Source: an uncultured Fidelibacterota bacterium (GTDB lineage Bacteria > Fidelibacterota > Marinisomatia > Marinisomatales > UBA1611). From it: a stretch of DNA of 64,000 nt. Positions within the stretch are counted from its first letter, which is position 1. Every line of letters begins with the position of its first letter. Shown in pieces: positions 1 to 64,000 of this stretch. The DNA lies in NCBI GenBank assembly GCA_902562835.1, contig CACEUX010000008.1:3726-67725 (forward strand), written 5' to 3'. The notes under the pieces were generated by a model. It was given only the letters and a program-made list of their open reading frames with translations. It made no database searches and had not been told where the DNA came from. Made by a program: the position numbers and the translations under genes.

Positions 1-130
1 CGTTTGTACATGACGATCGATTTTGTGGAATTATACTTAAGGATATACCAGAATTCTCTAAAAGGTTTTTAGTTAATTAGCTGTCTTATTAATAAAGACA
101 AATACAAGAATCTGATAAAAATAAATCAAA

Positions 131-153
131 AAGCCTCTTCAAGAGGCTTTTTT
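131..153 (+). terminator. Rho-independent terminator-like hairpin upstream of gltX
   Basis: AGCCTC (132-137) pairs with GAGGCT (143-148) and is followed by a T-run (148-153). An A-run precedes it, so it could act in both directions. Confidence 0.5.
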
Positions 154-210
154 GATTTTATAAGAAAAAGTAATTTCATTGATACTTTTGAATCATCTAT
201 CACTAATATC

Positions 211-1608
211 ATGAAGCCCCGCCTAAGATTTGCGCCAAGCCCAACAGGACAATTACATCTTGGTGGAGCGAGGACTGCTTTATCAAATTATTTATACGCC
301 AAGAAAAATGGCGGAAAATTTTTAGTAAGGATCGAAGACACAGACATAGAACGCTCAAAAAAGGAACATATAGATCAAATTTGTGATTCATTACAGTGGC
401 TGGGGCTGAAATGGGATGAGGAGTTGGTATATCAGTCAAAGCGTGGGGAATCTTATAATAATTCATTAGAAGACCTAATATCATCTGGAAAAGCATACAG
501 ATGTTTTGCATCAAAAGAAGAATTAGAGCAGATCCGCAAAGAGACAGGTTCCTATCATTACAGTGGTCTATGGAGAAATAAAAGTGACAATGATATCAAT
601 GCAGAGTTAGAAAAAAAGACTCCTTTTACAATAAGACTAAGGTCTCCCAACGATGGGCATACGGTTTTTAATGATATGATTTACGGGAATATTTCTATAT
701 CTAACTCAGAAATTGATGATTTTATTATTGCAAGATCGGATGGCAGTCCAGTGTATAATTTTACAAATGTAATTGATGATCAGAATATGAATATCACTCA
801 TGTGGTGAGAGGAGAAGACCATATATCCAATACTCCAAAGCAGATCCTTATTTACAAGGCTTTTAGCTGGGGGCCTCCAATTTTTGCACACTTACCTATG
901 ATATTAGGCGAAGATAAAAAAAGATTGAGTAAGCGACATGGGGCAACTGGAGTGCAGTCATATCGCGATGAAGGTTTTCAACCAGAGTCCCTTTTAAATT
1001 ACCTCGCTTTATTGGGATGGAACCCAGGAACAGAAGATGAAATTATGGATTTAGATCAATTAGTATCAAAGTTTGATATTTCTAAGGTTCAAAAAAAAGC
1101 GGCGGTATTTGATCAAAAAAAATTGAATTGGATCAGCTCGCAGTATTTGGCATTGCAGAATGATCAGGATATCTTAGATCGAATAAGGCTTCTAAGTACC
1201 GAATGGGGGGAAAAAAAAGATAATTTCTTTTGCCTTTGCGTCATAAACCTTATGAAGACCCGTTCTAGATCCCTAGTAGACCTTATTGACCAGGCGGGCT
1301 ACTTTTTCAATGACCCCTCCAGCTTCAATGAAAATGATGTACAAAAAACATGGAAAAAGGATTCTCAAGCCATCCTAGAAGAGGTAATTCAAATGCTAGG
1401 CAATGTAGATGATTGGACTGCCAATGAACTTGAACTGATTTTAAAAAGATACATGGAAAATAATGGGTATGGTTTTGGAAAAGTAATGAAGCCAGTAAGG
1501 CTGGGGTTATGCGGTAACTTGCAAGGTCCGTCACTATTTGACATAATGGAAATATTAGGAAATGAAGTTGTGCTTAAACGTTTAAATTACATAATAAAAG
1601 AAATTTGA
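211..1608 (+). CDS. gltX: Glutamyl-tRNA synthetase
   Basis: 465-aa ORF. N-terminus RFAPSPTGQLHLGGARTAL carries the class I HIGH-type motif. KLSKRHG is the KMSKS-type motif. Length is typical of bacterial GluRS. Confidence 0.93.
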   Translation: MKPRLRFAPSPTGQLHLGGARTALSNYLYAKKNGGKFLVRIEDTDIERSKKEHIDQICDSLQWLGLKWDEELVYQSKRGESYNNSLEDLISSGKAYRCFASKEELEQIRKETGSYHYSGLWRNKSDNDINAELEKKTPFTIRLRSPNDGHTVFNDMIYGNISISNSEIDDFIIARSDGSPVYNFTNVIDDQNMNITHVVRGEDHISNTPKQILIYKAFSWGPPIFAHLPMILGEDKKRLSKRHGATGVQSYRDEGFQPESLLNYLALLGWNPGTEDEIMDLDQLVSKFDISKVQKKAAVFDQKKLNWISSQYLALQNDQDILDRIRLLSTEWGEKKDNFFCLCVINLMKTRSRSLVDLIDQAGYFFNDPSSFNENDVQKTWKKDSQAILEEVIQMLGNVDDWTANELELILKRYMENNGYGFGKVMKPVRLGLCGNLQGPSLFDIMEILGNEVVLKRLNYIIKEI

Positions 1609-1611
1609 GTT

Positions 1612-3294
1612 ATGAGTGAAAGTAATACTGTAATAAAAAATTTCATCCAAAAGATCATTGATGAGGATAACCTATCAGGCAAATGGAGTAGCCGTGTTCA
1701 TACTCGATTTCCACCAGAACCTAATGGATATTTGCATATCGGACATGCAAAATCTATTTGTCTTAATTTTGGTATCGCCGAAAAAAATAATGGAAAATGC
1801 AACCTTCGCTTTGACGATACTAATCCAGTAAAAGAAGAAGACGAGTATGTAAGGTCCATTATTGATGATGTGAAGTGGTTAGGCTTTGATTGGGGTGAGA
1901 GATTATACTATGCATCAGATTATTTTGATCAGATGTACGATCATGCCTTAACACTTATTCAAAATGGCGATGCATTTGTTTGCGACCAGAGCTCAGATCA
2001 AATGAGGGACTGTAGGGGCACTCTTAAGCAACCAGGAGCAGAAAGTCCTAATCGTAACAGAAGTATAGAAGAAAATCTTGAATTATTTCAGCGTATGAAA
2101 AATGGAGATTATCCAGATGGAGAGAAAACGCTGAGAGCCAAAATAGATATGTCGCATTCTAACCTCAACATGCGTGATCCCGTCATCTATCGTATTTTGC
2201 ATGCTTCGCACCATAGAACAGGAAATAAGTGGTGTATTTATCCAATGTATGATTGGGCCCATGGTCTAGAAGATTCCATCGAAAAGATCACTCATTCTAT
2301 TTGTACGTTAGAGTTTGAAGATCACCGCCCTCTCTATGATTGGTACTTGGAAAAACTAGACGTTTATCATCCGCAGCAGATAGAGTTTGCAAGGTTGAAC
2401 CTTAATTTCACTGTAGTAAGTAAAAGAAAGTTGAAAAAACTGGTCGATGAAAAACATGTTGAAGGATGGGATGATCCACGGATGCCAACAATCTCGGGAT
2501 TACGCCGGAGAGGATATACTCCATTATCGATACGTAATTTTGCAGAAGGGGTAGGAGTTACGAAGCGTGATTCAATTATTGATGTTGTAAGGCTGGAAAA
2601 TTCTTTGAGGGAAGAATTGAACAAGACAGCACCACGCGTGCTTGGAGTTCTGGACCCTCTCAAAGTGGTGATCACAAATTATCCAGAAAATAAAACTGAA
2701 TTGCTTGAAGCGATCAATAATCCTGAGGATGAAGATGCAGGGTCAAGGGAGGTCCCTTTCTCAAAAGAACTTTATATTGAAAAGAATGATTTTATGGAAG
2801 ACCCACCTAGGAAATTCTTTCGTCTTGGTCCTGGAAGAGAGGTTCGATTAAGGTACGCTTATTTTGTGACCTGTACAGATATTATCAAAGATGAAAATGG
2901 AACTATAAAAGAGATACATTGTACTTATGATCCTGAGACCAAAGGTGGTAATGCTCCAGATGGTAGAAAAGTAAAGGGAACGATACATTGGGTTAGCGCA
3001 GAACATGCTATTGATGCTGAGGTTCGACTTTATGATCGTCTTTTCAAAAAAGAAAATCCTGAAGAGGGTGGTGATTTTTTAGATGCTCTTAATCCAGATT
3101 CGTGTAAAATATTACCACATAGCAAATTAGAGCCATTATTATCAGAGCCAGAATCAATTATATATCAGTTTGAGCGTTTAGGATACTTTAAAAAGGATGA
3201 TGTTTTTTCATCTAATGTAAATGATGTTTTTATCCGAGTTGTGTCACTAAGGGATTCTTGGGCAAGAATGATGAAACAGGGCTCAGGTCAGTGA
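1612..3294 (+). CDS. glnS: Glutaminyl-tRNA synthetase
   Basis: 560-aa ORF with [17 protein letters not shown] (HIGH) and VVSKRKL (KMSKS-like). The C-terminal anticodon-binding region is typical of GlnRS. It starts 3 nt after the gltX stop. Confidence 0.92.
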
Positions 3295-3345
3295 TAGGTC
3301 TAAATTGGGTTGGATTAAACCAATGATTACCCCTAACTTGGGTCG

Positions 3346-4665
3346 ATGAAACCATTCATACGGATGCGCAAAGTTCTTCTATATCTGACTTTCTTATCCT
3401 TTGTTTTTGCAAAGGAACCATATGCTTACCTCTATCTTTTACCATTTGATAATATACAAAATGATCCGGCTGTGGAGTGGATAGCCACTGGTTTGAGTGA
3501 TATGGCTCGTGAAGAGATGAAAAATATTTATGGTGTCAGGATCAAAACAAAAGAAGATCTGGAGACGATCATGAACGATCGTTCGCTTATGTTAAAGCAG
3601 CCAAGAGGGTCTCGCAATCTTTTAGTCCTCGGTAAGTACAATCGACAACTGGATAAGGTCCACGTTACCATTCAGGTAATAGATGTTGCAAACTGGGAAG
3701 AACTTGCAAAGTCTCAGCTCACTGAGGTTTATACCCAAGTCCCAGCACTGAATAAAGCAGTTGGTTCATCTGTCCATCAAATGGTCAAACCCTTTTTGCC
3801 AACTCAGCCCAAAGTTGCGATATCCCCGTTCCCAAAGTATACTGAAAAGACTGTTGTTAAAAAAAGAAGCCCTGTATCTATACAGGCAGAAAAAGTTGCC
3901 TCCAGTCTAGATCAGCAGATCGCTGAATTAGAATCATCCATGGAATTTCTTTTAGGGGCCAAGGCTCGAGACAGAGAGAGGCCGAAAAAAGATATCTCTC
4001 GATTTGATTCTGGAGAGTGGACCATGGATTTTGATGTTGATCGCAAGATGGAAGAGAACCCCGAAAATGCTGGTAATACTCAACTGTTATCGGGCGTGTT
4101 GGACCAACTACTGACCAACCCTTATGAAGTGGAATTACAGCGCCCAGAGTTTGATTATCATGAGGATGATGAATTGTATATGACCGTCCGTTTTCCTGTC
4201 ATATACCGACTGAAAGATAAAATATTAAAGGATATGTTATCTGGGCTGCCGTATACGGGCATAGAGCAAGATGGCACACTGACAATTTTCTATTTTGATA
4301 GAACCAAATTCAATTTTCCTAAGCATCATGTCGATGCGATAAAATCTGGTTCATATAGGATCATACCTGTGATGAGAATATTCGATAAAAATCGAAATAC
4401 TCTTATTCTTGTTGCAGATACACCTGAAGAATATTGGCATTCCAGAAATAGTAATAAAGTTCTTTATATCCCTCAGCATCAGTTTTCACCATTGATAGAT
4501 TTTTCTGTGGGTGGGTGGTCCATCCAAGTTGCTATGGAAACAGTAGAGATTCAAGCAGTATACGAATTTATCCTGCCTGTTTCTGAGCTTGAGTCACTCA
4601 GTAATGTTAGTCTAAAATTCATAAATGAAACTGATCTTAAAACATTTCTTGATCCTATTCTCTGA
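3346..4665 (+). CDS. Hypothetical secreted protein
   Basis: 439-aa ORF with a hydrophobic N-terminal signal-like segment (VLLYLTFLSFVFA). I recognise no family motif. Confidence 0.6.
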   Translation: MKPFIRMRKVLLYLTFLSFVFAKEPYAYLYLLPFDNIQNDPAVEWIATGLSDMAREEMKNIYGVRIKTKEDLETIMNDRSLMLKQPRGSRNLLVLGKYNRQLDKVHVTIQVIDVANWEELAKSQLTEVYTQVPALNKAVGSSVHQMVKPFLPTQPKVAISPFPKYTEKTVVKKRSPVSIQAEKVASSLDQQIAELESSMEFLLGAKARDRERPKKDISRFDSGEWTMDFDVDRKMEENPENAGNTQLLSGVLDQLLTNPYEVELQRPEFDYHEDDELYMTVRFPVIYRLKDKILKDMLSGLPYTGIEQDGTLTIFYFDRTKFNFPKHHVDAIKSGSYRIIPVMRIFDKNRNTLILVADTPEEYWHSRNSNKVLYIPQHQFSPLIDFSVGGWSIQVAMETVEIQAVYEFILPVSELESLSNVSLKFINETDLKTFLDPIL

Positions 4666-4700
4666 TATTTGAAAGATATTAAAAGACATTGCCAGTAAGT

Positions 4701-5831
4701 ATGAAAAAAACACTTTTTATTATTTTAACCACACTTTCATTTGGGCAAAGACTCGATGAAATAGATATAGCATTAAATGAGCTAGAAACAATAGTTCAAA
4801 TGGCATCACGGTCATCCCAGAAAGTATTTGTAGAAGATTTCACTGGTCTTCAGTGACCATACTGTCCCTCTGCGAGTTTCGCAATATCACAGATGCTTGA
4901 TGATTATCCAGAGACATTAATGAGCATCGAATGGCATAATTCAAGTTTCACCCCTGGAAATTCAGATTTTGATATTCCAGAATATAGTTCTAGAGCCTCT
5001 ATGTATGGAGTGGGCGGTATCCCACACACTCAGTGGAATGGCGTACAAGAAACGGTTGGAGGCTATCCAAATGGTAACTGGGAACAGTTCATAGGAACTT
5101 TCACAGCACTATACAATAATATGGTTGGGAATGATACCCCTTATGAAGTGAGTATAAATGGCTATGCTGGTTTGGAGGTAAGCTACGAAGTAGCAGTTTC
5201 AATGGATTCTGATATGAGTAGCTCTAACCAAAAAGTTGATATATTTGTAGCCGAAGATAACATATGGTCTTATTGGACAGGTGCGAGCCAGTATCATAAT
5301 GCAAGAAATGTAGCAAGGGATTGGTTAGCTACAGAGGATCTGACAATTAGCTCAGAAGGTGAATCACAAATATTTTCAGGTAGTTTTGATCTTGATGAGG
5401 ATTGGAATTCAGACAGTGTAAAGATCATTGCAATTGTTCAAAACTATTCTTCAAAACAGATCTATCAGGTCACTGCCGTAAATATAAATGATATGAATCC
5501 AGATATAGATGATGATGGTGTTTTGAATGGAGAAGACAATTGTATAGATATTTATAATCCAGGCCAGGAAGATAGTGATAGTGACCTCATAGGTGATCTT
5601 TGCGACCCTTGTGACAATTTAGTTTATATTGCTGGAAATATAAATGGTGATACAAATGATAATGGGATTCCAGTTATTGATATCATGGATGTTCTTTCTT
5701 TAGTGGATTATTTGTTGTTTGATGATTCATACGCTTGTCAAGACCCTTCAATGAATTTTAATAATGATGAATTTGTTAATGTCGTTGATGTTATAGCATT
5801 GGTCCAATACATTTTGGGCGGAAATAACTAG
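4701..5831 (+). CDS. Selenocysteine-containing secreted thioredoxin-fold protein (family A, copy 1) with C-terminal TSP3 repeats and dockerin-like module
   Basis: ATG 4701 (MKKTLFIILTTLSFGQ signal) is in frame with the listed ORF 4893..5831, with no other stop between them. The only interruption is TGA 4854-4856 inside VEDFTGLQ-U-PYC-PSASFAI, a UxxC redox motif. A cis-Pro-like GGIPHTQWNG lies downstream. The C-terminus has DIDDDGVLNGEDNC..NPGQEDSDSD..CDPCDN (TSP3) and two Asp/Asn-rich dockerin-like segments. Confidence 0.82.
4854..4883 (+). promoter_or_regulatory. UGA(Sec) plus putative bacterial SECIS hairpin (copy A1)
   Basis: The hairpin TGCGA-GTT-TCGCA (4871-4883) starts 17 nt from the U of the UGA. 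Spacing matches copies A2 and A3. The closing pair is U-A here and C-G in the other two copies, a compensatory change. Confidence 0.6.
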
Positions 5832-5843
5832 GCGAGATAGTTT

Positions 5844-6371
5844 ATGGAGAGAATACATAGATCTACTTTTTATCTCTTTATACTAACAAATTTTATATTT
5901 GCTGACAGTAGTGATATTGGAAATACCATACCAGATCTCAAGATACGATTACTTGATGGTACAACCAAAACTATACATGAACTCGTTGATGATGGTCCTC
6001 TTATGATCGATTTTTGGGCTACATGGTGTGTGCCGTGTAAAAAGCTAATGAGATACCTAGACCAGTATCATCAGGATTATTCTAAGGATGGTTTTAAGGT
6101 GCTGATGATCAATACGGATACTCCTAGATCAATGGGTAAAGTAAAGTCATATGTAAGAGCTCAGGATTATAAATTCTATATTGGAATGGATCCTAATAAA
6201 ACGATCTCAAAGAAATTAAATGGGATGGTTATGCCCACTATGATACTTGTGGATAAAGGCGGGGAAGTGAAATGGCGTCATCAAGGCTACATATCAGGCG
6301 AAGAAATTGAGGTGAACAATCAGATCAAACAACTTTTGGAGAATAATCTTGAAGAAACATTTGAAGGCTAA
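5844..6371 (+). CDS. TlpA/ResA-like periplasmic thiol-disulfide oxidoreductase (Cys form)
   Basis: 175 aa with an N-terminal signal peptide. It has the FWATWCVPCKK thioredoxin active site and MPTMILVD (cis-Pro). Size is typical of the TlpA/redoxin family. Confidence 0.85.
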   Translation: MERIHRSTFYLFILTNFIFADSSDIGNTIPDLKIRLLDGTTKTIHELVDDGPLMIDFWATWCVPCKKLMRYLDQYHQDYSKDGFKVLMINTDTPRSMGKVKSYVRAQDYKFYIGMDPNKTISKKLNGMVMPTMILVDKGGEVKWRHQGYISGEEIEVNNQIKQLLENNLEETFEG

Positions 6372-8325
6372 AATCTTAAAAGAAGCAATTGTACTTATCG
6401 TGTGTACATCATATGTATTTGCTAATCAAGTAGATATGAATGGAGCTGTGAATTCAAATTTTGGAAACAGCTACGGATTTTATGACTTCTCTGAAAATAT
6501 ACTTGATCTAAATATATTTTATAATGACCTTCAAGGTTGGATACAGTATGAATATTCAAATCCTCCTGATATTGGTTTTGGGAAAAATGATATAAGAAAA
6601 TTTAGGCTTGAATACTCAACGGGAGATTTTATCCTAAAATTGGGTGACCTCTATGAGTTCTGGGGGCGAGGTCTTCTCCTTAATCAGTTTGATGATCAGG
6701 TGACTAATTTTGATAATGGTACCAGAGGGATGTTGATCGAGTATGACAGTGGCTCTCTTTCTGCAAGTCATATGAACGGGAATTCAAGTATATGGAACAT
6801 GGGAGCAGATACAAGAACGCCGGAATACAATAATATTCATAGCATGATGGCAAATCGATTAGAGTACAACAGGGGTCTTATTACATTAGGTCTAACCCAG
6901 CTTAGGTCAAATGAGGAACATGATGTGAATTTTGGTCCATCTGTTTTTGTCAGCCATGACCTTAAAGGTGCCTATGCTACATGGGCAAGCGGGAATGCAG
7001 ATCTTTTTGTAGAATATGTAGATAAAGTGTCAACGGAAAAAGTAACTATGTTTGGCACCATACCTAATGATACTTTGCTGAAAGGGCACGGCTACTATCA
7101 AAACTTTAATTTCTATTTTGGTAATTGGGGCATCTCAACTGAATACAAGCGGTATGCTTTTGATAGAGCATATGGTGATATAACTTCTGATGATTATGGT
7201 AACCAGATAGAATACCAGCAGATGCCAACACTTGGGAAGGAACATAATTCCACGTTGCTTGGTCGGCTGACACACAATTACAACTTCAATGACGAAAGAG
7301 GGGCGCAAGTTGAGGTGAATGGATCACTTCTTGGACTATCTATAACAGCCCAATACGCACATCTCAGTCGAAATGAAACATGGCAATCAGTTGGGTCATT
7401 TGAATGGACAGATAAGGCTATTGAGGGCTTTCTACCAAGTTCAGATATATCTGCTTTACCATATTGGGAAAATTACCAGGAAGTCAGTGGGTACGCATTC
7501 AATGATAAGTTCTATTTCAAACTTGGTAGGGGCTCAAATAAAGAAGTTTTAAAGACCATACGATATTTTGAAGGTACTCAGGTTGATATTTCATCTGTAG
7601 ATACTTCATTAACATGGGTCTATGATACACTCGTATGGAATGACGAGACATATTTTGATTCAACAGAAGTCGAACTTTATGATACCAATTATACATCGCC
7701 GTTTAATGTTGAGTCCAAGTTATGGCAAGAAAGTAAAGCTTTTACCATACCTCTGGAAGTGAACTATATTTTTGATAATGGATATACGCTCGGCCTGGGT
7801 TTTCAATACCAAGAGAGAGAAAAGGTAAATAGGTCAAAGGGTAATGCGACAACATTTAATGCCAGTGACTCATCATGGACGATGTACGACCCTGATGATT
7901 ATTCAAATACATATGATGAGACCGTAAGCCAACTTGCAAATCCAGATGGCGCTGTCAAAACACAATATAATCGGCTAGTTTATCTCTCCATAAGTAAAGC
8001 TCCTAAATGGTCTTTTACCATTACCCATGATATGACTAATGCATATGAAGCAAGCTCTCCATATGACCCATACTATAATCCACTTGAAGCATTGATCTCT
8101 GGTGATCTAAAATACTTCACAGGAAAGAGGAACAATATTGAACCACCCAGCTGGATACAAAATCGTTGGGTCTCCGTGGAGTTTGCCTATAATATCACAT
8201 CATCGCAAAGACTTTCAATTATGTATGGCTCAATCCAAGGCGGACTCTTTTGCAGTAATGGTGTTTGCAGACTTATACCCCCATTTAATGATGGGGTTAA
8301 GATCAGTTACAGTGCGAGTTTCTAA
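6349..8325 (+). CDS. Putative large outer-membrane beta-barrel protein (paralog 1)
   Basis: 658 aa with a signal-like N-terminus. Aromatic/Gly-rich alternating strands run throughout and the terminal residue is Phe (..KISYSASF), an OMP signature. It overlaps the TlpA gene end by 23 nt. The start (TTG 6349 or TTG 6361) is uncertain. Confidence 0.65.
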   Translation: MKKHLKAKILKEAIVLIVCTSYVFANQVDMNGAVNSNFGNSYGFYDFSENILDLNIFYNDLQGWIQYEYSNPPDIGFGKNDIRKFRLEYSTGDFILKLGDLYEFWGRGLLLNQFDDQVTNFDNGTRGMLIEYDSGSLSASHMNGNSSIWNMGADTRTPEYNNIHSMMANRLEYNRGLITLGLTQLRSNEEHDVNFGPSVFVSHDLKGAYATWASGNADLFVEYVDKVSTEKVTMFGTIPNDTLLKGHGYYQNFNFYFGNWGISTEYKRYAFDRAYGDITSDDYGNQIEYQQMPTLGKEHNSTLLGRLTHNYNFNDERGAQVEVNGSLLGLSITAQYAHLSRNETWQSVGSFEWTDKAIEGFLPSSDISALPYWENYQEVSGYAFNDKFYFKLGRGSNKEVLKTIRYFEGTQVDISSVDTSLTWVYDTLVWNDETYFDSTEVELYDTNYTSPFNVESKLWQESKAFTIPLEVNYIFDNGYTLGLGFQYQEREKVNRSKGNATTFNASDSSWTMYDPDDYSNTYDETVSQLANPDGAVKTQYNRLVYLSISKAPKWSFTITHDMTNAYEASSPYDPYYNPLEALISGDLKYFTGKRNNIEPPSWIQNRWVSVEFAYNITSSQRLSIMYGSIQGGLFCSNGVCRLIPPFNDGVKISYSASF

Positions 8326-8399
8326 GTTTGCTCTAATGCACGAAGAATGTTAGACTCTAGAGTTGATTTTAACGAATTTTTAATTATCAAAGTAAAAAA

Positions 8400-9575
8400 A
8401 TGAAAAACCTATATATAATACTACTGATATCATTACCCTTTGCTCAGCAACTGGATCCTGTTGATATGGCCGTTGAAGAATTAAGAACTATAGTTGAAGC
8501 TGCATCAAGATCAAGTCAGCGTGTTTTTGTTGATGACTTTACAGGACTAAACTGACCATACTGTCCATCCGCGAGTTTCGCGATTTCAGAAATGTTAGAT
8601 GAGTTTCCTGGAACCCTAATCAGCACTGAGTGGCACTCAGCGGGCTATACGCCAGGAGATTCTGACTTTGAAGAGTGTTATTATTATGACAACTTTGGAG
8701 GCTGTTATGGTGCAAGAGCTAGTCTTTATGGCGTAGGAGGCATCCCACACACAGAATGGAATGGTATATATGACCTGACAGGAGGTTGGGCTAATGGTAA
8801 TTGGGAACCAGCGTATAATTATTTTATTGGGTTCTATAATGACCTGATTGGAACTGAAACCCCCTACGAGATCATTATCAATGGAATAAAAGATGGCTCA
8901 ACAGTTAATTATGAGATTACTGTTTCTATGGATGATGACTATTCTGTCCAGAACCAAAAAGTAGAAATAATAGTTGTAGAGGATAACATTATGTCATACT
9001 GGGCAGGTGCAAACCAAGACCATAATGCAAGGAATGTTGCAAGGTATTGGATAGGCACTGAAGACCTGACCATCAATTCAGCTGGGCAATCACAAACTTT
9101 TTCAGGATCATTTGAGATAGATGAAGAAGCATGGAACTCTGACAGTGTTAAAATTATTTCAATGGTTCAGAATTATGGGAATTATGAAGTATTTCAAGTT
9201 CAAGAGATAAATGTTAACGAATTTGATACGGATCAGGATGGCGTGGTAAATAATGAAGATAATTGTGAGGCAGACTATAACCCTGGGCAAGAAGATATAG
9301 ATGGAGATGGACTAGGCGATGCATGTGATCTCTGCGACAACACAAACATATACATACCTGGTAATGTCAGTGGTGATTATTGGTATTATGATACTAGTAG
9401 TCTAGAACCGACGGTAACTATTGATGTGTTTGACGTTTTAAAACTTTCGGAGATCATCGTATCAGGGGAAGAAGAGAGTTGTGGATATCAAGCCGGCGAT
9501 CTAACTGGAGATGGTGATGTTAATATAATTGATGTTATTGCACTTGCTTCGTTTATAATGGACGGCGCGTTCTAG
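8400..9575 (+). CDS. Selenocysteine-containing secreted thioredoxin-fold protein (family A, copy 2) with TSP3 and dockerin-like C-terminus
   Basis: ATG 8400 (MKNLYIILLISLPFAQQ) is in frame with ORF 8592..9575. The single in-frame TGA 8553-8555 sits in VDDFTGLN-U-PYC-PSASFAI. DTDQDGVVNNEDNC..NPGQEDIDGDGLGDACDLCDN is TSP3, and GDLTGDGDVNIIDVIALASFI is a dockerin-like repeat. Confidence 0.83.
8553..8582 (+). promoter_or_regulatory. UGA(Sec) plus putative bacterial SECIS hairpin (copy A2)
   Basis: The hairpin CGCGA-GTT-TCGCG (8570-8582) starts 17 nt from the UGA. It lies within a 36-nt block identical to copy A3. Confidence 0.6.
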
Positions 9576-9609
9576 TTATTACTTTTCAATTTGAACTAGT
9601 CATAAAAAA

Positions 9610-9636
9610 GGTGGTTGTTATAACCGCCTTTTTTTT
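9610..9636 (+). terminator. Rho-independent terminator after family A copy 2
   Basis: GGTGGTT-GTTAT-AACCGCC stem-loop followed by T8 (9629-9636). Confidence 0.7.
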
Positions 9637-9774
9637 GACTTTATCCAACGTTTTTTAATTTATTGAAAAATATAATTTTTTATTTTAAAGCTTATAATAT
9701 TAACTATTGAGTTTTATATGTGTTTTCAACTATTATTGTGTTAGTCTGAATTGAGAACTACCAAGAGGTTAATC

Positions 9775-10980
9775 ATGAAAAAAGCTCGTTCAATAGCACT
9801 TTCATTTATTACAATCACATTTATTTCTACATTCCTTCCTGCACAGGCACTTGATCACAGGCACATGGCGTTCGAGAATCTACGCATGTCTGTTATGAAT
9901 GCTTCTCAAAGTGGCCAAAATGTTTATGTTGAAGACTTTACAGGTCTTAACTGACCATACTGTCCATCCGCGAGTTTCGCGATTGATACACTTCTAAAAG
10001 AATTTCCAGGTACACTTCACTCAATTGAATGGCACAGTCCAGGTTACACTCCAGATTCTTCTGACTTTTGTCTCCAAACAGAGTTTTACATGAGAGCTGG
10101 TCTATACGGAGTTAGTGCTTACCCTACCACTGTATGGAATGGTGTGCATAATCAGGTGGGTGGAGCCAGTGGTGGGAACTGGGAATCCATATATCCTGGA
10201 TATTTAGAGTTATATCATGAGCATTATGACCTGCCATCTCAATTTCGTCTTGGCATATCAGGTGAATATGAGCCTGGAGATAATGAGGTCAATTTTAGTG
10301 TAGAGATACTAATTGACAACGATATTGATACTACTGTAAACATTGAGAATACCTATGTTGAAGTATTCGCTGTTGAAGATAATATTTATTCCTTCTGGGG
10401 AAGTGTTGGGCAGTGGCATAACGCCAGGAATGTAGCAAGAAGGTACGTCACAAAAAGTGAAGCCAATAAGAATCCAGTTTCGGTAAGCGAAGCGGGACAG
10501 TCAGAGATCTTTGAGCACAATTTACTCTTGTCAGATGCCTGGGAGCATTCAAATGTGAAAATAGTTGCTATTGTGCAACAATTTCAAGGTGAAGGATCTG
10601 ACCATCCCATTACTCAAGCTCAAACAAGAAATATAAATGATCTAGATCCTGATCCGGATGGTGATGAATTGACCTATCTTTATGATAACTGTCACTATGT
10701 ATACAATCCTGGGCAAGAAGATGCTGATGGAGACGAATATGGAGACGCCTGTGACGCATGTAATGGACTTGTAAATATTCAAGGGAATGTAGACCTTGAT
10801 GCTCATGGAGAAAATTTTACTCCGATCATTGGTGTGGCTGATGTTTTAGCATTATCTGATCTTCTTGATGGTAGTGGTCTTCCTCCAAATGATTGCCAGT
10901 CTATAGATATGCTTGAAGATGGAACGATAAATAACTTCGACCTGATAGTATTGGTAGATGTGGTAATGGCAGGAGGCTAG
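9775..10980 (+). CDS. Selenocysteine-containing secreted thioredoxin-fold protein (family A, copy 3) with TSP3 and dockerin-like C-terminus
   Basis: ATG 9775 is preceded by AAGAGG (SD-like) and opens a signal peptide, MKKARSIALSFITITFISTFLPAQA. ORF 9751..9954 and ORF 10090..10980 share a frame and are joined by stop-free sequence after TGA 9952-9954, in VEDFTGLN-U-PYC-PSASFAI. SAYPTTVWNG is cis-Pro-like. DPDPDGDE..NPGQEDADGDEYGDACDACNG is TSP3. Confidence 0.83.
9952..9981 (+). promoter_or_regulatory. UGA(Sec) plus putative bacterial SECIS hairpin (copy A3)
   Basis: The hairpin CGCGA-GTT-TCGCG (9969-9981) starts 17 nt from the UGA. Confidence 0.6.
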
Positions 10981-11058
10981 TTATTAGTTTTTTTAAATAT
11001 CTTAAAAGTATAGTTGAATTGCTATTCCCTAAATCAATAGGTTAGGTATCTTTAAATC

Positions 11059-12003
11059 ATGAAAGTTATTTTGTTCTATTTCCTTCGTTTACTTTTAATT
11101 ACTTCTTTTGCAGTAATGCCTATTCAGGCTCAACTCCAAGTTGGAGATATTTCCCCTGATTTTAGTGGTCCAATGTGTATGAATGGAGAAGATGTTAACC
11201 CTGATATTGTAACAGGTGATTACTGGAGTTTATTCGAGGAAGGAGATGGAAAGGTTACATGGATAAACTTATTCACTTCATGGTGACCATCCTGTCAGGT
11301 GGAGGCTCCACAAACAGAAAGTATATGGCAGGACTTCTTAGCAGAAAATGAAAATTATCTTAATATAGTTGCCAATGGCTTTGACTGGACATCTTACACG
11401 TGTGCAGGGTGGGCCTCAGCATTTGGAATTACATATCCTATGATAGATGGTGGATCAAGTGGTGGGGAAGCTTGGAATCTTTTTGGAGATGGTTATATTC
11501 CTCACAATGTTGTTCTAGATCATAACCACGAGGTGCTTTACACATCCTCAGGATATAGTGAAGGTGCGATCATGGCTGCTATAGAACTTGGATTATCATA
11601 TGTTCCAAGAGATGAAGATGGAGATGGGATCATGGATAGTACTGATAATTGTATTGATGTTCCTAATGATGACCAATTAGACCATGATTTGGATGGTCTT
11701 GGCGATGCTTGTGACCTTTGCAACAACTTAGAAATATATGTTACTGGTAATATAGATGGGTCTGTTGGTATGACCGATCATAATCCAACCATAGATCTGT
11801 TTGATATACTTCGTTTGTCCGATATTGTCCTCTTGGGTGTAGATGAGGGCTGTGGCTATGAGATCAGTGATATTAGAGAAGATGGAGTTATAAACATTCT
11901 TGATATTATTACATTGGTACAGTACGTCCTCTATGGTGAATTGCCTGATGAGAATACAATCGCTATACCACCTAACGCATATCTCTTATCTGAAAATAAT
12001 TGA
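11059..12003 (+). CDS. Selenocysteine-containing TlpA-like thioredoxin-fold secreted protein (family B, copy 1) with TSP3 and dockerin-like C-terminus
   Basis: ORF 11059..11286 (signal peptide, ..WINLFTSW) and ORF 11299..12003 are in the same frame. They are separated only by TGA 11284-11286, which gives W-U-PSC-QVEAP. This aligns with WCxPC..E.P of TlpA-type redoxins. YIPHNVVLD is cis-Pro-like. DEDGDGIMDSTDNC..DHDLDGLGDACDLCNN is TSP3, and a dockerin-like tail follows. Confidence 0.82.
11284..11311 (+). promoter_or_regulatory. UGA(Sec) plus putative SECIS hairpin (copy B1)
   Basis: The hairpin GTGGA-GGC-TCCAC (11299-11311) starts 15 nt from the UGA. Confidence 0.55.
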
Positions 12004-12138
12004 CCCACATTTTTGGTAGACTCAATCAGCTAATGATAGAGAAGTCATTATTTATCAAGTAAATTGTAAAATAAACAGCTACCTTTACTTAAATTAGGCG
12101 ACGAACATTAGTTGCCTTTTGTTTAATGATAAAAGCTC

Positions 12139-15100
12139 ATGCTGAATAATAAGAAACATCTGTACAAAAGCATCATCACCCTAATGGCCTTTTCTTGTTT
12201 TATTTTTGGTCAAACCGATTTCTCATTCAAAAATATATCAGTCAAGGATGGGCTTGCTGAGAGTACTGTTAAAGTAATTTATGAAGACCAGAATGGTTTC
12301 ATATACTTTGGCACAGAAAACGGCCTCGATGTTTTTGATGGCTATGAGTTTACAAATTATCAAATGAACTCATTCAATGAATTATCAATTCTTGGCAATA
12401 AGATCTCAACCATTTATGAAGATGCCAGTCATATGATCTGGGTTGGCACTGAATTAGGCGTCAGTAAGTTTGATCCATCGAAAAGAGAATTTTCAAGGCC
12501 TATTAAACTTGATGGGGCAGACCTAATTAATTCTGAAACTATTATTGACGACGGTCAAGGTAACATTTATATCAAATTGAGAGATGATGGTTTAGTTTAT
12601 CAGTACAATGGTGTTGATAGTGTATTGACATGTTTTAATTGTTCAGATGAATCAGTCATAAATGATGAGATGGTTACCGTTTTAAGTAAAGATTCTAAGG
12701 GTACTATCTTAATTGGAACCAATACTGGCCTACGCTACTATGATATCAAGTCAAATCGAATTATCAAAGTAGGTGTTGAAGCTGGATTAGATGATATATC
12801 TGTGAATGCCATAGAGCGCGGAGCCAAAAATGATATTTGGGTTGGAACCTCAAATGGTCTATTCAAATTAAATGGTGGTCTAGGTGGTAGTATAGATGTT
12901 TATAGAAAAAATGAACAAAGTACATCAATAGTTTCAAATTATGTTAAAGATCTGGATTGGGATGTAGAGAGAAATGAACTATGGATAGCAACCCAAAATG
13001 GTATTTCTCGTTACATACCTTCAGAGTCAAGTTTTTTTAATATCCAGATGACACCATATGCAGACAGTATAATAGAAAATGATATATCTGAAATACTTAT
13101 TGCAGTTAAATCAGGTCGTTTATGGTATACTACTGAAAATCATTCTGGGCTGAATTGTTTATCGGTGGGAGAGGATTTCGATTCTGAAGGTCCACCTCCG
13201 GCAAACCATTTTGAGCATGACCCCATTGATAAAGGATCCATAGCGGATAATGAGATCAATGATTTTATTGAAGACAAAGCTGGTCATGTTTGGATAGGTA
13301 CGGGACAAAATGGTATCAGTTTCTTTTCCTATGTTAAACCAAAGTTTGTGAACCATAGATATGATCAGGAGAATGAATGGGGTTTAAAGAGTGACAAGAT
13401 ATATTCTATCACTACGCAGAGTGACGGCATGATGTGGGTAGCTACTGGTTTTGGTCTTGAAAAAATTTCATATGATGGTATCAGGGACCAAGAGTATGAA
13501 AAGTCTCTCCTAAATGTCAACTATATAATTGACCTTGAGATCATAAATGATGTGATGTTGTGGGTAGCGACAGATCAAGGCATACTAAAGATCGATACTT
13601 GGAACGATTATGATGCTGAAAATATTATTAGGTTTTCGGAATCAGATAGCCTTCCGCCATCAAGACGAATATCAAATAATCTAGTTCATGATATTTTGCC
13701 CATTGAAGATAAGATCTGGGTTGCCACAGGATCTGGTATGGTGATAATTGATACAACAACTAATAGTGTCACAGATTTTAATTCAGATCTGATCGCAAGA
13801 GTTATTTCAAAGGACTCTAGTGGTAATATTTGGCTTGGAACGGAAATGGATGGACTTTTTAAGATTCCATACGAACTATTGGGCGATATTGAAAAGGGAG
13901 AAGATTTTGAGTTAGAGGGGCATATCTTTGATAAGGCTTTTACTAGTGGTATTTCTTCTTCCCAGATAACTTGTATTACGGAAGATAAAAATGGAGTGAT
14001 CTGGGTTGGTACTAACGGAGGCCTTAATAAGTATATCAGTGAAAAAGATAATTTTGAGCATTATTTTGTTCAAGATGGTCTGCCGAGTAACTATATAACA
14101 GGTGTGCTTGTTGATAAAACTAATGGGTTGTGGATCAGTTCAAAAAAAGGAATTTCATTTTATGACCAGGTTAATTCAACATTCACCAATTACAGTCTTA
14201 CAGATGGTATAGGTAATATTGATTTTCATAGGCATAGCTATGATCAAAGTGCAGATGGAAGTATATTTTTTGGTGGGCCAATGGGCATAACATTGGTCAA
14301 TCCGGCAGAATTACAATTCAATGATTATCAACCACCCTGTTTGATTACTAGACTTAAGAAAACCTATTTTGATGATTCAGTAAAAGAAATATACTCATTC
14401 GATGATTCCGATGGCTCCAATGGGGGAGAGAGTATTTCAACCATAGTGATCGATCATAGAGTAAAATCATTTAGTATTGATTTTGTGGCTCTCAACTATC
14501 ATCAAACTGTAAAAAACCAATACAGGTATAAGTTAGAGCCATTTGATAGGGACTGGGTATCATCTCAAGGGTTACGTTTTGCATCGTATAATAATCTTGG
14601 AAGAAGTACTTATAATTTTATGGTTCAAGGCTCTAACGATGATGGGGTATGGTCCGCACCTGCAAAGTTAGATATCAAATTTACGCCACATCCTCTTTTA
14701 AGTATTTGGGCTTTCTCTTTCTATTCAGTCCTTTTGATCATTGGTATATTTATTTTCATGCGTCACCGTATGCATAAACAAAAATATCAACTAGAGGAAG
14801 AACGACGCATTCAAGAGCTCGAGCAAGCGAGAGATTTTCAAATGTCCTTGATACCGCAAAGCCCACCAGATCACCCTGACTATGATATTGCACTGCATAT
14901 GAAAACATCAACGGAAGTCGGTGGGGATTATTATGACTTTTTTCCACAAGAAGATGGCTCTATGTATGTTGTGTGTGGTGACGCAACTGGCCATGGTTTA
15001 AATGCTGGAATGATGGTCTCTATCACAAAAGCAGGACTCTATGGGTCGGACTTTGACACACCTTCAAGTACAACCACACGTCTGAATAGAACTATTAAGG

Positions 15101-15519
15101 CAATCGATCTTGGTACAACTCGGATGTCTTTAAATATGGCAAAATTTAATAACGGGTCTTTTGATTTCACATCAGCAGGAATGCCCCCGGCATATCTATA
15201 TAAACACTCTACAAAAGATGTAAATGAAATACTTGTTCCGGGGCTTCCATTGGGTTCAATGAAAAAAGCAGATTTTGATTTACATTCTTTTGATCTTGAT
15301 ACAAACGATGCTCTTGTTTTGATCTCTGATGGACTTCCAGAGTGTGTAAACCATGAGGGTGAGATGCTAGACTATGAGCCGGTTAAGGATTGTATTACAG
15401 CAAATGGAAATAAAACAGCACAGGGTATTATTGATTCTCTGATCGATCTTGGCGATGACTGGATGTCGGGTTTAATGAATGATGATGATATTACTCTTGT
15501 GGTAATAAAGAAAAAGTAA
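12139..15519 (+). CDS. Sensor protein: periplasmic two-component-regulator beta-propeller repeats, one TM segment, cytoplasmic PP2C/SpoIIE-type phosphatase
   Basis: 1126 aa. Many repeats of the ..G.IW.GT..GL..(F/Y).. type are typical of regulator propeller domains. A hydrophobic segment (WAFSFYSVLLIIGIFIF) follows. The C-terminus has GGDYYDFF...GDATGHGLNAGMM...DDITLVVI, matching SpoIIE/PP2C motifs. Confidence 0.8.
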   Translation: MLNNKKHLYKSIITLMAFSCFIFGQTDFSFKNISVKDGLAESTVKVIYEDQNGFIYFGTENGLDVFDGYEFTNYQMNSFNELSILGNKISTIYEDASHMIWVGTELGVSKFDPSKREFSRPIKLDGADLINSETIIDDGQGNIYIKLRDDGLVYQYNGVDSVLTCFNCSDESVINDEMVTVLSKDSKGTILIGTNTGLRYYDIKSNRIIKVGVEAGLDDISVNAIERGAKNDIWVGTSNGLFKLNGGLGGSIDVYRKNEQSTSIVSNYVKDLDWDVERNELWIATQNGISRYIPSESSFFNIQMTPYADSIIENDISEILIAVKSGRLWYTTENHSGLNCLSVGEDFDSEGPPPANHFEHDPIDKGSIADNEINDFIEDKAGHVWIGTGQNGISFFSYVKPKFVNHRYDQENEWGLKSDKIYSITTQSDGMMWVATGFGLEKISYDGIRDQEYEKSLLNVNYIIDLEIINDVMLWVATDQGILKIDTWNDYDAENIIRFSESDSLPPSRRISNNLVHDILPIEDKIWVATGSGMVIIDTTTNSVTDFNSDLIARVISKDSSGNIWLGTEMDGLFKIPYELLGDIEKGEDFELEGHIFDKAFTSGISSSQITCITEDKNGVIWVGTNGGLNKYISEKDNFEHYFVQDGLPSNYITGVLVDKTNGLWISSKKGISFYDQVNSTFTNYSLTDGIGNIDFHRHSYDQSADGSIFFGGPMGITLVNPAELQFNDYQPPCLITRLKKTYFDDSVKEIYSFDDSDGSNGGESISTIVIDHRVKSFSIDFVALNYHQTVKNQYRYKLEPFDRDWVSSQGLRFASYNNLGRSTYNFMVQGSNDDGVWSAPAKLDIKFTPHPLLSIWAFSFYSVLLIIGIFIFMRHRMHKQKYQLEEERRIQELEQARDFQMSLIPQSPPDHPDYDIALHMKTSTEVGGDYYDFFPQEDGSMYVVCGDATGHGLNAGMMVSITKAGLYGSDFDTPSSTTTRLNRTIKAIDLGTTRMSLNMAKFNNGSFDFTSAGMPPAYLYKHSTKDVNEILVPGLPLGSMKKADFDLHSFDLDTNDALVLISDGLPECVNHEGEMLDYEPVKDCITANGNKTAQGIIDSLIDLGDDWMSGLMNDDDITLVVIKKK

Positions 15520-15570
15520 TTTATTCTAAGACATAGGTAAGATTGATTGTGAAAAGGCTAATAATAATTA

Positions 15571-16107
15571 TTGCGTTGGTGTCCTCGTTTTTTATCAGCT
15601 CAAGATAAGGTACCGAACATAAGACTTAAAATGATAAACGGTAAATACGCAAAATTATACGATTTTCTCAAAGAAGGACCTATGATAATTGATTTCTGGG
15701 CAACCTGGTGCGAGCCATGCAAAAAGCAAATGCGCTATTTAGACCTTTTCTATAATCATTTTAAACCATCTGGGTTTAATGTCCTCACGGTTAATACTGA
15801 TTCACCAAAAAGTATGAGCAAGGTAAAGCCTTATATTCGTACAAAAGGTTTTGAATTCAATGTTGCCGTAGATCCAAATAGCCAGGTGAAAAAGAGACTC
15901 AAAGTACAGGAAATGCCTACAACGATAATTATTGATCAGGATGGTTCAATATTGTATCGTCACAAGGGCTATGTTCCAGGCGATGAAGTTGGTATTCTAA
16001 AGGCTGTAACTGATATCCTTGATAAAAAAGGTATAGAATATCTACCTCTAGACCTCGATAAAGTCCAAGCAGTAAAGAAACAAGAGAAACTTAATATTGA
16101 TTTTTAG
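15571..16107 (+). CDS. TlpA-like thiol-disulfide oxidoreductase (Cys form), apparently frameshifted from its signal peptide
   Basis: FWATWCEPCKKQM active site and MPTTIIID cis-Pro. It is a close paralog of 19382..19960. As listed it has no signal peptide. A signal peptide (GTG 15549, MKRLIIIIALVSSF) lies in the neighbouring frame, across a T6 run at 15588-15593. Confidence 0.75.
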   Translation: MRWCPRFLSAQDKVPNIRLKMINGKYAKLYDFLKEGPMIIDFWATWCEPCKKQMRYLDLFYNHFKPSGFNVLTVNTDSPKSMSKVKPYIRTKGFEFNVAVDPNSQVKKRLKVQEMPTTIIIDQDGSILYRHKGYVPGDEVGILKAVTDILDKKGIEYLPLDLDKVQAVKKQEKLNIDF

Positions 16108-18385
16108 AATATACAATTTGACCAAGCTCCTTAATAGTACGCTTTTCTGTTCTGGAATCTTATTTACAACATTAGTCAATGCACAAATAAGTACAGGAGG
16201 AGATGCTTCACTTAAATTTGGTGAGAGTAAGAATAATTTTAATTATTCTGAGGTCTTATTAAATATGAATGTCAGCAATGATTACCTAACAACATGGTTT
16301 CAGTTTGAATATAGTAACCCTCCTGAAATTGGCTTAACTAAAAATGGCTTAAGAAAGTTTAGGGTAGATTATGTTGGAGATAATATTGAACTTTCTGTCG
16401 GAGACATTTACAAAATATGGGGAAGGGGACTTATCCTAAATCAATTTGATGACCAAGATGTAGACTTAGATAATGGATATAGGGGCTTAAGTTTTGGACT
16501 GATAGAAAATGATTATTCATTAAATCTTATTGCAGGTAATTCAAATATATCTAACATTACTTCTGATTATATGTATGACCTCGATCTTGAAGTTCGAAAG
16601 CCAAATTATTTTCCAAAGCATTCCTTATTTGGTGGCGATTTTGAGTTGTTCCGTGGTCCGGTATCTTTTGCAACATCTTTTTTGCAAAGTCGTGAGAGCC
16701 ATCCTATCAATGCTGGTATGCAACCAGATAGCATCGATGTTATTCACCGAATACATGGGCTAAGAAGTGGGTATGAAGGAAACTCATTAAGTGGGTATGT
16801 AGAATTGGCAAATAAATTAACTCTTCTACCCACATCTATGGGAAGTGATGATCATGAAGATTTTAGACCTTATAATGGAACCTCTTTATTTGCAAATCTG
16901 AATTACTATTTTAACATGTCACCCTTTGATGGTTGGTCACTCATGATGGAGTATAAGAATTACAATACTACAAAGATCAATCCAGACCAAAGGAATAATT
17001 ATGTAAATAATTATGACATGAATTTGATCTTCACTCAACCACCTACAGTGATTCGTGAGCATAGTAGTGTATTGCTAGCAAGGCTGATTCCGCAGGTCAA
17101 TTTCAATGACGAGGTGGGCTACCAACTCTCACTCGTAGGCCCAGTTAGTAATCTAGGGTATTTTACTCTTAATTATCAGGCTGCCAGCAGGACCAGCTTA
17201 TGGGCAAAAGAATTTCCAGATACTGTAAACGCGGCATTTAGTTCAAAATGGAGTGGCGATAGTTCTATAACTTATTTACCATATGATGATGATGTCACGT
17301 TTCCTTATAATGAGTTGTATGTTGAAATGGAAGGGTATATCAATAAGATACGATATCAACTTGGTTTAGGCTTTACAAATAAAATATCTGAATACCATTC
17401 TCTCTATAGTAGTGCTCAAAATAATAGCTGGGACATAGGTGAGTTATTTACAGATCTTAATAATAGTGGTACATGGGATCCGGGTGAACCTTATGATGAT
17501 CTATATAGTATTGTAAATGAGAGATTAGAGAATAAATATACCAATGCTGTCACAGTACCAACGTTGTTTAATTATAATCTGGGAAATGGATTGAGCATCG
17601 ATCTCAAATATGAGTACCAAAGGTTGAAAAGTGGTGTTAATTATAATTTCACATTGTCATCGGATGAGTACTTCGAAGATCTTGATGGAGATGGCTTATG
17701 GGATATGGCAGAGTTGTTTACTGATGATAATGAAAATGGTGTGTGGGATGATGCTGAAGAAACTTGGTATGATAATTGGTTGAATGGTTGGATTTCTGAT
17801 GACCTTTTACCAAATTATGACACGAATGGCAATGGTGAATATGATATTGGAGAATATTTTTCTGATGCAGATGGTGATGGTATTTGGGACCCCGCTGAAG
17901 CTTTCACTGACCTTGATGGTGATGGAATATGGGATGATGGAGAGGTCTTGGACGATATGAATAATGATGGTGTATGGACACCAAAAGGAACTTACGTAGA
18001 TAGTACAAGATCTAACTTTTATGCCTATGATGGCGATAGCGATGAAAAGCTAGCTCAAGAATTTCAAAATAATCATATGTTAACAATTGGTCTTGGAAAG
18101 TCACCTTATTGGTCTTTATCATTGACCATAGAATCAAGTTCAGCGTACGAATATGGACCTCAACCTTTAAGCATCTCTAATCCACTTGAAGATCTACTTG
18201 GCAACATTATGGATATGGAAAACAAATGGGTGGCAATCGACCTTATGATAAATATCAACTCAAATACACGTCTTGATCTTATGTATGGGACTTTAAGAGG
18301 TGGTGTCATTTGTAGTAATGGTATTTGTAGATATGTTGAACCATTTGATGACGGATTCAAGCTAAGTTTGACCTCAGTATTCTGA
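16097..18385 (+). CDS. Putative large outer-membrane beta-barrel protein (paralog 2) with Asp-rich repeat insertion
   Basis: 762 aa. It shares N-terminal (WFQFEYSNPPEIG...LILNQFDDQ) and C-terminal (GG.ICSNGICRYVEPFDDGFKLSLTSVF) blocks with 6349..8325 and ends in Phe. It overlaps the upstream TlpA-like gene by 11 nt. Confidence 0.65.
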   Translation: MIFRIYNLTKLLNSTLFCSGILFTTLVNAQISTGGDASLKFGESKNNFNYSEVLLNMNVSNDYLTTWFQFEYSNPPEIGLTKNGLRKFRVDYVGDNIELSVGDIYKIWGRGLILNQFDDQDVDLDNGYRGLSFGLIENDYSLNLIAGNSNISNITSDYMYDLDLEVRKPNYFPKHSLFGGDFELFRGPVSFATSFLQSRESHPINAGMQPDSIDVIHRIHGLRSGYEGNSLSGYVELANKLTLLPTSMGSDDHEDFRPYNGTSLFANLNYYFNMSPFDGWSLMMEYKNYNTTKINPDQRNNYVNNYDMNLIFTQPPTVIREHSSVLLARLIPQVNFNDEVGYQLSLVGPVSNLGYFTLNYQAASRTSLWAKEFPDTVNAAFSSKWSGDSSITYLPYDDDVTFPYNELYVEMEGYINKIRYQLGLGFTNKISEYHSLYSSAQNNSWDIGELFTDLNNSGTWDPGEPYDDLYSIVNERLENKYTNAVTVPTLFNYNLGNGLSIDLKYEYQRLKSGVNYNFTLSSDEYFEDLDGDGLWDMAELFTDDNENGVWDDAEETWYDNWLNGWISDDLLPNYDTNGNGEYDIGEYFSDADGDGIWDPAEAFTDLDGDGIWDDGEVLDDMNNDGVWTPKGTYVDSTRSNFYAYDGDSDEKLAQEFQNNHMLTIGLGKSPYWSLSLTIESSSAYEYGPQPLSISNPLEDLLGNIMDMENKWVAIDLMININSNTRLDLMYGTLRGGVICSNGICRYVEPFDDGFKLSLTSVF

Positions 18386-18507
18386 TTTAATCAAAATAAT
18401 AAGAATTATTTCTAAAAAGAATTTTGCATTAATATTCGTATGAAAAATTTTATTAATGTAGCTAAATTTCATTCGCAAATCATAACCCAAAATAAACTCT
18501 CAGAAAT

Positions 18508-19374
18508 ATGAAGCAGCTCATTTCAATATTGATAATACCATTCTTTCTTAGTATTTCACCACTTGATGGTCAAGATGTTTACATGGAAGATTTTAGTGTA
18601 CCTATATGTGAAAACGGTAATGGAGAAGATACTCTACACTTTTTTGAAGCATATAATGGTGCATATAACGATTGTGGTTACAAGGTGATATTTGCCACTC
18701 TTTTTACCTCCTGGTGAGGATACTGCTGGGGGGAGGCTCCCCTCACACAGCAGTTATACGACACATATAATGACCAAGGCCTTGAAGTGGTTGCATTTGG
18801 AGCTGATTGGGGTGAGCCATATACTTGCCAACAGTGGATGAACTCATTTGATATTACATATCCCATTGCTGACTTTGAGACTGGCATGCCTAATTGGTAT
18901 CAAGAGGATATACCTATCAATCTACAGATGCATCAAATAGGTTGGGGCCTACCTTACAATATTATTATAGACCATAATATGGAGGTCATCTGGGGGGGCG
19001 TAAATGACATTGCTGAGGAAGAAGTATGGGAAGAGGCTGTTACAATGATAGAAAGTGCTCTGAATCATTTGAATGCGGAGGCACTCGTTGATAATGATGG
19101 GGATGGTATAGCTAATGAATGTGATGATTGCCCTGACTCACATCTATATACCTTAGGAAATTTTGATTTTTCAGAAGAAATCGTAGTTGATGGTCTTAAC
19201 TTTGTATATGCCCCTAGCATAGAAGTTTATGATCTACTTTTCCTTTCAGATCTAGTTAGCAGTGGTGATGAAATTTCACCATGTTATATTGAGGCGAGTG
19301 ATTTTACTGGTGATAATGCTCTGGATTTAATTGATATAATGGCTTTAGCTAGCTATATAGTAGAGGGTAATTAG
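18508..19374 (+). CDS. Selenocysteine-containing TlpA-like thioredoxin-fold secreted protein (family B, copy 2)
   Basis: ORF 18508..18717 (signal peptide, ..ATLFTSW) and ORF 18787..19374 are in frame. TGA 18715-18717 gives W-U-GYC-WGEAP, with stop-free sequence between the two ORFs. GLPYNIIID is cis-Pro-like. DNDGDGIANECDDCPD is a TSP3-like repeat, followed by a dockerin-like tail. Confidence 0.8.
18715..18744 (+). promoter_or_regulatory. UGA(Sec) plus putative SECIS hairpin (copy B2)
   Basis: GGGGA-GGC-TCCCC core (18730-18742), extendable to 18728-18744 with one G-U pair. The offset from the UGA is 15 nt, as in copy B1. Confidence 0.55.
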
Positions 19375-19381
19375 AAAAATC

Positions 19382-19960
19382 ATGACCATTAAGGCTCGAT
19401 ATGATATGCTTAGAAAGATATTTTTTTTTACAATGCTCTTTACATTGGCATATTCGCAAGGCAAGGTTCCAAATGTACGTCTAAAAATGTTAGATGGTAG
19501 CTCAGCCAAACTTTATGATTACCTCAAAGATGGGCCTATGATCATTGACTTTTGGGCAACTTGGTGTGAGCCATGTAAAAAACAGATGCATCATCTAAAT
19601 AAATTTCACCAGCATTTCAAAGATGCTGGATTTAAGGTTCTTACTGTTAATACTGATACTCCAAAAAGTATGGGCAAGGTGAAATCATATATAAGGTCAA
19701 AGAAATTCAAATTTTTTGTAGCTGTAGATCCTAATGGTCAAGTAAAGAAAAAATTAAAAGCAGAGCTCATGCCGACTACGATCTTAGTTGATACGGATGG
19801 CTCGGTGCTTTATCGTCATCAGGGGTATTACCCAGGAGATGAAGATAAAATATTAAAACATATCACGGACTATTTTGATGCAGCAGAAATAAGCTATGAC
19901 CCATACGATACTGAAAAGAAAAAACAGACAGCTAAAAAGCAAGTAGATATAGATTTTTAG
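19382..19960 (+). CDS. TlpA-like periplasmic thiol-disulfide oxidoreductase (Cys form)
   Basis: 192 aa with signal peptide (IFFFTMLFTLAYSQG), FWATWCEPCKKQM and MPTTILVD. It starts 8 nt after the family B Sec gene. Confidence 0.85.
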   Translation: MTIKARYDMLRKIFFFTMLFTLAYSQGKVPNVRLKMLDGSSAKLYDYLKDGPMIIDFWATWCEPCKKQMHHLNKFHQHFKDAGFKVLTVNTDTPKSMGKVKSYIRSKKFKFFVAVDPNGQVKKKLKAELMPTTILVDTDGSVLYRHQGYYPGDEDKILKHITDYFDAAEISYDPYDTEKKKQTAKKQVDIDF

Positions 19961-20040
19961 ACGAATATATCGCTGTTTAGATCCCTACATATAGATTTCA
20001 AATAAATTAAATATTTAATGATGCCCATTATTTTTAATAT

Positions 20041-20114
20041 GCGCCCGTAGCTCAACTGGATAGAGTGTCTGGCTACGGACCAGAAGGTTGGGGGTTCGAA
20101 TCCTCCCGGGCGTA
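20041..20114 (+). tRNA. tRNA-Arg (anticodon ACG)
   Basis: 74-nt cloverleaf folded by hand. Acceptor GCGCCCG/CGGGCGU (G1-U72 wobble), D-arm GCUC..GAGU, anticodon stem UCUGG/CCAGA with loop CUACGGA, T-arm GGGGG-UUCGAAU-CCUCC. CCA is not encoded. Confidence 0.88.
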
Positions 20115-20124
20115 CTTATCGACA

Positions 20125-20152
20125 AACCCTTCTTTTTAGAAGGGTTTTTTTG
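20125..20152 (+). terminator. Rho-independent terminator after tRNA-Arg
   Basis: AACCCTTC-TTTTTA-GAAGGGTT (8-bp stem) running into a T-run (20145-20151). Confidence 0.8.
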
Positions 20153-20193
20153 TTTGATGGAAGTTTCTATCACAATAATATCTGATTAATAAA

Positions 20194-21474
20194 ATGAACA
20201 AAGAACAAATAAATAAATTCACCTGCAAATTTGAGGATAAGGAATTAGAGCATGAATTTCTCCTCACACGATGGAATAAGGTTTGGACTTACATAAAGAT
20301 TCTCCTTTATTTTAATGTGCCTCTGGGATTTATGATAAGGATAGATGATATTTTCATTCGAGGTGCGGGAATGAATCCGTATTATCTTGCTTATCATGCA
20401 TTTGCAATTATCCTTCTGATCGTTTTTCTCATCTCCTCAAATCAAAAGAAACGAAAATATCATCAGGCTTACTTTTTAGTTGAAGCAATAGGGTTTATGA
20501 ACTGTGGAGCTTGGACTTATTACTTTTCTGATATTCAGTTTCCAGTAGGTGCCGGCGTCATTCCAAATATGATAATGATATATCTTGTTATTTTTCCATT
20601 CAATTTAATTAACGGTGTAATTGCCACTCTCGGCACTGCAATTCCTTTTGCTTTTCTTGTTATATCGGAAGGCAATATGACACCGGATCAATTGTCTTAT
20701 CTTTTCATTCTTCCCTTTATTTTCCTTATAATGAATAAACACAGCAGAGAAATAGATTATAGAAGAGACTTTTTTCAAAACAAGAACCTAGAATTAAATC
20801 GAAAATTGATGCAACAAACATTAAAACGTTATTTTGGGGAGAGACTTACGGAAAAAATGTTGGATAATGAAGGTGAGATTCAAGGTGATAATATTTGGGT
20901 TTCCATATCATTTACAGACATTGCAGCTTACTCAACTATTATCGAACATATGTCACCTGAGACAGCTGTAAAATTCCTAAATGAGTATTTTTCTGCAATG
21001 CATGATGTCATTGAAAAACACAATGGACAGATTATCAATTATATTGGTGACTCTGTTATGGTAGTATTTGGTGCTCCACAAAAGTTAGAAGACCACGAAA
21101 TAATTTCTGTTAAATGTGCTATAGAAATGAGAGAGAAGTTATCTGAATTAAATGCCAGATGGGATGGGACAGAATTCTCAAGATATTGGAAGAATCATGG
21201 CATTGATGGAATAACAGCAAGAACCGGAATACATACCGGAAGCGTCATTGCTGGTAATATTGGTAGCGACAGAATGTTACAATATAGTACAATTGGTGAT
21301 ACCGTTAATGTTGCTTCAAGGTTAGAGCAAAGGAATAAGGAGTTCGGTACTAGCATACTTTTTTCACAAAAGATATATACATCTCTTACAAAAGATCTCT
21401 ATGATAAATCAGAATATCAGGGAGAGATAAGCCTAAAAGGAAGAGACACAAAAACAAAAACATATAGTATTTAG
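20194..21474 (+). CDS. Membrane-anchored class III adenylate/guanylate cyclase
   Basis: 426 aa. The N-terminal half has about 6 hydrophobic segments. The C-terminal half has VSISFTDIAAYSTI..., NYIGDSVMVVFGAP, GIHTGSVIAGNIGS and YSTIGDTVNVASRLE, which are canonical class III cyclase blocks. Confidence 0.85.
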   Translation: MNKEQINKFTCKFEDKELEHEFLLTRWNKVWTYIKILLYFNVPLGFMIRIDDIFIRGAGMNPYYLAYHAFAIILLIVFLISSNQKKRKYHQAYFLVEAIGFMNCGAWTYYFSDIQFPVGAGVIPNMIMIYLVIFPFNLINGVIATLGTAIPFAFLVISEGNMTPDQLSYLFILPFIFLIMNKHSREIDYRRDFFQNKNLELNRKLMQQTLKRYFGERLTEKMLDNEGEIQGDNIWVSISFTDIAAYSTIIEHMSPETAVKFLNEYFSAMHDVIEKHNGQIINYIGDSVMVVFGAPQKLEDHEIISVKCAIEMREKLSELNARWDGTEFSRYWKNHGIDGITARTGIHTGSVIAGNIGSDRMLQYSTIGDTVNVASRLEQRNKEFGTSILFSQKIYTSLTKDLYDKSEYQGEISLKGRDTKTKTYSI

Positions 21475-21617
21475 ATTGATTGTTTTTATTTCATGTCTAT
21501 CAGCTTAAATGATATTTTTCAAAATTAGGTGTAAAAGCTTTTCAGGCCTTTTTAAAAAGGGTTTTTTATTAGAATTTTGTATATATAAACATTAGATTAT
21601 CGTCAGGAATTCAATCC

Positions 21618-22409
21618 GTGAAAATTAAACTAATCATCACATTATTTTTAATGACGCTTTCTAGTGCACAAGTTTATGATGTGGGCGATTTTGCACCATC
21701 CGATTTTGGACTTCCTTGGTGTGGTAATAACCCAGCTGGTGATGATAGTTTATTTTTGAGTGCATATAATGGAGCTATCAATGAAACAGGCCGTCCCTAT
21801 GTCATATGGTTGACTGCTTTTACAACTTGGTGAGGATATTGTTTGACGGAGGCTCCTGTCACTCAAGAATACTTTGATCTCTATGCTGATTCAGGATTAG
21901 TTGTGATTGGAATGGGAGGCGACTGGGGCCAACCTTACACCTGTGAAGGGTGGGTAGACAACTTCGGTTTAGGTTACCCTATAATATCTGATGAGGATAC
22001 CTACAATGAATATGAATATGGAGGTTTAGGAACTAATTTATTTACAGATACTTGGGTTCCATATAATATGATAATAGATCATACAATGGAGATAATCTAT
22101 TCGTCATCTGATTATTATGGTCAGGAAGGATATGACCTAATTTTCGATAAGCTCTTTGGCGCCTTAAATAAATGTACTCTATGCACCTGCTCAGAAGTTC
22201 TTGGAGACATTGACCATACATATACCATTGATAATGAACCTATCATTAATATAATGGATTTGTTAAGGCTCTCGGATCTTATTACAACGGATACGCGAAT
22301 GAACCATTGCGAGAGAGGGCAGGGAGATATTACTGGAGATGGTGTTTTGAATACGATCGATCTTTTTGCTTTTGCAACCATGATCTCAGAAGGTGTCTTT
22401 GATAACTAA
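21618..22409 (+). CDS. Selenocysteine-containing TlpA-like thioredoxin-fold secreted protein (family B, copy 3; dockerin-like tail only)
   Basis: ORF 21618..21833 (GTG start, signal peptide, ..LTAFTTW) and ORF 21843..22409 are in frame. TGA 21831-21833 gives W-U-GYC-LTEAP. WVPYNMIID is cis-Pro-like. The C-terminus GDITGDGVLNTIDLFAFATMI is dockerin-like. I see no TSP3 repeat. Confidence 0.78.
21831..21860 (+). promoter_or_regulatory. UGA(Sec) plus putative SECIS hairpin (copy B3)
   Basis: GGA-GGC-TCC core with a possible bulged U and outer GAC/GTC pairs (21845-21860). It is weaker than copies B1 and B2. Confidence 0.4.
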
Positions 22410-22435
22410 AAGAGTTTTATATATCATTTCTAAAT

Positions 22436-22460
22436 AGCCTCACTTCGTGGGGCTTTTTAT
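22436..22460 (+). terminator. Rho-independent terminator after family B copy 3
   Basis: AGCCTCAC-TTC-GTGGGGCT stem (with one G-U pair) followed by T5 (22455-22459). Confidence 0.7.
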
Positions 22461-22644
22461 TTCTAGTATTATTATTTAATAAAGAAAAAACACTTTTTTT
22501 ATTTAAATATACATTCTATTTTAAATTTGCCTACGACATAGCCCTGTTCTTATATTTAGGTGAGTCATTGTACTCACGAGGTAAGACAAAAATTAATTAA
22601 CAGCTGGTAGCTACAGGAGTAGTCTATCAAATGCGGAGTTCGAT

Positions 22645-23427
22645 ATGAGGGAAAGATCACATATTTCCATCCTAATTCGTGCTACACAGTTTTTTCTGTG
22701 GGCATGCCTTTCAGTTTTTATACTCTTACCATCCCCTGACCTCTACGCCCAAGATCCAGAAGATGATGTAGAAGAGTATTGGGGCGATGATGACGAGTAC
22801 GAAGAATATGAGGATGAAGATGAATATCTTGATGATGATGAGTATGAAGATGATGAAGAATATGAAGATGACGAAGAATATGAAGATGATGAAGAATATG
22901 AAGATGACGAAGAATATGAAGATGATGAAGAGCTATCAGATGAAGCAGAGAATCTAGGCTATACCATCGACCTAGCTTTAGGGTCACCCAGGTTCGTCAA
23001 TCCAGCTCTGATGAACTGGAACTCAAATGTTGACCTGAGAGCAAGCGTTGAGTTTCCCCTCCTTATGCAAGTCATGGGTGCAAGATTTCGTTTTGGTGCT
23101 GAGGTTGGTTCTTTCAAGTTTGAGAATGCAAAGTTCAGTACTGTTGGCGACGATGTAATTAATCTTGGAGAGACCTTTAGCGGTATAACAGCAATGGGTA
23201 TCATTGCTTTTCCTGCTGGTCCAGGAAAGATCAAATTTGGTGTTGGCATGGTTGGCTCTTCAGCTGGATTCTCAATGGAGGCATCCTATGGTATTAGAAT
23301 CGGCACGCTTGAGGTAAGAGGAGGAATACGTTCTACCGAGACCTTAATGGCAAAAACATCAGAGTCTGTAGAATTGGGTCGTGCAGGTTGGATGGATGGT
23401 CAGATCGTTCTAGGAGTCAATCTCTAA
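22645..23427 (+). CDS. Secreted protein with poly-acidic (E/D/Y) repeat region and C-terminal beta-strand-rich domain
   Basis: 260 aa with a signal-like N-terminus (FFLWACLSVFILLPSPDLYAQ). About 70 residues are almost exclusively D/E/Y. The final 160 aa or so have an alternating hydrophobic pattern compatible with a small beta-barrel. Confidence 0.65.
   Translation: MRERSHISILIRATQFFLWACLSVFILLPSPDLYAQDPEDDVEEYWGDDDEYEEYEDEDEYLDDDEYEDDEEYEDDEEYEDDEEYEDDEEYEDDEELSDEAENLGYTIDLALGSPRFVNPALMNWNSNVDLRASVEFPLLMQVMGARFRFGAEVGSFKFENAKFSTVGDDVINLGETFSGITAMGIIAFPAGPGKIKFGVGMVGSSAGFSMEASYGIRIGTLEVRGGIRSTETLMAKTSESVELGRAGWMDGQIVLGVNL
22846..22931 (+). repeat. In-frame 18-bp tandem repeat (about 4.7 copies) encoding EDDEEY
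   Basis: GAAGATGA(T/C)GAAGAATAT is repeated head to tail. The units alternate GAT/GAC at the third codon, so the period is effectively 36 bp. Confidence 0.9.
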
Positions 23428-23433
23428 TCGACC

Positions 23434-26400
23434 ATGTTTATAATTAAAAAAATATTATTTTATTTTATGAGCACCCTAAACAAAAGAAACATTGTTTCTA
23501 TGTTAGTTGGTATACTGAGTTTTTCTCAGCTAGTAGCTGCAAGTATTGATATCAGATTATCCAATAATAATACCTTTGGTACAAGTAGTCGTGGGGCATA
23601 TAATATTGATGTTTCGAATACAGATAATGGTGGTGTGACAGGTGGTATTGTTGTTTTGATCACTGATGCAACGGTTGACCATGATTACAAAGTATATGTG
23701 CAATATCATACTGGGGCTCCTGCTAATTCGAATCAATGGTTTTCACAGCAGATCAATGAGGCAGGAAATACAAAGATATCGATTGGAACAGATGGTACCG
23801 CTACTCAATATATTCCTCATGCTGCTATTGAAGCTTCTGACGATTGGCAAGGAACTGATTATGATGGTAATGTGACCTGGATCATTGTGAATGATGATCT
23901 TGATGATGATGACGAGCCTAATACTGCGAGCGGCACACAACATTACGAGACATATGATTTTGATATGATCGCACCGACCATATCAAATCAAACCATATCG
24001 GCACCTAAAGATGCTCCTTTCAACCAGACCTATCCGCATTATGCTAAGGAAGGTGACCAGATCAAAATGACATTTACCTCGGACGAAGCTATTAGCACTC
24101 TAACAGGCAACTTTCATGGAAATAGCAATATCTCAGCACAAAATTTAGATAGTACGTCTCCTTATGTTACTATAAATGCAGTCAATACCATGCCTGATGG
24201 TTCGACGGTCACGTTCAGTTTTATTTTAAAAGATTCCAATGGTAATTCGGCAACCATTTCATCAACGGAAAATAGTTCAAGCGTAATCACAGACTTTACT
24301 GCGCCTGATATAAATAATGGTACAACATACTATACATCTATGGTTACTGGAAATGGTGATTATTTTGCTAAAAGTGGTGACAACGTTGTACTGTCGATTA
24401 AAGCAAGTGAGACCCTTGTGCAGGGTAATTTTGATAATAATAATGCAACTGATGAAAGTGCCTACATGGTTTTTAATGTGGGTACATCAACGAATGTCAC
24501 AGTCACTCCAGCGCTTTCCGGTATCGCAGGCAATAATAGCTCAGAGTTTACTTCCACAGTGACGGTAACAGATGACAATGAGACTTCAAATACCTATGTA
24601 GATTTTTCGATTACAGGTATCTATGATAGGGCTGGAAATGAAACAGCTATTACAGATGATGTACCGACCATCAATGATCGTGTATACTATGATAGTACCG
24701 ACCCAACCATTGAAGAAATGTCCCACTCAACACCTGCCAGTAATGCTAATCCAAATCCATATCGAGCAAAAAATGGAGATGCTATAAAACTGACATTTGC
24801 TGCTAGTGAATTATTGGATTACAACTGGGATGATAATATTAATACACAACCAGCCCTGACATTCCAAGGTGGTGGTGGGAGCGGTAATTCATTTAATGCA
24901 AATACTATTGCAAGCGTTAGCAATCTGCAGAACTTTACTGCCACTCTTAATGATGTTGCTGGCTTATCAGAAGGTCAATTGAATTTCTCATTAGCTTTTA
25001 GAGATCGTTCAGGAAATCAAGCTTCAGCTCATACTGCATTGACCAATGAAGGTACTAGAATAACGATTGACAACAGTGCTCCTACGATCGATAATCTAAC
25101 GGTTGCATCTAATTCAACAAGTAATACTGCATTTGCCAAGCCAGGTGAGAGAGTAACGATTTCTATTGATGTGAATGAAGAGCTACGGAATTTATCGCAA
25201 TATGAGATCACAGATTATGATGATGGAGTGGCAGGGACCATAGGTGGGATAGAAGCAGAGGCGACCATGCAGGGAGGAACTGGTGGCCAGGTTTGGATCT
25301 TATCAGCGATCATGGGTGATTCACATCCCGAGGGACTATTAGAGTTTTCAGCAACATTGACCGATATGGCAGGTAATACTAAGGTTGTGACTCAGGCGGA
25401 TATTACTTCAGGTACTTCAGTTACCTATGATAAAACAGCTCCGACCATTGTTAGTGCATCGATACAGTCAAATAATATTAACCCTACTTGGGCAAAGGAA
25501 AATGAAGTAGTAACACTTATTTTTGAAGTGAATGAGAATTTAAAAGAAGACCCCACTGTGTCTATTGCTGGTGGCGCTGCCACAAAGGTGGGCGTGAATG
25601 TGCGAACCTACACCTATACTATTACTGTGGATTCCGATGACCATGAGGAAAATATTCTTGACACAAATCCAAATACAAACTTCACAATTGATTTTACAAA
25701 TGAGGCAAATATAGCTGGAACCCAATATACTCACGCGAGTGATGGCGTTGATGGGACAGTCACTATAGATTATACTCCACCAACTCTAACAAATGTTTAT
25801 ATAAAATCAGATAATACTGTTGATACATCCTATGCAAGATCTGGTAGCAATGTAACTCTTAAGTTTAAAGGCGTTGATGCACTTAGCTCTGGTTTATTGA
25901 GAGATGATCTTATAGTGACATTTGATACGGGTGCTGGTGGGGCCAGTTTGAATGCAACTGAAAATGGGGATAATACAAACGCGAGTTGGACCGCAACCGC
26001 CGAAATGGGAGCAGGTGTTCTTGAACAAGACCTAACGTTTTCAATCGCTGGTTTTAAAGATCTAGCAGGTAATGTAGGGACTACAGTGACTGATTTGTCT
26101 GGTGGCTCTCAGCTCACCTATGATCAAACAGCTCCTACATTATCTGCTCTTACAATGGCTTCTAATAATAGTAATAGTAACCAATTATCCAAGGTTGACG
26201 ATGCCATTACTATGGCAATAACTGTTAATTCAACGGTTGAACCTAATGGAATACAGTTACCAGTTGTTACCATTGCAAATAGATCATCAGCGGATGGAGA
26301 TGTTACTATCAGAAATGCTGCAAATGATGGGAATGCTAGTCAGGGAGATCTAGTATTTACAGCTAATTATACGATGCAGGATGCCGATACAGAAACTGAT

Positions 26401-29400
26401 TCCGTAGAATTTCAGGTTGCATTTACCGATCTAGCGGGAAATGTTGGAACAGCGGTAACCTCATTGGTCAATGATCGTGGGGTAAGTTTTGATAAAACTG
26501 CACCAGATTTTACCAATACAGCCATTAACTCAAGTGTAACCATTACATCTGATAATGGGAATGGTGATCCTACCATTGCTACAGTTAATGACGTTATTAC
26601 TCTCACTCTTACATCTGCAGAGGCACTTAAGGCAGCTACAAAACCAATTGTAACTATACTGGGTGTAAGCGCGACTGTAGGTGCAGATGCAGATAATAAG
26701 GTATTTACAGCAACGCATACTATCACTGGTAATGAAACGGGTATCACTAATAACCAGGTCATCTATTTTAATGTTGACGCTGGATATACAGACCCAACAG
26801 GGAATACTGGGTCTGCTATCACTCAGGCAGCAGCTTCCTTTGCAAATGCTACACTTCGTTCTACAAATGGGTCTTATGTCCTTTATGATATTACTGCGCC
26901 AGTTTTTGACCCTGTCAGGATCAAGTCTAGTAATGCCAACGACTCAACTCTGGCCATAGCAGCTGATGTTATTACTCTTACCATGATATCAGATACGCCT
27001 ATAAAAGCAGCTACTAAGCCAACAATATCTATTGCTGGAAACGTGATCCCAGATGATGATATTACTAGAGTTGGAAATACAAAGTTTGTAGCTACTTATG
27101 CTATGCAAAATAATACAAATGATAATACTTATAATGATCCTGATATAGTCATTCCTATCTCCGTAACAAATTATGATGATGCAGCGGGTAACACAGGGAG
27201 CGCTGTAACCAATACCTCTGACCCTACCAATAGTTATGTTGTGTATGACAATACCAATCCAGACCTACAGCAGGTGACCATTGCCTCAAACCTTGATGAA
27301 GATGATCCCTCTTTGGCTATCCCAGGTAGTACCATTACACTTCAATTTATAGCGGATGAGGTGGTTCAGGAACCAACTGTAACGATCGTGGGTAGACCCC
27401 CTGATAATCTAACTGGTTCAAACGGTAACAAAACATGGACAGCGACTATTGTTATGTTGGAGGATGATAGTGATGCTGCAGACCCCATACCATTTGCCAT
27501 ATCTTATTCTGATCTGGCAGGGAATAATGGTAGCGCCTATGATCAGACTGGAACTACAGATGGCTCTAGCATTAGTTTTGATAAGACAAAGCCTACACTT
27601 AGCGCTATCTATATGGTTTCTGAAAGCTCTGATAGTAAGGATAGTACTTATATAAACCCTGGTAATAATCTTAGTATTCGCTTTAAAGTAAGTGAGCCAC
27701 TCGCAGCATTGGATATTTATATGAATGCTACAAATAGAGGTAGATACCCCACTGTTGCTGATGACGCTATAACGATCACAAAACTTACGGAATGGAATGG
27801 TACATTTGAAAAATGGAAAGCGGTTTGGCCGGTAACTGATGGTACGGATGATGATGATGGTGCAGGGGTTGTCATACCTTTCACAATTGACTTTACAGAT
27901 CTAAATGGCTACAGTGGAGACCAGGTTACTGAGACCACAGACGATGTCTATGTGACCTACGATAAGACTGAACCCAGTGTTCAAGTATTTACCTACCTTT
28001 CAAACAACAATACAACTACTCTTGCGAAAGCAGATGATATCATCACGGCTAGTTTAACTGCTAGTGAACTGATCCAGCAACCCTCTATCAAGATAAGTAC
28101 TGCTTCAGTAGATGAAAGTGCTGGCGATACGGATAGATCATGGACAGCTACCAAGACACTAAATACTGATGATGTGGAAGGGCAGGTAGAATTAAAATTG
28201 GTCACATTTAAAGATTATGCGGGCAATGTGGGTAGAACGTCAGATATTAATAGGACGACAACAACTGACGATCTATATGTCACATATGATAAGACAAAGC
28301 CTGTCCTAACAAAAGTGAATGTATACAGTGACAACAACTATAGCAGCAATACAATGGCCAAAGTACAGGACATTGTTACCATTGAAATTTCAACGGGTGC
28401 TGATGGTGAGCTCATTTCTTCACCAACCGTTAGTATGATCGGTAATACACAAGATGTGACTGTCACTCCTAACACCCCTAATGCAGTCAGTGACCAAACA
28501 TGGTTGGCATCAAAGACGGTTGTTACAAATCATTCTGAGGGTGAAGTTGTATTCTCAATTACCTGTACTGATCTTGCAGGTAACGAGAGTGATGCGGTTG
28601 CTGTCTTGACCAATGACACAGATAATACAAATGTCACTATTGACAGAACAAAGACCGACCTGTCTGGATTGACCTTGGATATGGTCAATGATTCAGATAC
28701 GGGTATTCAAGCATATGATGAAGATGGCAATCTCAATTGGGTTGGTAAAACTGATAACTTGACCAGTGTACAGGCACCGACCTTTAGCATATCTGGATTA
28801 ACAAGTACTGCAAGTGCATCTGGAGACTCCATATACCTTATTATAGATAATGGGACCGCAATCGATACAACTATAAGGTCTAAGGTCAATGCAAATGAAA
28901 TGAACTTTACTGTTCCTTCAGATCTTCCAAGTCAACTTACGGCATATTCTGCAACAATTGTGACTAAGGATCCGGCAAATAATATTTCTGACCCTACTAC
29001 AGTTCTTAAGTTTAGGATAGATACGGATCCACCAGCATTAGGAAATGCTCCAGACCTTATAGCCACACATGATACGGGATTTGCAGATGATGATAATGTG
29101 ACAAACAATAGAAAATTTACTTTAGAGCTCGCAGGATTGGTCGCAAATAAACAAAATGTTATTGATATTTATTATGATGCTGAATCAGCAGGCGTAGATA
29201 ATTTTCTTGTAGTGGCTGATGTTATGATGGAAGTAGACAAGGACACTCCTTTAAGAGATGGGTCAGATACAATTTGGGTCAGTCGTTCTCTCCCTGATGA
29301 TGAGTATACCTTTAGTTATACTGTCACTGATTCTGCGGGGAATGTCTCCGCTAAGAGTGCTACCACTGTTATTACTGTTGACAGAACGGTGCCATCTACG

Positions 29401-32400
29401 CCAGACACACCTGATCTTACAGTTGCAGCAGATAAAGGAACCTCAAATTCGGATAACTTGACCAATTTAGAAACTATCATTTTTAATGTGACAAGTATGG
29501 CAGCAGGGGATAGTGTGCATGTTATAAATTCAGGAAATGCTGTAGTAGGTCGTGGATTTGCAAATGGCCAAACGTCTGCTGAAGTTACTATCGCAGGAAT
29601 CACGGAAGCTTCAAGCAGTGACTTTAAAGCGTATGCTATAGATCAGGCAGGGAATATATCATCTTCATCAACCAATGCCTTATCAGTTGTTATCGATCAG
29701 ACAGCACCATATATCGATGGATTTACTGTAAATGACAATGGAAACTATACTGATCTTGGAGAAAGTCCACCGATGCTGGTCGATCTTAAGGCTGACTCAG
29801 ATACGGGGACCTCATCCACCGATGACCTAACTAATAATAATAAGCCAAGCTTTACTCTTTCAAATCTCACAGCTACGGACTCGGTATTCCTTTACTTTAA
29901 TGATGATTCGATCAAAGGATATGCTTCAGGCACAACCCATGAGTTCACCATACCGGATGATAAAGAACTGGCAGATGGAGAGTATAATTTTGCAATGAAG
30001 GCTAGAGATTATGCTGGAAACCTATCAGCCATTACAACAATAGATGGAACAAATATTATTCCCGTCACTGTAGATACCACACCATTTACTATTACTACAA
30101 TCCCAGATATGACACCTGGTACGGATACAGGTATAAACTCAGAAGATCAAATTACAAATAATAGAGCACCTACTTTTACAATGACCGGCTTGCCGGCATC
30201 TGCTGAGATCATCCAACTCTATGTTGATGGCGTTTTATCTTCTGCATCAACGAAAAATGCAGATGTTACTACACATGAATTTGCATTAGGCTCTAATCTT
30301 GATGAAGGGACCTTTGATATCACATTTAAAATTGTTGATGCAGCGGGTAATGTTTCTTCTGAAAGTGAAGCGCTTAGCATTACGATAGATTTCACAGCTC
30401 CAAGTGATCCAGGTATTGTCGATCTCGTTGATTCTGATGATACAGGAGTTTCTAGTTCAGATAATCTAACCAAGAGAGCATCTATGGAGATCACATCTTC
30501 AGGTTTGACAGAAGGTGACTATGGTAACCTTTATAGATTAGATGCAGCAGATAATCTTGATCTTGTAGAGCAACTTCTGGTGGATGCATCTGGCTCATTA
30601 ACTTACACTGCTACAAATGACGCTGATGGGGTTTATCGTTTTTACACGAATATTGAGGATGTTGCAGGTAATAAATCTAGTAATTCAGATAATATTACGA
30701 TCACAGTTGATCAAACAGCTACAGATGTTTCATCCGTTGAGATCGATCTCGATACCAGTTCAGATACTGGAAGGGATAACGTTGATAATTTGACGAATGA
30801 TAAAACCCCGACATTTACTATAAATAATACAGTATCCGGTGATTCAATTCTTATGGTTTTCAGCAGAGTTTGTATTGATCAGGCCGGTAATAATATTCCT
30901 GGTTGTGATGCCTCATTACCAGTTGCACCAAATGACACCTTAAGGGGTAAAGCAACTGGTACATCTATTTCATTGGTAGCAACCACGTCACAGATAGACA
31001 ATGATCTTCCAGATGGATTATATACTTTATCAGTATTTGCGAAAGACGATGCAGGTAACTACTCTTTAGCTTCTCCAGAGTTGCAATTTAACCTAGACAC
31101 TCAGCCAGAGCCTATTGATATAGATCACCCTGATTATCCTGATCTTCCAATTCCTGATCTAATGGCAGCATGGGATAATGGATTATACGATAATGATAAT
31201 ATCACTAATAATCAAACACCTCGTATCTTGATGGACAACATAACTGACTATGATTATTATGTCCGTCTTTATGTTTTGACAGGAATTCAGAATCGTTTAG
31301 TTGCTGAAAAAAGAAAGGTGTTTAATCAGGATACTGTTTCATTAAAGATTCCGAATGCGACCCAAGATATGAATGGGGATGGTAATACAGATGCTGAAGA
31401 TTTTTGGCTTGTTGAAGGTCAGCATACCATTCGCTATACGATAGAGGATGATGCGGGTAATGTCTCTGATTTTAGTCAGCCTCTTGTTATTACTATTGAT
31501 GTGACCAAGCCTGCAACACTTGGTCAGCCTGACCTCTTAGTATTGGATGATATTGGAGAATCAGATTCTGATGACCTTACAGCTCCGTTAATAGCAAATG
31601 GTGCTGAATTTGATAATCAAATTCGTATCAATATTGATGATGGCAACGCACTTCCAGGGTATAAATGGGTGCTTTATTCATTTGTGGATGTGGATGGTGA
31701 TGGAAATTATGCAGCTGCATCAGATTCGGATCTTTTGCGTCTAGATTCATCTCTTGTGCCTGGCGGTAGATATGAAAAATGGTATTGGAATAATATCTCT
31801 AATGGTCTAAATGCCGAAGATCTACCACCGGCAGACTCAACTTGGGAAGGAATCTCTGACCTTGATACAGTAGGCGTCCCCACCACTGGAGATTACTATT
31901 ATACGACTCAGCAGGTAGATTCATCAGGGAACAGATCTGATTATAGTAGTGGTCTACAAATAACAACGGACTTTGATGCCCCAACACATACAATTTCTTA
32001 TGAAGAAGGAGGTAATCCTAGTGACCTTCTTGTGAGGTTTGAAGATGGTACAGTTGATGTTATAGTGGATTATTCAGAGCCAATGGATGATCTGGTTGAC
32101 CTTCCAACTATATCTTTTGTCCGCTATGCTGGTAATGATGATTTAGCTATACCTGATGCAACTCTATCAAAAGTTGCTAATGATGATCAGAAATGGACCT
32201 ACGCAATTCCTGTCGACACAGAGGGCCTAGAAACAAGCAATGGTCCTATCACCCTCTTAAATCTTATCGGTAAAGATAGAGCAGGCAATGCACTTTCATT
32301 TAATGATGCTCAAGTTATAATCGACAATAATGCTCCCCAGTTTACCCAGCTTTTTCCAGCATCTGGCTCATTCAATAATGTTTTGAATAATTTTGGTTGG

Positions 32401-35400
32401 ACTCTTTCGGAGGATATAATCTCAGGGTCTGTGACATTTACTAATTCCATAGGCAATATTATCGAGACCATTGCCCTATCAAATGGAGCTAATGCTAATG
32501 AATTGAATACTGATCCTGCGATTGATAACCACCAATTTAATGTTGGAGATCCTAATATAACCGAAGATACATACACTGTCACTTTTACGGGTACAGATCA
32601 GGCTGGCAATGTAGGCGAGACCCTTATCAATAATTATACCTATGATATAACCCCACCGACTGTCCAATTGTCATTTAGCCAATTGGTTGCAAGTGTGGAT
32701 ACAGTTGTCACTGTCTTCTCTGACTACATTGAGAATATGTCCTTCACGCCTCAGATCTCAATTAATTTCCAAGGCGATCTGCATGATATTACTCTATCAG
32801 AAATGTATTTAGCAGGATCTTGTGATTGTTTAGATGATGAGGGAGTACCTATCCCTGATTGTATTGATGATTCATTTTTAGAGTGTGAGCCTAGTGGAGG
32901 AAGTTGGCAAGAAGGAGTAGATTCTAGTCTCTGGGCCTATGACTTAATAGTACCAGAAGATATTGTTAATAATGGTGGAGTCCACTTTAGTTTATCTGCA
33001 AGCGATCTGGCAACAAATGAATTAGACTCAGACTCTACGAGTAATAACTATGGTGTGACAATACTTAATAACGAACGTCTTGTGATCGATAATACAGTAG
33101 CAGTTGCAAATTTTACCTATCAGAATCTTTCAAATCCAAACCTAAATGATTATGCGGGTAATCCAACTACCATTATGGGTGCAGGTGGAGACAATATACG
33201 TATTACAATACAACTGAATGAGTCAATGAACCCAACAGCACCTATTCCGACAATGAATGCTGTTTTTGGTGGTGGCAATGAGAATGCAACTCAGCTTACA
33301 GAGATCGCGTACACTCTGGTAGATGGTGATGGTGATGGTGTTAATAATAACTACTATATATTTGATCTAACACTACCAGATCTATTGGTTGTCATTGATG
33401 GAGATACGACACCAGTTGATGATGGATTAGTAGCATTTGAATTCATTGCCAAAGATAGGGCCAATAATTTTGTAACTACCCAGAATGACAGTAATGTATT
33501 TACAGTGGATAATATACATCCTACTGACTTTTCGACTGGTTTACTGAGCGTGCATGGTATCAATCCAGTAGAAGGATGGATAACCGGAATAATAGATAGT
33601 GTAGGAATACAGCTTCCTATACCAACTGCTGGTGAGGATATTAGTCTCTATGAAGGAGGCGAGGTTCATTTTCAATTCAAGAATTTAACGCGTGGTCTTT
33701 TCTGGCAAACAGTAGCTCCCGAGGCAAATCAGACTGATGAGCAATATAAAATATTAGCTGCTGGGGATGACATACAATTCTATCGACACACGGCTGAACT
33801 TTACAATGTTATGATACAGGGTGATGATATTATCGGCGGTGATTCGCTGGCAGTAAGAGGTGTTATCATTGACCGTTATGGAAATACAACATATGGTACA
33901 CCCAGTACAACCCGACTCGCATATGACCCTAGCGCACCTGTCATTGGTGAGATAGTGATTGGAAATAATACTAATTTTGGTACGACGATATATTCAAATG
34001 ATACAGCAAAGGTTGATTGGACCCCATTTATTGAAGCAAATGAATTTGAATCTGGACTAGATAGATATGAGATCCAGATAGAGAGATTTGACAACCTGGG
34101 TGCCTCTGATGATATTTTAGTGGAATGGGTTAGCGCTCTCAGGCAAGTTGATACGACCATAGTTATGGTCGATCCAGAAACAGGCGAGGAGCAATCGACT
34201 GATACAACCCTGTATCTTACTCAAACGAAATATTCGAATGAGTTCTTATTAGAGCATAAGCACCGATATATTGCAACTATCAGAGCATTTGACATAGCTG
34301 GAAATATTTCAGAGCTGTTATTATCTGATACATTGATTCGATTTAATACGGCTCCGGACATACAAAATATTCAGGATGCTGTTTTATACGAGGATAGTTT
34401 CTGGACTGATTCGGTACAACTGGTCGACCCTGACCTCACCGTACTTCAGGGAGATTCGTTCAGATATACTGCAACTACAAATAGAATAGTTGGAGATGCA
34501 GCGACCGGTGAGGCTAGCATTGATGAAAATGGATATCTAACATGGACCCCAACTCAAGATGATACAGGCTCTTATACTATTGAGGTCCTCGTAACAGATA
34601 ATTACGATTTAAAGGACACGCTATTTTTACCACTTACGGTTACGGCTGTCAATGATACACCAAACCTTGCTATCTTGGACCCCGATAATATTAAAACATG
34701 GGAGGAAGATACGGAAGAACCAGTTACTATTAACCTTAGTAGATATATCACAGACGTTGATAATGAGATCACAACAGAGATTGAATGGTTAGCAGTGATA
34801 CTTGATACATCACAATTGGATGAGGACTTTCCCCTTGGACAGGTATTCGCTGGTCCTAATGTTCCATGGGCCCTACATGCAAAACTATCCAGAGAGTATT
34901 TAGGTTTTAATATTAATGATGCGGCATCATTAGGTTCTAATATGTCATCAAAAACAATACAAATGATCAATAATAGTAGAACAAATCCTCATCTCTCAGT
35001 AAATATTGATACCCCGGTGGATTCCGTGATAGCTACATTTTCAAGTGATTCAAATTATTATGGGGATAATCATAGGATTATCTTCATAGCAGAAGATCTT
35101 TACGGTGCTCAAGCAAGAGATACTATAATTGCTAATGTTACAGCAAAGAATGATCCACCAATAATATCAGATCTTCCTGATATTGAAGTCATTGAAAATG
35201 ACTCTATCAAACTGGAATTTGGTTCTTATACAACCGATGTAGATGATACATCATTGACGTTTACAATTACCGCCATCACAAATGAAGATATGATCTCAAT
35301 AGATCCACCCATGTTGGTATCATATAACCTTGGTGATTCGGTCACATTTACTCCTCAACCTCTTTTTTCAAATGAGGCAATGATAAAAGTAGTTGTGTCT

Positions 35401-36354
35401 GATGAAGAATCTTCTGACTCTTCCACATTTAAATTAGATATTTTGAGAGTTATTCGTCCTCACCTTGCTGTATCTGTGGTACAAAATAATGCTTTCAGTA
35501 AATTTTTACAGGTAATAGTCACCGATACAGTTTCTAAAACGGTGAACTTGTCCATGGAGGTACAGAACCAAGATGTTTCCCTTGATACAATTGCAGAATA
35601 TACATTTACGGGAGATTTGAGTTTTGAATCATCTGGCAATTATTCAATTGATATTTATGCTAATGCATTAGTCGGAGATACTACTATTAGTGAGATTTTT
35701 GCCCTGGCAGCAGGTCGGGCTTCAGGTCGTTGGTATGGATCAAGTTATGATGGAAGATTTACAGTCATTGGAGATCCAGGTGCTATTTCCTACGATCAGC
35801 CATTCCTGATCGCTGATTCAACTTTGTTTGAATCAAATTTCTATGATCAAGCTTCCTATGTACTAGGCAGTGAGAATTTCAGTTTTAATCAACCCATCGA
35901 GGTTAGGTTTGCTGGTGAGAGGGATGATCTTGCCATTTATAGGAGAAAGAATGGCGTGACATGGGAAGAACTGCCTTCCTTAACACTAGAAAGTGAAATT
36001 TTCACTCTGTCTCATGAATCAGGTTATTTTAGATTAGGACCAAAAACAATTATTGTTCCTGAACAAACAAACATACATCAAAACTATCCAAACCCATTTA
36101 ATCCGACCACAACTATCATGTATGATGTTGGTCTGCTCGATGGATTAAGCCAGAATGTTACTATAAACATTTATAATCTTCTTGGTCAGCAGATCGTTAC
36201 ACTTGTCGAAGATCAGGACCAGATAGGTCAATTCAAAGTTCAATGGGATGGCTATGATAAATTTGGACAGCAAATGTCATCGGGTGTCTATTTCATTCAG
36301 CTCAGCACAAAAACAGGAATTGTTAAGAATAAGAAAATGATGTTAATGAAATGA
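23434..36354 (+). CDS. Giant (4306 aa) cell-surface adhesin-like protein: tandem Ig-like modules, cadherin-like modules, T9SS C-terminal sorting domain
   Basis: Single uninterrupted 12.9-kb ORF with a signal-like N-terminus. More than 25 divergent modules of about 100 aa are delimited by D.TAPT/D.T.P motifs. A mid-region series carries D(T/S)G.S..DN.TN motifs, as in large bacterial Ig-like adhesins. VNDTPN/KNDPPI modules are cadherin-like. The C-terminus is QNYPNPFNPTTTIMYDV...GVYFIQL...KKMMLMK (T9SS/Por sorting signature). Confidence 0.9.
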   Translation: MFIIKKILFYFMSTLNKRNIVSMLVGILSFSQLVAASIDIRLSNNNTFGTSSRGAYNIDVSNTDNGGVTGGIVVLITDATVDHDYKVYVQYHTGAPANSNQWFSQQINEAGNTKISIGTDGTATQYIPHAAIEASDDWQGTDYDGNVTWIIVNDDLDDDDEPNTASGTQHYETYDFDMIAPTISNQTISAPKDAPFNQTYPHYAKEGDQIKMTFTSDEAISTLTGNFHGNSNISAQNLDSTSPYVTINAVNTMPDGSTVTFSFILKDSNGNSATISSTENSSSVITDFTAPDINNGTTYYTSMVTGNGDYFAKSGDNVVLSIKASETLVQGNFDNNNATDESAYMVFNVGTSTNVTVTPALSGIAGNNSSEFTSTVTVTDDNETSNTYVDFSITGIYDRAGNETAITDDVPTINDRVYYDSTDPTIEEMSHSTPASNANPNPYRAKNGDAIKLTFAASELLDYNWDDNINTQPALTFQGGGGSGNSFNANTIASVSNLQNFTATLNDVAGLSEGQLNFSLAFRDRSGNQASAHTALTNEGTRITIDNSAPTIDNLTVASNSTSNTAFAKPGERVTISIDVNEELRNLSQYEITDYDDGVAGTIGGIEAEATMQGGTGGQVWILSAIMGDSHPEGLLEFSATLTDMAGNTKVVTQADITSGTSVTYDKTAPTIVSASIQSNNINPTWAKENEVVTLIFEVNENLKEDPTVSIAGGAATKVGVNVRTYTYTITVDSDDHEENILDTNPNTNFTIDFTNEANIAGTQYTHASDGVDGTVTIDYTPPTLTNVYIKSDNTVDTSYARSGSNVTLKFKGVDALSSGLLRDDLIVTFDTGAGGASLNATENGDNTNASWTATAEMGAGVLEQDLTFSIAGFKDLAGNVGTTVTDLSGGSQLTYDQTAPTLSALTMASNNSNSNQLSKVDDAITMAITVNSTVEPNGIQLPVVTIANRSSADGDVTIRNAANDGNASQGDLVFTANYTMQDADTETDSVEFQVAFTDLAGNVGTAVTSLVNDRGVSFDKTAPDFTNTAINSSVTITSDNGNGDPTIATVNDVITLTLTSAEALKAATKPIVTILGVSATVGADADNKVFTATHTITGNETGITNNQVIYFNVDAGYTDPTGNTGSAITQAAASFANATLRSTNGSYVLYDITAPVFDPVRIKSSNANDSTLAIAADVITLTMISDTPIKAATKPTISIAGNVIPDDDITRVGNTKFVATYAMQNNTNDNTYNDPDIVIPISVTNYDDAAGNTGSAVTNTSDPTNSYVVYDNTNPDLQQVTIASNLDEDDPSLAIPGSTITLQFIADEVVQEPTVTIVGRPPDNLTGSNGNKTWTATIVMLEDDSDAADPIPFAISYSDLAGNNGSAYDQTGTTDGSSISFDKTKPTLSAIYMVSESSDSKDSTYINPGNNLSIRFKVSEPLAALDIYMNATNRGRYPTVADDAITITKLTEWNGTFEKWKAVWPVTDGTDDDDGAGVVIPFTIDFTDLNGYSGDQVTETTDDVYVTYDKTEPSVQVFTYLSNNNTTTLAKADDIITASLTASELIQQPSIKISTASVDESAGDTDRSWTATKTLNTDDVEGQVELKLVTFKDYAGNVGRTSDINRTTTTDDLYVTYDKTKPVLTKVNVYSDNNYSSNTMAKVQDIVTIEISTGADGELISSPTVSMIGNTQDVTVTPNTPNAVSDQTWLASKTVVTNHSEGEVVFSITCTDLAGNESDAVAVLTNDTDNTNVTIDRTKTDLSGLTLDMVNDSDTGIQAYDEDGNLNWVGKTDNLTSVQAPTFSISGLTSTASASGDSIYLIIDNGTAIDTTIRSKVNANEMNFTVPSDLPSQLTAYSATIVTKDPANNISDPTTVLKFRIDTDPPALGNAPDLIATHDTGFADDDNVTNNRKFTLELAGLVANKQNVIDIYYDAESAGVDNFLVVADVMMEVDKDTPLRDGSDTIWVSRSLPDDEYTFSYTVTDSAGNVSAKSATTVITVDRTVPSTPDTPDLTVAADKGTSNSDNLTNLETIIFNVTSMAAGDSVHVINSGNAVVGRGFANGQTSAEVTIAGITEASSSDFKAYAIDQAGNISSSSTNALSVVIDQTAPYIDGFTVNDNGNYTDLGESPPMLVDLKADSDTGTSSTDDLTNNNKPSFTLSNLTATDSVFLYFNDDSIKGYASGTTHEFTIPDDKELADGEYNFAMKARDYAGNLSAITTIDGTNIIPVTVDTTPFTITTIPDMTPGTDTGINSEDQITNNRAPTFTMTGLPASAEIIQLYVDGVLSSASTKNADVTTHEFALGSNLDEGTFDITFKIVDAAGNVSSESEALSITIDFTAPSDPGIVDLVDSDDTGVSSSDNLTKRASMEITSSGLTEGDYGNLYRLDAADNLDLVEQLLVDASGSLTYTATNDADGVYRFYTNIEDVAGNKSSNSDNITITVDQTATDVSSVEIDLDTSSDTGRDNVDNLTNDKTPTFTINNTVSGDSILMVFSRVCIDQAGNNIPGCDASLPVAPNDTLRGKATGTSISLVATTSQIDNDLPDGLYTLSVFAKDDAGNYSLASPELQFNLDTQPEPIDIDHPDYPDLPIPDLMAAWDNGLYDNDNITNNQTPRILMDNITDYDYYVRLYVLTGIQNRLVAEKRKVFNQDTVSLKIPNATQDMNGDGNTDAEDFWLVEGQHTIRYTIEDDAGNVSDFSQPLVITIDVTKPATLGQPDLLVLDDIGESDSDDLTAPLIANGAEFDNQIRINIDDGNALPGYKWVLYSFVDVDGDGNYAAASDSDLLRLDSSLVPGGRYEKWYWNNISNGLNAEDLPPADSTWEGISDLDTVGVPTTGDYYYTTQQVDSSGNRSDYSSGLQITTDFDAPTHTISYEEGGNPSDLLVRFEDGTVDVIVDYSEPMDDLVDLPTISFVRYAGNDDLAIPDATLSKVANDDQKWTYAIPVDTEGLETSNGPITLLNLIGKDRAGNALSFNDAQVIIDNNAPQFTQLFPASGSFNNVLNNFGWTLSEDIISGSVTFTNSIGNIIETIALSNGANANELNTDPAIDNHQFNVGDPNITEDTYTVTFTGTDQAGNVGETLINNYTYDITPPTVQLSFSQLVASVDTVVTVFSDYIENMSFTPQISINFQGDLHDITLSEMYLAGSCDCLDDEGVPIPDCIDDSFLECEPSGGSWQEGVDSSLWAYDLIVPEDIVNNGGVHFSLSASDLATNELDSDSTSNNYGVTILNNERLVIDNTVAVANFTYQNLSNPNLNDYAGNPTTIMGAGGDNIRITIQLNESMNPTAPIPTMNAVFGGGNENATQLTEIAYTLVDGDGDGVNNNYYIFDLTLPDLLVVIDGDTTPVDDGLVAFEFIAKDRANNFVTTQNDSNVFTVDNIHPTDFSTGLLSVHGINPVEGWITGIIDSVGIQLPIPTAGEDISLYEGGEVHFQFKNLTRGLFWQTVAPEANQTDEQYKILAAGDDIQFYRHTAELYNVMIQGDDIIGGDSLAVRGVIIDRYGNTTYGTPSTTRLAYDPSAPVIGEIVIGNNTNFGTTIYSNDTAKVDWTPFIEANEFESGLDRYEIQIERFDNLGASDDILVEWVSALRQVDTTIVMVDPETGEEQSTDTTLYLTQTKYSNEFLLEHKHRYIATIRAFDIAGNISELLLSDTLIRFNTAPDIQNIQDAVLYEDSFWTDSVQLVDPDLTVLQGDSFRYTATTNRIVGDAATGEASIDENGYLTWTPTQDDTGSYTIEVLVTDNYDLKDTLFLPLTVTAVNDTPNLAILDPDNIKTWEEDTEEPVTINLSRYITDVDNEITTEIEWLAVILDTSQLDEDFPLGQVFAGPNVPWALHAKLSREYLGFNINDAASLGSNMSSKTIQMINNSRTNPHLSVNIDTPVDSVIATFSSDSNYYGDNHRIIFIAEDLYGAQARDTIIANVTAKNDPPIISDLPDIEVIENDSIKLEFGSYTTDVDDTSLTFTITAITNEDMISIDPPMLVSYNLGDSVTFTPQPLFSNEAMIKVVVSDEESSDSSTFKLDILRVIRPHLAVSVVQNNAFSKFLQVIVTDTVSKTVNLSMEVQNQDVSLDTIAEYTFTGDLSFESSGNYSIDIYANALVGDTTISEIFALAAGRASGRWYGSSYDGRFTVIGDPGAISYDQPFLIADSTLFESNFYDQASYVLGSENFSFNQPIEVRFAGERDDLAIYRRKNGVTWEELPSLTLESEIFTLSHESGYFRLGPKTIIVPEQTNIHQNYPNPFNPTTTIMYDVGLLDGLSQNVTINIYNLLGQQIVTLVEDQDQIGQFKVQWDGYDKFGQQMSSGVYFIQLSTKTGIVKNKKMMLMK

Positions 36355-37127
36355 TCGATCGTATAAAAATCTATTTTTCACTAGTTGCATTAACTATTTC
36401 AGCGGTATTTCTACCAGGATGTAGAGGAGATGTGATTCCAACAGATAATGATATGTCAAGCTATGGTTGGAATCTCTATGAAGCTGGAGAATATGTTGAT
36501 GCACTTGATTGGTTCACAACAGCTATAAAAGAAGATTCTTCTCACTCGGATGCGTATAACGGTGTGGGTTGGACCATGGGGCATTTAAGGCAAGCAGATT
36601 CGTCAGTATATTACTTTAATGAATATCTTTCTAGAGATTCATCATCATTTGAAAATATTCTAGATTTTTATGCAGGTTTAAGTTTTGGTTATAATGCAAT
36701 TGGAGATGATGAGAATGCGCGTCTTTATGCGGAGACTTATTTCTTTGGAAATCAGAATGCGGAAATAGGAGACCCAGACTGGTGTTTTTGTCATAAAACA
36801 GATATAAATCAATTGGATGTGAGACTCATTCTCGCTGTTTCAGAATATCGTATGGGGCTTTTTAGTCACTGTCAAACATCAATCAATCAGGTTTATAATG
36901 ATCTAAATACTCAAAATGGATCTCAGATACCAAATGGTGAAGTGGACAATAGTGGTAATCCTCTAACTGATGAATATCCTTTAAATTATGACCACACTAC
37001 CATTTTAGGTAGGACATACATTGCAAATCATTTATCTATTTTACAGGCTCAATTAGCAAGCTCAAATGGCGAGAATGGGCTGAAGTGTACTGAGAATGAT
37101 GGGCAAGGTGGTGGCTATTGTGAGTAA
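36351..37127 (+). CDS. Lipoprotein with TPR-like helical repeats
   Basis: 258 aa with lipobox-like LPGC after a hydrophobic segment. EAGEYVDALDWFTTAIKEDSSHSDAYNGVGW resembles a TPR unit. Its ATG overlaps the adhesin stop (ATGA), which suggests translational coupling. Confidence 0.7.
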   Translation: MIDRIKIYFSLVALTISAVFLPGCRGDVIPTDNDMSSYGWNLYEAGEYVDALDWFTTAIKEDSSHSDAYNGVGWTMGHLRQADSSVYYFNEYLSRDSSSFENILDFYAGLSFGYNAIGDDENARLYAETYFFGNQNAEIGDPDWCFCHKTDINQLDVRLILAVSEYRMGLFSHCQTSINQVYNDLNTQNGSQIPNGEVDNSGNPLTDEYPLNYDHTTILGRTYIANHLSILQAQLASSNGENGLKCTENDGQGGGYCE

Positions 37128-37149
37128 AACCATTAGCTGATTTTCTTTT

Positions 37150-37605
37150 ATCAATTACTCTGATCAAGATTGGATAAAAAAAGCACTTCGTCTCGCTGAA
37201 AAAGCATTTTCACTGGGTGAGGTCCCTGTCGGTGCAATTGTTGTCAAAGATAATAGAATTATTGGCCAGGGATATAACCAACGAGAAGGATTAAACGACC
37301 CTACCGCTCATGCTGAGATCATAGCAATTACTGCAGCAGCCAGTACAATTGGAGATTGGCGTTTGAATGATTGTACGATATACGTAACAAAAGAACCGTG
37401 TCCAATGTGCGCTGGTGCTATAATCAATTCAAGGGTCTCAAGGCTTATATTTGGATCATATGATGACAAAAAAGGTTGCTGCGGGTCTCTGTATCAATTA
37501 TGTGGAGATAAGCGCCTAGAGAGTATTACTGCTGTAAAAGGTGGCGTAATGCATGAGCAATGTTCTGCAATATTAAAAGAATTCTTTCGCTTGAAGCGTG
37601 ATTAG
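37150..37605 (+). CDS. tadA: tRNA-specific adenosine deaminase
   Basis: Stop-free frame from 37141 encoding DQDWIKKALRLAEKAFSLGEVPVGAIVVKDNRIIGQGYN...DPTAHAEIIAI...TKEPCPMCAGAI (HAE and PCxxC zinc motifs of TadA). The listed ORF (37363..) would lack the HAE motif. No ATG/GTG/TTG lies upstream in frame, so the ATC 37150 start is a guess. Confidence 0.8.
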   Translation: MNYSDQDWIKKALRLAEKAFSLGEVPVGAIVVKDNRIIGQGYNQREGLNDPTAHAEIIAITAAASTIGDWRLNDCTIYVTKEPCPMCAGAIINSRVSRLIFGSYDDKKGCCGSLYQLCGDKRLESITAVKGGVMHEQCSAILKEFFRLKRD

Positions 37606-37606
37606 A

Positions 37607-38344
37607 TCACTTCACCAGGTGATCAACAACAAACTGTATAGATAAGTTGTGGCCCAACCTTTTTTCTTTCCAGCTTGGGGGAAGTAAGACATGGTGCCCA
37701 TTTTTGATATGAACATCTTGAGGGTCTTCATCCATATTTTTAAAAGCACCATCGTTTTTGTGGTCCGTTCGCCATTGAAAATATTTAATAGATGGCTTGA
37801 TCAAATATTCATCTTTTTCAACTGTTTTACAAATTTTGAATCTTTCATTCAATCTTTTAAGTGGAGCTGCAATGGCATGCACAGTTAAAGGGAATTCAGA
37901 CTCCCAATATACCGCGAGTTCCGATACTATATATCCACCTAAACTATGGCCTATGACCCACAATGAATCTAAATGGGGATTTTTCTCTGTAAGGCTGTCA
38001 ATGGCAATTGTAAGTCTACTTCTAGTGCTATCAGGGCATGCAAACCAATCATGCCTATACCACCATATCGGTTGTTGTGTTTTAGCTAAAATTTTGATGG
38101 CTTCTGTCCATTCAAACCCTTTTGAAGGCCATCTAAGTGGATAATGCCCATGAACAGCTAGGATACCATAACTAGAATCAGTTTGAGTATAGCCTTTTAG
38201 ACGGTGAACCCCATTGACTCGCTCGATTAGATATTCATCATATAGCGACTTATCATTAGTGAGCTTTTCAATTGATAGATCGGTATACTTTGACCTATCA
38301 CAAGCTGTTGAGATAAACGCAATTAAAAATAGTAGTCTTAACAT
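37607..38344 (-). CDS. Alpha/beta-hydrolase-fold lipoprotein (esterase/lipase-like)
   Basis: 245 aa. Lipobox-like ISTAC after a hydrophobic N-terminus. GHSLGG is a nucleophile-elbow motif. Confidence 0.7.
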   Translation of the reverse strand: MLRLLFLIAFISTACDRSKYTDLSIEKLTNDKSLYDEYLIERVNGVHRLKGYTQTDSSYGILAVHGHYPLRWPSKGFEWTEAIKILAKTQQPIWWYRHDWFACPDSTRSRLTIAIDSLTEKNPHLDSLWVIGHSLGGYIVSELAVYWESEFPLTVHAIAAPLKRLNERFKICKTVEKDEYLIKPSIKYFQWRTDHKNDGAFKNMDEDPQDVHIKNGHHVLLPPSWKEKRLGHNLSIQFVVDHLVK

Positions 38345-38406
38345 GAGGTATAAGTTAGACTAGGTAAGACCACAAAACGTGGAATAGAATTAAATACTAT
38401 CTGGTA

Positions 38407-38796
38407 TTAATTTTCTTGTAATTCAAAAGAATCGGCTAGGAAAACATTTTTATTAACTTCCCCTGATACTTTCGCAACCCTCACAGCATTACAAAATCCA
38501 TCCTTCGCATGGGAATCACCATGGTCATCTATTCCTGTTCCTTTTACATTGAATGCTTTTTCATTTACTTGTATGGCGAGGCTACAGTCTTTATTATCCA
38601 TTCCAAAATTACACATTCCGCAAGAAGCTAAGACGAGTCCATCTATATTACCATCTTCATTTATTTTTGTAACAAAATCACCATCTGGTTTATCAGCCTT
38701 TTTACTATTTACATTACATGCCCCACATCCTGCATAGGATAACTCTAAGCAAAAAAACATTGCAATTAAAATCGTTAATACTAGATTTTTTATCAT
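38407..38796 (-). CDS. Small secreted Cys-rich protein
   Basis: 129 aa with a signal peptide and 7 Cys, including CGAC and CGMC pairs. DDHGDSHAKD is a His/Asp-rich patch. I cannot assign a family. Confidence 0.6.
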   Translation of the reverse strand: MIKNLVLTILIAMFFCLELSYAGCGACNVNSKKADKPDGDFVTKINEDGNIDGLVLASCGMCNFGMDNKDCSLAIQVNEKAFNVKGTGIDDHGDSHAKDGFCNAVRVAKVSGEVNKNVFLADSFELQEN

Positions 38797-39102
38797 TTCT
38801 AGGCTCCTTTTATATTTTAGTTAAACTACTCGGCTAGAGTGGTTTGGATATTTTTCATAATTTTAATTATTTCCCATTATCATTGCTCAAAATATACTTG
38901 TTTGTAAAATATGATCACAAGTTGTCTAGTTTTATTATTAACGATAAAAATTATAACCAACTAAAACATTACTTAATAATCAATAAACTTTTCAATAAAA
39001 GCCTAAATAATTTTAGAACATAGTAGGCATTTAATAGAGATGAATTTTTTAAAAATAAGTTGAGAAAAATCATTTGACACTTTGATTTTTTTGTTTTAGT
39101 TT

Positions 39103-39393
39103 ATGAGCGTTATGAGCGATATATTTAATAATAAAGAGCGAACAAAGTACCTAAATTCAGTTCTGTTTAACCATGTTTCGTCAGGTTTCTGTATTTTGGA
39201 GTTCGGCTTGTCCAGCGCATCAGTGCCTACCAATCCAAAAGTAGTGAAATCATCAGGGTATAGTTTTACTGAAGCTGCCCTAGAGAGACTCAGAGATAGC
39301 CTTCTGAAGCCAGCAGTCCAAGGTCTACGAGCTAGAGATGAGAAGTATAGATTATCCTTTTACTTCAAAAAATCAGCATCCTTAGCTGCATGA
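39103..39393 (+). CDS. Hypothetical small protein (weak call)
   Basis: 96-aa ORF. A TTGACA-17nt-TAGTTT promoter-like element (39074-39102) overlaps the first ATG (39103) by 3 nt. I see no recognisable motif, so it could instead be non-coding. Confidence 0.3.
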   Translation: MSVMSDIFNNKERTKYLNSVLFNHVSSGFCILEFGLSSASVPTNPKVVKSSGYSFTEAALERLRDSLLKPAVQGLRARDEKYRLSFYFKKSASLAA

Positions 39394-39505
39394 GATTAAA
39401 AGTTCCTCTCGGTAGAATATACCCTTCCAAAGATTAATCAATCTAACGACCCCAAATAGGTCACAACTTCTGTCACCTCCTCATCCCCTTTTTATATTGT
39501 CTGTG

Positions 39506-39594
39506 CGGAGTGAGAGGGATTTGAACCCTCGAAGGATTTAGATCCTTGCTGGTTATCGAGACCAGTGCATTCAGCCAGACTCTGCCATCTCTCC
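39506..39594 (-). tRNA. tRNA-Ser (anticodon CGA), class II with long variable arm; atypical
   Basis: The reverse complement folds as GGAGAGA/UG/GCA..UGC/CUGGU-CUCGAUA-ACCAG/AAGGAU-CUAA-AUCCUU/GAGGG-UUCAAAU-CCCUC/UCACUCC-G. The anticodon is CGA. It has an A5-A68 mismatch and U at position 37. TATAAT lies on the minus strand 15 nt upstream (39609-39614). Confidence 0.75.
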
Positions 39595-39626
39595 AAATTA
39601 TGTGTTAAATTATAGGGAGGGAACTT

Positions 39627-39821
39627 ATCATAGCACTTACCGAATCACAATTAGCGGAATTTGAAGAGTATCTAGAGACCATACTCGAACTGTACTCTGA
39701 AGATGAATATGAAGATTTTGTTGAGAATATTGTATACCATTATTGTAAAAGAAAATTTGATATTGATAGAGAAGAATCTGTGAGCTTATTTTATGATATC
39801 ATTGAAAAAGGACGCAAATAA
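39627..39821 (+). CDS. Possible small acidic protein (about 64 aa) lacking a canonical start codon
   Basis: Stop-free frame 39609-39818 encoding ..IIALTESQLAEFEEYLETILELYSEDEYEDFVENIVYHYCKRKFDIDREESVSLFYDIIEKGRK. GGAGG (39616-39620) lies 6 nt before ATC 39627. The stop is 2 nt before the next gene's ATG. The only in-frame ATG/GTG/TTG is a GTG about 14 codons before the stop, too late to serve as the start. Confidence 0.4.
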   Translation: MIALTESQLAEFEEYLETILELYSEDEYEDFVENIVYHYCKRKFDIDREESVSLFYDIIEKGRK

Positions 39822-39823
39822 TT

Positions 39824-40315
39824 ATGTCTGATATATTGATTAATCAATCCGTGGCTATCCTCTGTGATGGTAATAATATTGAAAGAAGTATTCATGAAAT
39901 GTCAAAGAACCCCAAGGCAATGATCAATTTTGATCAATTGATCCCTAAACTTTTGGATGGTAGAGGGTTGAACCGATTAATATACTTCAGAGAGGGAAAA
40001 TCCATTTCTGAAAAATTTGCTGAGAGGCTTCATCAAAACTATTATGGTTCGGTAGTACCTTGTCACAAGTCTGCTGATATACCACTATCTATTAAGGCAA
40101 CTCAATTAGCATCAAAAGTAGATACCATCATTATTATGTCAGGAGACTCAGACTTTGTTGAACTTGTTGCACACCTGAAGGCTGAGGGTGTTAGGGTTGA
40201 AATAGCAGCAGTCAAACAGAATACTGCAAAGATTTTACTTGCTGAGGCTAACTATTATCATGAGATCACAAGCGATGATTGGTTCATCTACAGGGGGTCA
40301 AAAAGAACTAAATAA
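39824..40315 (+). CDS. NYN (LabA/DUF88-like) domain protein
   Basis: 163 aa. VAILCDGNNI near the N-terminus and IIIMSGDSDFVELVAHLKAEGVRVEIAAV match the NYN/LabA-like nuclease-fold pattern. Confidence 0.7.
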   Translation: MSDILINQSVAILCDGNNIERSIHEMSKNPKAMINFDQLIPKLLDGRGLNRLIYFREGKSISEKFAERLHQNYYGSVVPCHKSADIPLSIKATQLASKVDTIIIMSGDSDFVELVAHLKAEGVRVEIAAVKQNTAKILLAEANYYHEITSDDWFIYRGSKRTK

Positions 40316-40447
40316 TTCTTATTTGGATTTCTAGCTGTATTTTTTATTTTTTCCAGATAAATCAGATTTAAATTTCTAAAATACCTATGATAAAAAAACA
40401 AAAAATAATATTTAACCAAGTTCTACTTTCGAGCAATTATTAAGCCG

Positions 40448-41476
40448 ATGTCAAGAATTTATAAATTATTATTTGTCCATATAATCACCCTAAGTACAGT
40501 TTTAGCATCTGACGGATCAGACATGACATGGTTTGAAAAGTTACTCACTTTTCTAGTATCTGGCGCCCTAGTATTCTCACTGATAAAAGGCTACTTGACG
40601 GTGAATAAAATATGGAAGCGTAGAAAAAATGAAGAAGTATCAAACAGCATCTCTATAGTTGCAGCTATGCTTGGTTTTGTTGTTGGTTTTCCTTTTTTAT
40701 TAAATGCCTTGATCATTACTCAAGATTACTTCAATGCTGCAAAAAGTGTAATAGCACTTTTTCTAGCAACTGTATTTACTTTGATTGGTACAGGATATTT
40801 TGTGGATAAAAATAGAGGGGTAGGTTTTTTAAAATTACTGGGTCAAGCACTCAAATTAGAAGGGAAAGAATCTGGAGATCTCATATCTGATATGATCAGA
40901 CCAAAAGGTGCTAGGAAGATCATTGATATTCTCCAAAAACTGGCTGCGATAGACGATGATATAGCTAAAGAAGAGATTGAGCTCATTGAGCAATTTTCTG
41001 ACAAATGGGGCATAGACGTACCGGACCTCGTTCCTGGAAAACCGCAAGAGGTTACTAACCTTGTTGAGCTTAAAGGCCTTGTACAATCATACCTTGATGA
41101 AAGTCCAGATACAGATGTCGCAGAGGGTCTTGTAGACCTTATTAATCTAATGGCTGAAGCGGATGACGAAGTGACAGAAGAAGAAGCAATGGCTGTAGCA
41201 GAATTCACAGGTATGATCGCTCATTATGTAAGTAAAGAGAAGGGTGGAGAGATGGAAATGTTTGAGGTCAGTATTGTACCGCAGGGAGATCAGCAGATGG
41301 AAGCTGTACGAGAATTATTGCCTGAATTAGAGATCGTTGAATCCCGTGGTGGCCGTGTTTTTAAAGTTGGTAAATATTTTTCAGAGGATTATGCTGAAGC
41401 AGTCTGTGAAAAATATATTCTCTTAGGGTTGTATTCTAGTTCTTCAAAGGTCAAAGTAGACCTCAAAAAGGAATAA
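40448..41476 (+). CDS. Membrane protein with TerB-like cytoplasmic domain (tentative)
   Basis: 342 aa with about 4 N-terminal hydrophobic segments. IIDILQKLAAIDDDIAKEEIELIEQF and LINLMAEADDEVTEEEAMAV resemble TerB-type helical repeats. Confidence 0.5.
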   Translation: MSRIYKLLFVHIITLSTVLASDGSDMTWFEKLLTFLVSGALVFSLIKGYLTVNKIWKRRKNEEVSNSISIVAAMLGFVVGFPFLLNALIITQDYFNAAKSVIALFLATVFTLIGTGYFVDKNRGVGFLKLLGQALKLEGKESGDLISDMIRPKGARKIIDILQKLAAIDDDIAKEEIELIEQFSDKWGIDVPDLVPGKPQEVTNLVELKGLVQSYLDESPDTDVAEGLVDLINLMAEADDEVTEEEAMAVAEFTGMIAHYVSKEKGGEMEMFEVSIVPQGDQQMEAVRELLPELEIVESRGGRVFKVGKYFSEDYAEAVCEKYILLGLYSSSSKVKVDLKKE

Positions 41477-41497
41477 AATTTTAAATTATAAAAGCAA

Positions 41498-42868
41498 TTA
41501 GAGCTCTTTTAGATCTTTAAGTAGTTGTTGTAGCATGTCTTTCGCATCACCAAAAACCATTATTGAGTTATCAAACCCAAATAGTTCATTCTGGATACCG
41601 GCAAAACCAGTGTTCATTGTTCTTTTATTGATGATTACTGTTCTGGATTTATCTACATCAAGAATTGGCATTCCATAAATAGGAGAAGAGGTATCGTGCC
41701 TCGCAGCTGGGTTTACAACATCATTTGCGCCCAGGACAAGTGCAACATCACAATCTTCAAATTCAGGATTGACCTCATCAAGGTCTTTAAGTTGTTCATA
41801 TGGAATATTAGCCTCTGCCAATAGAACATTCATATGCCCAGGCATTCTACCTGCCACAGGGTGAATAGCATAGAGAACCTGCTTACCTTTGGACTCAAGA
41901 AATTCAGCAACCTCTCTAATTGCATGCTGGGCCTGTGCGACTGCTAGTCCATATCCAGGGACTACAATTATTTTATCTGCAGCATCAAATATCATTGCTG
42001 CCTCTTCAGTTGAATAACTTTTTATTGAAACCTGTTTTCCCGAGTCACCTTGTGATGATTCTTGTTCAAGCCCAACTGCACCAAAGATCACATTCGCTAA
42101 AGATCTGTTCATCCCTTTACACATTATATTTGTTAGGATCAATCCTGATGCTCCGACCAGGGCTCCTGAGATTATCAGTCCATTATTCATAAGAACAAAC
42201 CCCGTTGCAGCTGCGGCAATACCAGAATAAGAGTTAAGAAGCGATATAACAACTGGCATATCCGCGCCCCCGATAGGGATGGTAAGTGTGATTCCAAGTA
42301 CAGCAGAAATAATTATAACCCCATAAAAAAAGTTCATTTCATTAGGTTCTTGAACTAAGTAGAAGCCTAGCATAAGAAGACCTAATGCGAATAAAGCATT
42401 GATCACCTGCTGCCCTGGAAATACGATAGGCTGTCCGCTGATGAACCCTTGTAACTTACCAAATGCAATAAAACTACCTGTGAATGTAAGTGTCCCTACA
42501 AAAATTGATACAACTATAGTACCCATTGTAAATGCTGATATATCCCCAGTTTTTAGAAACTCAGCTGCAGCTACAAGCGCTGAGGCGCTACCGCCAAAAC
42601 CATTGAAAATTGCAACCATTTGTGGCATCTGAGTCATTTCAACTTTCAGAGCAAAAGTTGCACCAATTACCGATCCAATTATCATACCCACAAGTATCAT
42701 CTGGAGGTCTATTTTACCGTATGATAACAGAGTAGCAAGTATAGCTATGAGCATGCCTGAAGCGGCTATAAAGTTTCCATCACGAGCTGTTTTAGGGTGG
42801 CTTAACTTTTTTATACCCAAGATAAATAATACAGAAGCCAAAACGTAGAAAATATTACTATAGTTCAT
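41498..42868 (-). CDS. pntB: NAD(P) transhydrogenase subunit beta
   Basis: 456 aa. The N-terminal half is polytopic membrane. The C-terminal dIII region has VPGYGLAVAQAQH...YAIHPVAGRMPGHMNVLLAEA...GANDVVNP. Confidence 0.92.
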   Translation of the reverse strand: MNYSNIFYVLASVLFILGIKKLSHPKTARDGNFIAASGMLIAILATLLSYGKIDLQMILVGMIIGSVIGATFALKVEMTQMPQMVAIFNGFGGSASALVAAAEFLKTGDISAFTMGTIVVSIFVGTLTFTGSFIAFGKLQGFISGQPIVFPGQQVINALFALGLLMLGFYLVQEPNEMNFFYGVIIISAVLGITLTIPIGGADMPVVISLLNSYSGIAAAATGFVLMNNGLIISGALVGASGLILTNIMCKGMNRSLANVIFGAVGLEQESSQGDSGKQVSIKSYSTEEAAMIFDAADKIIVVPGYGLAVAQAQHAIREVAEFLESKGKQVLYAIHPVAGRMPGHMNVLLAEANIPYEQLKDLDEVNPEFEDCDVALVLGANDVVNPAARHDTSSPIYGMPILDVDKSRTVIINKRTMNTGFAGIQNELFGFDNSIMVFGDAKDMLQQLLKDLKEL

Positions 42869-42876
42869 TAAATATC

Positions 42877-43146
42877 CTATTTACGCTTGAACATCTTTAA
42901 CATTCGGTCGGTTACCATAAAGCCTCCAACAACATTAATAGTAGCAAATATTACAGCTACGAGGCCAAGGTATGTTCCAACACCTCCATCGATCGTTGTT
43001 GAAATGATAGCACCAACGACCGCAATGCCAGATATTGCATTTGAGCCACTCATTAATGGTGTGTGAAGAGTCGGAGGTACTTTTGTAATGATCTCAATTC
43101 CCACAAAGATCGCTAATATGAAAACAGTAATTATATTTATATCCAT
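42877..43146 (-). CDS. pntAB: NAD(P) transhydrogenase subunit alpha part 2 (membrane)
   Basis: 89-aa hydrophobic protein with HTPLMSGSNAISGI. It lies between pntAA and pntB. Confidence 0.88.
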   Translation of the reverse strand: MDINIITVFILAIFVGIEIITKVPPTLHTPLMSGSNAISGIAVVGAIISTTIDGGVGTYLGLVAVIFATINVVGGFMVTDRMLKMFKRK

Positions 43147-43148
43147 GT

Positions 43149-44282
43149 CTAGGCTGTCAGGGTTTCTTTTGTTGGTTTATGTGTGATCTCCCCATTATGG
43201 GTATACATTGACTCAGATATAATTTCATCTTCAAGGTCTAAGTTCAATTCTCCTTCTTTAACCATATAAGTTAATAAAGCCGCAACATTTTTCGCGTAGA
43301 GCTCACTTGCATGCACTGGCATGGTCCCTGGTATATTTGATGTCCCATCAATGATCACTCCATTATGCGTTATGGTCTCATCTTTTTTTGTTAGCTCACA
43401 ATTACCACCATTTTCAGATGCCAGGTCCATAATAATGGAGCCTGGTTTCATTGCGTCTACCATGGAAGTTGGTATCAATAGCGGGGCAGGTCTACCTGGA
43501 ATAAGGGCAGTAGTAATAACAACATCTGCTTTGCTAATATGGTCATGGATCAATTGTTGTTGAAGACGCTTGTATTCATCTGATGTTTCCTTGGCATATC
43601 CACCTTCTCCAACGCCTTCATCTTCACCGGCTTCAACCTGAATAAATTTTGCTCCAAGTGATTCGACCTGCTCTTTAACAACAGGGCGTACGTCAAAAGC
43701 CTCAACCTGGGCGCCTAGACGTTTGGCGGTTGCTATTGCTTGTAAACCTGCTACTCCAGCACCAAGAACAAGTACCTTTGCGGGTCTTATGGTGCCAGCT
43801 GCGGTCATTAGGAGCGGCATATAGACACTTAATCTACTTGCTGCAATCAAAACAGATTTGTAGCCTGCGATATTGGCTTGGGATGACAGAGCATCCATTT
43901 TCTGTGCAAGGGTGGTCCTAGGTACAAGATGCATAGAAAAACCGGTCAGAGACCGATCCCTCATTGCCTTTACAGTATCTAATTCTCTGGTTGTTTGGCA
44001 AAAAGAAATAATGGCAGCATTAGGTTTAATTTTTAATAACTGTTCATTTGAGGGGGGCAGTACCTTTATGATAACATCTGCTTGAGATAATAGCTCATCC
44101 TCTGAGTCTACGATATTTGCACCTGCATCTTTGTATTCTTGATCACTAAAATATGAATTCTGCCCTGCCTTTGATTCTACGAACACCTCCATACCAGATT
44201 TGATGAGGTCCTTGACTGTTCCGGGTGTGGCCGCAACACGGGTCTCACCATTGATATTTTCTTTAGGTATCGCTAGGTACAT
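43149..44282 (-). CDS. pntAA: NAD(P) transhydrogenase subunit alpha part 1 (dI, alanine-dehydrogenase-like)
   Basis: 377 aa with PKE..NGETRVAATP. VLVLGAGVAGLQAIATAKRLGA is a Rossmann GxGxxG motif, followed by TTALIPGRPAP. Confidence 0.92.
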   Translation of the reverse strand: MYLAIPKENINGETRVAATPGTVKDLIKSGMEVFVESKAGQNSYFSDQEYKDAGANIVDSEDELLSQADVIIKVLPPSNEQLLKIKPNAAIISFCQTTRELDTVKAMRDRSLTGFSMHLVPRTTLAQKMDALSSQANIAGYKSVLIAASRLSVYMPLLMTAAGTIRPAKVLVLGAGVAGLQAIATAKRLGAQVEAFDVRPVVKEQVESLGAKFIQVEAGEDEGVGEGGYAKETSDEYKRLQQQLIHDHISKADVVITTALIPGRPAPLLIPTSMVDAMKPGSIIMDLASENGGNCELTKKDETITHNGVIIDGTSNIPGTMPVHASELYAKNVAALLTYMVKEGELNLDLEDEIISESMYTHNGEITHKPTKETLTA

Positions 44283-44402
44283 ATACGTTGGTATTATATA
44301 TCATCTTTATGAAGGGCAGGAAATTAATATAGGATATAGTGAACTTCATCCTGAATTCCACAATTTTTAATTATAATTTTGCCCCCTTAATAGTATACAG
44401 AT

Positions 44403-47084
44403 ATGCGTAATAGAATATACAGATTGGTCATAATCACAAGTTCATTTATAATGGCAGAAACGATTTATGTGCCAGATGACCAGCCTACCATACAGGAAGC
44501 AATAAATATATCTACTGATGGCGACTCAATTCTAGTCAGTCCAGGATTCTATCCTGAATCAATTGATTTTGATGGTAAGGCTATTTTGATTTCATCACTC
44601 TACCTCTTGGAGGATGATTCGCTATTGGTTGGTGCAACGATCATTGATGCCCAAGAGAATGGAAGTGTGGTCACATTCTCTAGTGGAGAGACCACTCAAT
44701 CGATCATTCAAGGATTTACTATTCAAAATGGTACGGGCAATGATGAAGATCCAGATGATAATGGTTCATACTATACTTATGGTGGCGGTATTTATTGTCA
44801 GGGTAGTGATCCTGTTATTAGAGACTGTATCATACAAGATAATATTGCAAATGAAGGCGGTGGTGGTGGAATATTCTGTTATAATGCATCTCCAAAGTTT
44901 TATGGATGTAGTATTAATGGTAATGAAACGGATGATGTTGGAGGCGGTTTATACTCCAGAGTTGACTCTAGCCCAGAGTTCTACGATTGTACCTTTTTTG
45001 AAAATACAGCAGAATTTGGAGCCGGTTGCTATCTGAGAAATGAATCAAGTCCTATCATGGAGAATGTAATATTTAACCAGAATACTGCTAATAATTCAGG
45101 AGGTGGAATCACACTAAAAGATGATGCTGATCTTCAGGCAGAACAAGTTTTTATTTTCAATAATGAAGCAGATGGTCTGGGTGGAGGTCTCTATGTCAAC
45201 AATGCTGATCCGCAATTCTCTTTCTCTCTGATAGCTGATAATGTATCAAGCTCCGGTGCTGGGGCCTATATAAGAAATAATTCAACAGTAGATTTTACAA
45301 ACCTGACCATGGCAAATAATTCTGCAGGGCTCTATGGTAATGGAATTTATATGAGGGATAATTCGGATGTTAGCCTGCTCAATACTGTTGTCTGGGGAAA
45401 TGGCACTCCTCAAATTTATTTTAGATCGGAAGGCACAGAAGTTGAGCTAGGTGTGTTATATAGTATTATCGAGAATGGAGAGGATGGTATTGAGACCAAC
45501 GATAATGGTGAACTGAATTGGGGTGCTGGAAACCTCGAGGAAGAACCTTATTTTTGTAACAGTTCCGCAGGTAATTACACTGTCAGAGAGAATTCATCAT
45601 GCATTGATGGTGGAGCTGCAGGGGCACTGATCGGATGTTTTGGAGCGGGGTGCGGTCCAGTTAACGTCGGACCAGTTTGGTATGTTGATTCAAGCGGTAA
45701 TAATGCAAATGATGGAAGTCTTGAGGCACCTTTTGAGACTATTTCCAGGGCCGTTCTTTCTGCAGTAAATGGTGATACCATCCGACTTAATCCAGGCGTT
45801 TATACAGAAATACTCGATTTCGATTCGAAGACAGTCGTTCTAGAGTCAAGAGCATTTGCTGAGAATGATCCTGATATGATCCTGGAGACGTATTTTGCAC
45901 CTGGTCAAATCGGAGGAAGTTGTCTTCTGCTAGACCAAACATCAAATAATAATGCAACAATTAGAGGTATATCATTTCGTGGTGGTTCCCACCCATATGG
46001 TGGTGGTATAGCTATAATAAACTCAACCCCTACGCTTGAACATATTATTGTAGAAGAAAATACGGCTGAGATAGGCGGCGGTATCTACATTTCTGGTTCA
46101 GATCCTGTACTAAAAAATATCACGGTTAGGAATAACGGTGGAAACTTGGGTGGTGGAATATATGTGACAGAAGGTTCTCCGATATTTGAAGGTGTCGTTG
46201 TCGAGAATAACATAGCCTATTGGGGCGGAGGCTTTTATTTTGAAAATGCTGAACCGACCCTAAGGCATAGTGCAGTAAAAAATAATGAAGCATTTATTGA
46301 AGGAGCAGGGTTATACCAGAATGGTGGTATAAGTACAGTTGAATGGACAGCTTTTGAAAAAAATAATGGTTATGATTATGGTGGTGGAATAGTTGCATAT
46401 CAGGCATCTATTGACCTAGATCAAACTACGTTTTCTGGCAACACTTCAGGTGTCGGCTCCGCCATGGCGTTCTATAGCTCTGTTGTTACCGTAAAAAACT
46501 CAATAATATGGGGTAATGATGGTCCAATTTTATATGTACCCGAGTCTAGCGGTATCACCTATCTTGATATTGGGTATTCTGATATAACAGGGGGTGAAGA
46601 TCTCTTGGCGGATCATCCAAATTTAATATTTACCACTGAGGGTGGTATCATTAACCAAGACCCTGCATTCTGCTCTCCTGAAGATTTTATTTATAATTTG
46701 CAGGAAACCTCCATATGCCAAACTGCATCTGATTCTTCTGGTGTGATCGGAGCGTATTCTTCTGTCTGCGGCGCCCTAGCTATTGAACAGCCTAAAGTTG
46801 AGCCAAATAGTTTTGCTCTTTTATACAATTACCCAAACCCATTTAATCCAACCACCAATATCATATATACCTTGACCGATCATGGATATTATGCTCTGGC
46901 TATCTATGATGTTAATGGTGGTCTTGTAAAGAATTTAGCATCGGGTTATGGAAGTCCTGGAGAGTACACGGTCCTCTGGGATTCTACAAATGATAATGGC
47001 CAGAAAGTGGCCACGGGACTATACTTTTATCATTTATCAACAAAGTCAAATACTTTAAAGAATAAAATGATCTTAGTCAAATAG
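44403..47084 (+). CDS. Right-handed parallel beta-helix repeat protein with T9SS C-terminal sorting domain
   Basis: 893 aa with many GGG(I/L)Y..N.. repeat turns (Pmp/pectin-lyase-fold-like). The C-terminus is YNYPNPFNPTTNIIYTL...GLYFYHL...KMILVK. Confidence 0.85.
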   Translation: MRNRIYRLVIITSSFIMAETIYVPDDQPTIQEAINISTDGDSILVSPGFYPESIDFDGKAILISSLYLLEDDSLLVGATIIDAQENGSVVTFSSGETTQSIIQGFTIQNGTGNDEDPDDNGSYYTYGGGIYCQGSDPVIRDCIIQDNIANEGGGGGIFCYNASPKFYGCSINGNETDDVGGGLYSRVDSSPEFYDCTFFENTAEFGAGCYLRNESSPIMENVIFNQNTANNSGGGITLKDDADLQAEQVFIFNNEADGLGGGLYVNNADPQFSFSLIADNVSSSGAGAYIRNNSTVDFTNLTMANNSAGLYGNGIYMRDNSDVSLLNTVVWGNGTPQIYFRSEGTEVELGVLYSIIENGEDGIETNDNGELNWGAGNLEEEPYFCNSSAGNYTVRENSSCIDGGAAGALIGCFGAGCGPVNVGPVWYVDSSGNNANDGSLEAPFETISRAVLSAVNGDTIRLNPGVYTEILDFDSKTVVLESRAFAENDPDMILETYFAPGQIGGSCLLLDQTSNNNATIRGISFRGGSHPYGGGIAIINSTPTLEHIIVEENTAEIGGGIYISGSDPVLKNITVRNNGGNLGGGIYVTEGSPIFEGVVVENNIAYWGGGFYFENAEPTLRHSAVKNNEAFIEGAGLYQNGGISTVEWTAFEKNNGYDYGGGIVAYQASIDLDQTTFSGNTSGVGSAMAFYSSVVTVKNSIIWGNDGPILYVPESSGITYLDIGYSDITGGEDLLADHPNLIFTTEGGIINQDPAFCSPEDFIYNLQETSICQTASDSSGVIGAYSSVCGALAIEQPKVEPNSFALLYNYPNPFNPTTNIIYTLTDHGYYALAIYDVNGGLVKNLASGYGSPGEYTVLWDSTNDNGQKVATGLYFYHLSTKSNTLKNKMILVK

Positions 47085-47136
47085 TGATATAACGCACAGG
47101 GGGTCTCAAACAAGGTTCCCATATTACAACCCAAAG

Positions 47137-47901
47137 ATGTATATTTGGCCCATGCATAGGGCTAGCCAAAAACTCCTAAAATTCTCATTGTTTTCCCTCC
47201 TTATACTTTTTGCGACTGCAAATGGGCAAGCTCTATCTAATTTTTTAGGTCACTGGACTGGCTTAGAGTTGCTTGATTCACCTAATCTGACCTATGATAA
47301 TAGAAATATATCTTTAATCGTGAGTGAGGGTGGCGATAGGGATGGATTTCATATTTATACCTCATCCTGTGATTTTTTGTACAATGAAGATCTAGATTGG
47401 GCATACCATTACTTTGGTTTTGACAAAGAATATACTCAGGTTATTTTTCTTAGACGGTTCATAACCCCACTTGGTGTAATTGGCTATGAGGAATTGGTCT
47501 ATGACCTAACGGAATGGTCAGATCAATCATTTGTCGCTGAATATTTATCAGATGATGGGGGGACATATCATGAGATCAGAATGGATATTGATATTTTGAG
47601 ATCTCAAAGTCTGATTCCTTCTGTTGTAAAGCTTAGCCAAAATTTTCCAAACCCATTTAACCCAACAACAAGTATGTATGTGTCTGCAGACAAGGAATCT
47701 AGAGGTAGTCTAGTAATATTCAACCTTAAGGGTCAAGCTGTTCGCACTCTATACAAAGGGAGATTGGTAACAGGTATAACAAACTTTATATGGGATGGTA
47801 ATGACAATTCTGGTAGGCCAGTGAGCGGAGGAACATATATCTATCGCTTAATGCTAGATGGTGTCTCCAGCCAATCCCAAAAAATGATACTGCTCAAATA
47901 A
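47137..47901 (+). CDS. Hypothetical secreted protein with T9SS C-terminal sorting domain
   Basis: 254 aa with a signal-like N-terminus. The C-terminus is QNFPNPFNPTTSMYVS...GTYIYRL...KMILLK. Confidence 0.75.
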   Translation: MYIWPMHRASQKLLKFSLFSLLILFATANGQALSNFLGHWTGLELLDSPNLTYDNRNISLIVSEGGDRDGFHIYTSSCDFLYNEDLDWAYHYFGFDKEYTQVIFLRRFITPLGVIGYEELVYDLTEWSDQSFVAEYLSDDGGTYHEIRMDIDILRSQSLIPSVVKLSQNFPNPFNPTTSMYVSADKESRGSLVIFNLKGQAVRTLYKGRLVTGITNFIWDGNDNSGRPVSGGTYIYRLMLDGVSSQSQKMILLK

Positions 47902-47939
47902 GTTCATATCATTAAAAAGAAATATTTTATTATAGCTAG

Positions 47940-50900
47940 ATGAAAATTCTAAGTTCATATTTTCTATTATTTATAGCCATATCCAATCTTAGAGCGACAT
48001 GGTTCGATGACATTCCAAGGACCATCACACAGCCTAGTGGTGAGACCATTTTTTGCTTTGTTACTGGAGACCAGTATGCACGTAGATTGCATGATATAAA
48101 CGATTTTACTATTGTACTAGATGTTGAAGATGGATACTACTATTATGCGGATAAAGGACCGAATGGAGGTCTTATTCCGACTGACCTGAGGGCAGAACTT
48201 GGTGACCCACAGAGTATCGGATTAGAGCCAGGGTACAGTGTGAGTCAAGAAATATACAATAGGAACAAGGAATTTTATCAAAATAGTCAGATGGTTCAGG
48301 GCAGAAGAGATGCTCCTAGTTCGGGAGAAATAGCGCAGATCAATGTCTTTATTCGTTTTGCAGATGATCCAGATTTCCCTTTTGACCGTGCATATTATGA
48401 TGCAGTTTTTCAAACAGAGGAAGATGAGCCATCTCTGAGGCATTATTTTTGGGATGTTTCTTATAATTCATTGCTGGTCAATACATTTCACTATCCGGGT
48501 ACATTTGACGGGTCTAATACCTCATATGTAGATGAGTATAACAGAAGCTACTATGAGCCATATTCCAATGCAAACCCTGATGGGTATGAAGATGCTACTG
48601 AACGAGCACAGAGGGAGCACACGCTTCTTGCAAACGCAGTTAATTCGATAACATCCAGCGTTTCTCCACTGATCGATGTTGATGCGGATGATGATGGTTT
48701 TGTTGATGCTGTTTCATTTGTTATATATGGTTCACCAGGAGATTGGGCCGATCTATTGTGGCCACATCGTTGGCAATTATATGGTCAGGAGGCATTTATA
48801 AATGGTTCTCAAGTATATGACTATTTATTTATGCTTTCTGAATCTTGGTATTATAACGTTGGAGTGCTCTGCCATGAGTTTGGTCATGTTCTGGGTGCAC
48901 CAGACTATTATCACTACAGTGGAGGAGGTGCTCCTACTCCAGTGGGAGGATGGGATGTCATGGCATCAAATGGTAACCCTCCTCAGTTCCCGAGTGCTTT
49001 TACAAAATGGAAATATTTTGATTGGATCGAACTTGAAGAATTAACTCAAAGTGGTACATACACTCTAAATCCACTCCAGGATCAGGATAATACAGTTTAT
49101 AAGATTCCTTCACCAAACTCTGACACAGAATATTTTATTTTAGAATATCGAAAACAGGAAGGAATGTATGATGTAAATGCTCCAGGGGCAAGATCAGGTC
49201 TTGTGGCCTACAGGGTCAATACAGAGGCTGGAAATGGTAACGCCCAGGGACCACCAGATGAGCTATATGTGTATCGTCCTGGCGGCGATCTAAATAACAC
49301 TGGGAATTTTGATCAAGCGCCCTACAGTGCCGACTATGGCCATACGGAATTAAATGATGATACGGACCCCTCATGCTTTCTGTACAACAATGGAAATGGA
49401 TCTCAAGGCGGCTTGAACCTTTACAATGTTTCAAATTCAGGTGACCTTATATCCTTCACTGTTTCATTTGGTTCGCCTATCATTTCTGTAGATCCTTCAT
49501 CCCTGAATTTCGATCTCAATGCAGGAGAGTATGAGACCCAAACCCTTACTATTTCAAATATTGGTGAGCCAGAGACCGTTTTAAATTATGAGATAGTTGT
49601 TTCAAGCTCGGGTTCATACCTCAATCCTCAGGGAGGGCCAGATGGAGGAAACTACTACTGGACCACATCAGCAGATGAGCCTGACATGTCATTTGAATGG
49701 ATAGACATAGAAGATGAAGCGACACAACTCACTTTTTCAGGGAATGATCAATTTTCATCTCAACAAATTTCACTTCCATTTGATTTTCAATATTTTTCAG
49801 ATACATATAACTATCTGCAAGTGAATGCCAATGGATGGGTTGGCTGGAGTAGTGATAATGAGACAGTTTGGGAGAATGGTGAAATTCCTTCTGCTTCAAT
49901 GCCAAGACCTGCTATTTTTGGTTTCTTTGATGACCTCAATCCAACTAATGATAATGGTAACGATAATTCCTCTGGAGATATACACTATCATACTAATGAT
50001 GAGAGGGTTGTAGTTTGGTTTGATGATGTAGTTCGATGGGAAGGCACGGCAGGTTCGGGTACATATAATTTTCAAATTGTTTTGTATTCGGATGGAACAT
50101 TTAGGTGTAATTACGATCAGATGACAGGTACTACAGACCAGTCCACTATAGGCTGGCAGGACCAAAATGGTCAACAGGGCACTCAGGTCTCAACCGTTGG
50201 TGAGGGTTTTGTTTCTAATAATTTTTCTTGGGAGGCAAAAACATACTCTTCAGAAATAATTCCTTGGCTAACACTATCGTCAGATAATGGTAGTTTAGAT
50301 GGCGCTCTCTATGGCGACCAGTCAACCAATATCTATGTCCAAGGAACCACTCTTGGTCTCGAGCAAGGAGATTACTTCGCCTCTATGAATGTGGTGAGTC
50401 CTACGGCTGATCCAGTTGCAGTGCCGATCACTCTATCCGTTACAGGAGATAATACGACTCCCACTCTTCCTTATATCGATATATCTACCAATGATGATGG
50501 CATTGTTGCTCTGCCTGATAATGTGGATCCATTATTTTCTGCTGTAGCAACGAGGTATACTCATATTGTTGCACCGAATGAGGACCTCATTCAGATATTG
50601 ATACAAGATGACTTTACAGATGAACAGATTCTACATACTAGGCGTGTCCTTGAATCTTACTTGTTAGATATTCCAGGTAGTGAATGGGGCAGCAACAAGG
50701 TACCTATTGCTAATGCGATCGCGACTACCAATGCTATTCTTTTCTTATTAAATGATGAAACTGAGTATGATAATCCAGATCTGTGGGAACTGATCAATTC
50801 AGGTGTCCAAGGACAGGACCTTCTTGCGACTGAGGTTCACCCAGAAGGAAGCTCAGCTTATATGAACAGCTCCCAAAGAGACGCAACCTATGAAGAAGTA

Positions 50901-51917
50901 TTACATTATGTTCATGGATATGGTATTCAGTTGGCAGCCCCAGCGATGCAAAATGCTATTGAAAGCGCAATGTCTGAAGCAATAGAGAATGAATATTATG
51001 AACCATTATCGGACCTTCCAGTTGAAGACTATGATGAAGAATATCTTGCTATGGGTCTGGAATGTTATTTCGGTCTATGGGAACACGACCCATCTGGAGA
51101 TGGCTACTGTGGTGATCATGAATATGCCTTCATTGAAAGAGAGACAATGGCATTGGGTGATTCTGAGCTATACAATATTATCAGGGGGTTTTTTGGAGAA
51201 ACATGGGAATACACAGCATCGCTATCAGCAACATTCAGTAATGATTTTCACCTTAGCCTGCAAAATAATTTGAATTATACATTTCGTTCGCAGTACCTAA
51301 CGGATATCACGCTTAATGGTGATGCGGCTATTAATATTTATGGCAATAATTATGATAATAATTTTCAGGGCAACAATGGGGATAATATATTTTTAGGTTC
51401 AATGGGTGATGATGTTATCTATGGTTCAGAAGGGGTTGACAGGGCAGTATACACAGGCGTTCGTGATGATTATGTCATAATTCCGCCTTATGCGACTGAT
51501 GACTCTTCTTATCAAATAATTGACCTTGAGAATGATCGGGATGGAACAGACCATCTTTTTGATATAGAAGAAGTAGAGCTAAATGGTACAGTATATAGTC
51601 TCTATGAACTTCTTGGGTTGGATGTTGATCAGATTCCCAATAATTTCGCCCTCCATAATCCTTACCCAAATCCATTTAATCCAAGGACCCGGATCACTTA
51701 TAGTGTGGCAGCTTACGGTAAGGTTGAGCTCAGGATCTTTGATCTGAGCGGGAGACTTATTAGGACGCTGAGAAACGCGCCTATGGGTGTAGGAAATCAT
51801 GAAGTCGAATGGGATGCAAAGGATAATGAAGGGAATCAGGTTTCAACCGGTGTTTATCTTATACATTTTGCGAGCGGTTCATTTAAGGGCACACAGAAGG
51901 TGTTGCTCCTCAAATAA
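47940..51917 (+). CDS. Large secreted zinc metalloprotease (M6/immune-inhibitor-A-like, tentative) with RTX-like Ca-binding repeats and T9SS C-terminal domain
   Basis: 1325 aa. HEFGHVLGAPDYY is an HExxH zinc motif in an InhA-like context. GNNGDNIFLGSMGDDVIYGSEGVD is GGxGxD-like. The C-terminus is HNPYPNPFNPRTRITYSV...GVYLIHF...KVLLLK. Confidence 0.8.
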   Translation: MKILSSYFLLFIAISNLRATWFDDIPRTITQPSGETIFCFVTGDQYARRLHDINDFTIVLDVEDGYYYYADKGPNGGLIPTDLRAELGDPQSIGLEPGYSVSQEIYNRNKEFYQNSQMVQGRRDAPSSGEIAQINVFIRFADDPDFPFDRAYYDAVFQTEEDEPSLRHYFWDVSYNSLLVNTFHYPGTFDGSNTSYVDEYNRSYYEPYSNANPDGYEDATERAQREHTLLANAVNSITSSVSPLIDVDADDDGFVDAVSFVIYGSPGDWADLLWPHRWQLYGQEAFINGSQVYDYLFMLSESWYYNVGVLCHEFGHVLGAPDYYHYSGGGAPTPVGGWDVMASNGNPPQFPSAFTKWKYFDWIELEELTQSGTYTLNPLQDQDNTVYKIPSPNSDTEYFILEYRKQEGMYDVNAPGARSGLVAYRVNTEAGNGNAQGPPDELYVYRPGGDLNNTGNFDQAPYSADYGHTELNDDTDPSCFLYNNGNGSQGGLNLYNVSNSGDLISFTVSFGSPIISVDPSSLNFDLNAGEYETQTLTISNIGEPETVLNYEIVVSSSGSYLNPQGGPDGGNYYWTTSADEPDMSFEWIDIEDEATQLTFSGNDQFSSQQISLPFDFQYFSDTYNYLQVNANGWVGWSSDNETVWENGEIPSASMPRPAIFGFFDDLNPTNDNGNDNSSGDIHYHTNDERVVVWFDDVVRWEGTAGSGTYNFQIVLYSDGTFRCNYDQMTGTTDQSTIGWQDQNGQQGTQVSTVGEGFVSNNFSWEAKTYSSEIIPWLTLSSDNGSLDGALYGDQSTNIYVQGTTLGLEQGDYFASMNVVSPTADPVAVPITLSVTGDNTTPTLPYIDISTNDDGIVALPDNVDPLFSAVATRYTHIVAPNEDLIQILIQDDFTDEQILHTRRVLESYLLDIPGSEWGSNKVPIANAIATTNAILFLLNDETEYDNPDLWELINSGVQGQDLLATEVHPEGSSAYMNSSQRDATYEEVLHYVHGYGIQLAAPAMQNAIESAMSEAIENEYYEPLSDLPVEDYDEEYLAMGLECYFGLWEHDPSGDGYCGDHEYAFIERETMALGDSELYNIIRGFFGETWEYTASLSATFSNDFHLSLQNNLNYTFRSQYLTDITLNGDAAINIYGNNYDNNFQGNNGDNIFLGSMGDDVIYGSEGVDRAVYTGVRDDYVIIPPYATDDSSYQIIDLENDRDGTDHLFDIEEVELNGTVYSLYELLGLDVDQIPNNFALHNPYPNPFNPRTRITYSVAAYGKVELRIFDLSGRLIRTLRNAPMGVGNHEVEWDAKDNEGNQVSTGVYLIHFASGSFKGTQKVLLLK

Positions 51918-51924
51918 ATTGAGC

Positions 51925-51950
51925 AAAGTGTGAGTAAAATCACACTTTTT
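51925..51950 (+). terminator. Rho-independent terminator after the metalloprotease gene
   Basis: AAAGTGTGA-GTAAAA-TCACACTTT (9-bp stem) running into a T-run. Confidence 0.75.
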
Positions 51951-52047
51951 ATCGTTTTCCTAGTGAGTAGGAGAGAGGTGTATTGTATCTCAGACAATTC
52001 AAAGATTTGTAAGTAATTGATAATATTAAAATAAGGATATATCAGGT

Positions 52048-52461
52048 ATGAAACTAAAACGGAGTACTCAATCTGGTTTTACCATGATAGAGATCATGGT
52101 TGTGGTTGTTATTGTGGCAATACTTGCGGTGATAGCATTACCTACCTATTTAGATTATGTTAAAAGCTCATATGCGTCTGAGGCAAGGACAGTGATGTCA
52201 AATATAAATAATGCATCAAAAATGTATTACCAGACCAGGGGTGATTGGCCCTCTGAGATAGACGAACTTGAGAGAGCAGGTCAATTAGATGTGAGTCGTT
52301 CAACAAAGCTTAAATGGTCATTCGACCTGCAGTTAAGTGACCAAGGTGGTCGTATAACTGCAACGAGTACTGAAGAAATGTCTGGAGGAGCAGGGCATCA
52401 GGTAGTCTACGATGCTGATCTAGGAAAGTTTACAGGGTATGGCTCACCTGAGGGTGAATAA
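52048..52461 (+). CDS. Type IV pilin / pseudopilin (major subunit candidate)
   Basis: 137 aa. The prepilin leader and cleavage/methylation motif is KRSTQSG-FTMIEIMVVVVIVAILAVIALP. The mature protein has no Cys. Confidence 0.85.
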   Translation: MKLKRSTQSGFTMIEIMVVVVIVAILAVIALPTYLDYVKSSYASEARTVMSNINNASKMYYQTRGDWPSEIDELERAGQLDVSRSTKLKWSFDLQLSDQGGRITATSTEEMSGGAGHQVVYDADLGKFTGYGSPEGE

Positions 52462-52467
52462 GCCTTC

Positions 52468-53520
52468 ATGGATCTAAATAAGCTACTTACTTATTCCGTC
52501 GACAGCGGAGCATCAGATCTTCATCTGAGTGTCGGTTCAATACCTATGGTGAGGATCAATGGTACCATGAAGCCACTCAATATGGACCCACTCAAACAGG
52601 AGGAAATGGAATCTATTATTCCACAGGTACTAGATGAAGATCAGATCCAGCTTTTTGAAGAGAATAAGGAGATAGATTTTTCTGCTAGTCTCGAGGGAAA
52701 AGGTAGGTTTAGGGTTAATTTTTTTAATCAGATCAAAGGGCTTGCTGGAGTATTTCGTACCATTCCAGAGGTTGTGAAAGATTTTGATGATCTGGGTATT
52801 CCACCTGTCTTAAAGAATCTCGCCCTAATGGACAGAGGTCTTGTGCTATTAACAGGTCCTACTGGCTCTGGAAAAAGTACCACCCTTGCAGCAATGGTAG
52901 ATCATATTAATACCCAGAGAAGTTGCCACATAATTACAATTGAAGATCCCGTGGAATACTATCACGAGACCAAAGAGAGCCTGATCAATCAGAGAGAGCT
53001 TGGTGCAAATACTCATAGTTTTGCCAATGCGATGCGCTCAGCTCTTCGAGAAGATCCTGATGTGATCTTGGTTGGTGAGATGAGAGACCTCGAGACGATC
53101 TCCCTAGCCTTAACTGCTGCTGAAACGGGACACCTTGTGCTTTCTACTCTTCACACATCAAGCGCTGTAAAGACCATTGACCGGATCATTGATATCTTTC
53201 CAACGGGTCAAAAAGGGCAGATAAGATCGATGTTGTCTGAAAGTCTTGAAGCGGTGATCGCTCAGAAATTATTAAAAACAAAAGACGGAAAAGGTAGACT
53301 TCCTGCGTGTGAGGTCATGATTGCAAATACTGCTATACGTAATCTAATTCGTGAGGATAGGATCTACCAGATACCATCGATCATTCAATCTGGTGGCGTT
53401 GAGGGAATGCAGTCACTTGATCAAGATCTTCAGAAACTTGTATCGCAAGGTGATATTGAAAGGAAAATGGCAGAAAATATTGCAGAAAACCCAAAATTAT
53501 TTGCTCAAAACGTACTATGA
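52468..53520 (+). CDS. pilT: Type IV pilus retraction ATPase PilT
   Basis: 350 aa with GASDLHL, Walker A GPTGSGKSTT, IITIEDPVE, ALREDPDVILVGEMRD and GHLVLSTLHT. Size and motifs fit PilT. Confidence 0.9.
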   Translation: MDLNKLLTYSVDSGASDLHLSVGSIPMVRINGTMKPLNMDPLKQEEMESIIPQVLDEDQIQLFEENKEIDFSASLEGKGRFRVNFFNQIKGLAGVFRTIPEVVKDFDDLGIPPVLKNLALMDRGLVLLTGPTGSGKSTTLAAMVDHINTQRSCHIITIEDPVEYYHETKESLINQRELGANTHSFANAMRSALREDPDVILVGEMRDLETISLALTAAETGHLVLSTLHTSSAVKTIDRIIDIFPTGQKGQIRSMLSESLEAVIAQKLLKTKDGKGRLPACEVMIANTAIRNLIREDRIYQIPSIIQSGGVEGMQSLDQDLQKLVSQGDIERKMAENIAENPKLFAQNVL

Positions 53521-53993
53521 CCTTAAAAAAATCTAGTTCTGGTATTGGTTTTATCGAGGTGATGACTGCTACAGTTATTATATCTATTGCCTGTATAGGC
53601 CTTATGATGGGTGTTGTACATGCAAGAGGCGAGCTACATTCTCTTGAGATAAAAGAAAGAGCAACGGAGGAACTGCTCAATTATATGGAATACTGGAAAG
53701 GACGCATCGCTGATGGGAAACTATCGCCATATGAGCTTGCTGGAGATCCAGATGGAGATGAGATATTTCTAGTTGGTGGTCTAGGACAAAAGAACTCTAT
53801 CGAGGCACGATTGTACTATGACTTTAGAAGGCTTAATAACTTCAATGACTATGGGACTACAGATATGACCCGGTATGAGCTAGAGTGTTGGATAAAATGG
53901 GGGGATAGATTTACCTCACCAACTGGAAGATATGCAGGAGACACGGGTTATGAGAGGCGACTTTCGACCATCATGACCAAGTTCGAATTATGA
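53517..53993 (+). CDS. Prepilin-type N-terminal domain protein (minor pilin)
   Basis: 158 aa with SSSGIG-FIEVMTATVIISIACIGL. Its start overlaps the pilT stop (ATGA). Confidence 0.7.
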   Translation: MTLKKSSSGIGFIEVMTATVIISIACIGLMMGVVHARGELHSLEIKERATEELLNYMEYWKGRIADGKLSPYELAGDPDGDEIFLVGGLGQKNSIEARLYYDFRRLNNFNDYGTTDMTRYELECWIKWGDRFTSPTGRYAGDTGYERRLSTIMTKFEL

Positions 53994-54625
53994 TTGTAAA
54001 ATTGCTAAGAAGCACTAACGCTGGTATGACACTTTTAGAGTTGTCAGCAGGAATCGTCGTAATCTCAATAATTGCGATCGGAATGACCAGTGGTGCTCAA
54101 GCTGTAATGCTCCATTATCAGTCGGATACGGTAAGGCAAGACCTTAGGCAGTACGGTAATAATATCATGCGTGAGATCGTACGTGAACTGAATCTTGCAC
54201 AAAAGGTTGAAATTGATAGTTTTAATGGTTTTGCAAGATTAAGACTTTACAAGTATTACACCGATATCTCTCCTGAACTAGTTGTCGCTTGTGATGACAG
54301 ATCTGGAATACAGTTCAATAGCGATATTCCTGTTGATGGAGTGCTAAAGTTTCCAAGTGAAGGAGTATTTCGAGGCCCAAATAAAAGAACGGTCTATGTT
54401 GATGATTTTGTGGTTGAATATGATATGCAACCTGGTCTGGGTTCGGACACATTTAAAAACTCCTATATGACACTTACCCTTGTTCTTGCGATGGAGAGCG
54501 ATGTAATGGATGAGTCTTTTCAACCTGTCAGGGAGCAGCATATTTATCGCAGGTCTGTATTTATGGGTACAGCGTATATTCAGACCAAAGTTACAAATGC
54601 GATGGGGATAAATCCTGATGCATAG
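53990..54625 (+). CDS. Prepilin-type N-terminal domain protein (minor pilin)
   Basis: 211 aa with STNAG-MTLLELSAGIVVISIIAIG. It overlaps the previous gene by 4 nt. Confidence 0.7.
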   Translation: MIVKLLRSTNAGMTLLELSAGIVVISIIAIGMTSGAQAVMLHYQSDTVRQDLRQYGNNIMREIVRELNLAQKVEIDSFNGFARLRLYKYYTDISPELVVACDDRSGIQFNSDIPVDGVLKFPSEGVFRGPNKRTVYVDDFVVEYDMQPGLGSDTFKNSYMTLTLVLAMESDVMDESFQPVREQHIYRRSVFMGTAYIQTKVTNAMGINPDA

Positions 54626-56870
54626 ATATTTTTCTAAAGGAAGTGCTGCGCCACTAGCTCTTCTGTTTACCCTTGTAAGTATGTCATTTACAGTAGCTTA
54701 TTTAAAAAACTCATTCAGTCAGGCGGCTATGGAGAAATACAGGTATGCTGAGTGGAAAGCACTCTATGCTGCTGAGGCTGGTTTGAACGATGTGGGAGTA
54801 GTCGTTCTTCCGTATATTACTTCTGATACACTTCTAGTCAGAAATGGTGTGAGTTATGGGACAGATGAGAATAACAAACCCATCGGAATGTATAAGGATA
54901 TTGCCTGTTCCACGCAATTGCTGCCAAATTCAACAAGGAAAGAATATATTGCCTATTCAACTGGTGTAGCGGATTATATTACTCCAAGCGGAACAAATGT
55001 TTCTATAGAGAGAAGGGTCTTCACATCAATGCGACCACAGGGTTTCGAAGAGTTTATGTATTTTACTCACGAGGAGGAGCCAATAGGCCCTGGTAATACA
55101 GGTAATGTAAATTTTTGCGGTTCGGATGAATTAGATGGAAAAGTTCACACTAATGGAAACATGTCTTTTTGTCAATGGTCATGCGCCACCTTCAACGGCG
55201 AGATCAATGTAACCTATGAAGCAGAGGAGCAAGGGGACCTGTTTAATGGTAACCAGAATTGTATAAACGACTACTTAGAGGATGATGAACTTGTTATAGA
55301 TACCGTACACCAGATCATTTATCCTCCTCAGAATTCTGCTGAGGTCGCAAAACAGAATGCCACCAAGACCTTTGTTGCAGACACAAAACTATTTAGACCA
55401 GGTAAAAAAGATACTCTTGTCATGACTGAAATAAACTTTGTCGAGGGAGGATATTGGGCCGCGCAGTGGACATACAATATCCCACCTATTGGCAACCCTC
55501 CAGCAGAATTCAGTTTTCAATACGATAGTTTGGCAAGTGGTCTAGAGACTGATGATTTTCATTTACATCTTTTTCCAAATGAATTTGATGGCACCACAAA
55601 TACCTATAACTCCAATTTCTTGGTAATGAGTGGTAATACGCTCGATGGTATCAACCTTTATAGTCTCGTTTCTTCCGGTGATTTTGAGATAGGTGATGGA
55701 GACCAGATCTTTATTTTTAACGAGGACAATTCAAAGGTGATATCATTTGTTTCAAGTGGTATAGCTACTCTGGGTACAGATCGTCTAAGAGTATCATTTT
55801 ACGGTGAGACCCTAGCATATAATGGCCCTGAAGGAATTGGTTTTAATGATGATGAGAGTATCACCTTTGTCAATGCAAGTGCCAGTGACGGGCTAAATGA
55901 GGATGTTCAGTGGAATAACCAAGTGTATTATCATGACCATGACCTAACAGAAACAGACCCTGATGGTTGGAGTGGATATTGTGAGGCCGGAGGCAGGCAA
56001 CATTTTGATTTTGATTATTGGACCGCAGGAGGTACATCCTGTGATATATTTAATTGCCCTGATGAGATCTACAATAGTGAACATGTATTCATGAATAGGA
56101 CCTTCTTTTCTACGGGAAATTCCCCACAGATCATTTATATAAAAGGAGGCCAGGTGCTCGTGCGAGGAACGGTTGATGGACAGTTTACCATTGTGACGGA
56201 TGATTATACTGAATATAGAGTTCACTCTAGTACTAATACGGTTGATAGGGTCTGGGGGAATATATGGTTAATAGATGACGTGGTTTACGCTGACTCTTAT
56301 TCATCGGGTGCTGTTGTACAGCCTGCTTATGGTGGCTCAAATAACGTCCTTGGCCTTATAGCTGGAGGAAGTGTTATCATTGCAAATACTAGACCTAATG
56401 GATCAAGAGATGGTCAATTCGGTCAGGATATAAAGATCAATGCAGCTATCTTAGCTATGAATGGTGGATTTATTTCCCATTATTGGCAAAATAGTACAAT
56501 TGGCCATCATGACCCTATTCTTGGCGGCATATATAATCTTCCGATCGCTGATGGTCGTGGTGGGCATAGAAATCACTATCGTGATGAAGATCAATCTGGT
56601 GCCTACACCAATGACAATACCGGTGATTATCGCGGATATGTAAGACTCTGGGGATCCATAGTCCAGTTTAGAAGGGGCTATATGAAAAGAAATACAGGGG
56701 GAGGTAGTCCTTATAACACTGGAGATATTGGGTATGATAAGAATTATAACTATGATTATAACCTTCGACTTAATCCGCCACCCTATTTCCCAGATCTACA
56801 GAATACAAATAATACAGTTATTTTAAAAATGGCTTCCTATGGCGAGGCAAGGAACCAACAGCAGGACTAG
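54618..56870 (+). CDS. Large pilus-associated protein with PilX-like N-terminal anchor (tip adhesin candidate)
   Basis: 750 aa. The N-terminus KGSAAPLALLFTLVSMSFTVAYL resembles PilX_N-type anchors. It overlaps the upstream minor pilin gene by 8 nt. The rest is unrecognised. Confidence 0.55.
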   Translation: MHRYFSKGSAAPLALLFTLVSMSFTVAYLKNSFSQAAMEKYRYAEWKALYAAEAGLNDVGVVVLPYITSDTLLVRNGVSYGTDENNKPIGMYKDIACSTQLLPNSTRKEYIAYSTGVADYITPSGTNVSIERRVFTSMRPQGFEEFMYFTHEEEPIGPGNTGNVNFCGSDELDGKVHTNGNMSFCQWSCATFNGEINVTYEAEEQGDLFNGNQNCINDYLEDDELVIDTVHQIIYPPQNSAEVAKQNATKTFVADTKLFRPGKKDTLVMTEINFVEGGYWAAQWTYNIPPIGNPPAEFSFQYDSLASGLETDDFHLHLFPNEFDGTTNTYNSNFLVMSGNTLDGINLYSLVSSGDFEIGDGDQIFIFNEDNSKVISFVSSGIATLGTDRLRVSFYGETLAYNGPEGIGFNDDESITFVNASASDGLNEDVQWNNQVYYHDHDLTETDPDGWSGYCEAGGRQHFDFDYWTAGGTSCDIFNCPDEIYNSEHVFMNRTFFSTGNSPQIIYIKGGQVLVRGTVDGQFTIVTDDYTEYRVHSSTNTVDRVWGNIWLIDDVVYADSYSSGAVVQPAYGGSNNVLGLIAGGSVIIANTRPNGSRDGQFGQDIKINAAILAMNGGFISHYWQNSTIGHHDPILGGIYNLPIADGRGGHRNHYRDEDQSGAYTNDNTGDYRGYVRLWGSIVQFRRGYMKRNTGGGSPYNTGDIGYDKNYNYDYNLRLNPPPYFPDLQNTNNTVILKMASYGEARNQQQD

Positions 56871-56879
56871 GGAATAAAT

Positions 56880-57938
56880 ATGTATCTAGGATTAGACATA
56901 GGTAGACAGTATGTGAAAATGGTTGCAGCCGATAAGACCAAAAGTGGATATAAACTTATTGATGCTGGTTCTAGACTCATACCTGACCCCAACTCTGCAT
57001 ATGACCCAGAGAAGATCGACCAATCTCACTTTGTTATAGCAGTAAAAGAACTTTTTAGGCAGCAGGGTCTTAACCCTAAAAAAGCAAAAGTTATGATTTC
57101 TGGGATCAATGGTTCTTCTGCAAGTATCAAGCAGATCACGACCATGGAGATGCCTTCAGATGAGCTAGAATCTGCCATGACATTTGAAGCTAGGAAGCAT
57201 ATTCCAATGGATGGTACTGATGCGGTGATCGACTATCAGATATTAGGATCGAACAAAAAAGAGGTTGATAAAATAGATGTTGGTCTCGTGGCCTGTACTA
57301 AAGGGGTTTTGAACAACCATATAGATCTTTTAAAGGAATGTGGCCTCAAACCTGGTGTAGTTGATGTGAACCCGATTGCAATGAGTAATGCGTTTTCATT
57401 CATAAAAGATATGCCAGAGGATGGCCTAGTGGTGATGTTGGATATTGGTGCGCTTTCCTCAACCCTTGTTGTCTATGGTAAGGGTGAGCAGTTTTTCACA
57501 AGAGATCTCCCTATTGGCGGGCATCATTTTGTTAAAGAATTATCTGAAAAAAGGGAAATTGGCTATACAGAAGCTCAAGATATCCTATTCCGGGATGGAA
57601 TCACAGCCTCAAAGAAAGACACTTCAATTGAAAATACAGCTGAAGTAGGTATTGCAGAGCGGACCATATATGACAACCTAATAGAGGATATGAGACGGTC
57701 TTTAAGGTTCTATGCGAAACAGACAGGTCAAAGCTTTTTTTTAAAGATATTCTTAACAGGAGGTGCCGCCGCAACTCCTGGGCTTACAGTTATGGTTAAT
57801 GAAAAACTAAATATCGAATGCGCTGTCTTTGATCCATTTGCTTCTCTGGAAGGTGCCAATAATGTATCAATATCCAATCCAAGTCAGTATACAACAGCGC
57901 TAGGGCTGGGTATTCGAGGAGGAATGGACCTTGGATAA
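56880..57938 (+). CDS. pilM: Type IV pilus assembly protein PilM (actin-like ATPase fold)
   Basis: 352 aa with LGLDIGRQYVKMV at the N-terminus, VDVNPIA, LDIGA..ST and LTGGAA motifs. Confidence 0.85.
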   Translation: MYLGLDIGRQYVKMVAADKTKSGYKLIDAGSRLIPDPNSAYDPEKIDQSHFVIAVKELFRQQGLNPKKAKVMISGINGSSASIKQITTMEMPSDELESAMTFEARKHIPMDGTDAVIDYQILGSNKKEVDKIDVGLVACTKGVLNNHIDLLKECGLKPGVVDVNPIAMSNAFSFIKDMPEDGLVVMLDIGALSSTLVVYGKGEQFFTRDLPIGGHHFVKELSEKREIGYTEAQDILFRDGITASKKDTSIENTAEVGIAERTIYDNLIEDMRRSLRFYAKQTGQSFFLKIFLTGGAAATPGLTVMVNEKLNIECAVFDPFASLEGANNVSISNPSQYTTALGLGIRGGMDLG

Positions 57939-58524
57939 GCAATATATAGTTATAAATCTTAATAAAGCAGAAAGTGCTGAAACTCGACAGGCTCGGGTGC
58001 GTGAGCAAGTGCGGTGGGGTGTGTTTGGTCTTCTTCTTATTTTACTATTGGGAGTCAATGTCAGGGTATGGATGATCAGTTCTGGATATGATGGAATAAT
58101 TGATAAGAAGCAAAAAGAGATATCACGTTTAAAAGATGAGATCAATAAACTCCAATCACAGGGTAAGAATCTATCAAAAGACGATATACTTTCATTTGCA
58201 GACCTAGAGCAAGATCGCTTTCTATGGGCTAAAAACTTGGAAAAAATGGGAGCTTTGACTCCCGATGATATTGCTATCACTGGTTTAAGATTTAAACGTC
58301 AAAAGCTTATAATACGAGGAATTGCACTAACTTTTGAAGATCGAAAGGACTTTGAGATCATAGATGAATATGTACAAACCTTGCGAAATAATAAAGAGTT
58401 CTCGATAAACTTTAGCAAAATAAAATATGTAGGTCATAGCAAAGTAAGTGTTCGAGGGCAAGATATTGTAAGATTTGAAATAGAGGCTAGTTCGAAAAAG
58501 GGCGGGAAAAAGAACTTTTCTTGA
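57931..58524 (+). CDS. pilN: PilN-like bitopic pilus assembly protein
   Basis: 197 aa with a single TM segment (WGVFGLLLILLLGVNV) followed by a coiled-coil. It sits directly after pilM with an 8-nt overlap. Confidence 0.6.
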   Translation: MDKQYIVINLNKAESAETRQARVREQVRWGVFGLLLILLLGVNVRVWMISSGYDGIIDKKQKEISRLKDEINKLQSQGKNLSKDDILSFADLEQDRFLWAKNLEKMGALTPDDIAITGLRFKRQKLIIRGIALTFEDRKDFEIIDEYVQTLRNNKEFSINFSKIKYVGHSKVSVRGQDIVRFEIEASSKKGGKKNFS

Positions 58525-58533
58525 TTATTAATT

Positions 58534-59109
58534 ATGGCTGAAAAAAGAAATATTATCTTGTTTGGATCAATGATCCTATTGACGATATCTTACTGGTTGA
58601 CCGCGTCGATTCTTATTGGTGATAAACCATTTGAGATAAGGGTTCTTGAGGAAGAACAGCAAGAGCTCAATGAAAACCTTATAAGCGCTCAGATTCTGGC
58701 CAGTCAGTTGGACAGGGTATTTACACTATTTCAGGAAAATCTAGCGCTGTCAAAAGCAGACTCTCTCGCTGATGATGCAAGTTTACCATTTTTAAATAAT
58801 TTAACTGATGTCCTCGAAGAGTTAGATATAAAATTATTAGGAATCAAGCCCAAGCCCCGTATTGATAAAATAACTTATTTCAAGGCACCGTATATTGTCA
58901 CTCTTGAGTGTTCATACGATCAGTTCGGGAAATTCCTTTCAGAGTTAGAGCGCTCACCAAGGTTAATTACCATTGATGAGTTTGAGGTCAAAAATGGAAT
59001 TGAAAGGATCAAGGCAAATACCGATGAAGAAAAACTAATATACCAGGAGTTTGTAGTAAACCTTTCTACGATCACACTGGTAAAATCAAAGAGTAAGGTT
59101 TTATCATGA
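58534..59109 (+). CDS. pilO: PilO-like pilus assembly protein
   Basis: 191 aa with an N-terminal TM segment, a coiled-coil and a C-terminal FLSELERSPRLITIDEFEV block typical of PilO. The call also rests on gene order. Confidence 0.6.
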   Translation: MAEKRNIILFGSMILLTISYWLTASILIGDKPFEIRVLEEEQQELNENLISAQILASQLDRVFTLFQENLALSKADSLADDASLPFLNNLTDVLEELDIKLLGIKPKPRIDKITYFKAPYIVTLECSYDQFGKFLSELERSPRLITIDEFEVKNGIERIKANTDEEKLIYQEFVVNLSTITLVKSKSKVLS

Positions 59110-59606
59110 GTGATAGGTCGGTTACAATTTGGAATCTTATTGTGGGGTTTACCATCTTAAGTCTGGTAGCGACCAGTTTTAAACTTTTTCCAATGAATAA
59201 AAAATATGATCGTTTAAAGCAAGCCGCAGAAAACCTTCAGTTTGGAACTGATAAAGAGCTAGAGAATATTATCTCTTATCTTGAGGAAAGACTTGAAGAC
59301 CGTAGTGAATTTGAGTTTAAGATCAATAATACCCCAATGCTTCTCACGAATGTTCTTTCTCTTGCAGATGGTTCCGGTAGGCGAGTGAAGCGTAATAGAA
59401 ATGCCGTAAGAATTGCTTTTGTGTATCAGAGAGAAGACCATTTCCAGGCACAGATAGATTACCGTGGTAAAGCATTTACCGTTGGGGTGGGGGATACTAT
59501 ACCAAATATTGGTACTGTTGAAGAGATCGATGGTACAAAGGTCATTATCAATACAAGTAGCGGAAGGAAATCATACCCTGCACCAGGTTATGAACCATCA
59601 ACATAA
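59106..59606 (+). CDS. PilP-like pilus assembly protein (tentative)
   Basis: 166 aa with an N-terminal TM segment and a C-terminal beta-rich segment (FTVGVGDTIPNIGTVEEIDGTKVIIN). It lies between the pilO-like gene and the secretin. Confidence 0.45.
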   Translation: MSDRSVTIWNLIVGFTILSLVATSFKLFPMNKKYDRLKQAAENLQFGTDKELENIISYLEERLEDRSEFEFKINNTPMLLTNVLSLADGSGRRVKRNRNAVRIAFVYQREDHFQAQIDYRGKAFTVGVGDTIPNIGTVEEIDGTKVIINTSSGRKSYPAPGYEPST

Positions 59607-59622
59607 GATATCGGAAAAAATT

Positions 59623-61083
59623 ATGAAGGGAAAGCGTAATATGAAATTTATTATCTGTTGTTTCACTATAATCATTCTGATTCTCCCCATTTATGGGCAG
59701 TCAGATACAAATGAATCAAGTGATGATAATACCTTGATCACGATTCATGCAGAGGATGCATTTCTGCCGAGCATTCTTGCCATTCTTGCTAGAGAAAGCG
59801 GCTACAACATCGTCACTGATCCTAATGTGAACAAACAGGACAAGGTTTCCATCCATTTAGATGAGGTTCCTATTGAGCAGGCGATCAATCTGGTGGTTAG
59901 AGCAGTAGGGCTTAGCTATGAGGTTGTTGGAAACTCTTTTCTTATAGCAGATCCTAAAAAATTAAAAGAAGAAGTTGGTATCACTTCATATGTGGTCACT
60001 CTAAAATATGCTGCTGCTGCTGATGTAAAGAATCTTTTGCAGGATATATCAGAGCAGGTCCAAGTTGATATCCCAGGTAATAAGCTTCTGGTCAATGCTT
60101 CTCCAAAGAAAATAGCAGAGATCATCAAGGTGGTTGAGAGTATTGATGTTCCAGCGATACAGATCATGCTTGAAACAAGACTGATCGAGGTTGCGGCAGA
60201 CGTTGAGGAACAGTTAGGTCTGGATTGGTCCAGAATTTCAAGTTACAGTACGATCTTAGCGGAAAATGGGGTCCCGTTACAAGAAGGTGGAGGCTCTGTG
60301 GTGCCTGATGATCAGACCATAGGACAGAAACCTGCTACAATGGGATTTAATAGATTAAGTGACAAAAAAGATGAGACCGCTATCATACCAAGATACTTTA
60401 GTAGGCAACTGACAGCATTTGATCTGACCCTAGATCTGCTCCTTAGAAATAACAAAGCAGAAGTTCTAGCTGATTCAAGGCTAACAACTATTAATGGAAG
60501 AGAGGCTAACATTAAGCTTGTTGATATAGTGCCGTATATTTTGAGTTCTGGAGGAGTAGGTGGTCAGGTGCAGGTTCAGAAAGAGGAAGTTGGCATAAAA
60601 CTTAATATTTTACCAACCGTAAATACCGATGGTTATATAACTGTCAAGGTAGAGCCTGAGGTCTCAACTATATTTGAGTTCATTGGCCCAGATGCTAATA
60701 TACCAAGAGTTAAGAGCAGGACATCATCTACCACTATAAGAGTAAAAGATGGAGAATCCATTGTCATAGGTGGGCTCTTAAGCAATGATAAAAAACAAAC
60801 GACCTACAAGGTACCTATACTGCATAAAATTCCAATAATTGGTAGCAAGTTATTTACATCGAGAGGCGTTATAGAACGTAAAACAGATCTGGTCATTCAA
60901 ATTACTCCAAAGATCATTGAAGATGCATATACTGGAATAGTCAAATCTCAAGAGGTGGCTGAATACGAGAACTATGTCAATAGATCTGTAGCGCCTAAAA
61001 ATGAAGGTACTAGCGTTGGTCAGGATGTTAGTGGAGATGAAGAAATAGATAATCCTGAAACGCAACAAGGTAAAGGAGAGTAG
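59623..61083 (+). CDS. pilQ: Secretin (PilQ/GspD family)
   Basis: Signal peptide MKGKRNMKFIICCFTIIILILPIYG. The C-terminal secretin block is RVKDGESIVIGGLLSNDKKQTTYKVPILHKIPIIGSKLF...DLVIQITPKII. The start is set at ATG 59623 to avoid overlap with the previous gene. Confidence 0.85.
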   Translation: MKGKRNMKFIICCFTIIILILPIYGQSDTNESSDDNTLITIHAEDAFLPSILAILARESGYNIVTDPNVNKQDKVSIHLDEVPIEQAINLVVRAVGLSYEVVGNSFLIADPKKLKEEVGITSYVVTLKYAAAADVKNLLQDISEQVQVDIPGNKLLVNASPKKIAEIIKVVESIDVPAIQIMLETRLIEVAADVEEQLGLDWSRISSYSTILAENGVPLQEGGGSVVPDDQTIGQKPATMGFNRLSDKKDETAIIPRYFSRQLTAFDLTLDLLLRNNKAEVLADSRLTTINGREANIKLVDIVPYILSSGGVGGQVQVQKEEVGIKLNILPTVNTDGYITVKVEPEVSTIFEFIGPDANIPRVKSRTSSTTIRVKDGESIVIGGLLSNDKKQTTYKVPILHKIPIIGSKLFTSRGVIERKTDLVIQITPKIIEDAYTGIVKSQEVAEYENYVNRSVAPKNEGTSVGQDVSGDEEIDNPETQQGKGE

Positions 61084-61084
61084 T

Positions 61085-63340
61085 ATGAATTATTCTAAAA
61101 TTATTAGTTTTCTGTCAATCCTCTTCATCTCTATATTTACTTTATCATGTGATGATCGCCTGCCTGAAGAAGTAGAAACAGCAGTTGAGACAGGTTCACT
61201 ATCCTTGGTCCATGTTTTTGTACATGGCGAGACATCTAACCCCACTGTCGTCGGTGAAGTTTTATCAGATGCTGAGGCAAAAACTTCAGTGATCGTTATA
61301 GCCAGACTCTTGGATGGAGAGGGTGTTGGTGCTAATGATAAATCACTACAATTCTCATCGGATATTGACGGTACGTTTGATACCAGTGACCCATCAACAA
61401 AATATGTGCCTAATTTTAAGGAATTTGGTTTCCCTGAACTTGGTGGAAATGGGTATGCGTTTGCTCGTTTTACGCCAAGTAACGGTGCCGAAAAGATCGA
61501 GACCACTGCATCCTCTGGAGCTATAATAACGGTAAAATATACAAGTGATATCATTGACAATGTAGAATTCTCGGTTTTTAGTCAAAAAGAACAGGTGTGG
61601 CCTTATACCATGAACATTACTGCAGATGCACAGATAGATCTTGGTGGAGATAGTCCCTATGAAGTACTTCTCCAAAATGCACACGGGGACGGCCTAGATG
61701 GAGTCCTGCTTAATATAGAATCAGCTAACGGTAGTATACTTTGCGGCGACACATGTTTAACCGATCAAACAGGCATGATAAACACAACTTTCGAATCTTA
61801 TAGTTTTAGTGAAAATGTAGGACCTGGTCTTGTGAATACCTCTTTCTATCATCCGGCCATAGGAGACACGGTTACGGTTTCAAAACAGATAGTTATTGGT
61901 ACAGAAAGCGCAGTTGGATCTTGTGCCTATATTGAAATACCAGCTTCCAATCCAAGTGAAATAGTTGTAAAAGATGGAGGTGGAATTGAATCCACAGATA
62001 TCAGGGCTGAGGTATATGATAATAATGGTAATCTTCTGACAGCGGCTGTAACAGTTAATTTTAGATTGGAACCTATCTTGCAAGGAACATATTTGAATAG
62101 TCCTGATATGACCTCCGTCAATGTTGAGACGGTCAACGGTGTGGCGACTGTTTCGCTTAACAGTGGTACAGAGCCAGGTCCTGTAAGGATTATTGCAACA
62201 GCAAATACTATAGAGACTTCCATATGCGACACTCTAAACGATGCCCTGGAGAGCATAACGGTACCCGTTATTATTTCATCAGGTGCTCCCTACCATATTG
62301 AAGCAGAGTATGATCCAAACAGTACGGAAGCTATTGGTGGAGGATTTTACCAGACGGAGTGTGCGGCTATTGTTTATGATAGATGGTATAACCCAGTTGA
62401 GGATTCTACCTATGTATATTGGTCAATCAGTCCTCTAGCTCCTGATACACTAATTGATGCGTTTGTAGAAGGAGTTAGTTATACGAATAATGAAGGTATT
62501 TTGAGTGGTCAAGCCACCTCTGGGGTTGCGAGATCAAATATAGTGTATTCTACGGATGCGATTGGAGATATAGGTCAGGTAAGAGCACTTACATTTGGTG
62601 CGAATGGTGATTCTGTAGCATCATTCATTAATGAAGATCAGGGAGATGCTACTTTATTCTTTTTACCTGGGCAGGTCACCATATTAGCAGAAGCTACATA
62701 TTTTGACTTTACACTTGAAGGAACCAGCATTGCTGAACTACAGATCAGTGCGCTGGTAATTGATTTTTATGGCAACCCTGTGGTCGATGCCCCCGTTGCT
62801 TTTGGTGGAACCGGAGTCCTTGGATGGAGTGAATTAGGTTATGAGGCTTATACAGATGAGGGCGTTCTTGGTGCAGGAGTTGGAGACGGGTGCTTCAGTT
62901 GGCGTGATTATGGAGCTGATGATAACCCTGAAACCTTGGACATTGGTACGTTCAATCAAAGACATGATTCTTTTGATACAACAGGGAATGGTATTTACGA
63001 CACATCTGAGGTATCAGAGCCATTTGATGATTTTGGACAGGATGGTATAGAAAACACTTTTGATGAAGGAGAGAATAACGGGTCCTGGGACGGATATTCA
63101 ATGATCAATTGTGAGCCTGTAGTACGAACAGATGAGGACGGTTATGCACGGATCTTGGTTCAATATGATCGTGCATTGTGCACATTAGCCAATATTGATG
63201 ATACACAAAACCCACAAGTTTGCACATGGGATGATTTTACCTCAAGCCTCACCGCAACACTTATGATACCAGAGATTACCACAAGCGATCCAGTAGATAT
63301 TCTTTTGGTCAGGTCTCCGTCGTCTGATGAGTGTCCATAA
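61085..63340 (+). CDS. Large lipoprotein with Ig-like (invasin/Big-like) repeats, embedded in the pilus cluster
   Basis: 751 aa with lipobox IFTLSC-DD. Beta-rich repeats such as ..VTVNFRLEP..VNGVATVSLNSGTEPGPVRIIATA resemble Big_1-type domains. Confidence 0.6.
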   Translation: MNYSKIISFLSILFISIFTLSCDDRLPEEVETAVETGSLSLVHVFVHGETSNPTVVGEVLSDAEAKTSVIVIARLLDGEGVGANDKSLQFSSDIDGTFDTSDPSTKYVPNFKEFGFPELGGNGYAFARFTPSNGAEKIETTASSGAIITVKYTSDIIDNVEFSVFSQKEQVWPYTMNITADAQIDLGGDSPYEVLLQNAHGDGLDGVLLNIESANGSILCGDTCLTDQTGMINTTFESYSFSENVGPGLVNTSFYHPAIGDTVTVSKQIVIGTESAVGSCAYIEIPASNPSEIVVKDGGGIESTDIRAEVYDNNGNLLTAAVTVNFRLEPILQGTYLNSPDMTSVNVETVNGVATVSLNSGTEPGPVRIIATANTIETSICDTLNDALESITVPVIISSGAPYHIEAEYDPNSTEAIGGGFYQTECAAIVYDRWYNPVEDSTYVYWSISPLAPDTLIDAFVEGVSYTNNEGILSGQATSGVARSNIVYSTDAIGDIGQVRALTFGANGDSVASFINEDQGDATLFFLPGQVTILAEATYFDFTLEGTSIAELQISALVIDFYGNPVVDAPVAFGGTGVLGWSELGYEAYTDEGVLGAGVGDGCFSWRDYGADDNPETLDIGTFNQRHDSFDTTGNGIYDTSEVSEPFDDFGQDGIENTFDEGENNGSWDGYSMINCEPVVRTDEDGYARILVQYDRALCTLANIDDTQNPQVCTWDDFTSSLTATLMIPEITTSDPVDILLVRSPSSDECP

Positions 63341-63374
63341 TAGACTAAAAGAATACAGATCAAGGAAGTAGAAA

Positions 63375-64000
63375 ATGAACGCAGATTTTAATCCACAATT
63401 TGCAAAACTTGGTGAGATCCTGGTAAATAATGGTAAAGCAACAGAGAGTGGAATTAATGAAGCTCTAGTACAGCAAAAAACCACCAATGAAAAGATCGGT
63501 ACAACATTGATCGAAATGGGTTTGCTGGAGGAAGATGATTTTGCAACGGCCTATGGTCAGCAATTAGGATATAAAAAGGCAGATAATTTTATTCTTCTTG
63601 AAGCAGATTCTGAAGTGGCTGCGCTTATACCTGAAGATTTCGCTCGTGAGAATAGGGTACTAGGAGTAAGTAGTAATGATACTACTATCGTGGTTGCAAT
63701 GGAAGACCCAGAAGATGTTGTTGCCATTGACTCCATCAAGAGATTAACAAGTCTAAATCCTGATATTTTAGTTGCAGGCCCTAGTTTACTTGAAAATGCT
63801 TTAGATAAAGTTTACGGAGAGATACAAAAAACCGCTGAGGTTGAACAAACCATTGATAGCATCACTGTTGTATCGGGTGATGAGGGCTCACAGGAAGAGG
63901 TTGACCTGTCGCCGGACAAGGCATCTGAGGAGGATGCTCCCATTGTTAAACTGGTCAATCTTATTTTTCAGGAATCGATTAAAGAGCGTGCTACAGATAT
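63375..64000 (+). CDS. pilB: Type IV pilus/T2SS assembly ATPase (PilB/GspE family), 5' partial
   Basis: ATG 63375 opens a frame that runs to the window end. KLGEILVNNGKATESGINEALVQQ...IGTTLIEMGLLEEDDFATAYGQQLG...VVAMEDPEDVVAIDSIKRLT is the T2SSE_N/MshEN-type N-terminal domain, and ..DAPIVKLVNLIFQESIKERATD is typical of this family. Confidence 0.8.
   Translation, partial: MNADFNPQFAKLGEILVNNGKATESGINEALVQQKTTNEKIGTTLIEMGLLEEDDFATAYGQQLGYKKADNFILLEADSEVAALIPEDFARENRVLGVSSNDTTIVVAMEDPEDVVAIDSIKRLTSLNPDILVAGPSLLENALDKVYGEIQKTAEVEQTIDSITVVSGDEGSQEEVDLSPDKASEEDAPIVKLVNLIFQESIKERATD

Follow-up and report, generated by a model that had tools for sequence, protein, structure and literature searches.

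The SECIS element of Escherichia coli fdhF is approximately 40 nt long, starts at the UGA and displays a bulged U in its upper stem together with a GGUC tetraloop. A minimal 17-nt upper hairpin of this element was reportedly described by Liu et al. 1998 and Fourmy et al. 2002. The heterogeneity of SECIS elements in bacteria is notorious, and recent papers still name the want of a good model as the chief difficulty in detecting bacterial selenoproteins (PMC12013277). In the Zhang and Gladyshev model behind bSECISearch, as summarised in PMC13188914 and PMC10778597, the bacterial element (bSECIS) is a coding-region stem-loop placed just 3′ of the Sec-UGA, the first two positions of its small apical loop hold a G that is often followed by G or U, and the apical loop lies 16–37 nt from the UGA. 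The binding of SelB through WH3/4 is cited in PMC7590224. In the marine environment, the GOS selenoproteome (PMC2398784) holds UxxC proteins of thioredoxin/peroxiredoxin-like fold that have abundant Cys homologues and predicted bSECIS with a conserved loop G. NCBIfam NF045500, the "Omp28-related selenoprotein" family, is already curated as Sec-containing; its model covers the protein only, whereas the element studied here is an RNA hairpin. The literature search found no paper on the Omp28-related selenoprotein family, on its SECIS or on selenoproteins of Marinimicrobia/SAR406.

The locus described here belongs to a Marinimicrobia (SAR406) genome and was analysed within a window of 64 kb, the term referring to the whole stretch of DNA under study. 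Its proteins resemble the GOS thioredoxin-fold selenoproteins in marine origin, fold, UxxC motif and abundance of Cys homologues, and their candidate bSECIS likewise carry a loop G; the three Omp28-related proteins differ from the GOS set by extra Omp28-like, TSP3 and dockerin-like domains. Similarly to the bSECIS model, the hairpins of this locus are coding-region stem-loops just 3′ of the UGA, in which the loop G is followed by U (Omp28-type) or by G (redoxin-type) and the distance from UGA to loop is 19 nt (Omp28-type) or 17 nt (redoxin-type), inside the 16–37 range. In relation to that model the Omp28-type hairpin stands at the small extreme, since its stem has only 5 bp, is unbulged and closes on a triloop. 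In contrast with the fdhF element, the Omp28-type hairpin has no bulge, carries a GUU triloop and displays no conserved lower helix reaching the UGA. It shares no sequence similarity with fdhF and falls outside that sequence family, although, by analogy, it is predicted to work like the fdhF element, read as that element is in the sense mRNA within the ORF. Its calculated stability of −4.7 kcal/mol is similar to the −4.2 kcal/mol of the fdhF minimal 17-mer. In both elements the G and the U of the loop occupy approximately nt 23–24 (U of UGA = 1).

Architecture of the genes carrying the in-frame UGA

Genes A1 (4701–5831), A2 (8400–9575) and A3 (9775–10980, with an alternative start TTG at 9751) lie in tandem on the forward strand, and translation reveals that each ORF is continuous through a TGA. 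The in-frame UGA, assigned as the Sec codon, occupies positions 4854–4856 in A1, 8553–8555 in A2 and 9952–9954 in A3. A1 and A2 are members of NF045500, with scores of 587 and 514 bits, respectively, against a cutoff of 200, and A2 also matches the Pfam families Omp28 and Dockerin_1. A2 and A3 are paralogues with 43% protein identity. The three proteins display the same layout, consisting of a signal peptide, a thioredoxin-like segment, an Omp28-like domain and a TSP3 + dockerin-like tail. The thioredoxin-like motif reads FTGL(N/Q)-U-PYC-PSASFAI, with a redox core U-P-Y-C, and the profile of the Omp28-type family matches the archaeal thioredoxins 1nho and 1fo5 of the PDB in alignments that span the CxxC region. 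The nearest record is the metagenome-assembled genome "bacterium TMED46" (NHCZ02000012.1).

A reassigned UGA (code 4 or 25) was considered and rejected. The genetic code is standard, since TGA acts as the ordinary stop of 6 of the 17 long ORFs. In the scan of the window for TGA-interrupted ORFs, the in-frame TGAs are confined to UxxC sites.

The hairpin located 3′ of the UGA

The hairpin CGCGA-GUU-UCGCG is located at 8570–8582 in A2 and at 9969–9981 in A3, and its A1 counterpart, UGCGA-GUU-UCGCA, at 4871–4883, all on the forward strand. In A2 it is formed by the codons (TC)C GCG AGT TTC GCG. The stem begins 17 nt from the UGA when the count starts at its U, which leaves 14 nt in between, and the loop follows after 19 nt (8556–8574 in A2). 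The description of the stem as only 5 bp long with a triloop, and as shorter than the classical fdhF element, is correct. The proposed compensatory change in A1 is equally real; a U-A closing pair stands in place of C-G through two substitutions, TCC to TCT and GCG to GCA, both synonymous. The hairpins of A2 and A3 are recovered by folding as well as by covariation. RNAfold, which had been suggested as a check, places the hairpin in the minimum-free-energy fold but returns z-scores of −0.3 to −1.5, which are not significant. The predicted stabilities of the hairpins in the window range from −3 to −6 kcal/mol, similar to that of the fdhF minimal 17-mer. A scan of the window with Rfam at the gathering threshold identified two tRNAs only, none matching the hairpin, and nothing relevant appeared around the hairpin site at E ≤ 10.

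The observation from which the analysis departs is a 36-nt block that is identical between A2 (8550–8585) and A3 (9949–9984), both reading AACTGACCATACTGTCCATCCGCGAGTTTCGCGATT, and its coordinates and letters are exact. As also described, the codons immediately 5′ of the block differ synonymously (GGA CTA versus GGT CTT) and the sequences diverge at once on its 3′ side, where the peptides read SEM and DTL. In the window alone the signal of this identity is modest: residues identical between A2 and A3 use the same codon in 47% of cases, and a run of 12 identical codons has a p of approximately 0.01 over the gene. The original prediction interpreted the block as an RNA-level constraint right after the UGA. 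This interpretation stands for the 13-nt hairpin and fails for the 36 nt as a whole, as third positions of the spacer vary among the homologues described below.

Covariation of the hairpin in Sec-type homologues

The homologous loci comprise 29 from genome contigs (L001–L029) and 69 from metagenome contigs (L030–L098), each set obtained in a single scan. The protein search returned two classes, termed Sec-type and Cys-type. Sec-type database entries are shortened ORFs that start at a Met located 13 codons after the UGA, with 77% of the query covered, and Cys-type entries are full length and contain CPYC-GYASFA at the same position. The UGA, that of A2 included, aligns with the first Cys of the CxxC (CPYC) of these full-length homologues. 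The Sec-type class contains 78 sites, 64 of them distinct, of which 63 were aligned and one, running off its contig, was left out. The Cys-type class contains 33 sites, 21 of them distinct, with 20 distinct rows in the pairing test.

In the ungapped alignment of the 63 distinct Sec-type sites the five stem pairs are formed in 99.7% of the cells and all but one of the 63 homologues retain the hairpin, with compensatory changes at two pairs; the suggestion of looking for a conserved structure in the three copies and their homologues was thus answered in the affirmative. The two outer hairpin positions covary. Pair 1, formed by the third bases of the Ser codon and of the second Ala codon, is C-G in 42 sites, U-A in 14, A-U in 2, G-U in 2 and U-G in 2, with one mismatch (n = 63). 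An A-G mismatch at the closing pair is displayed by homologue L015. Pair 3 is C-G in 57 sites and U-G in 6, and the U-G accompanies the replacement of Ala by Val. Pair 4 is G-C in 61 sites and A-U in 2. The loop GUU is invariant (63/63).

The covariation score and the percentage of paired cells were reached by none of 500 shuffles, and displacing the 3′ partner by 1–3 nt lowers the pairing to 6–78%. The same helix is recovered de novo by RNAalifold. Fitch parsimony on a neighbour-joining tree constructed from the downstream protein requires at least ten changes at pair 1 and two at pair 4, distributed across all three paralogue lineages. Third-position entropy is 1.8–1.9 bits just upstream and 0.8–1.8 bits in the spacer, and reaches 0–0.2 bits at the three core hairpin codons.

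The constrained RNA unit is the 13-nt hairpin and not the 36-nt block. The latter, rejected as a unit of constraint, is the commonest variant (5 of the 63 distinct contexts) and is common to 1.1% of random family pairs, and its spacer codons CCN TAY TGY CCN vary freely. An extension of the hairpin by a lower helix was also considered. A 3-bp stem can be drawn as CUG/CAG (35/39) or, with a shift of register, as UGU/ACA (12/14), and a lower 3-bp stem is found in 6 of 20 Cys-type sequences; this extension is weak and suggestive, and it is not regarded as established.

Absence of the hairpin in Cys-type homologues

Cys-type homologues contain the same A-S-F-A residues at the same position and provide a control for constraints acting on the protein. 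In their 20 distinct sequences the stem positions pair at 69%, a value equal to that of shuffles. The codons used for A-S-F-A are GCA/GCT/GCC, AGT/AGC, TTT and GCA/GCT. The first Ala is encoded by GCG in none of 15 Cys-type sequences versus 56 of 58 of Sec-type, and all five pairs are formed in 1 of 21 versus 63 of 64. Thus, since the same residues are here encoded by other codons and pairing does not exceed that of shuffles, the constraint does not act on the protein and is linked to the presence of the UGA. AGT is the majority Ser codon in the Cys-type class too (17/21), so the conservation of the loop is partly ancestral.

Redoxin-like genes with hairpins of the same shape

The scan of the window for TGA-interrupted ORFs identified three additional genes on the forward strand, R1, R2 and R3. 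R1 (11059–12003; Sec UGA at 11284–11286) encodes a redoxin/TlpA-like selenoprotein with a W-U-P-S-C motif that matches the Pfam families Redoxin and AhpC-TSA; it has the same TSP3 + dockerin-like tail as the A genes, and its own stop codon is also UGA. R2 (18508–19374; Sec UGA at 18715–18717) and R3 (21618–22409; GTG start; Sec UGA at 21831–21833) encode redoxin-like selenoproteins with W-U-G-Y-C, and both have the motif FT[ST]W-U-xxC...EAP in common with R1.

Each of the three UGA codons is followed by a hairpin on the same strand. The R1 hairpin, GUGGA-GGC-UCCAC, is located at 11299–11311 with its loop 17 nt from the UGA, and may be continued by a lower stem CUGU/ACAG. The R2 hairpin, UGGGGGGA-GGC-UCCCCUCA, occupies 18727–18745 around a core GGGGA-GGC-UCCCC at 18730–18742, is extendable to 8 bp and likewise places its loop 17 nt after the UGA. 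The R3 hairpin, GAC-GGA-GGC-UCC-U-GUC at 21845–21860, displays the same apex but requires a bulged U or a larger loop, and is the weakest of the six. These redoxin-type hairpins (xxGGA-GGC-UCCxx) begin 15 nt from the UGA, again counted from its U, at an offset close to that of the Omp28-type. Their 5′ arm shifts with the encoded amino acid (Val, Ala, Ser or Gly), and the 3′ arm compensates via the third base of a Pro codon and the codon that follows, as in the R1 homologues of the fetched loci, where GCGGA/UCCGC and UCGGA/UCCGA are observed. The apex GA-G(U/G)(U/C)-UC is common to the Omp28-type and redoxin-type hairpins.

A 5-bp hairpin with a G-first triloop is preceded by a TGA at 18 of the 3191 TGAs of the window. 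Five of these 18 lie in a read-through ORF, and every one of the five is among the six Sec candidates. The same TGA-hairpin pattern is found among the 17,746 TGAs of the fetched loci, with one likely false positive.

Discussion

The 13-nt hairpin is very probably the functional bSECIS of Omp28-related selenoprotein mRNAs in Marinimicrobia. This reading, which agrees with the bacterial SECIS proposed in the original prediction and for which the evidence is comparative, is supported by the position of the UGA at a Cys site, by a conserved and covarying hairpin, by the loss of that hairpin in Cys-type homologues, by the fit to the bSECIS consensus and by the analogues found in the redoxin-like genes. 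The consensus element 5′-N-GCGA-GUU-UCGC-N′-3′, at 8570–8582, 9969–9981 and 4871–4883, would act as follows. When the ribosome nears the UGA, the C-terminal winged-helix domains of SelB would bind the hairpin of the sense mRNA via its apical G-U. The bound SelB, carrying GTP and Sec-tRNASec, would be tethered at the correct distance, and the UGA of the U-P-Y-C redox motif would then specify Sec rather than be recognised by RF2. The steps of this mechanism follow what is established for Sec insertion in bacteria, and it is by extension from that pathway that we infer SelB binding and hairpin-dependent recoding at this locus. The element lies inside the coding region and is made from synonymous positions of the S-A-S-F-A codons; because of this location the rare codons TCC, GCG, AGT, TTC and GCG are frozen save for compensating pairs. 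No selA, selB, selD or tRNA-Sec was found within the 64-kb window or the 98 fetched loci. SAR406 single-cell genomes are listed as carrying SelD in an earlier survey (PMC5029168).

A genuine RNA structure could instead serve in pausing, in mRNA stability, as an RNase element or as a SelB-independent stimulator of read-through. In other systems a hairpin 3′ of a stop codon can promote its read-through, and SelB binding is itself inferred here; even so, another role is improbable. The hairpin occurs strictly with UGA-containing homologues and is lost in those of Cys-type, and both the loop G and the distance agree with the bSECIS consensus. In addition, each of the six UGA sites of the window takes the place of the redox Cys in a protein of thioredoxin fold, a hallmark of Sec and not of generic read-through.

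The identity between A2 and A3 could also reflect short-tract gene conversion, concerted evolution or shared ancestry, without any RNA function. Around their UGA codons 9 of the 12 third positions outside the hairpin are alike (0.75), which places this pair at the top of the within-genome distribution, and paralogue pairs within a genome are slightly more alike than pairs between genomes (0.53 versus 0.45). Room is thus left for some concerted evolution between paralogues of the same genome, although this is insufficient for the family-wide pattern. The hairpin core is nearly invariant in 63 distinct sequences that have reached saturation at the synonymous sites around it, and the orthologues of A2 and A3 in related genomes differ in the spacer and keep the hairpin. 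Such an origin would also fail to account for the repeated compensatory changes and for the missing stem of the Cys-type class. With a within-genome excess of identity that is only slight, gene conversion is largely refuted as a sufficient cause, and an origin of the block without RNA function is highly improbable.

The sequence CGCGA-N3-TCGCG is, in addition, a perfect DNA palindrome, and might be recognised as DNA by a protein or serve as a recombination site. The stem tolerates G-U wobbles, and ten distinct sequences keep it only through them. On the other strand these wobbles are C-A mismatches that break the symmetry, and their restriction to the sense strand suggests a constraint on RNA and not on DNA. 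The site also keeps its place relative to the UGA and the reading frame, and the redoxin-like genes display the same shape with a different sequence. A DNA palindrome is accordingly rejected as the explanation, its probability being very close to nil.

Selection of the rare codons GCG, TCC and TTC after the UGA to slow translation, with an incidental structure, is scarcely credible and was discarded: the hairpin codons are indeed rare in this genome (TCC 8%, GCG 12%, AGT 22% and TTC 23%), but they change freely provided that pairing persists, as those of the closing pair turn into the common TCT, TCA, GCA and GCT only in matching pairs, GCA and TTT arise jointly at pair 4, twice, and the spacer codons nearest to the UGA display no rare-codon constraint.

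Under the bSECIS reading, the element is of a kind to be expected behind any Sec-UGA in bacteria, its host proteins belong to a family with an existing curation as selenoproteins, and the understanding of Sec decoding itself is unchanged by this hairpin. What distinguishes the element is its small size and how cleanly the Sec-type homologues differ from those of Cys-type, and it is unusually well supported by comparison. The hairpin reading explains the database entries of the host genes, which are truncated ORFs or carry W at the Sec position, and it flags a 17-kb cluster of six secreted thioredoxin-fold selenoproteins. It also offers a lineage-specific SECIS signature, the apex GA-GNN-UC located 17–19 nt after the UGA.

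A more tentative proposal, less likely to be right than wrong, is that the SelB of Marinimicrobia recognises an exceptionally minimal SECIS, a 13-nt hairpin with 5 bp and a triloop in which the only determinants common to selenoprotein families that are not related to each other would be the apex GA-G(U/G)(U/C)-UC and the 17–19 nt spacing. If this is true, only 4–5 codons would be constrained and the element would rank among the smallest natural bSECIS classes; such a very small SECIS could serve engineering as a compact tag for internal Sec residues. It would also permit selenoproteins to be sought with a lineage-specific model in marine genomes rich in AT, on which generic SECIS predictors do poorly. 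For the family itself, nature has run a clean experiment in an abundant marine phylum that is uncultivated: one and the same peptide is encoded by dozens of homologues of Sec-type and Cys-type, and only in the Sec-type are rare codons locked into a hairpin whose evolution proceeds through compensatory substitutions.

Putative redoxin-like selenoprotein genes and shared C-terminal tails

Three redoxin-like genes of the window, R1 (11059-12003), R2 (18508-19374) and R3 (21618-22409), carry an in-frame UGA. R1 has matches to both the redoxin and the AhpC-TSA family; its motif FT[ST]W-U-xxC...EAP recurs in R2 and R3. Each of the three displays a hairpin centred on GGA-GGC-UCC, at an offset of approximately 15 nt counted from the U of this codon. 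The R1 mRNA uses UGA twice, as the Sec codon (11284-11286) and as the true stop (12001-12003), and the hairpin is present 3' of the first UGA only. Because R1-R3 add three further genes with an in-frame UGA to the Omp28-related paralogues A1-A3, the window holds six putative selenoprotein genes, which span approximately 17 kb. A1-A3 and R1 share the same C-terminal tail, in which a TSP3-like Ca-binding repeat is combined with a dockerin-like module (e.g. 5490-5831 and 11560-12003); the tail of R1 is matched by NF045500 at 108 bits. In the homologue P0015 this tail is replaced by FlgD_ig and a T9SS Por_Secre_tail, a domain content that suggests cell-surface display.

Sequence context of the Sec codon

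The putative SECIS hairpin of the Omp28-related genes may be extended by a weak lower stem of 3 bp, formed in A2 by 8561-8563 with 8587-8589 and by the equivalent positions elsewhere. This candidate stem is CUG/CAG in 35 of the 39 genes with the S-E-type sequence 3' of the hairpin and UGU/ACA in 12 of the 14 D-T-type genes, while the 3-bp pairing is found in 6/20 Cys-type homologues. The preferred Ser codon is TCA in Sec-type genes (38/44) and TCT in Cys-type genes (15/21). Immediately upstream of the UGA (e.g. 8550-8552), Asn is encoded by AAC in all 35 Sec-type genes that have it, and never by AAT, with C the base directly 5' of the UGA in 42/63 sequences. The codon directly 3' of the UGA is CCA in 48/63 Sec-type sequences, in contrast to 5/21 of the Cys-type. 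The AAC, C and CCA biases may reflect a local context preference for recoding.

Among the homologues retrieved from public databases (P0001-P0120), the Sec-type members appear as truncated ORFs starting at a Met located 13 codons 3' of the UGA. A single entry, P0012, has Trp at the Sec position, presumably introduced by a gene caller using code 4 or 25. The Omp28-related Sec-type family is systematically misannotated in these databases.

Genomic neighbourhood

A giant ORF of 4306 aa spans 23434-36354; its first 1189 residues have no Pfam match. Proteins with T9SS tails (Por_Secre_tail/FlgD_ig), including an M6-like peptidase, occupy 44403-51917; after them, at 52048-61083, comes a type IV pilus cluster encoding a pilin-like protein, a PilT/T2SSE ATPase, PilM, PilN, PilO and a secretin; both groups are ordinary context. 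Interspersed among the Sec genes are two copies of a two-gene module (5844-8325 and 15571-18385), in which a Cys-type TlpA/redoxin (WCVPC) precedes a DUF6029 protein, 658 or 762 aa long. Positions 19382-19960 encode one more Cys-type redoxin, the third. The arrangement looks like an extracytoplasmic thiol-redox island.

Follow-up and report, generated by a model that had tools for sequence, protein, structure and literature searches.

ResA, StoA, TlpA and DsbE (CcmG) share a thioredoxin fold with ResA-type additions, a W-C-x-x-C-x-x-E-x-P layout, a cis-Pro loop and an N-terminal export signal, and all these characters are also found in, or predicted for, family B. This family is represented by three genes (B1, B2 and B3) in a marine Marinimicrobia (SAR406) window, i.e. 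the whole 64-kb stretch of DNA analysed here, and these genes very probably encode secreted redox enzymes of the ResA/TlpA type, whose catalytic Cys is replaced by a UGA-encoded Sec (U). Besides this replacement of the first Cys of the motif, family B departs from the described enzymes in several ways: (i) its identity to ResA and DsbE is only 14-21% in structural alignments, and its score on the NCBIfam ResA profile is 26-40 bits, for a cutoff of 170; (ii) it contains an extra invariant Cys pair, C40 and C115; (iii) it carries a TSP3/dockerin-like tail and, in many orthologs, a T9SS sorting domain, both of which are lacking in ResA and TlpA; and (iv) cytochrome c maturation genes are not found nearby.

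Selenoproteins of this kind have been catalogued before. In the Global Ocean Sampling (GOS) survey published by Zhang and Gladyshev in 2008 (PMC2398784), Dataset S1 includes a set, '#Prx-like 1' (pfam00578, UxxC), which comprises 225 sequences in 37 samples and resembles family B by its motif, its fold class and its marine origin. Among the reads listed in that dataset, JCVI_READ_1018099 is 86% identical to B1 and JCVI_READ_1096619 is 85% identical to B2, both being written with U. At least 34 FTSWU and at least 6 FASWU reads are present, and the B3-type motif TTWUGYC is not found among the reads listed. As it is listed, 'Prx-like 1' is a broad bin that also holds unrelated-looking UxxC redoxins (e.g. 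...GAWUPKC...), and its GOS reads are unassigned fragments, presented in the dataset without Marinimicrobia taxonomy, full architecture or gene neighbourhood. Family B is thus already known, B1- and B2-like reads having been catalogued as selenoproteins in 2008; the finding is correct, but it is not new.

Other described sets also come close to family B. GOS 'Prx-like 3' (pfam08534, UxxC), which is the 'Redoxin family protein' of reviews, includes a clear relative, JCVI_READ_828404 (FASYUGLCQAEAP...YIPHNVVINH), 30-38% identical to B1-B3 but more distant, with Y-U rather than W-U. The proteins of NF041054 (ResA-like WAxxUGC, or 'UGC-containing TlpA disulfide reductase') have, like family B, a Sec-containing TlpA/ResA-like fold; membership of family B in NF041054 was nevertheless rejected, with 15-22 bits for a cutoff of 300 and with U-G-C there against W-U-x-x-C here. 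NF045500, which defines family A, has in common with family B the locus, the organisms, the UxxC motif, the TSP3/dockerin-like tail and a SECIS-type hairpin after the UGA, whereas the catalytic domain is Omp28-like in family A and ResA-like in family B. Membership in NF045500 was likewise rejected (B1 108 bits, B2 39 and B3 36, for a cutoff of 200), the match being restricted to the tail. Family B reaches no NCBIfam cutoff, and no NCBIfam model covers it.

Family B adds no new kind of selenoprotein, and UxxC Prx/TlpA-like selenoproteins rank among the commonest marine selenoprotein classes. What is added here is: (i) the placement of family B in Marinimicrobia (SAR406), (ii) the definition of a compact putative SECIS, (iii) the identification of Sec-to-Cys reversions and of redox-dead relatives, (iv) a conserved TlpA-DUF6029-Sec-redoxin cassette, and finally (v) concrete hypotheses on the redox chemistry at the cell surface of an ocean lineage that is both abundant and uncultured. 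Further work may be worthwhile only on the conserved cassette and on the surface-type architecture.

Architecture and active site of B1, B2 and B3

An earlier note on this DNA had proposed that the TGA at 11284-11286 joins, in frame, a signal-peptide ORF to the downstream ORF, and that two further genes contain W-U-GYC. Both proposals are borne out. B1 reads ...TWINLFTSW-TGA(11284-11286)-PSCQVEAPQTE..., which gives LFTSW-U-PSC-QVEAP, B2 reads ...LFTSW-TGA(18715)-GYCWGEAP... and B3 reads ...AFTTW-TGA(21831)-GYCLTEAP.... Each of these genes is composed of one frame with a hydrophobic, signal-like N-terminus and exactly one internal TGA. Their features are as follows.

11059-12003, + strand: B1, a 314-codon selenoprotein gene, with its true stop TGA at 12001-12003
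11059-11130, + strand: predicted signal peptide of B1, of the Sec type, MKVILFYFLRLLLITSFAVMPIQA then QLQ, read by eye and with a presumed cleavage site
11284-11286, + strand: UGA of B1, predicted to encode Sec (U76), which would be the nucleophile in the U-x-x-C redox motif
11293-11295, + strand: C79 of B1, the resolving Cys of U-x-x-C, an invariant alignment column
11500-11502, + strand: P148 of B1, in YIPHNVV, the predicted cis-Pro of the thioredoxin fold, invariant and aligned to the Pro of LPT/IPT in ResA and StoA
11578-11940, + strand: C-terminal module of B1, with TSP3-like, Asp-rich Ca-binding repeats and then a dockerin-like repeat pair
18508-19374, + strand: B2, 288 codons, with UGA at 18715-18717 and the motif W-U-G-Y-C-W-G-E-A-P
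21618-22409, + strand: B3, 263 codons, with a GTG start, UGA at 21831-21833 and the motif W-U-G-Y-C-L-T-E-A-P

B1 is therefore arranged as a signal peptide, a ResA/TlpA-like redoxin domain with W75-U76-P-S-C79, Ca-binding repeats of the TSP3 type and a dockerin-like module. When the TGA is translated as Cys, Pfam Redoxin or AhpC-TSA matches run across the TGA site in B1-B3, with scores of 28.1 for B1 on Redoxin PF08534 (cutoff 26.6), of 32.2 for B3 on AhpC-TSA PF00578 (cutoff 26) and of 25.8 for B2, also on AhpC-TSA and slightly below that cutoff. The C-terminal module of B1 gives a weak Pfam TSP_3 match, and this tail matches the NF045500 profile at positions 256-376 with 108 bits; on family B homologs, the tail domains matched are PF00404 and PF02412. 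The T9SS sorting domain PF18962 is found in many family B orthologs and is absent from all three copies of the window.

The earlier note had also placed the UGA at the column of the nucleophilic Cys, and two kinds of alignment are in agreement with this placement. In a MAFFT alignment with the neighbouring Cys TlpA-like genes, the TGA column is that of the first Cys of WATWCEPC/WCEPC, and W75, C79, D109 and P148 are invariant. In a phmmer search against PDB sequences, the best matches are ResA (4nmu), a Bacteroides thioredoxin-like protein (2ls5) and StoA (3erw), and the alignments position U on the first Cys, E82 and P84 on the Glu and Pro of ResA, and P148 on the cis-Pro. The UGA falls outside the Cys column in neither alignment, and the E-x-P and cis-Pro region (YIPHNVV) that the note had recognised is likewise found at its expected place, its Glu and P148 being aligned to their ResA and StoA counterparts.

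A structural model points in the same direction. The AF2 model of P0005, a homolog 62-63% identical to B1, has a mean pLDDT of 78.8, with the blocks of the redoxin domain mostly at 70-95. Its top PDB matches in Foldseek are ResA (4nmu/1st9) and DsbE (3gl3), with E ~1e-9 and, when normalised to the target, TM of 0.74-0.82. From these alignments and from the model of the homolog, U is predicted to sit at the nucleophilic Cys position of ResA, StoA and DsbE.

We have little doubt that B1-B3 are intact and that they code for exported, thioredoxin-fold enzymes, namely thiol-disulfide oxidoreductases similar in type to ResA, TlpA and DsbE (CcmG), in which the nucleophile of W-C-x-x-C would be Sec. 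By analogy with the biochemistry of ResA and TlpA, the exported U76 would attack either the disulfide of a substrate or some oxidised form of sulfur, and C79 would resolve the intermediate, giving a selenenylsulfide. Glu82, Pro84 and the cis-Pro148 loop would shape the site as they do in ResA.

A hairpin downstream of the UGA

In all TGA forms, a SECIS-like hairpin starts 10-12 nt 3' of the UGA and presents a GGC loop at +21 to +23. In the window, it is found at the following positions.

11292-11317, + strand: SECIS-like hairpin of B1, overlapping the codons C79-Q-V-E82-A-P84-Q-T-E
11292-11295 paired with 11314-11317, + strand: lower stem of the B1 hairpin
11299-11303 paired with 11307-11311, + strand: upper stem of the B1 hairpin
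11304-11306, + strand: GGC loop of the B1 hairpin, +21 to +23 from the U of the UGA
18722-18754, + strand: SECIS-like hairpin of B2
21844-21861, + strand: hairpin of B3 around the GGAGGCUCC core

The core, GGAGGCUCC, is invariant in 34 distinct sequences. Its first base is the third position of the codon before E-A-P, and it continues with GAG GCU CC, which encodes E-A-P; the hairpin is usually lengthened by extra pairs and by a lower CUGU/ACAG stem. As the core coincides with the conserved E-A-P residues, part of the hairpin conservation is at the protein level.

In the 34 distinct sequences, 85.6% of the cells pair, versus 33-45% when the 3' partners are slid, and the observed covariation score is reached by none of 500 shuffles. 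Compensatory changes are seen at pair 17-27 (CG 22, UA 7, GC 2) and at pair 16-28 (GC 10, UA 9, AU 2). Synonymous sites are frozen at the hairpin only: Glu is encoded by GAG in 36/36 cases and Ala by GCT in 36/37, whereas conserved Gly, Tyr, Pro and Cys positions elsewhere in family B use 2-4 codons and, among the genes of the window, 41% of the Glu codons are GAG and 35% of the Ala codons are GCT. The sole exception is L035, where two codons differ at once, GGG replacing GAG (hence Gly for Glu) and GCC replacing GCT, so that the closing A-U pair becomes G-C. The element is absent from the Cys forms and from the forms without CxxC, which have GAA GCC CCA, GGG GCA CCT or GAA GCT GAA instead.

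The B2 hairpin folds with -18.4 kcal/mol (z = -2.8 versus shuffles), and the 60-nt single-sequence folds of B1 and B3 do not exceed shuffles in stability (z = -0.4 and +0.5, respectively). As B2 alone beats shuffles, the support for the hairpin is comparative and not thermodynamic. In the Rfam search of positions 4500-22500, no SECIS family matches, either at the gathering threshold or at E <= 10, and no family of any kind reaches its threshold.

In the SECIS of E. coli fdhF, a 17-nt upper stem-loop is located ~11 nt from the UGA, with G23 and U24 in the loop. The family B hairpin is similar to it in spacing and in its G-containing loop. The comparative evidence supports the view that the family B hairpin represents a compact SECIS overlapping the E-A-P codons.

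Reading of the internal UGA

The reading of U76 as a UGA-encoded Sec, which is drawn from sequence comparison, is strongly supported and is held here with high confidence. As suggested by the anatomy of the site, the hairpin 10-12 nt past the UGA would act as a bacterial SECIS and would recruit SelB with Sec-tRNA(Sec), Sec being then inserted without termination. The later UGA of the same B1 mRNA, where such a hairpin is missing, would end translation.

It is very unlikely that the UGA is instead read through without Sec machinery, either by a near-cognate Trp or Cys tRNA or by hairpin-stimulated read-through, to give a W-W/C-x-x-C protein. What speaks for such a read-through is that none of selA, selB, selD and tRNA-Sec is found in the 64-kb window (NCBIfam/Pfam ORF scans and tRNA search) or in the retrieved loci, and that, in an earlier listing (PMC5029168), an 'orphan' SelD was all that three SAR406 single-cell genomes had. 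In addition, plausible full-length proteins with W at the site are obtained when genes are called with code 4, and a few 'full-length' database entries read ...FTSWWPSC.... The DNA of two such contigs has, however, TGA at the site, so that these 'WW' homologs were rejected as a Trp form; and since the code-4 call in L001 also passes through a genuine TGA stop, the 'WW' entries are gene-calling artefacts. Furthermore, the site is the catalytic Cys of the fold, where a Trp would abolish redox activity, and its natural replacements are Cys and never TGG, with TGT within WCVPCQDEAP at L031:3211 and TGC within WCGPC at L039:18744. The hairpin, with the spacing known for bacterial SECIS elements and a G-containing loop, also argues against machinery-free read-through, as does the presence of a second, curated selenoprotein family (NF045500) in the same locus. 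We thus retain the Sec reading.

The hairpin itself could be viewed differently, the invariant GGAGG, which matches the consensus, being then a Shine-Dalgarno-like element involved in re-initiation or pausing and not a SECIS stem. This view is even less probable and was rejected: there is no in-frame start codon at Shine-Dalgarno distance 3' of GGAGG, the 3' complement CUCC is equally invariant, and the flanking pairs covary, up to the double compensatory change of L035. Moreover, the element vanishes exactly where TGA is replaced by TGT or TGC. The SECIS interpretation of the stem is therefore preferred.

That B1-B3 would be pseudogenes, or paired short genes, split by a nonsense mutation or by a sequencing error is extremely improbable and is refuted by conservation. 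NCBI and metagenome annotations do call the downstream piece only, and most database relatives begin just past the TGA, as exemplified by a 214-aa 'hypothetical protein' MEAPQTE.... This annotated 'start', however, falls within the redox motif, and the upstream piece alone amounts to a signal peptide and half a thioredoxin fold. When the window and the 36 genome loci are taken together, 37 homologous genes, with protein identities down to ~30%, share this TGA at one and the same column; two more family B genes, in the metagenome contig L039, bring the total to 39 distinct genes, including the three of the window. Residues are conserved on either side of it, F35, C40, N42 and W75 upstream and C79, E82, A83, P84 and P148 downstream being invariant across homologs. 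In a small clade (L034, L036-L038), the CxxC motif is lost entirely, and these genes are considered as redox-dead relatives. The value for annotation is that public MAG records and protein databases hold family B as 'hypothetical proteins' starting inside the active site, other records being artefacts of code 4, in which Trp takes the place of Sec.

Finally, a reassigned genetic code, in which TGA would be an ordinary sense codon for Trp or Gly, as some database entries with W at the site might suggest, has a vanishingly small probability and is refuted by stop-codon usage: in the window, whose G+C is 38.5%, TGA terminates 11 of the 39 long ORFs, the stop of B1 itself included (another case is gltX, whose end at 1608 lies just before the start of glnS at 1612), and is therefore not reassigned genome-wide, it also terminates 8 of the family genes recovered, a 4306-codon ORF has no in-frame TGA, and the internal TGA of family B genes is found at the catalytic column only.

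Relatives and gene neighbourhood

The protein search recovers ~150 relatives of family B, all from marine metagenomes or Candidatus Marinimicrobia MAGs, and the genome scan, performed with one genome per GTDB species, recovers 36 loci, all from Marinimicrobia, Neomarinimicrobiota or Fidelibacterota. The genome locus nearest to B1 is that of the MAG TMED46 (L003, 91% identity), and orthologs of B3 are found at L032:3217 and L025:2364. Identity between B1 and either B2 or B3 is only 33%. Each paralog of the window has its own ortholog in TMED46, and B2- or B3-type relatives are present in more distant MAGs (L035, L025).

In a neighbour-joining tree, family B forms one clade, distant from the Cys TlpA-like neighbours. 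Sec is found throughout this clade, with the Cys form L031 nested within it, and B1 belongs to a different subclade from B2 and B3. With separate orthologs in TMED46, distant B2- and B3-type relatives and separate subclades, the Sec forms are therefore old paralogs and not the recent expansion that the earlier note had envisaged. On this tree, Sec is the predicted ancestral state across the family B clade.

Several genes that surround B1 and B2 are arranged in cassettes, as listed below.

5844-6371, + strand: Cys-type TlpA/ResA-like redoxin, first gene of cassette 1 (TlpA - DUF6029 - family A x2 - B1)
6349-8325, + strand: second gene of cassette 1, for a DUF6029 protein that is probably a beta-barrel of the outer membrane
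15571-16107, + strand: Cys-type TlpA/ResA-like redoxin (WATWCEPC), first gene of cassette 2
16097-18385, + strand: DUF6029 protein of cassette 2, directly upstream of B2
19382-19960, + strand: third Cys-type TlpA/ResA-like redoxin (WATWCEPC), directly downstream of B2
TGA at 4854, 8553 and 9952: the three members of family A (Omp28-related selenoproteins), assigned on the basis of NF045500 (GOS_C)

The presence of Cys TlpA-like genes close to family B, as announced in the earlier note, is confirmed for 5844-6371, 15571-16107 and 19382-19960, all three with WATWCEPC, but their status as isoforms is not: they are 18-20% identical to family B and belong to a separate clade. As family B is a single clade far from these Cys TlpA-like genes, the neighbours are not its isoforms. 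The true Cys forms of family B are located in other genomes (L031:3211 and L039:18744).

The genes that directly precede family B are a Cys-TlpA gene and a DUF6029 gene, family A copies being intercalated in some cases. Of the 36 genome loci, 23 have DUF6029 in this upstream position, and 16 of these also have TlpA. Among the cases with this arrangement are L031, the locus of a Cys form, and a metagenome contig of 176 kb, which shows synteny along the entire region. Judging from gene order, TlpA(Cys), DUF6029 and the Sec-redoxin form a conserved cassette across Marinimicrobia.

The TSP3/dockerin-like module, together with the T9SS sorting domain of many orthologs, would locate family B at the outer envelope or at the cell surface. 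The Cys-type TlpA and the DUF6029 outer-membrane-barrel candidate may be its redox or export partners; HHpred similarity has been reported between Wzi-type outer-membrane beta-barrel homologues and DUF6029 (PMC9603273). In the search for a cohesin partner of the dockerin-like tail, the 4306-aa neighbour gives Big_13, Big_9 and Por_Secre_tail matches, without any cohesin match. One speculative and rather doubtful possibility is that the cassette could constitute a trans-envelope redox relay, composed of a periplasmic Cys-TlpA, the DUF6029 barrel and the Sec-redoxin, often beside Omp28-related selenoproteins, in which the selenoenzymes would be docked on the cell surface through the Ca-binding dockerin-like module that they share. 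If true, it would correspond to an extracellular selenoprotein assembly handling disulfides or oxidised sulfur/selenium species in seawater.

As for family A, the copy that was scanned scores 514 bits on NF045500, for a cutoff of 200. The TSP3/dockerin-like tail of the B1 type is also found at the end of these Omp28-related selenoproteins.

Genomic setting of the Sec-redoxins

In divergent Marinimicrobia, the family B Sec-redoxins (ResA/TlpA-like, with a W-U-x-x-C motif) keep a conserved gene order, in which a Cys-type TlpA/ResA-like redoxin, TlpA(Cys), is followed by DUF6029 (a probable outer-membrane beta-barrel), by zero to three Omp28-related selenoproteins and then by the Sec-redoxin. This order is seen in the window at 5844-12003 and 15571-19374, and in the homologous loci L006-L033, L039 and L040. 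This cassette often has a 439-aa unannotated ORF (window 3346-4665) on its upstream side and a Reg_prop/Y_Y_Y/SpoIIE sensor phosphatase (window 12139-15519) on its downstream side.

The Omp28-related selenoproteins (family A) of the window are encoded by:

4701-5831, copy 1, TGA at 4854
8400-9575, copy 2, TGA at 8553
9775-10980, copy 3, TGA at 9952

All three genes share the motif FTGL(N/Q)-U-PYCP, and the copy scanned matches NF045500 (Omp28-related selenoprotein, GOS_C) with 514 bits. In each of them, a hairpin, (C/U)GCGA-GUU-UCGC(G/A), is located about 18 nt 3' of the UGA, with a C-G to U-A compensatory change in copy 1. Taken together, families A and B amount to six Sec genes in the window, spanning 18 kb.

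Two further genes lie downstream:

22645-23427, protein of 260 aa containing an extended acidic repeat (D/E/Y), preceding the next gene
23434-36354, surface protein of 4306 aa, carrying Ig-like repeats (Big_13, Big_9) together with a type IX secretion (T9SS) sorting domain

In other MAGs (L017, L019, L022, L032), the acidic-repeat protein again lies on the downstream side of family B genes.

Cys and motif-less forms of family B

A Cys form of family B (WCGPCQTGAP) occupies the position of B3, the third Sec-redoxin of the window, in a more divergent but syntenic Marinimicrobia metagenome contig (L039:18549-19403). It has the same dockerin tail, and the two paralogs upstream of it are still Sec. 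This arrangement indicates that Sec/Cys exchange is happening paralog by paralog.

Other relatives are devoid of the redox motif:

L034:656-1114
L036:1825-2283
L037:668-1003
L038:2953-3288

As DADNFTS or SASSHVS wholly replaces W-U-x-x-C, with the remaining fold and the T9SS tail retained, these are probably redox-inactive derivatives.

Annotation and probable selenium use in SAR406

Family B appears in public protein collections under two erroneous forms (P0003-P0005, P0090, P0103-P0120; L001:540, L002:279; P0002 and similar). The first has Trp at the Sec site through code-4 translation, which in some cases also reads through the true TGA stop; the second is a shortened product starting at a GTG within the redox motif (MEAPQTE...) and named 'hypothetical protein'.

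Three SAR406 single-cell genomes have been placed in the 'orphan SelD' class, which lacks any known Se trait (PMC5029168, Table 1). That conserved UGA/SECIS genes are so abundant in Marinimicrobia suggests that these genomes do use Sec, selA/selB having been missed through incompleteness.

Elsewhere in the window, two sets of genes appear to have no relation to the Sec-redoxin finding:

41498-44282, minus strand, PntA/PntB transhydrogenase subunits
52048-61083, type IV pilus cluster (pilin, PilT, PilM, secretin)

Follow-up and report, generated by a model that had tools for sequence, protein, structure and literature searches.

A hairpin lying directly after an in-frame UGA in three genes of an uncultured Fidelibacterota bacterium is very probably the bacterial SECIS element (bSECIS) of exported TlpA/Prx-like redoxins in which Sec takes the place of the first active-site Cys (W-U-x-x-C), with SelB binding and Sec insertion being what we infer. 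The genes (B1, B2 and B3, together family B; Table 1) lie in the window, that is, the whole stretch of 64,000 nt that was analysed, and the host MAG has a G+C content of 36% and a size of 1.84 Mb at 77.7% completeness. Their reading frames are full-length only when one in-frame TGA is read through, and this TGA is the first position of a thioredoxin-type motif, F-T-[ST]-W-U-x-x-C-x-x-E-A-P in the alignment of the three genes. Domain scores are weak and near the cut-offs (24.9–32.2 bits for PF00578, 22.5–28.1 bits for PF08534), zero NCBIfam models scored above cut-off for family B, with only the dockerin-like tail resembling Omp28_seleno, and public catalogues hold solely the post-UGA fragments of the three genes, unnamed. 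The hairpin confirms the three apparently split genes as single exported selenoproteins with a predicted Sec residue, and the joining of these predicted genes is its value for annotation.

Table 1. Family B genes, their in-frame UGA codons and the associated predicted RNA structures, in positions of the window.
Feature	Position	Strand	Description	Basis
Gene B1	11059-12003	+	signal peptide, Redoxin/AhpC-TSA domain with W-U-PSC-QV-EAP, dockerin-like tail	translation with TGA=U, Pfam PF08534 and PF00578, paralog alignment
Gene B2	18508-19374	+	architecture as B1, motif W-U-GYC-WG-EAP	translation, paralog alignment, Pfam
Gene B3	21618-22409	+	architecture as B1, motif W-U-GYC-LT-EAP	translation, paralog alignment, Pfam
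UGA of B1, predicted Sec codon	11284-11286	+	in frame; opposite Cys in Cys-form homologs	
UGA of B2	18715-18717	+	in frame	
UGA of B3	21831-21833	+	in frame	
B1 SECIS upper stem-loop (predicted)	11299-11311	+	GUGGA 11299-11303, loop GGC 11304-11306, UCCAC 11307-11311	
B2 SECIS upper stem-loop (predicted)	18729-18743	+	G18729.U18743 closing pair, GGGGA 18730-18734, GGC 18735-18737, UCCCC 18738-18742	
B3 SECIS upper stem-loop (predicted)	21845-21860	+	GAC-GGA 21845-21850, GGC 21851-21853, UCC 21854-21856, bulged U 21857, GUC 21858-21860	
B1 lower stem, possible	11292-11317	+	CUGU 11292-11295 with ACAG 11314-11317; not distinguished from Cys forms	folding prediction
B2 lower stem	18722-18754	+	ACUGCUG 18722-18728 with CAGCAGU 18748-18754, 7 bp; stable here (z -2.84)	

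The hairpin had been placed in the three genes by an earlier note on this DNA, and its positions proved exact to the base. The common offset was also borne out: with the U of the UGA numbered 0, GGA-GGC-UCC begins at +17 and the loop at +20 in all three copies. The distance of 15 nt after the UGA given there was counted from the U and equals 12 nt after the A; by this count the stem starts at +15 in B1 and B2 and at +14 in B3, where extra outer pairs begin one base earlier (12 and 11 nt after the A, respectively). Positions 14/15–19 pair with 23–27/28 around a loop at 20–22, giving stems of 5 bp in B1, 6 bp in B2 and 6 bp with one bulge in B3. The bulged U and the outer GAC/GUC pairs described for B3 are present and are shared by its orthologs L019 and L045, and the reported change from U-A in B1 to G-C in B2 is real, the second base of Val GUG or Gly GGG pairing with the wobble base of Pro CCA or CCC. 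The 9-mer GGAGGCTCC has five occurrences in the 1.84-Mb genome, three of which are those at TGA+17 of B1–B3.

The stem is written across codons in a regular way. On the 5' side, G17 is the wobble base of codon +5 while G18 and A19 come from Glu GAG; the loop GGC is made of the final G of GAG and the GC of Ala; and on the 3' side U23 is the Ala wobble base, C24 and C25 are the first two bases of Pro, and position 26, the Pro wobble base, has the middle base of codon +5 as its partner. Of the nine core bases, three are synonymous sites and six are non-synonymous positions of Glu, Ala and Pro, and the pair beyond the core (16–26) joins a non-synonymous base to a synonymous one. Because the stem lies in coding sequence, it restricts the protein: codon +5 has to end in G, with a middle base that matches the Pro wobble base, while Glu can use only GAG and Ala only GCU.

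We sampled homologs by a profile search with stop read-through in 401 genomes of the phylum, which found the family in 298, with dozens of matches carrying one in-frame TGA and dozens carrying none. From 130 loci that were fetched, codon-registered DNA was taken after [WY]-[U/C]-x-x-C, yielding 82 distinct Sec and 21 Cys forms, and the hairpin was scored as present when the four inner pairs and the loop G were found in register. It is kept in 70/82 Sec homologs and in 0/21 Cys homologs (Fisher 9e-14). Most of the 12 Sec homologs that lack it in register carry a different hairpin nearby, L082 and L072 being among those without a convincing alternative. True Cys forms of family B served as controls here; the Cys paralogs at 15700-15740 and 19560-19600, proposed earlier for this purpose, are weak controls, belonging to a different TlpA-like subfamily (WATW-C-EPC-KK) that has no E-A-P. 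A Cys paralog in the own genome, reading GAT GAG GCC CCT, forms no stem.

Codon choice follows the same division between Sec and Cys forms. Glu +6 is GAG in 73 and GAA in 2 Sec forms vs GAA in 14 and GAG in 3 Cys forms, whereas Glu +11, five codons further on in the same genes, is mostly GAA in both (58 GAA and 6 GAG in Sec forms, 6 and 2 in Cys forms). At Ala +7, 72/76 Sec forms have GCU and Cys forms have a mixture of codons, the wobble base of codon +5 is G in 74/82 Sec vs 2/21 Cys forms, and the loop reads GGC in 71/82 Sec homologs. The 16–26 pair is C-G in 61, U-A in nine and G-C in three Sec forms, while only 4/21 Cys forms are paired there, and the residue at +5 obeys a corresponding rule in Sec forms: Ala, Ser or Thr (xCG) with CCG, Val GUG with CCA, and Gly GGG with CCC. 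The covariation first read from three copies holds over more homologs, both RNAalifold and pair counting supporting the hairpin in 77 Sec homologs. Given these sequences and no prior structure, RNAalifold returned exactly the 6-bp hairpin, with 90.3% of cells paired and a covariation score of 0.306, where shuffles average 0.123 and none of 500 attains the observed value. Pairing of the Sec forms falls to 20–45% in slid registers, and Cys forms have 40.5% of cells paired, the same as shuffles and slides.

These patterns were placed on a protein tree built with the hairpin-encoding residues masked. Switches between Sec and Cys number at least six on well-supported branches (11 by parsimony), and the hairpin pattern is gone from every Cys lineage that branches within Sec forms. 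In the six well-supported Sec/Cys contrasts the hairpin tracks Sec in four to five and never the reverse, although the independent-contrast sign test gives only p ~0.06 because just six such contrasts exist. The type of the 16–26 pair switches at least six times on the tree, and all of these switches are compensated, as in L038 (GUG/CCA) and its sister L054 (GCG/CCG). Single cases extend the picture: in L048, Glu has become Gly (GGG) and the A-U pair a G.U pair; in L086, Pro has become Leu (CUG) and a G.U pair is retained; and in L078 (ACU GAG UCU CAG) 4 bp form in register around a GUC loop with the GGAGG sequence gone.

The last case bears on a reading in which GGAGG acts as an internal Shine-Dalgarno-like site, pairing with the anti-Shine-Dalgarno sequence of 16S rRNA, and not within a hairpin, and causing a ribosome pause or restart after the UGA. 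GGAGG is indeed the core Shine-Dalgarno sequence and lies 14–18 nt after the UGA in B1–B3, and an ORF caller begins a downstream ORF at GTG 11299. However, the 3' half of the hairpin (UCC and its flank) is equally conserved, GGAGG has no in-frame start codon downstream at Shine-Dalgarno spacing, protein conservation continues through the UGA, where homologs have Cys, and L048 carries GGGGG. Since the flanks covary as base pairs and L078 keeps an in-register hairpin without GGAGG, this reading is contradicted and we regard it as highly improbable.

Beyond the phylum, a one-genome-per-species scan for TGGTGA-N6-TGY-N5-GGAGGCTCC returned at least 118 distinct loci. Nearly all of these are real redoxin genes with an open W-U-xx-C-xx-EAP frame, and at least 20 named phyla are represented, among them Acidobacteriota, Actinomycetota, Armatimonadota, Methylomirabilota, Myxococcota, Planctomycetota, Chloroflexota, Nitrospirota and Calditrichota; in the matches listed, locus G+C spans 31–79%. 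The search pattern sets all nine core bases, which leaves the outer pairs alone as independent observations, and among the 118 sequences listed these are paired far above shuffles: 115/118 at 16–26 (shuffle mean 59, maximum 73), 109/118 at 15–27 (mean 56), 101/118 at 14–28 (mean 48) and 85/118 at 13–29 (mean 61). All four Watson-Crick types occur at 16–26 in the listed sequences (C-G 71, G-C 23, A-U 13 and U-A 8, with three mismatches), and further residues at +5 obey the rule, namely Arg CGG with CCC, and Gln CAG, Glu GAG and Lys AAG with CCU.

In second scans the E-A-P codons were left degenerate, giving an unbiased sample. An in-register stem is present in 11/36 real E-A-P genes of the Sec type and in 0/105 Cys genes (W-C-xx-C-xx-E-A-P; Fisher p = 8e-8). 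Ala is GCU in only 9/105 of the latter, a sample in which the first Cys is TGC and mean G+C is 0.65, so that it is biased to high-GC genomes, a bias that is conservative for GAG, NNG and CCG and not for GCU.

The two Cys samples, within the phylum and beyond it, are what decides against the hairpin being a by-product of protein-conserved x-E-A-P codons without any function as RNA. The earlier note had cautioned that conservation here is partly protein-driven, and for the E-A-P residues that caution stands: both Cys forms and Sec forms with other SECIS elements conserve them in the protein, and they account for the six non-synonymous bases of the core. It does not extend to the synonymous stem positions, which are fixed only in Sec forms with this hairpin, nor to the Pro wobble base, which covaries with the middle base of codon +5 through all four Watson-Crick types, and the E-A-P-bearing Cys forms in neither sample keep the inner pairs. 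Because of these Cys controls and the synonymous-site pattern, the by-product reading is excluded, at a residual probability that we put as very slight. The claim that an RNA-level hairpin is tied to UGA decoding instead draws support from three sides, Sec restriction, synonymous sites and covariation.

A different objection is that the UGA does not encode Sec, being read as Trp or Gly (code 4 or 25), passed by hairpin-stimulated near-cognate read-through, or left in split pseudogenes. The presence of only downstream pieces in public catalogues would suit this, as would the fact that SelA and SelB were not found in this 77.7%-complete MAG. The same genome, however, has a tRNA-Sec with anticodon UCA (Rfam RF01852, 64.6 bits) and SelD (380 bits, with its own in-frame UGA, predicted to be Sec), and an adjacent selA-selB pair is present in 10/10 family-carrying relatives tested, three of them of the same genus. 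In-frame UGA is rare and also serves as a stop here, B1 itself ending in TGA (12001-12003), and long ORFs are open under table 11. The UGA of family B occupies precisely the place of the catalytic Cys, with six or more alternations between the two on the tree, and pseudogenes are excluded because it is conserved across dozens of genera. Since UGA stops elsewhere, Sec and Cys alternate, and the Sec machinery is at hand, alternative decoding or pseudogenes are contradicted as an explanation and have a minimal likelihood in our judgement.

Taken as a bSECIS, the hairpin can be compared with the consensus model of Zhang and Gladyshev (bSECISearch), as summarised in Fig. 2 of PMC13188914. The criteria as they appear in that summary are an apical loop of 3–9 nt, an upper stem of 4–16 bp, a G at loop position 1, 2 or both (pattern N1 G [G|U] N N2), a UGA-to-loop spacing of 16–37 nt and an MFE of -7.5 kcal/mol or lower (PMC13188914). 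The hairpin falls within all of these limits: the loop is a 3-nt GGC on stems of 5–6 bp (6 bp in the consensus of 77 homologs), the loop reads A-GGC-U in B1, B2 and B3, the spacing is 17 nt in B1–B3 and in all in-register homologs, and the MFE over 45 nt with the hairpin enforced is -9.2, -18.4 and -8.9 kcal/mol, respectively. The element lies in the coding region directly after the in-frame UGA in three conserved ORFs, with the UGA opposite Cys in homologs and the structure confined to Sec forms. It differs from the summarised model in standing at the minimal end of the ranges, with a 3-nt loop, a 4–7-bp stem and a spacing one above the minimum.

Stability itself says less. The upper hairpin alone has a folding energy of only -5.5 in B1 and only -4.2 kcal/mol in B3, and 60-nt fold z-scores against shuffles are -0.40 for B1, -2.84 for B2 and +0.48 for B3. 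In B1 and B3 the 60-nt fold is no more stable than shuffled sequence, so stability cannot carry the argument for the hairpin; comparative evidence, and not thermodynamics, is decisive in setting it beyond chance. A lower stem was considered as a conserved part of the element and rejected, as the CUGU/ACAG cells are paired in ~79% of Sec vs ~71% of Cys forms, only one compensated event was seen, and the strong B2 version is gone in the same-genus ortholog L046.

The SECIS elements of E. coli fdhF and Moorella thermoacetica fdhA are experimentally and structurally characterised SelB ligands. The fdhF type has an upper stem with a bulged U on its 5' strand and a GGUC loop with an essential G and U (U24); in fdhF and fdhA the loop Gs lie ~20–23 nt from the U of the UGA, and the minimal functional part, a short upper helix, lies ~11 nt after the UGA. 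The family B element resembles both in the position of its loop G and in the short upper helix after the UGA. It differs from the fdhF type in its GGC loop without an equivalent of U24 and in the lack of a 5' bulge, the bulged U of B3 being on the 3' strand, and assignment to that sequence type was therefore rejected: the element would work alike but is of another type. As the GGC loop lacks the U of GGUC or G-U loops, SelB recognition is not simply transferable from E. coli or Moorella. Rfam searches gave no SECIS match at the gathering threshold in the window and none at E<=10 around B1 and B2.

At the protein level, the nearest published descriptions are the predicted class 'Prx-like thiol:disulfide oxidoreductase' (PF00578, UxxC) and the GOS 'Prx-like 1/3' classes (PMC13188914; PMC2398784). 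Family B shares with them a thioredoxin fold, weak PF00578/PF08534 scores, UxxC, marine abundance and Cys homologs, and the class feature, an AhpC-TSA/Redoxin fold with Sec in UxxC, is found in B1–B3 as W-U-xx-C with Sec predicted; it differs in adding a signal peptide and a dockerin-like C-terminal module. Matched by descriptions and not by sequences, family B most likely belongs to these long-predicted Prx-like UxxC and GOS 'Prx-like' classes. We found no literature on this hairpin or on Marinimicrobia selenoproteins in a search whose coverage did not extend to subscription journals. The hairpin is an expected kind of element with unusually clear comparative support.

How the element would act can be proposed from what is established about Sec decoding in bacteria. 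The mRNA would fold into a short G+C-rich stem of 4–7 bp, for which codon +5 would supply its last two bases, Glu GAG its GA and Ala GCU its wobble U, together with Pro CCN and one or more bases at the start of codon +9, and the triloop GGC, read as A-GGC-U, would cap it. With the UGA in the A site, the base of the stem, 10–12 nt past the UGA, would stand at the mRNA entry channel, and a SelB.GTP.Sec-tRNA(Sec) complex on the apical loop could then decode the UGA as Sec, out-competing release factor 2. Both SelB binding to the GGC loop and Sec incorporation are steps that we infer.

Other SECIS solutions occur in the same redoxin family and in the same genome. Actinomycetota genes with W-U-xx-C-xR-EAP-AVAEV have another hairpin, CUGC-GGUC-GCAG, ~26–41 nt after the UGA with its loop at ~+29, and as a natural control their E-A-P codons vary freely (for example GAA GCC CCU); a deep clade of the window's own phylum has hairpins with GUA or AGUUG loops. 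Since Cys forms and Sec forms with other SECIS elements keep E-A-P without the stem, E-A-P belongs to the fold at the level of the protein, and the GGA-GGC-UCC hairpin lies over it at the level of the RNA, confined to genes in which it acts as the post-UGA element. Other predicted selenoprotein genes of the genome carry short hairpins at almost this distance from the UGA: family A (GOS_C / Omp28-related selenoprotein) has GCGA-GUU-UCGC with the loop at +22, a predicted Prx selenoprotein gene has CGG-GUU-CCG, a TlpA-like one has an AGUUG loop and one more has a GGUCU loop. The family A element shares genome and locus with that of family B, likewise comes after a UxxC redox motif and is similar in its short length and in its distance from the UGA, but it has a GUU loop vs GGC here, another sequence and another protein family.

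It is possible, though we hold this as a tentative view at somewhat under even chances, that the GGA-GGC-UCC triloop is a distinct sequence-invariant SECIS class tied to W-U-xx-C-xx-E-A-P, inherited or transferred with the redoxin gene across at least 20 phyla (31–79% GC), with SelB reading the GGC(U) apex without the canonical loop U. If so, it would constitute a definable RNA family that is absent from Rfam, annotation pipelines could use it to rescue thousands of mis-split exported selenoproteins, and its natural series of compensated variants would be available for studies of SelB specificity.

The finding leaves the understanding of bacterial Sec insertion unchanged. It offers an unusually clean example of two codes in one sequence, in which three synonymous sites are set by the RNA stem, which also narrows the choice of residue at +5. 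One redoxin family carries at least two to three interchangeable SECIS types, the GGC triloop at +17, GGUC at ~+29 and the AGUUG/GUA loops, which bears on how SECIS elements are replaced during evolution.

Public protein catalogues and gene callers hold only the post-UGA pieces of the family B genes (B1, B2 and B3, exported redoxins whose in-frame UGA is read as predicted selenocysteine, Sec), as unnamed fragments of 195-220 aa, and these fragment-only entries are a systematic mis-annotation of exported selenoproteins. Because B1 also terminates on TGA (window 12001-12003), UGA would serve as both Sec codon and stop inside one gene; GGAGGCTCC was absent downstream of this terminal codon. Tandem TGA codons occur in one family B homolog, L073 (G245:C8:20852-21659), whose active site W-U-U-P-C is encoded by TGA TGA CCC TGC; its sister gene, L074, has TGA GGA. 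Two readings fit the tandem: Sec at both positions, or a stop mutation in a gene copy that is decaying.

The genome that carries B1, B2 and B3 also encodes a Cys-form paralog, in which the codons GAT GAG GCC CCT occur without the family B hairpin, so that a single cell has both the Sec and the Cys version. Five further candidate selenoprotein genes were found in the same genome, SelD itself among them; each has a short hairpin whose G-rich loop lies 19-25 nt past the UGA. Separately, a stable 9-bp hairpin lies within a Cys-type TlpA-like gene (window 19382-19960), with a fold z-score of -3.6 for the surrounding 60 nt, and is missing from the paralog at window 15571-16107.

Coordinates of the hairpin, fragments, paralog and candidate genes (G000 and its contigs, C, belong to the genome of the window)
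Feature	Location	Strand	Detail
9-bp hairpin	window 19608-19629	+	CCAGCAUUU-CAA-AGAUGCUGG; stable
Post-UGA fragments of family B	window 11299-12003, 18787-19374, 21843-22409		gene callers / public catalogues
Cys-form paralog of family B	G000:C18:15859-16602	-	FFTSW-C-PFC-QD-EAP
Candidate Prx	C4:18997	+	TPG-U-IRQAC
Candidate TlpA-like gene	C15:36975 (from contig's 3' end)	-	W-U-PLC
Candidate	C13:21599	+	HEY-U-GAC
Candidate	C11:45383 (from contig's 3' end)	-	DPCG-U-KKNPLGG
SelD, candidate selenoprotein gene	C5:72141-73067	-	GSG-U-ACK

Actinomycetota Sec forms with the same redoxin motif, W-U-xx-C-xR-EAP-AVAEV (L290, L292, L296, L346, L353, L357 and others), lack the GGC hairpin predicted as the family B SECIS, and carry a CUGC-GGUC-GCAG hairpin about 26-41 nt past the UGA, the GGUC loop of which is E. 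coli-like; in forms carrying it, the E-A-P codons are free to vary. Within the phylum of the window, the Sec forms of a deep clade (L090-L094, S-A-S-W-U-G-P-C) have different hairpins again, whose loops (GUA or AGUUG) lie 24-32 nt past the UGA, and therefore the SECIS has been replaced within the redoxin family.

Follow-up and report, generated by a model that had tools for sequence, protein, structure and literature searches.

Within the 64,000-nucleotide stretch of Marinimicrobia DNA analysed here (the window), a gene for a selenocysteine-containing protein (SelB1) is immediately followed, on the same strand, by a gene for a cysteine-type TlpA-like protein (TlpA2). The first-pass annotation took the two for a donor/acceptor couple. 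The question that the locus raises is whether the adjacency reflects a pairing of these two proteins, or whether it has to be understood from the larger set of genes to which they belong.

The selenoprotein SelB1

The open frame of SelB1 (18508-19374, + strand) requires readthrough of an in-frame TGA (18715-18717, + strand) and encodes a protein of 288 amino acids, comprising a signal peptide, a redoxin domain and a TSP3/dockerin-like C-terminal module. The TGA had initially been read as selenocysteine (U70) within a W-U-G-Y-C motif that also holds C73, and the comparative data bear this out. In an alignment of 53 homologous genes from 36 Marinimicrobia genomes (the SelB family) the column shows TGA 46 times and Cys seven times. 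In addition, a SECIS-type hairpin is located downstream and selenocysteine machinery is encoded in the genome; together with the UGA/Cys column these are the marks of a bacterial selenoprotein. The genes for tRNA-Sec and selD were detected in the host's own genome. Its assembly (78% complete) yielded no match for selA and selB, both of which are present, adjacent to each other, in the sister genome G251 (96% complete). A genetic code in which TGA specifies Trp was rejected because the DUF6029 gene just upstream terminates at a TGA; the same stop, taken with the UGA/Cys column, the hairpin and the machinery for Sec, likewise rules out that the region consists of two separate ORFs. Judged by its sequence, then, SelB1 is a genuine selenoprotein with a ResA/TlpA fold. 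This matters for annotation, as public database copies of the protein are cut off at the UGA or have a Trp wrongly put at the position of the Sec.

The SECIS-type hairpin (18722-18754, + strand) has an apical stem GGGGGA/UCCCCU with a GGC loop and, below it, a lower stem ACUGCUG/CAGCAGU. A ..CGGAGGCUCCG.. hairpin is found 8-40 nt past the UGA in all TGA-bearing family copies and is absent from the Cys forms. Over 44 distinct sequences, 82% of the cells are paired, as compared to 33-46% when the partners are slid. The covariation score of 0.255 (0.04-0.12 in the slid controls) was attained by 0 of 500 shuffles, and within the conserved GGAGGCUCC hairpin compensatory changes were observed at 4-5 pairs.

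Both Pfam and NCBIfam place SelB1 in the ResA/TlpA superfamily, and a sequence search of the PDB returned ResA, TlpA or DsbE as the top matches. The AF2 model (pLDDT 72) gave TM scores of 0.73-0.82 (target-normalised) to ResA and DsbE structures. The active site has the form U-x-x-C-x-x-E-A-P (U-G-Y-C-W-G-E-A-P), and the cysteines C33 and C106 are invariant across the family. The C-terminal module (19084-19371, + strand), a putative Ca-binding TSP3/dockerin-like element in which the AF2 model has helices at 240-285, corresponds to positions 295-376 of model NF045500 (E = 6e-10), and SelB1 orthologues show weak matches to Dockerin_1 and TSP_3. The module is also common to the other selenoproteins of the locus and to the NF045500 proteins themselves, the 'Omp28-related selenoproteins' (GOS_C). 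These have the UxxC motif and the locus in common with SelB1 but a catalytic domain unlike that of SelB1, which, by way of the C-terminal module only, gathers 39 bits where the cut-off is 200 bits. Neither does SelB1 belong to the ResA-like WAxxUGC selenoproteins of NF041054 (22 bits versus at least 300), as its Sec occupies the first position of the CxxC instead. SelB1 resembles entries of published selenoprotein catalogues in having Sec first in the CxxC, a TlpA/redoxin-like fold, a marine surface/mesopelagic source and Cys homologues; the passages of those catalogues that were searched describe no gene neighbourhood, TlpA partners, dockerin-like tails or T9SS signals.

With respect to compartment, the N-terminus of SelB1 (MKQLISILIIPFFLSISPLDG, followed by Q) reads by eye as a Sec-type signal peptide. 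Long SelB orthologues at the same syntenic position have a T9SS sorting domain (PF18962, above cut-off), which is present in about half of the barrel-adjacent orthologues. Given this signal, many of the orthologues are probably surface proteins, whereas TlpA would be periplasmic. SelB1 of the window ends with the dockerin-like module and has no C-terminal T9SS sorting domain (Por_Secre_tail), and is thus not a predicted T9SS cargo. In the orthologues with the domain, reductase and selenoprotein would end up in different compartments, an outcome that the first-pass annotation had itself named among those that would refute its couple; the window protein may share the compartment of TlpA2. We also searched the host's own genome for a separate partner of the dockerin-like tail that would combine a cohesin-like and a T9SS domain: the middle domain of the long orthologues gave no significant match, and their sorting-domain part alone found matches representing at least 25 T9SS cargo genes.

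TlpA2, its paralogue and the surrounding genes

The ORF behind SelB1 (19382-19960, + strand; 192 amino acids) scores above the Pfam cut-offs for Redoxin (89.4 bits) and AhpC-TSA (85.8 bits), and for Thioredoxin_8 and Thioredoxin as well, in agreement with its initial description as a Cys-type W-C-E-P-C gene. Its active site (C62-E-P-C65 in the numbering of this ORF) is encoded by codons 19565-19576, and its Lys-rich tail ends with VDIDF. DsbE, ResA and TlpA structures were recovered from the PDB with E-values of 1e-20 to 1e-12, the best being DsbE and ResA. The combination of a Redoxin/AhpC-TSA thioredoxin fold and a W-C-x-x-C motif puts TlpA2 in the TlpA/ResA/DsbE family, and NCBI lists its orthologue in G251 as a 'TlpA family protein disulfide reductase'.

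The first-pass annotation had put the two genes 7 nt apart, which is indeed the distance between the SelB1 stop codon (TAG, 19372-19374) and the ATG at 19382. On eight ocean contigs, an in-frame stop closes the upstream ATG and the start of TlpA2 is the equivalent of the ATG at 19406. Because the relatives place the start there, the gene probably spans 19406-19960 and the intergenic spacer (19375-19405, + strand) is likely 31 nt instead of 7. Most gene callers give the corresponding 184-residue form, which starts with M-[LF]-RKI and would have an 18-residue signal peptide. The TlpA2 N-terminus (MLRKIFFFTMLFTLAYSQ, followed by GK) reads by eye as a Sec-type signal peptide and is kept in relatives, so that the early assignment of signal peptides to both proteins is plausible. 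No hairpin or terminator-like structure was found in the SelB1/TlpA2 junction.

TlpA2 has a paralogue at the head of the operon. TlpA1 (15549-16107, + strand; Pfam Redoxin 80 bits) is likewise a Cys-type TlpA/ResA reductase with a WCEPC motif, is 64% identical to TlpA2 and has the same tail. TlpA2 falls inside a clade of TlpA1-type genes (support 100/99), with which it has the ..IDF tail in common and whose TlpA1-type members adjoin a SpoIIE-domain regulator gene. As far as the sequences tell, TlpA2 arose within the host's bacterial family as a paralogue of the operon-leading TlpA1. A remnant of a barrel gene 3' of TlpA2 would mean a tandem duplication of TlpA1 plus barrel, but no homology extends past the stop codon. 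The dN/dS of TlpA2 is 0.04-0.06, equal to that of TlpA1, and a value of about 0.04 points to purifying selection and therefore to a functional extra copy.

In the window assembly the signal-peptide codons of TlpA1 (GTG at 15549 and following) are out of frame with the ORF at 15571-16107, because a T-run around 15585-15590 counts six T in the window and five in its relatives; in G251 and three ocean contigs the run is T5 and the signal peptide intact. Taken at face value, this +1 frameshift would have stripped TlpA1 of its signal peptide in the window strain, so that TlpA2 alone among the reductases of the operon would be exported, a back-up copy whose pairing with SelB1 would be a compensation. 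With DNA assembled from a metagenome, however, the simplest account of a one-base homopolymer difference is an error of assembly, and TlpA2 also occurs alongside an intact TlpA1, in G251, in G271 and on the ocean contigs, and is therefore older than any TlpA1 defect. We regard this explanation as highly improbable.

Between TlpA1 and SelB1 lies the gene for a DUF6029 outer-membrane barrel (16097-18385, + strand; PF19494, 82.9 bits), the first 11 nt of which are shared with the end of TlpA1. Its C-x2-G-x-C pair, situated ahead of the C-terminal Phe, occurs without exception in the 33 barrels sampled. The same locus holds three family A selenoprotein genes (4689-10980). Elsewhere, the host genome contains at least two more TlpA paralogues, and it has a single DsbD-type gene, whose 683-aa frame contains a DsbD_TM domain and ends with a Trx domain.

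On the 3' side, TlpA2 is followed by a tRNA-Arg gene (ACG; 20041-20115, + strand), an old landmark of the locus that is conserved as module boundary in many Marinimicrobia, and by an intrinsic-terminator-like hairpin with a T-run (20124-20157, + strand; hairpin 20124-20147, -16.1 kcal/mol, z = -4.2). The hairpin is strong in the window strain, degraded in G251 and absent in G271. An Rfam scan of 15000-23000 gave nothing besides the tRNA. The earlier observation of a tRNA-Arg and a strong terminator behind the pair is confirmed, and it supports the suggestion that the pair ends a transcription unit. That TlpA2 would instead head a downstream unit with SelB2 is ruled out, as the tRNA-Arg and the terminator intervene.

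Gene order across Marinimicrobia

The order that is conserved throughout the phylum runs from TlpA via the DUF6029 barrel to the selenoprotein: 28 of the 53 SelB family genes are located right behind a barrel gene, and a TlpA gene lies ahead of the barrel in 24 of these 28. Among 301 genomes, DUF6029 was found in 175 and the SelB family in 79, with the barrel present in 73 of the 79 genomes that have the SelB family versus 102 of the 222 that do not. About a quarter of the SelB family members are isolated, without TlpA or barrel. The search for related loci used a narrow alignment and returned matches from Marinimicrobia only, which is no measure of range beyond the phylum.

The back-to-back pair is not conserved in this way. 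A TlpA gene directly 3' of SelB was encountered in seven of about 43 genomes, from two lineages only: the window's genus, where it is an extra paralogue, and one further lineage, in which a TlpA gene has moved to this place. Relocated SelB-downstream TlpA genes are those of L059/L102, L100, L101 and L103, and in the rearranged loci a TlpA gene still remains in the module. The donor/acceptor proposal thus stands in so far as both proteins are predicted to be exported and share a ResA/TlpA fold, one with Sec and the other with Cys, and TlpA-selenoprotein synteny is phylum-wide; it does not stand as a statement on this particular pair, as the downstream TlpA is limited to the two lineages. A tie between short SelB forms, which have no T9SS domain, and a TlpA gene behind them was considered as well, and dropped because the SelB forms of the second lineage are long and several short forms are not followed by a TlpA gene.

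A dedicated one-to-one couple, in which TlpA2 would be a periplasmic reductase that specifically recycles the tethered selenoprotein encoded upstream, has to be weighed against this distribution. The close spacing without a terminator in between, the stability of the arrangement in the genus and on eight independent ocean contigs with the gene order of the window, and the recurrence of a TlpA gene immediately behind SelB in the second lineage would all fit such a couple; moreover, the SelB1 of the genus has no T9SS domain, so that it could remain in the periplasm alongside TlpA2. Nevertheless, the adjacency is missing from most of the phylum, the short SelB forms of L040, L041, L047, L061 and L069 have no downstream TlpA, G137 and L099 have kept a TlpA2-type gene that has no SelB1 next to it, and the operon is already headed by the closely similar TlpA1. 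An exclusive couple is therefore unlikely.

Outside the genus, the nearest TlpA2-type gene is that of genome G137 (L099 is alike), and no barrel or SelB1 gene adjoins it. Its survival there could indicate that the adjacency is historical and that TlpA2, a duplicate with a general reductase function in the periplasm, merely sits at the operon end and serves unrelated clients such as apocytochrome c, a Sco-type copper chaperone or methionine sulfoxide reductase; the retained ResA-type WCEPC motif and the dispersal of TlpA paralogues over the genome point the same way. Even in G137, however, four family A genes and one SelB3 gene lie just upstream, every TlpA1- and TlpA2-type gene that we found is situated within or at the edge of a selenoprotein locus, and a TlpA gene stays with the module through rearrangement. 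Considering these associations, we hold a purely historical adjacency, and with it clients of the kind named, to be improbable.

A proposed role for the pair

The reading that we prefer, with a probability of around 50%, is that TlpA1, the DUF6029 barrel, SelB1 and TlpA2 form a four-gene envelope thiol-redox unit in which TlpA2 would be a second, non-exclusive reductant. SelB1 and TlpA2 would be the last two cistrons, with the tRNA-Arg and the terminator closing the unit; we infer co-transcription from the spacer of at most 31 nt that is free of hairpins and from the terminator after the tRNA. TlpA2, encoded behind the selenoprotein gene in the window's genus, would be a soluble periplasmic reductase of the Cys-type TlpA/ResA class, most likely a second periplasmic reductant for the selenoproteins of the locus. 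Electrons would be supplied to the TlpA proteins by the inner-membrane DsbD. The TlpA proteins could then maintain the UxxC selenoproteins (SelB1 and its paralogues) in the reduced state, either directly during their stay in the periplasm or, in the case of surface-exposed forms, via the barrel. As such, TlpA2 would not be half of a dedicated one-to-one couple. Some observations count against the four-gene unit. The long SelB forms with a T9SS domain would be beyond the reach of a periplasmic TlpA, save in transit or through an unproven relay. Furthermore, there are stand-alone SelB members, DUF6029 ranges more widely than the selenoprotein, and TlpA2 of the G137 type occurs without SelB1 or barrel next to it. 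Finally, the additional TlpA paralogues of the host make any assignment of clients tentative.

The relay itself can be spelled out, although we consider it improbable. The TlpA proteins would then work together with the DUF6029 barrel and the UxxC selenoproteins to pass electrons over the outer membrane by way of thiols and selenols. Periplasmic TlpA, reduced by DsbD, would be the donor to the barrel's C-x2-G-x-C pair, and the barrel would hand the electrons to selenoproteins that are displayed by the T9SS or tethered by their dockerin-like tails. The conserved ..V/L-x-I-D-F C-terminal strand might dock TlpA1 and TlpA2 onto the barrel, TlpA2 being a second docking reductant in the window's genus.

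Extracytoplasmic reductive pathways that run from DsbD or CcdA to TlpA, ResA or CcmG are textbook knowledge, and to our knowledge their known clients are all periplasmic. The four-gene unit resembles them in several respects. TlpA2 has exactly the active-site motif W-C-E-P-C-K-K of ResA, from the CcdA-ResA pathway of Bacillus subtilis, as well as a putative export signal, and DsbE and ResA top its PDB matches. The redoxin domain of SelB1 is nearest to ResA/DsbE by profile and by fold and keeps the C-x-x-C-x-x-E-x-P signature, and a DsbD-type gene, as in the DsbD-CcmG/DsbE pathway, is likewise present in the host. The differences are that the locus lacks cytochrome c maturation genes, that one partner uses selenocysteine and has a dockerin-like tail, and that a DUF6029 barrel stands between reductase and selenoprotein in the conserved order. 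TlpA2 is not a ResA proper either, as it scores 90.8 bits where NF002854 has a cut-off of 170 bits and is found outside a ResBC/Ccs context.

A precedent for a periplasmic TlpA that reduces another protein of thioredoxin fold by thiol-disulfide exchange is found in Bradyrhizobium, where TlpA acts on ScoI and CoxB. TlpA is known to reduce the Trx-fold protein ScoI, and 4txo, the complex of the two, was among the PDB matches of TlpA2 (the TlpA structures are 1jfu and 4txo/4txv). The Bradyrhizobium TlpA matches TlpA2 at E = 3.6e-13; with 63 bits against the cut-off of 230 bits for NF047696, TlpA2 is not a rhizobial TlpA in the strict sense. The client in that system is a copper chaperone; here its place would be taken by a UxxC selenoprotein that has the ResA/TlpA fold in common with the reductase.

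By itself, the back-to-back pair adds little: it is a lineage-specific variant of the gene order and represents no new principle. What the locus does show is a TlpA-type reductase that is tied, by synteny across a marine phylum, to Sec-containing ResA-like proteins, often exported to the surface, and to an uncharacterised barrel family. It thereby provides a testable entry to the question of how abundant ocean bacteria maintain reduced selenoenzymes at the surface or in the envelope, and what the targets of these enzymes may be.

Layout of the locus

The window, which covers 3726-67725 of contig C8, stems from a metagenome-assembled genome (1.84 Mb, 78% complete), whose relatives are the Marinimicrobia (synonyms Neomarinimicrobiota, Fidelibacterota). 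The genes around SelB1 that are listed next all lie on the + strand. Their order starts with an Omp28-related (family A, NF045500) selenoprotein gene (from 4689), followed by the TlpA-type reductase gene TlpA0 (from 5844), a DUF6029 barrel gene (barrel0, from 6349), two further family A genes (from 8400 and 9751), the family B selenoprotein gene SelB3 (U-PSC, from 11059) and the gene of a regulator with propeller and SpoIIE domains (from 12139). Behind these lie TlpA1 (ORF from 15571, signal-peptide codons from GTG 15549), a second barrel gene (barrel1, 16097-18385), the family B gene SelB1 (U-GYC, from 18508), TlpA2 (from 19382/19406), a tRNA-Arg (from 20041), a terminator (from 20124), an adenylate cyclase gene (from 20194), the third family B gene SelB2 (U-GYC, from 21618), the gene of an acidic protein (22645-23427) and that of a 4306-aa Ig-repeat protein with a T9SS tail (23434-36354).

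The acidic protein combines a long poly-(Asp/Glu/Tyr) N-terminal region with a beta-rich C-terminal half, and proteins of its type are conserved downstream neighbours of the module phylum-wide (matches in at least 20 loci). The Ig-repeat protein directly after it contains eight Big_13 domains, and its T9SS tail is borderline. Some ocean variants of this population (L107:3106-3699, L109:2265-2858) lack the adenylate cyclase gene; around 415 nt downstream of TlpA2, at the place of the window's tRNA-Arg, they carry a redoxin-type gene that is probably the post-UGA piece of SelB2.

SelB1, a selenoprotein with a ResA-like fold

Read-through of the TGA at 18715-18717 yields a SelB1 protein of 288 aa with the motif W-U-G-Y-C. 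The neighbouring barrel gene uses TGA as an ordinary stop, and the codon is therefore not read as Trp by the organism. The family was present in 79 of the 301 genomes of the phylum searched, and within a set of 53 family genes (41 loci, 36 genomes) the aligned Sec column held TGA in 46 cases and Cys in seven. A hairpin centred on GGAGGCUCC, around 15-27 nt 3' of the UGA, was found in every TGA copy and is absent from the Cys copies. Some Cys forms retain the E-A-P residues encoded at the hairpin using other codons, and thus the nucleotide constraint is specific to the Sec forms. For 44 distinct sequences, pairing was observed in 82% of the cells versus 33-46% in slid controls, and compensatory changes occurred at four or five pairs. 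The organism's own genome contains a tRNA-Sec and a selD gene (G000:C5:72141-73067) with an in-frame TGA, making it a Sec-type SelD; selA and the elongation-factor gene selB were not found in this incomplete assembly and are adjacent to each other in the 96%-complete sister genome G251 ('bacterium TMED46'). The TGA/Cys column, the Sec-specific hairpin, the Sec machinery and the TGA stop of the barrel gene bear out the first-pass annotation of SelB1 as a genuine selenoprotein.

In public protein collections (P0003, P0012, P0029, P0004-P0028) some family entries begin only behind the UGA and cover just the C-terminal part, and others are full-length but show Trp in place of Sec (W-W-G-I-C, W-W-P-S-C), the result of translating TGA as Trp. 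An Arabian Sea genome contains a lipoprotein-type member with an LSC lipobox (L097:7857-8462), in which two in-frame TGA codons stand in succession (TGG TGA TGA CCC TGC, W-U-U-P-C) and the hairpin comes after them as usual; the gene most closely related to it, in L096, has TGA GGA at this site.

The redoxin domain of SelB1 is ResA/TlpA-like according to Pfam and NCBIfam, and a profile search against PDB sequences recovered the ResA entry 4nmu (E = 1e-15). The AF2 model (pLDDT 72) gave TM values of 0.73-0.82, normalised to target, against ResA and DsbE. Invariant within the family are C33, W69, U70, C73, E76, W101, Y105, C106, W109 and the cis-Pro P148 (counted along the 288-aa protein; an alternative listing runs one higher, with C34, C107, W110 and P149). 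The active site, U-x-x-C-x-x-E-A-P, has the ResA/CcmG-type signature, and C33/C106 constitute an additional invariant Cys pair. The last 95 residues form a TSP3/dockerin-like module, which SelB1 shares with the other selenoproteins of the locus and with NF045500 proteins. Catalogues from marine metagenomes have since 2005 included UxxC selenoproteins with a thioredoxin fold, among them TlpA, redoxin and 'Prx-like' types (PMC1088965; review PMC13188914); dockerin-like or T9SS tails on them were not found in the literature searched.

Compared with the corresponding locus of G251 (L039), the nucleotide identity over 18429-19928 is a mosaic of 85-99% per 300 nt, and dS is around 0.10 for SelB1 versus 0.42-0.60 for the flanking TlpA1 and TlpA2. 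The mosaic and the low dS suggest a recent recombination over the SelB1 gene.

The TlpA-type reductases

That a Cys-type TlpA-like gene follows SelB1 was confirmed: the ORF 19382-19960 scored above the Pfam cut-offs for Redoxin, AhpC-TSA, Thioredoxin_8 and Thioredoxin, its W-C-E-P-C-K-K motif is that of ResA, its best PDB matches were DsbE, ResA and TlpA, and NCBI annotates it as a TlpA family reductase. The spacer, originally put at 7 nt, is most likely 31 nt, considering that eight ocean contigs have an in-frame stop after the upstream ATG and start at the equivalent of ATG 19406, and that the resulting 184-aa form is also recorded by most gene callers. This start provides a putative 18-residue signal peptide. 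No stable structure was found in the spacer. The dN/dS of TlpA2 (0.04 versus G251, 0.05-0.06 in deeper pairs) equals that of TlpA1, and such strong purifying selection identifies TlpA2 as a working gene and not a decaying duplicate.

The signal-peptide region of TlpA2 (19401-19430) contains two ATGs that differ in frame, with a T9 tract behind them (ATGATATG). Here the G251 sequence is one base longer (C plus T9), and its annotation uses the other ATG; the ocean contigs read C plus T8. The tract represents either homopolymer length noise or phase variation. In TlpA1 a run of six T shifts the signal-peptide codons (15549-15600, from GTG 15549) out of the frame of the remaining gene. With five T, as in G251 and three ocean contigs, the signal peptide is intact (MKKLII..SAQ|DKVP). 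The shift reflects either a fault in the assembly or a true loss of function in this strain. In this bacterial family TlpA1- and TlpA2-type proteins carry Lys-rich C-terminal extensions (16030-16107 and 19880-19960) ending in [LV]-x-I-D-F, whose alternating pattern and terminal Phe resemble the beta-signal of outer-membrane proteins; TlpA0-type proteins lack them.

Conserved gene order and a possible electron route

Up to 20 kb was fetched around 40 family matches and the protein classes of the locus were mapped by tblastn. A DUF6029 barrel gene was located directly upstream (within 150 nt) of 28 of the 53 selenoprotein genes, and a TlpA gene preceded the barrel in 24 of these 28, three more being cut by contig ends. 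Furthermore, DUF6029 occurred in 73 of the 79 genomes with the selenoprotein family versus 102 of the 222 without (raw genome counts, uncorrected for phylogeny). On the basis of synteny and co-occurrence the link between TlpA and selenoprotein is real and old, yet what is conserved is a triad in which the barrel gene takes the middle place, not a back-to-back pair. A TlpA gene immediately behind the selenoprotein gene was found in the genus of the window (three genomes: the window's own, G251 and G271), where it is an additional TlpA, and in a second lineage (L059/L102 MED648, L100, L101 SP173, L103 LRMED-178), where it is the module's sole TlpA and none precedes the barrel. The proposed donor/acceptor couple is partly supported, the back-to-back order being confined to these two lineages among the loci mapped.

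In a maximum-likelihood tree TlpA2 is nested (support 100/99) in the clade of TlpA1-type genes, which adjoin the SpoIIE-domain regulator. Its closest relative outside the genus (genome G137, 84% identical) lies directly after the regulator gene, with no barrel or SelB1 behind it, and L099 is arranged likewise. The annotated tRNA-Arg and strong terminator behind the pair are indeed present (tRNA at 20041; hairpin of -16.1 kcal/mol, z = -4.2); in G251 this terminator is degraded, and G271 lacks it. In many families the module is succeeded by a tRNA-Arg(ACG), often accompanied by tRNA-Gln and tRNA-Glu; the tRNA therefore marks an old locus boundary, and TlpA2 was placed between selenoprotein and boundary. 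The four genes TlpA1, barrel1, SelB1 and TlpA2 are spaced by an 11-nt overlap, 122 nt and 31 nt and may be co-transcribed.

The genome encodes a DsbD-type protein, which would reduce the TlpA proteins; these in turn would pass electrons on to the UxxC selenoproteins, either directly or by way of the barrel, with TlpA2 as a putative second, non-exclusive reductant of the module. Reduction of a Trx-fold protein by TlpA has a precedent in ScoI (PDB 4txo). The more speculative idea of a relay via the barrel is based on an invariant Cys pair, C-x2-G-x-C, around 22 residues before the C-terminal Phe or Leu in all 33 barrels sampled (window and L039-L076). Alternatively, the barrel may serve polysaccharide export, a role proposed in the sole publication on DUF6029 that was found, which also compares the family to Wzi-type barrels (PMC9603273). 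The full Cys motif reads G-G-x-x-C-[SDTN]-[NS]-G-[IV]-C (8200-8325 and 18260-18385). Barrel1 is around 100 aa longer than barrel0, because the repeated motifs D-x-D-G-D-G-x-W-D / N-x-N-G-x-W-D, which look calcium-binding, are inserted at 17400-18000; the insertion may be an extracellular loop and could be related to the Ca-binding dockerin-like tails.

With respect to compartments, 16 of the 28 barrel-adjacent orthologues are around 500 aa long, and in those scanned the T9SS sorting domain Por_Secre_tail exceeded the Pfam cut-off; at least 25 proteins of the window's genome contain this domain. Judged from these tails, such orthologues are expected at the cell surface, whereas TlpA, which is small and soluble and has no more than a putative signal peptide, should be periplasmic. 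For the family in general, a simple couple of donor and acceptor within the periplasm is therefore less likely. In the window's genus such a couple may operate; there the sorting domain is missing from SelB1 and from every one of its paralogues, and the dockerin-like module forms their C-terminus.

The literature searched did not describe TlpA genes, a DUF6029 barrel gene and selenoproteins of this kind as coupled in the genome. The SelB1-TlpA2 pair is a lineage-specific gene-order variant within this cassette.
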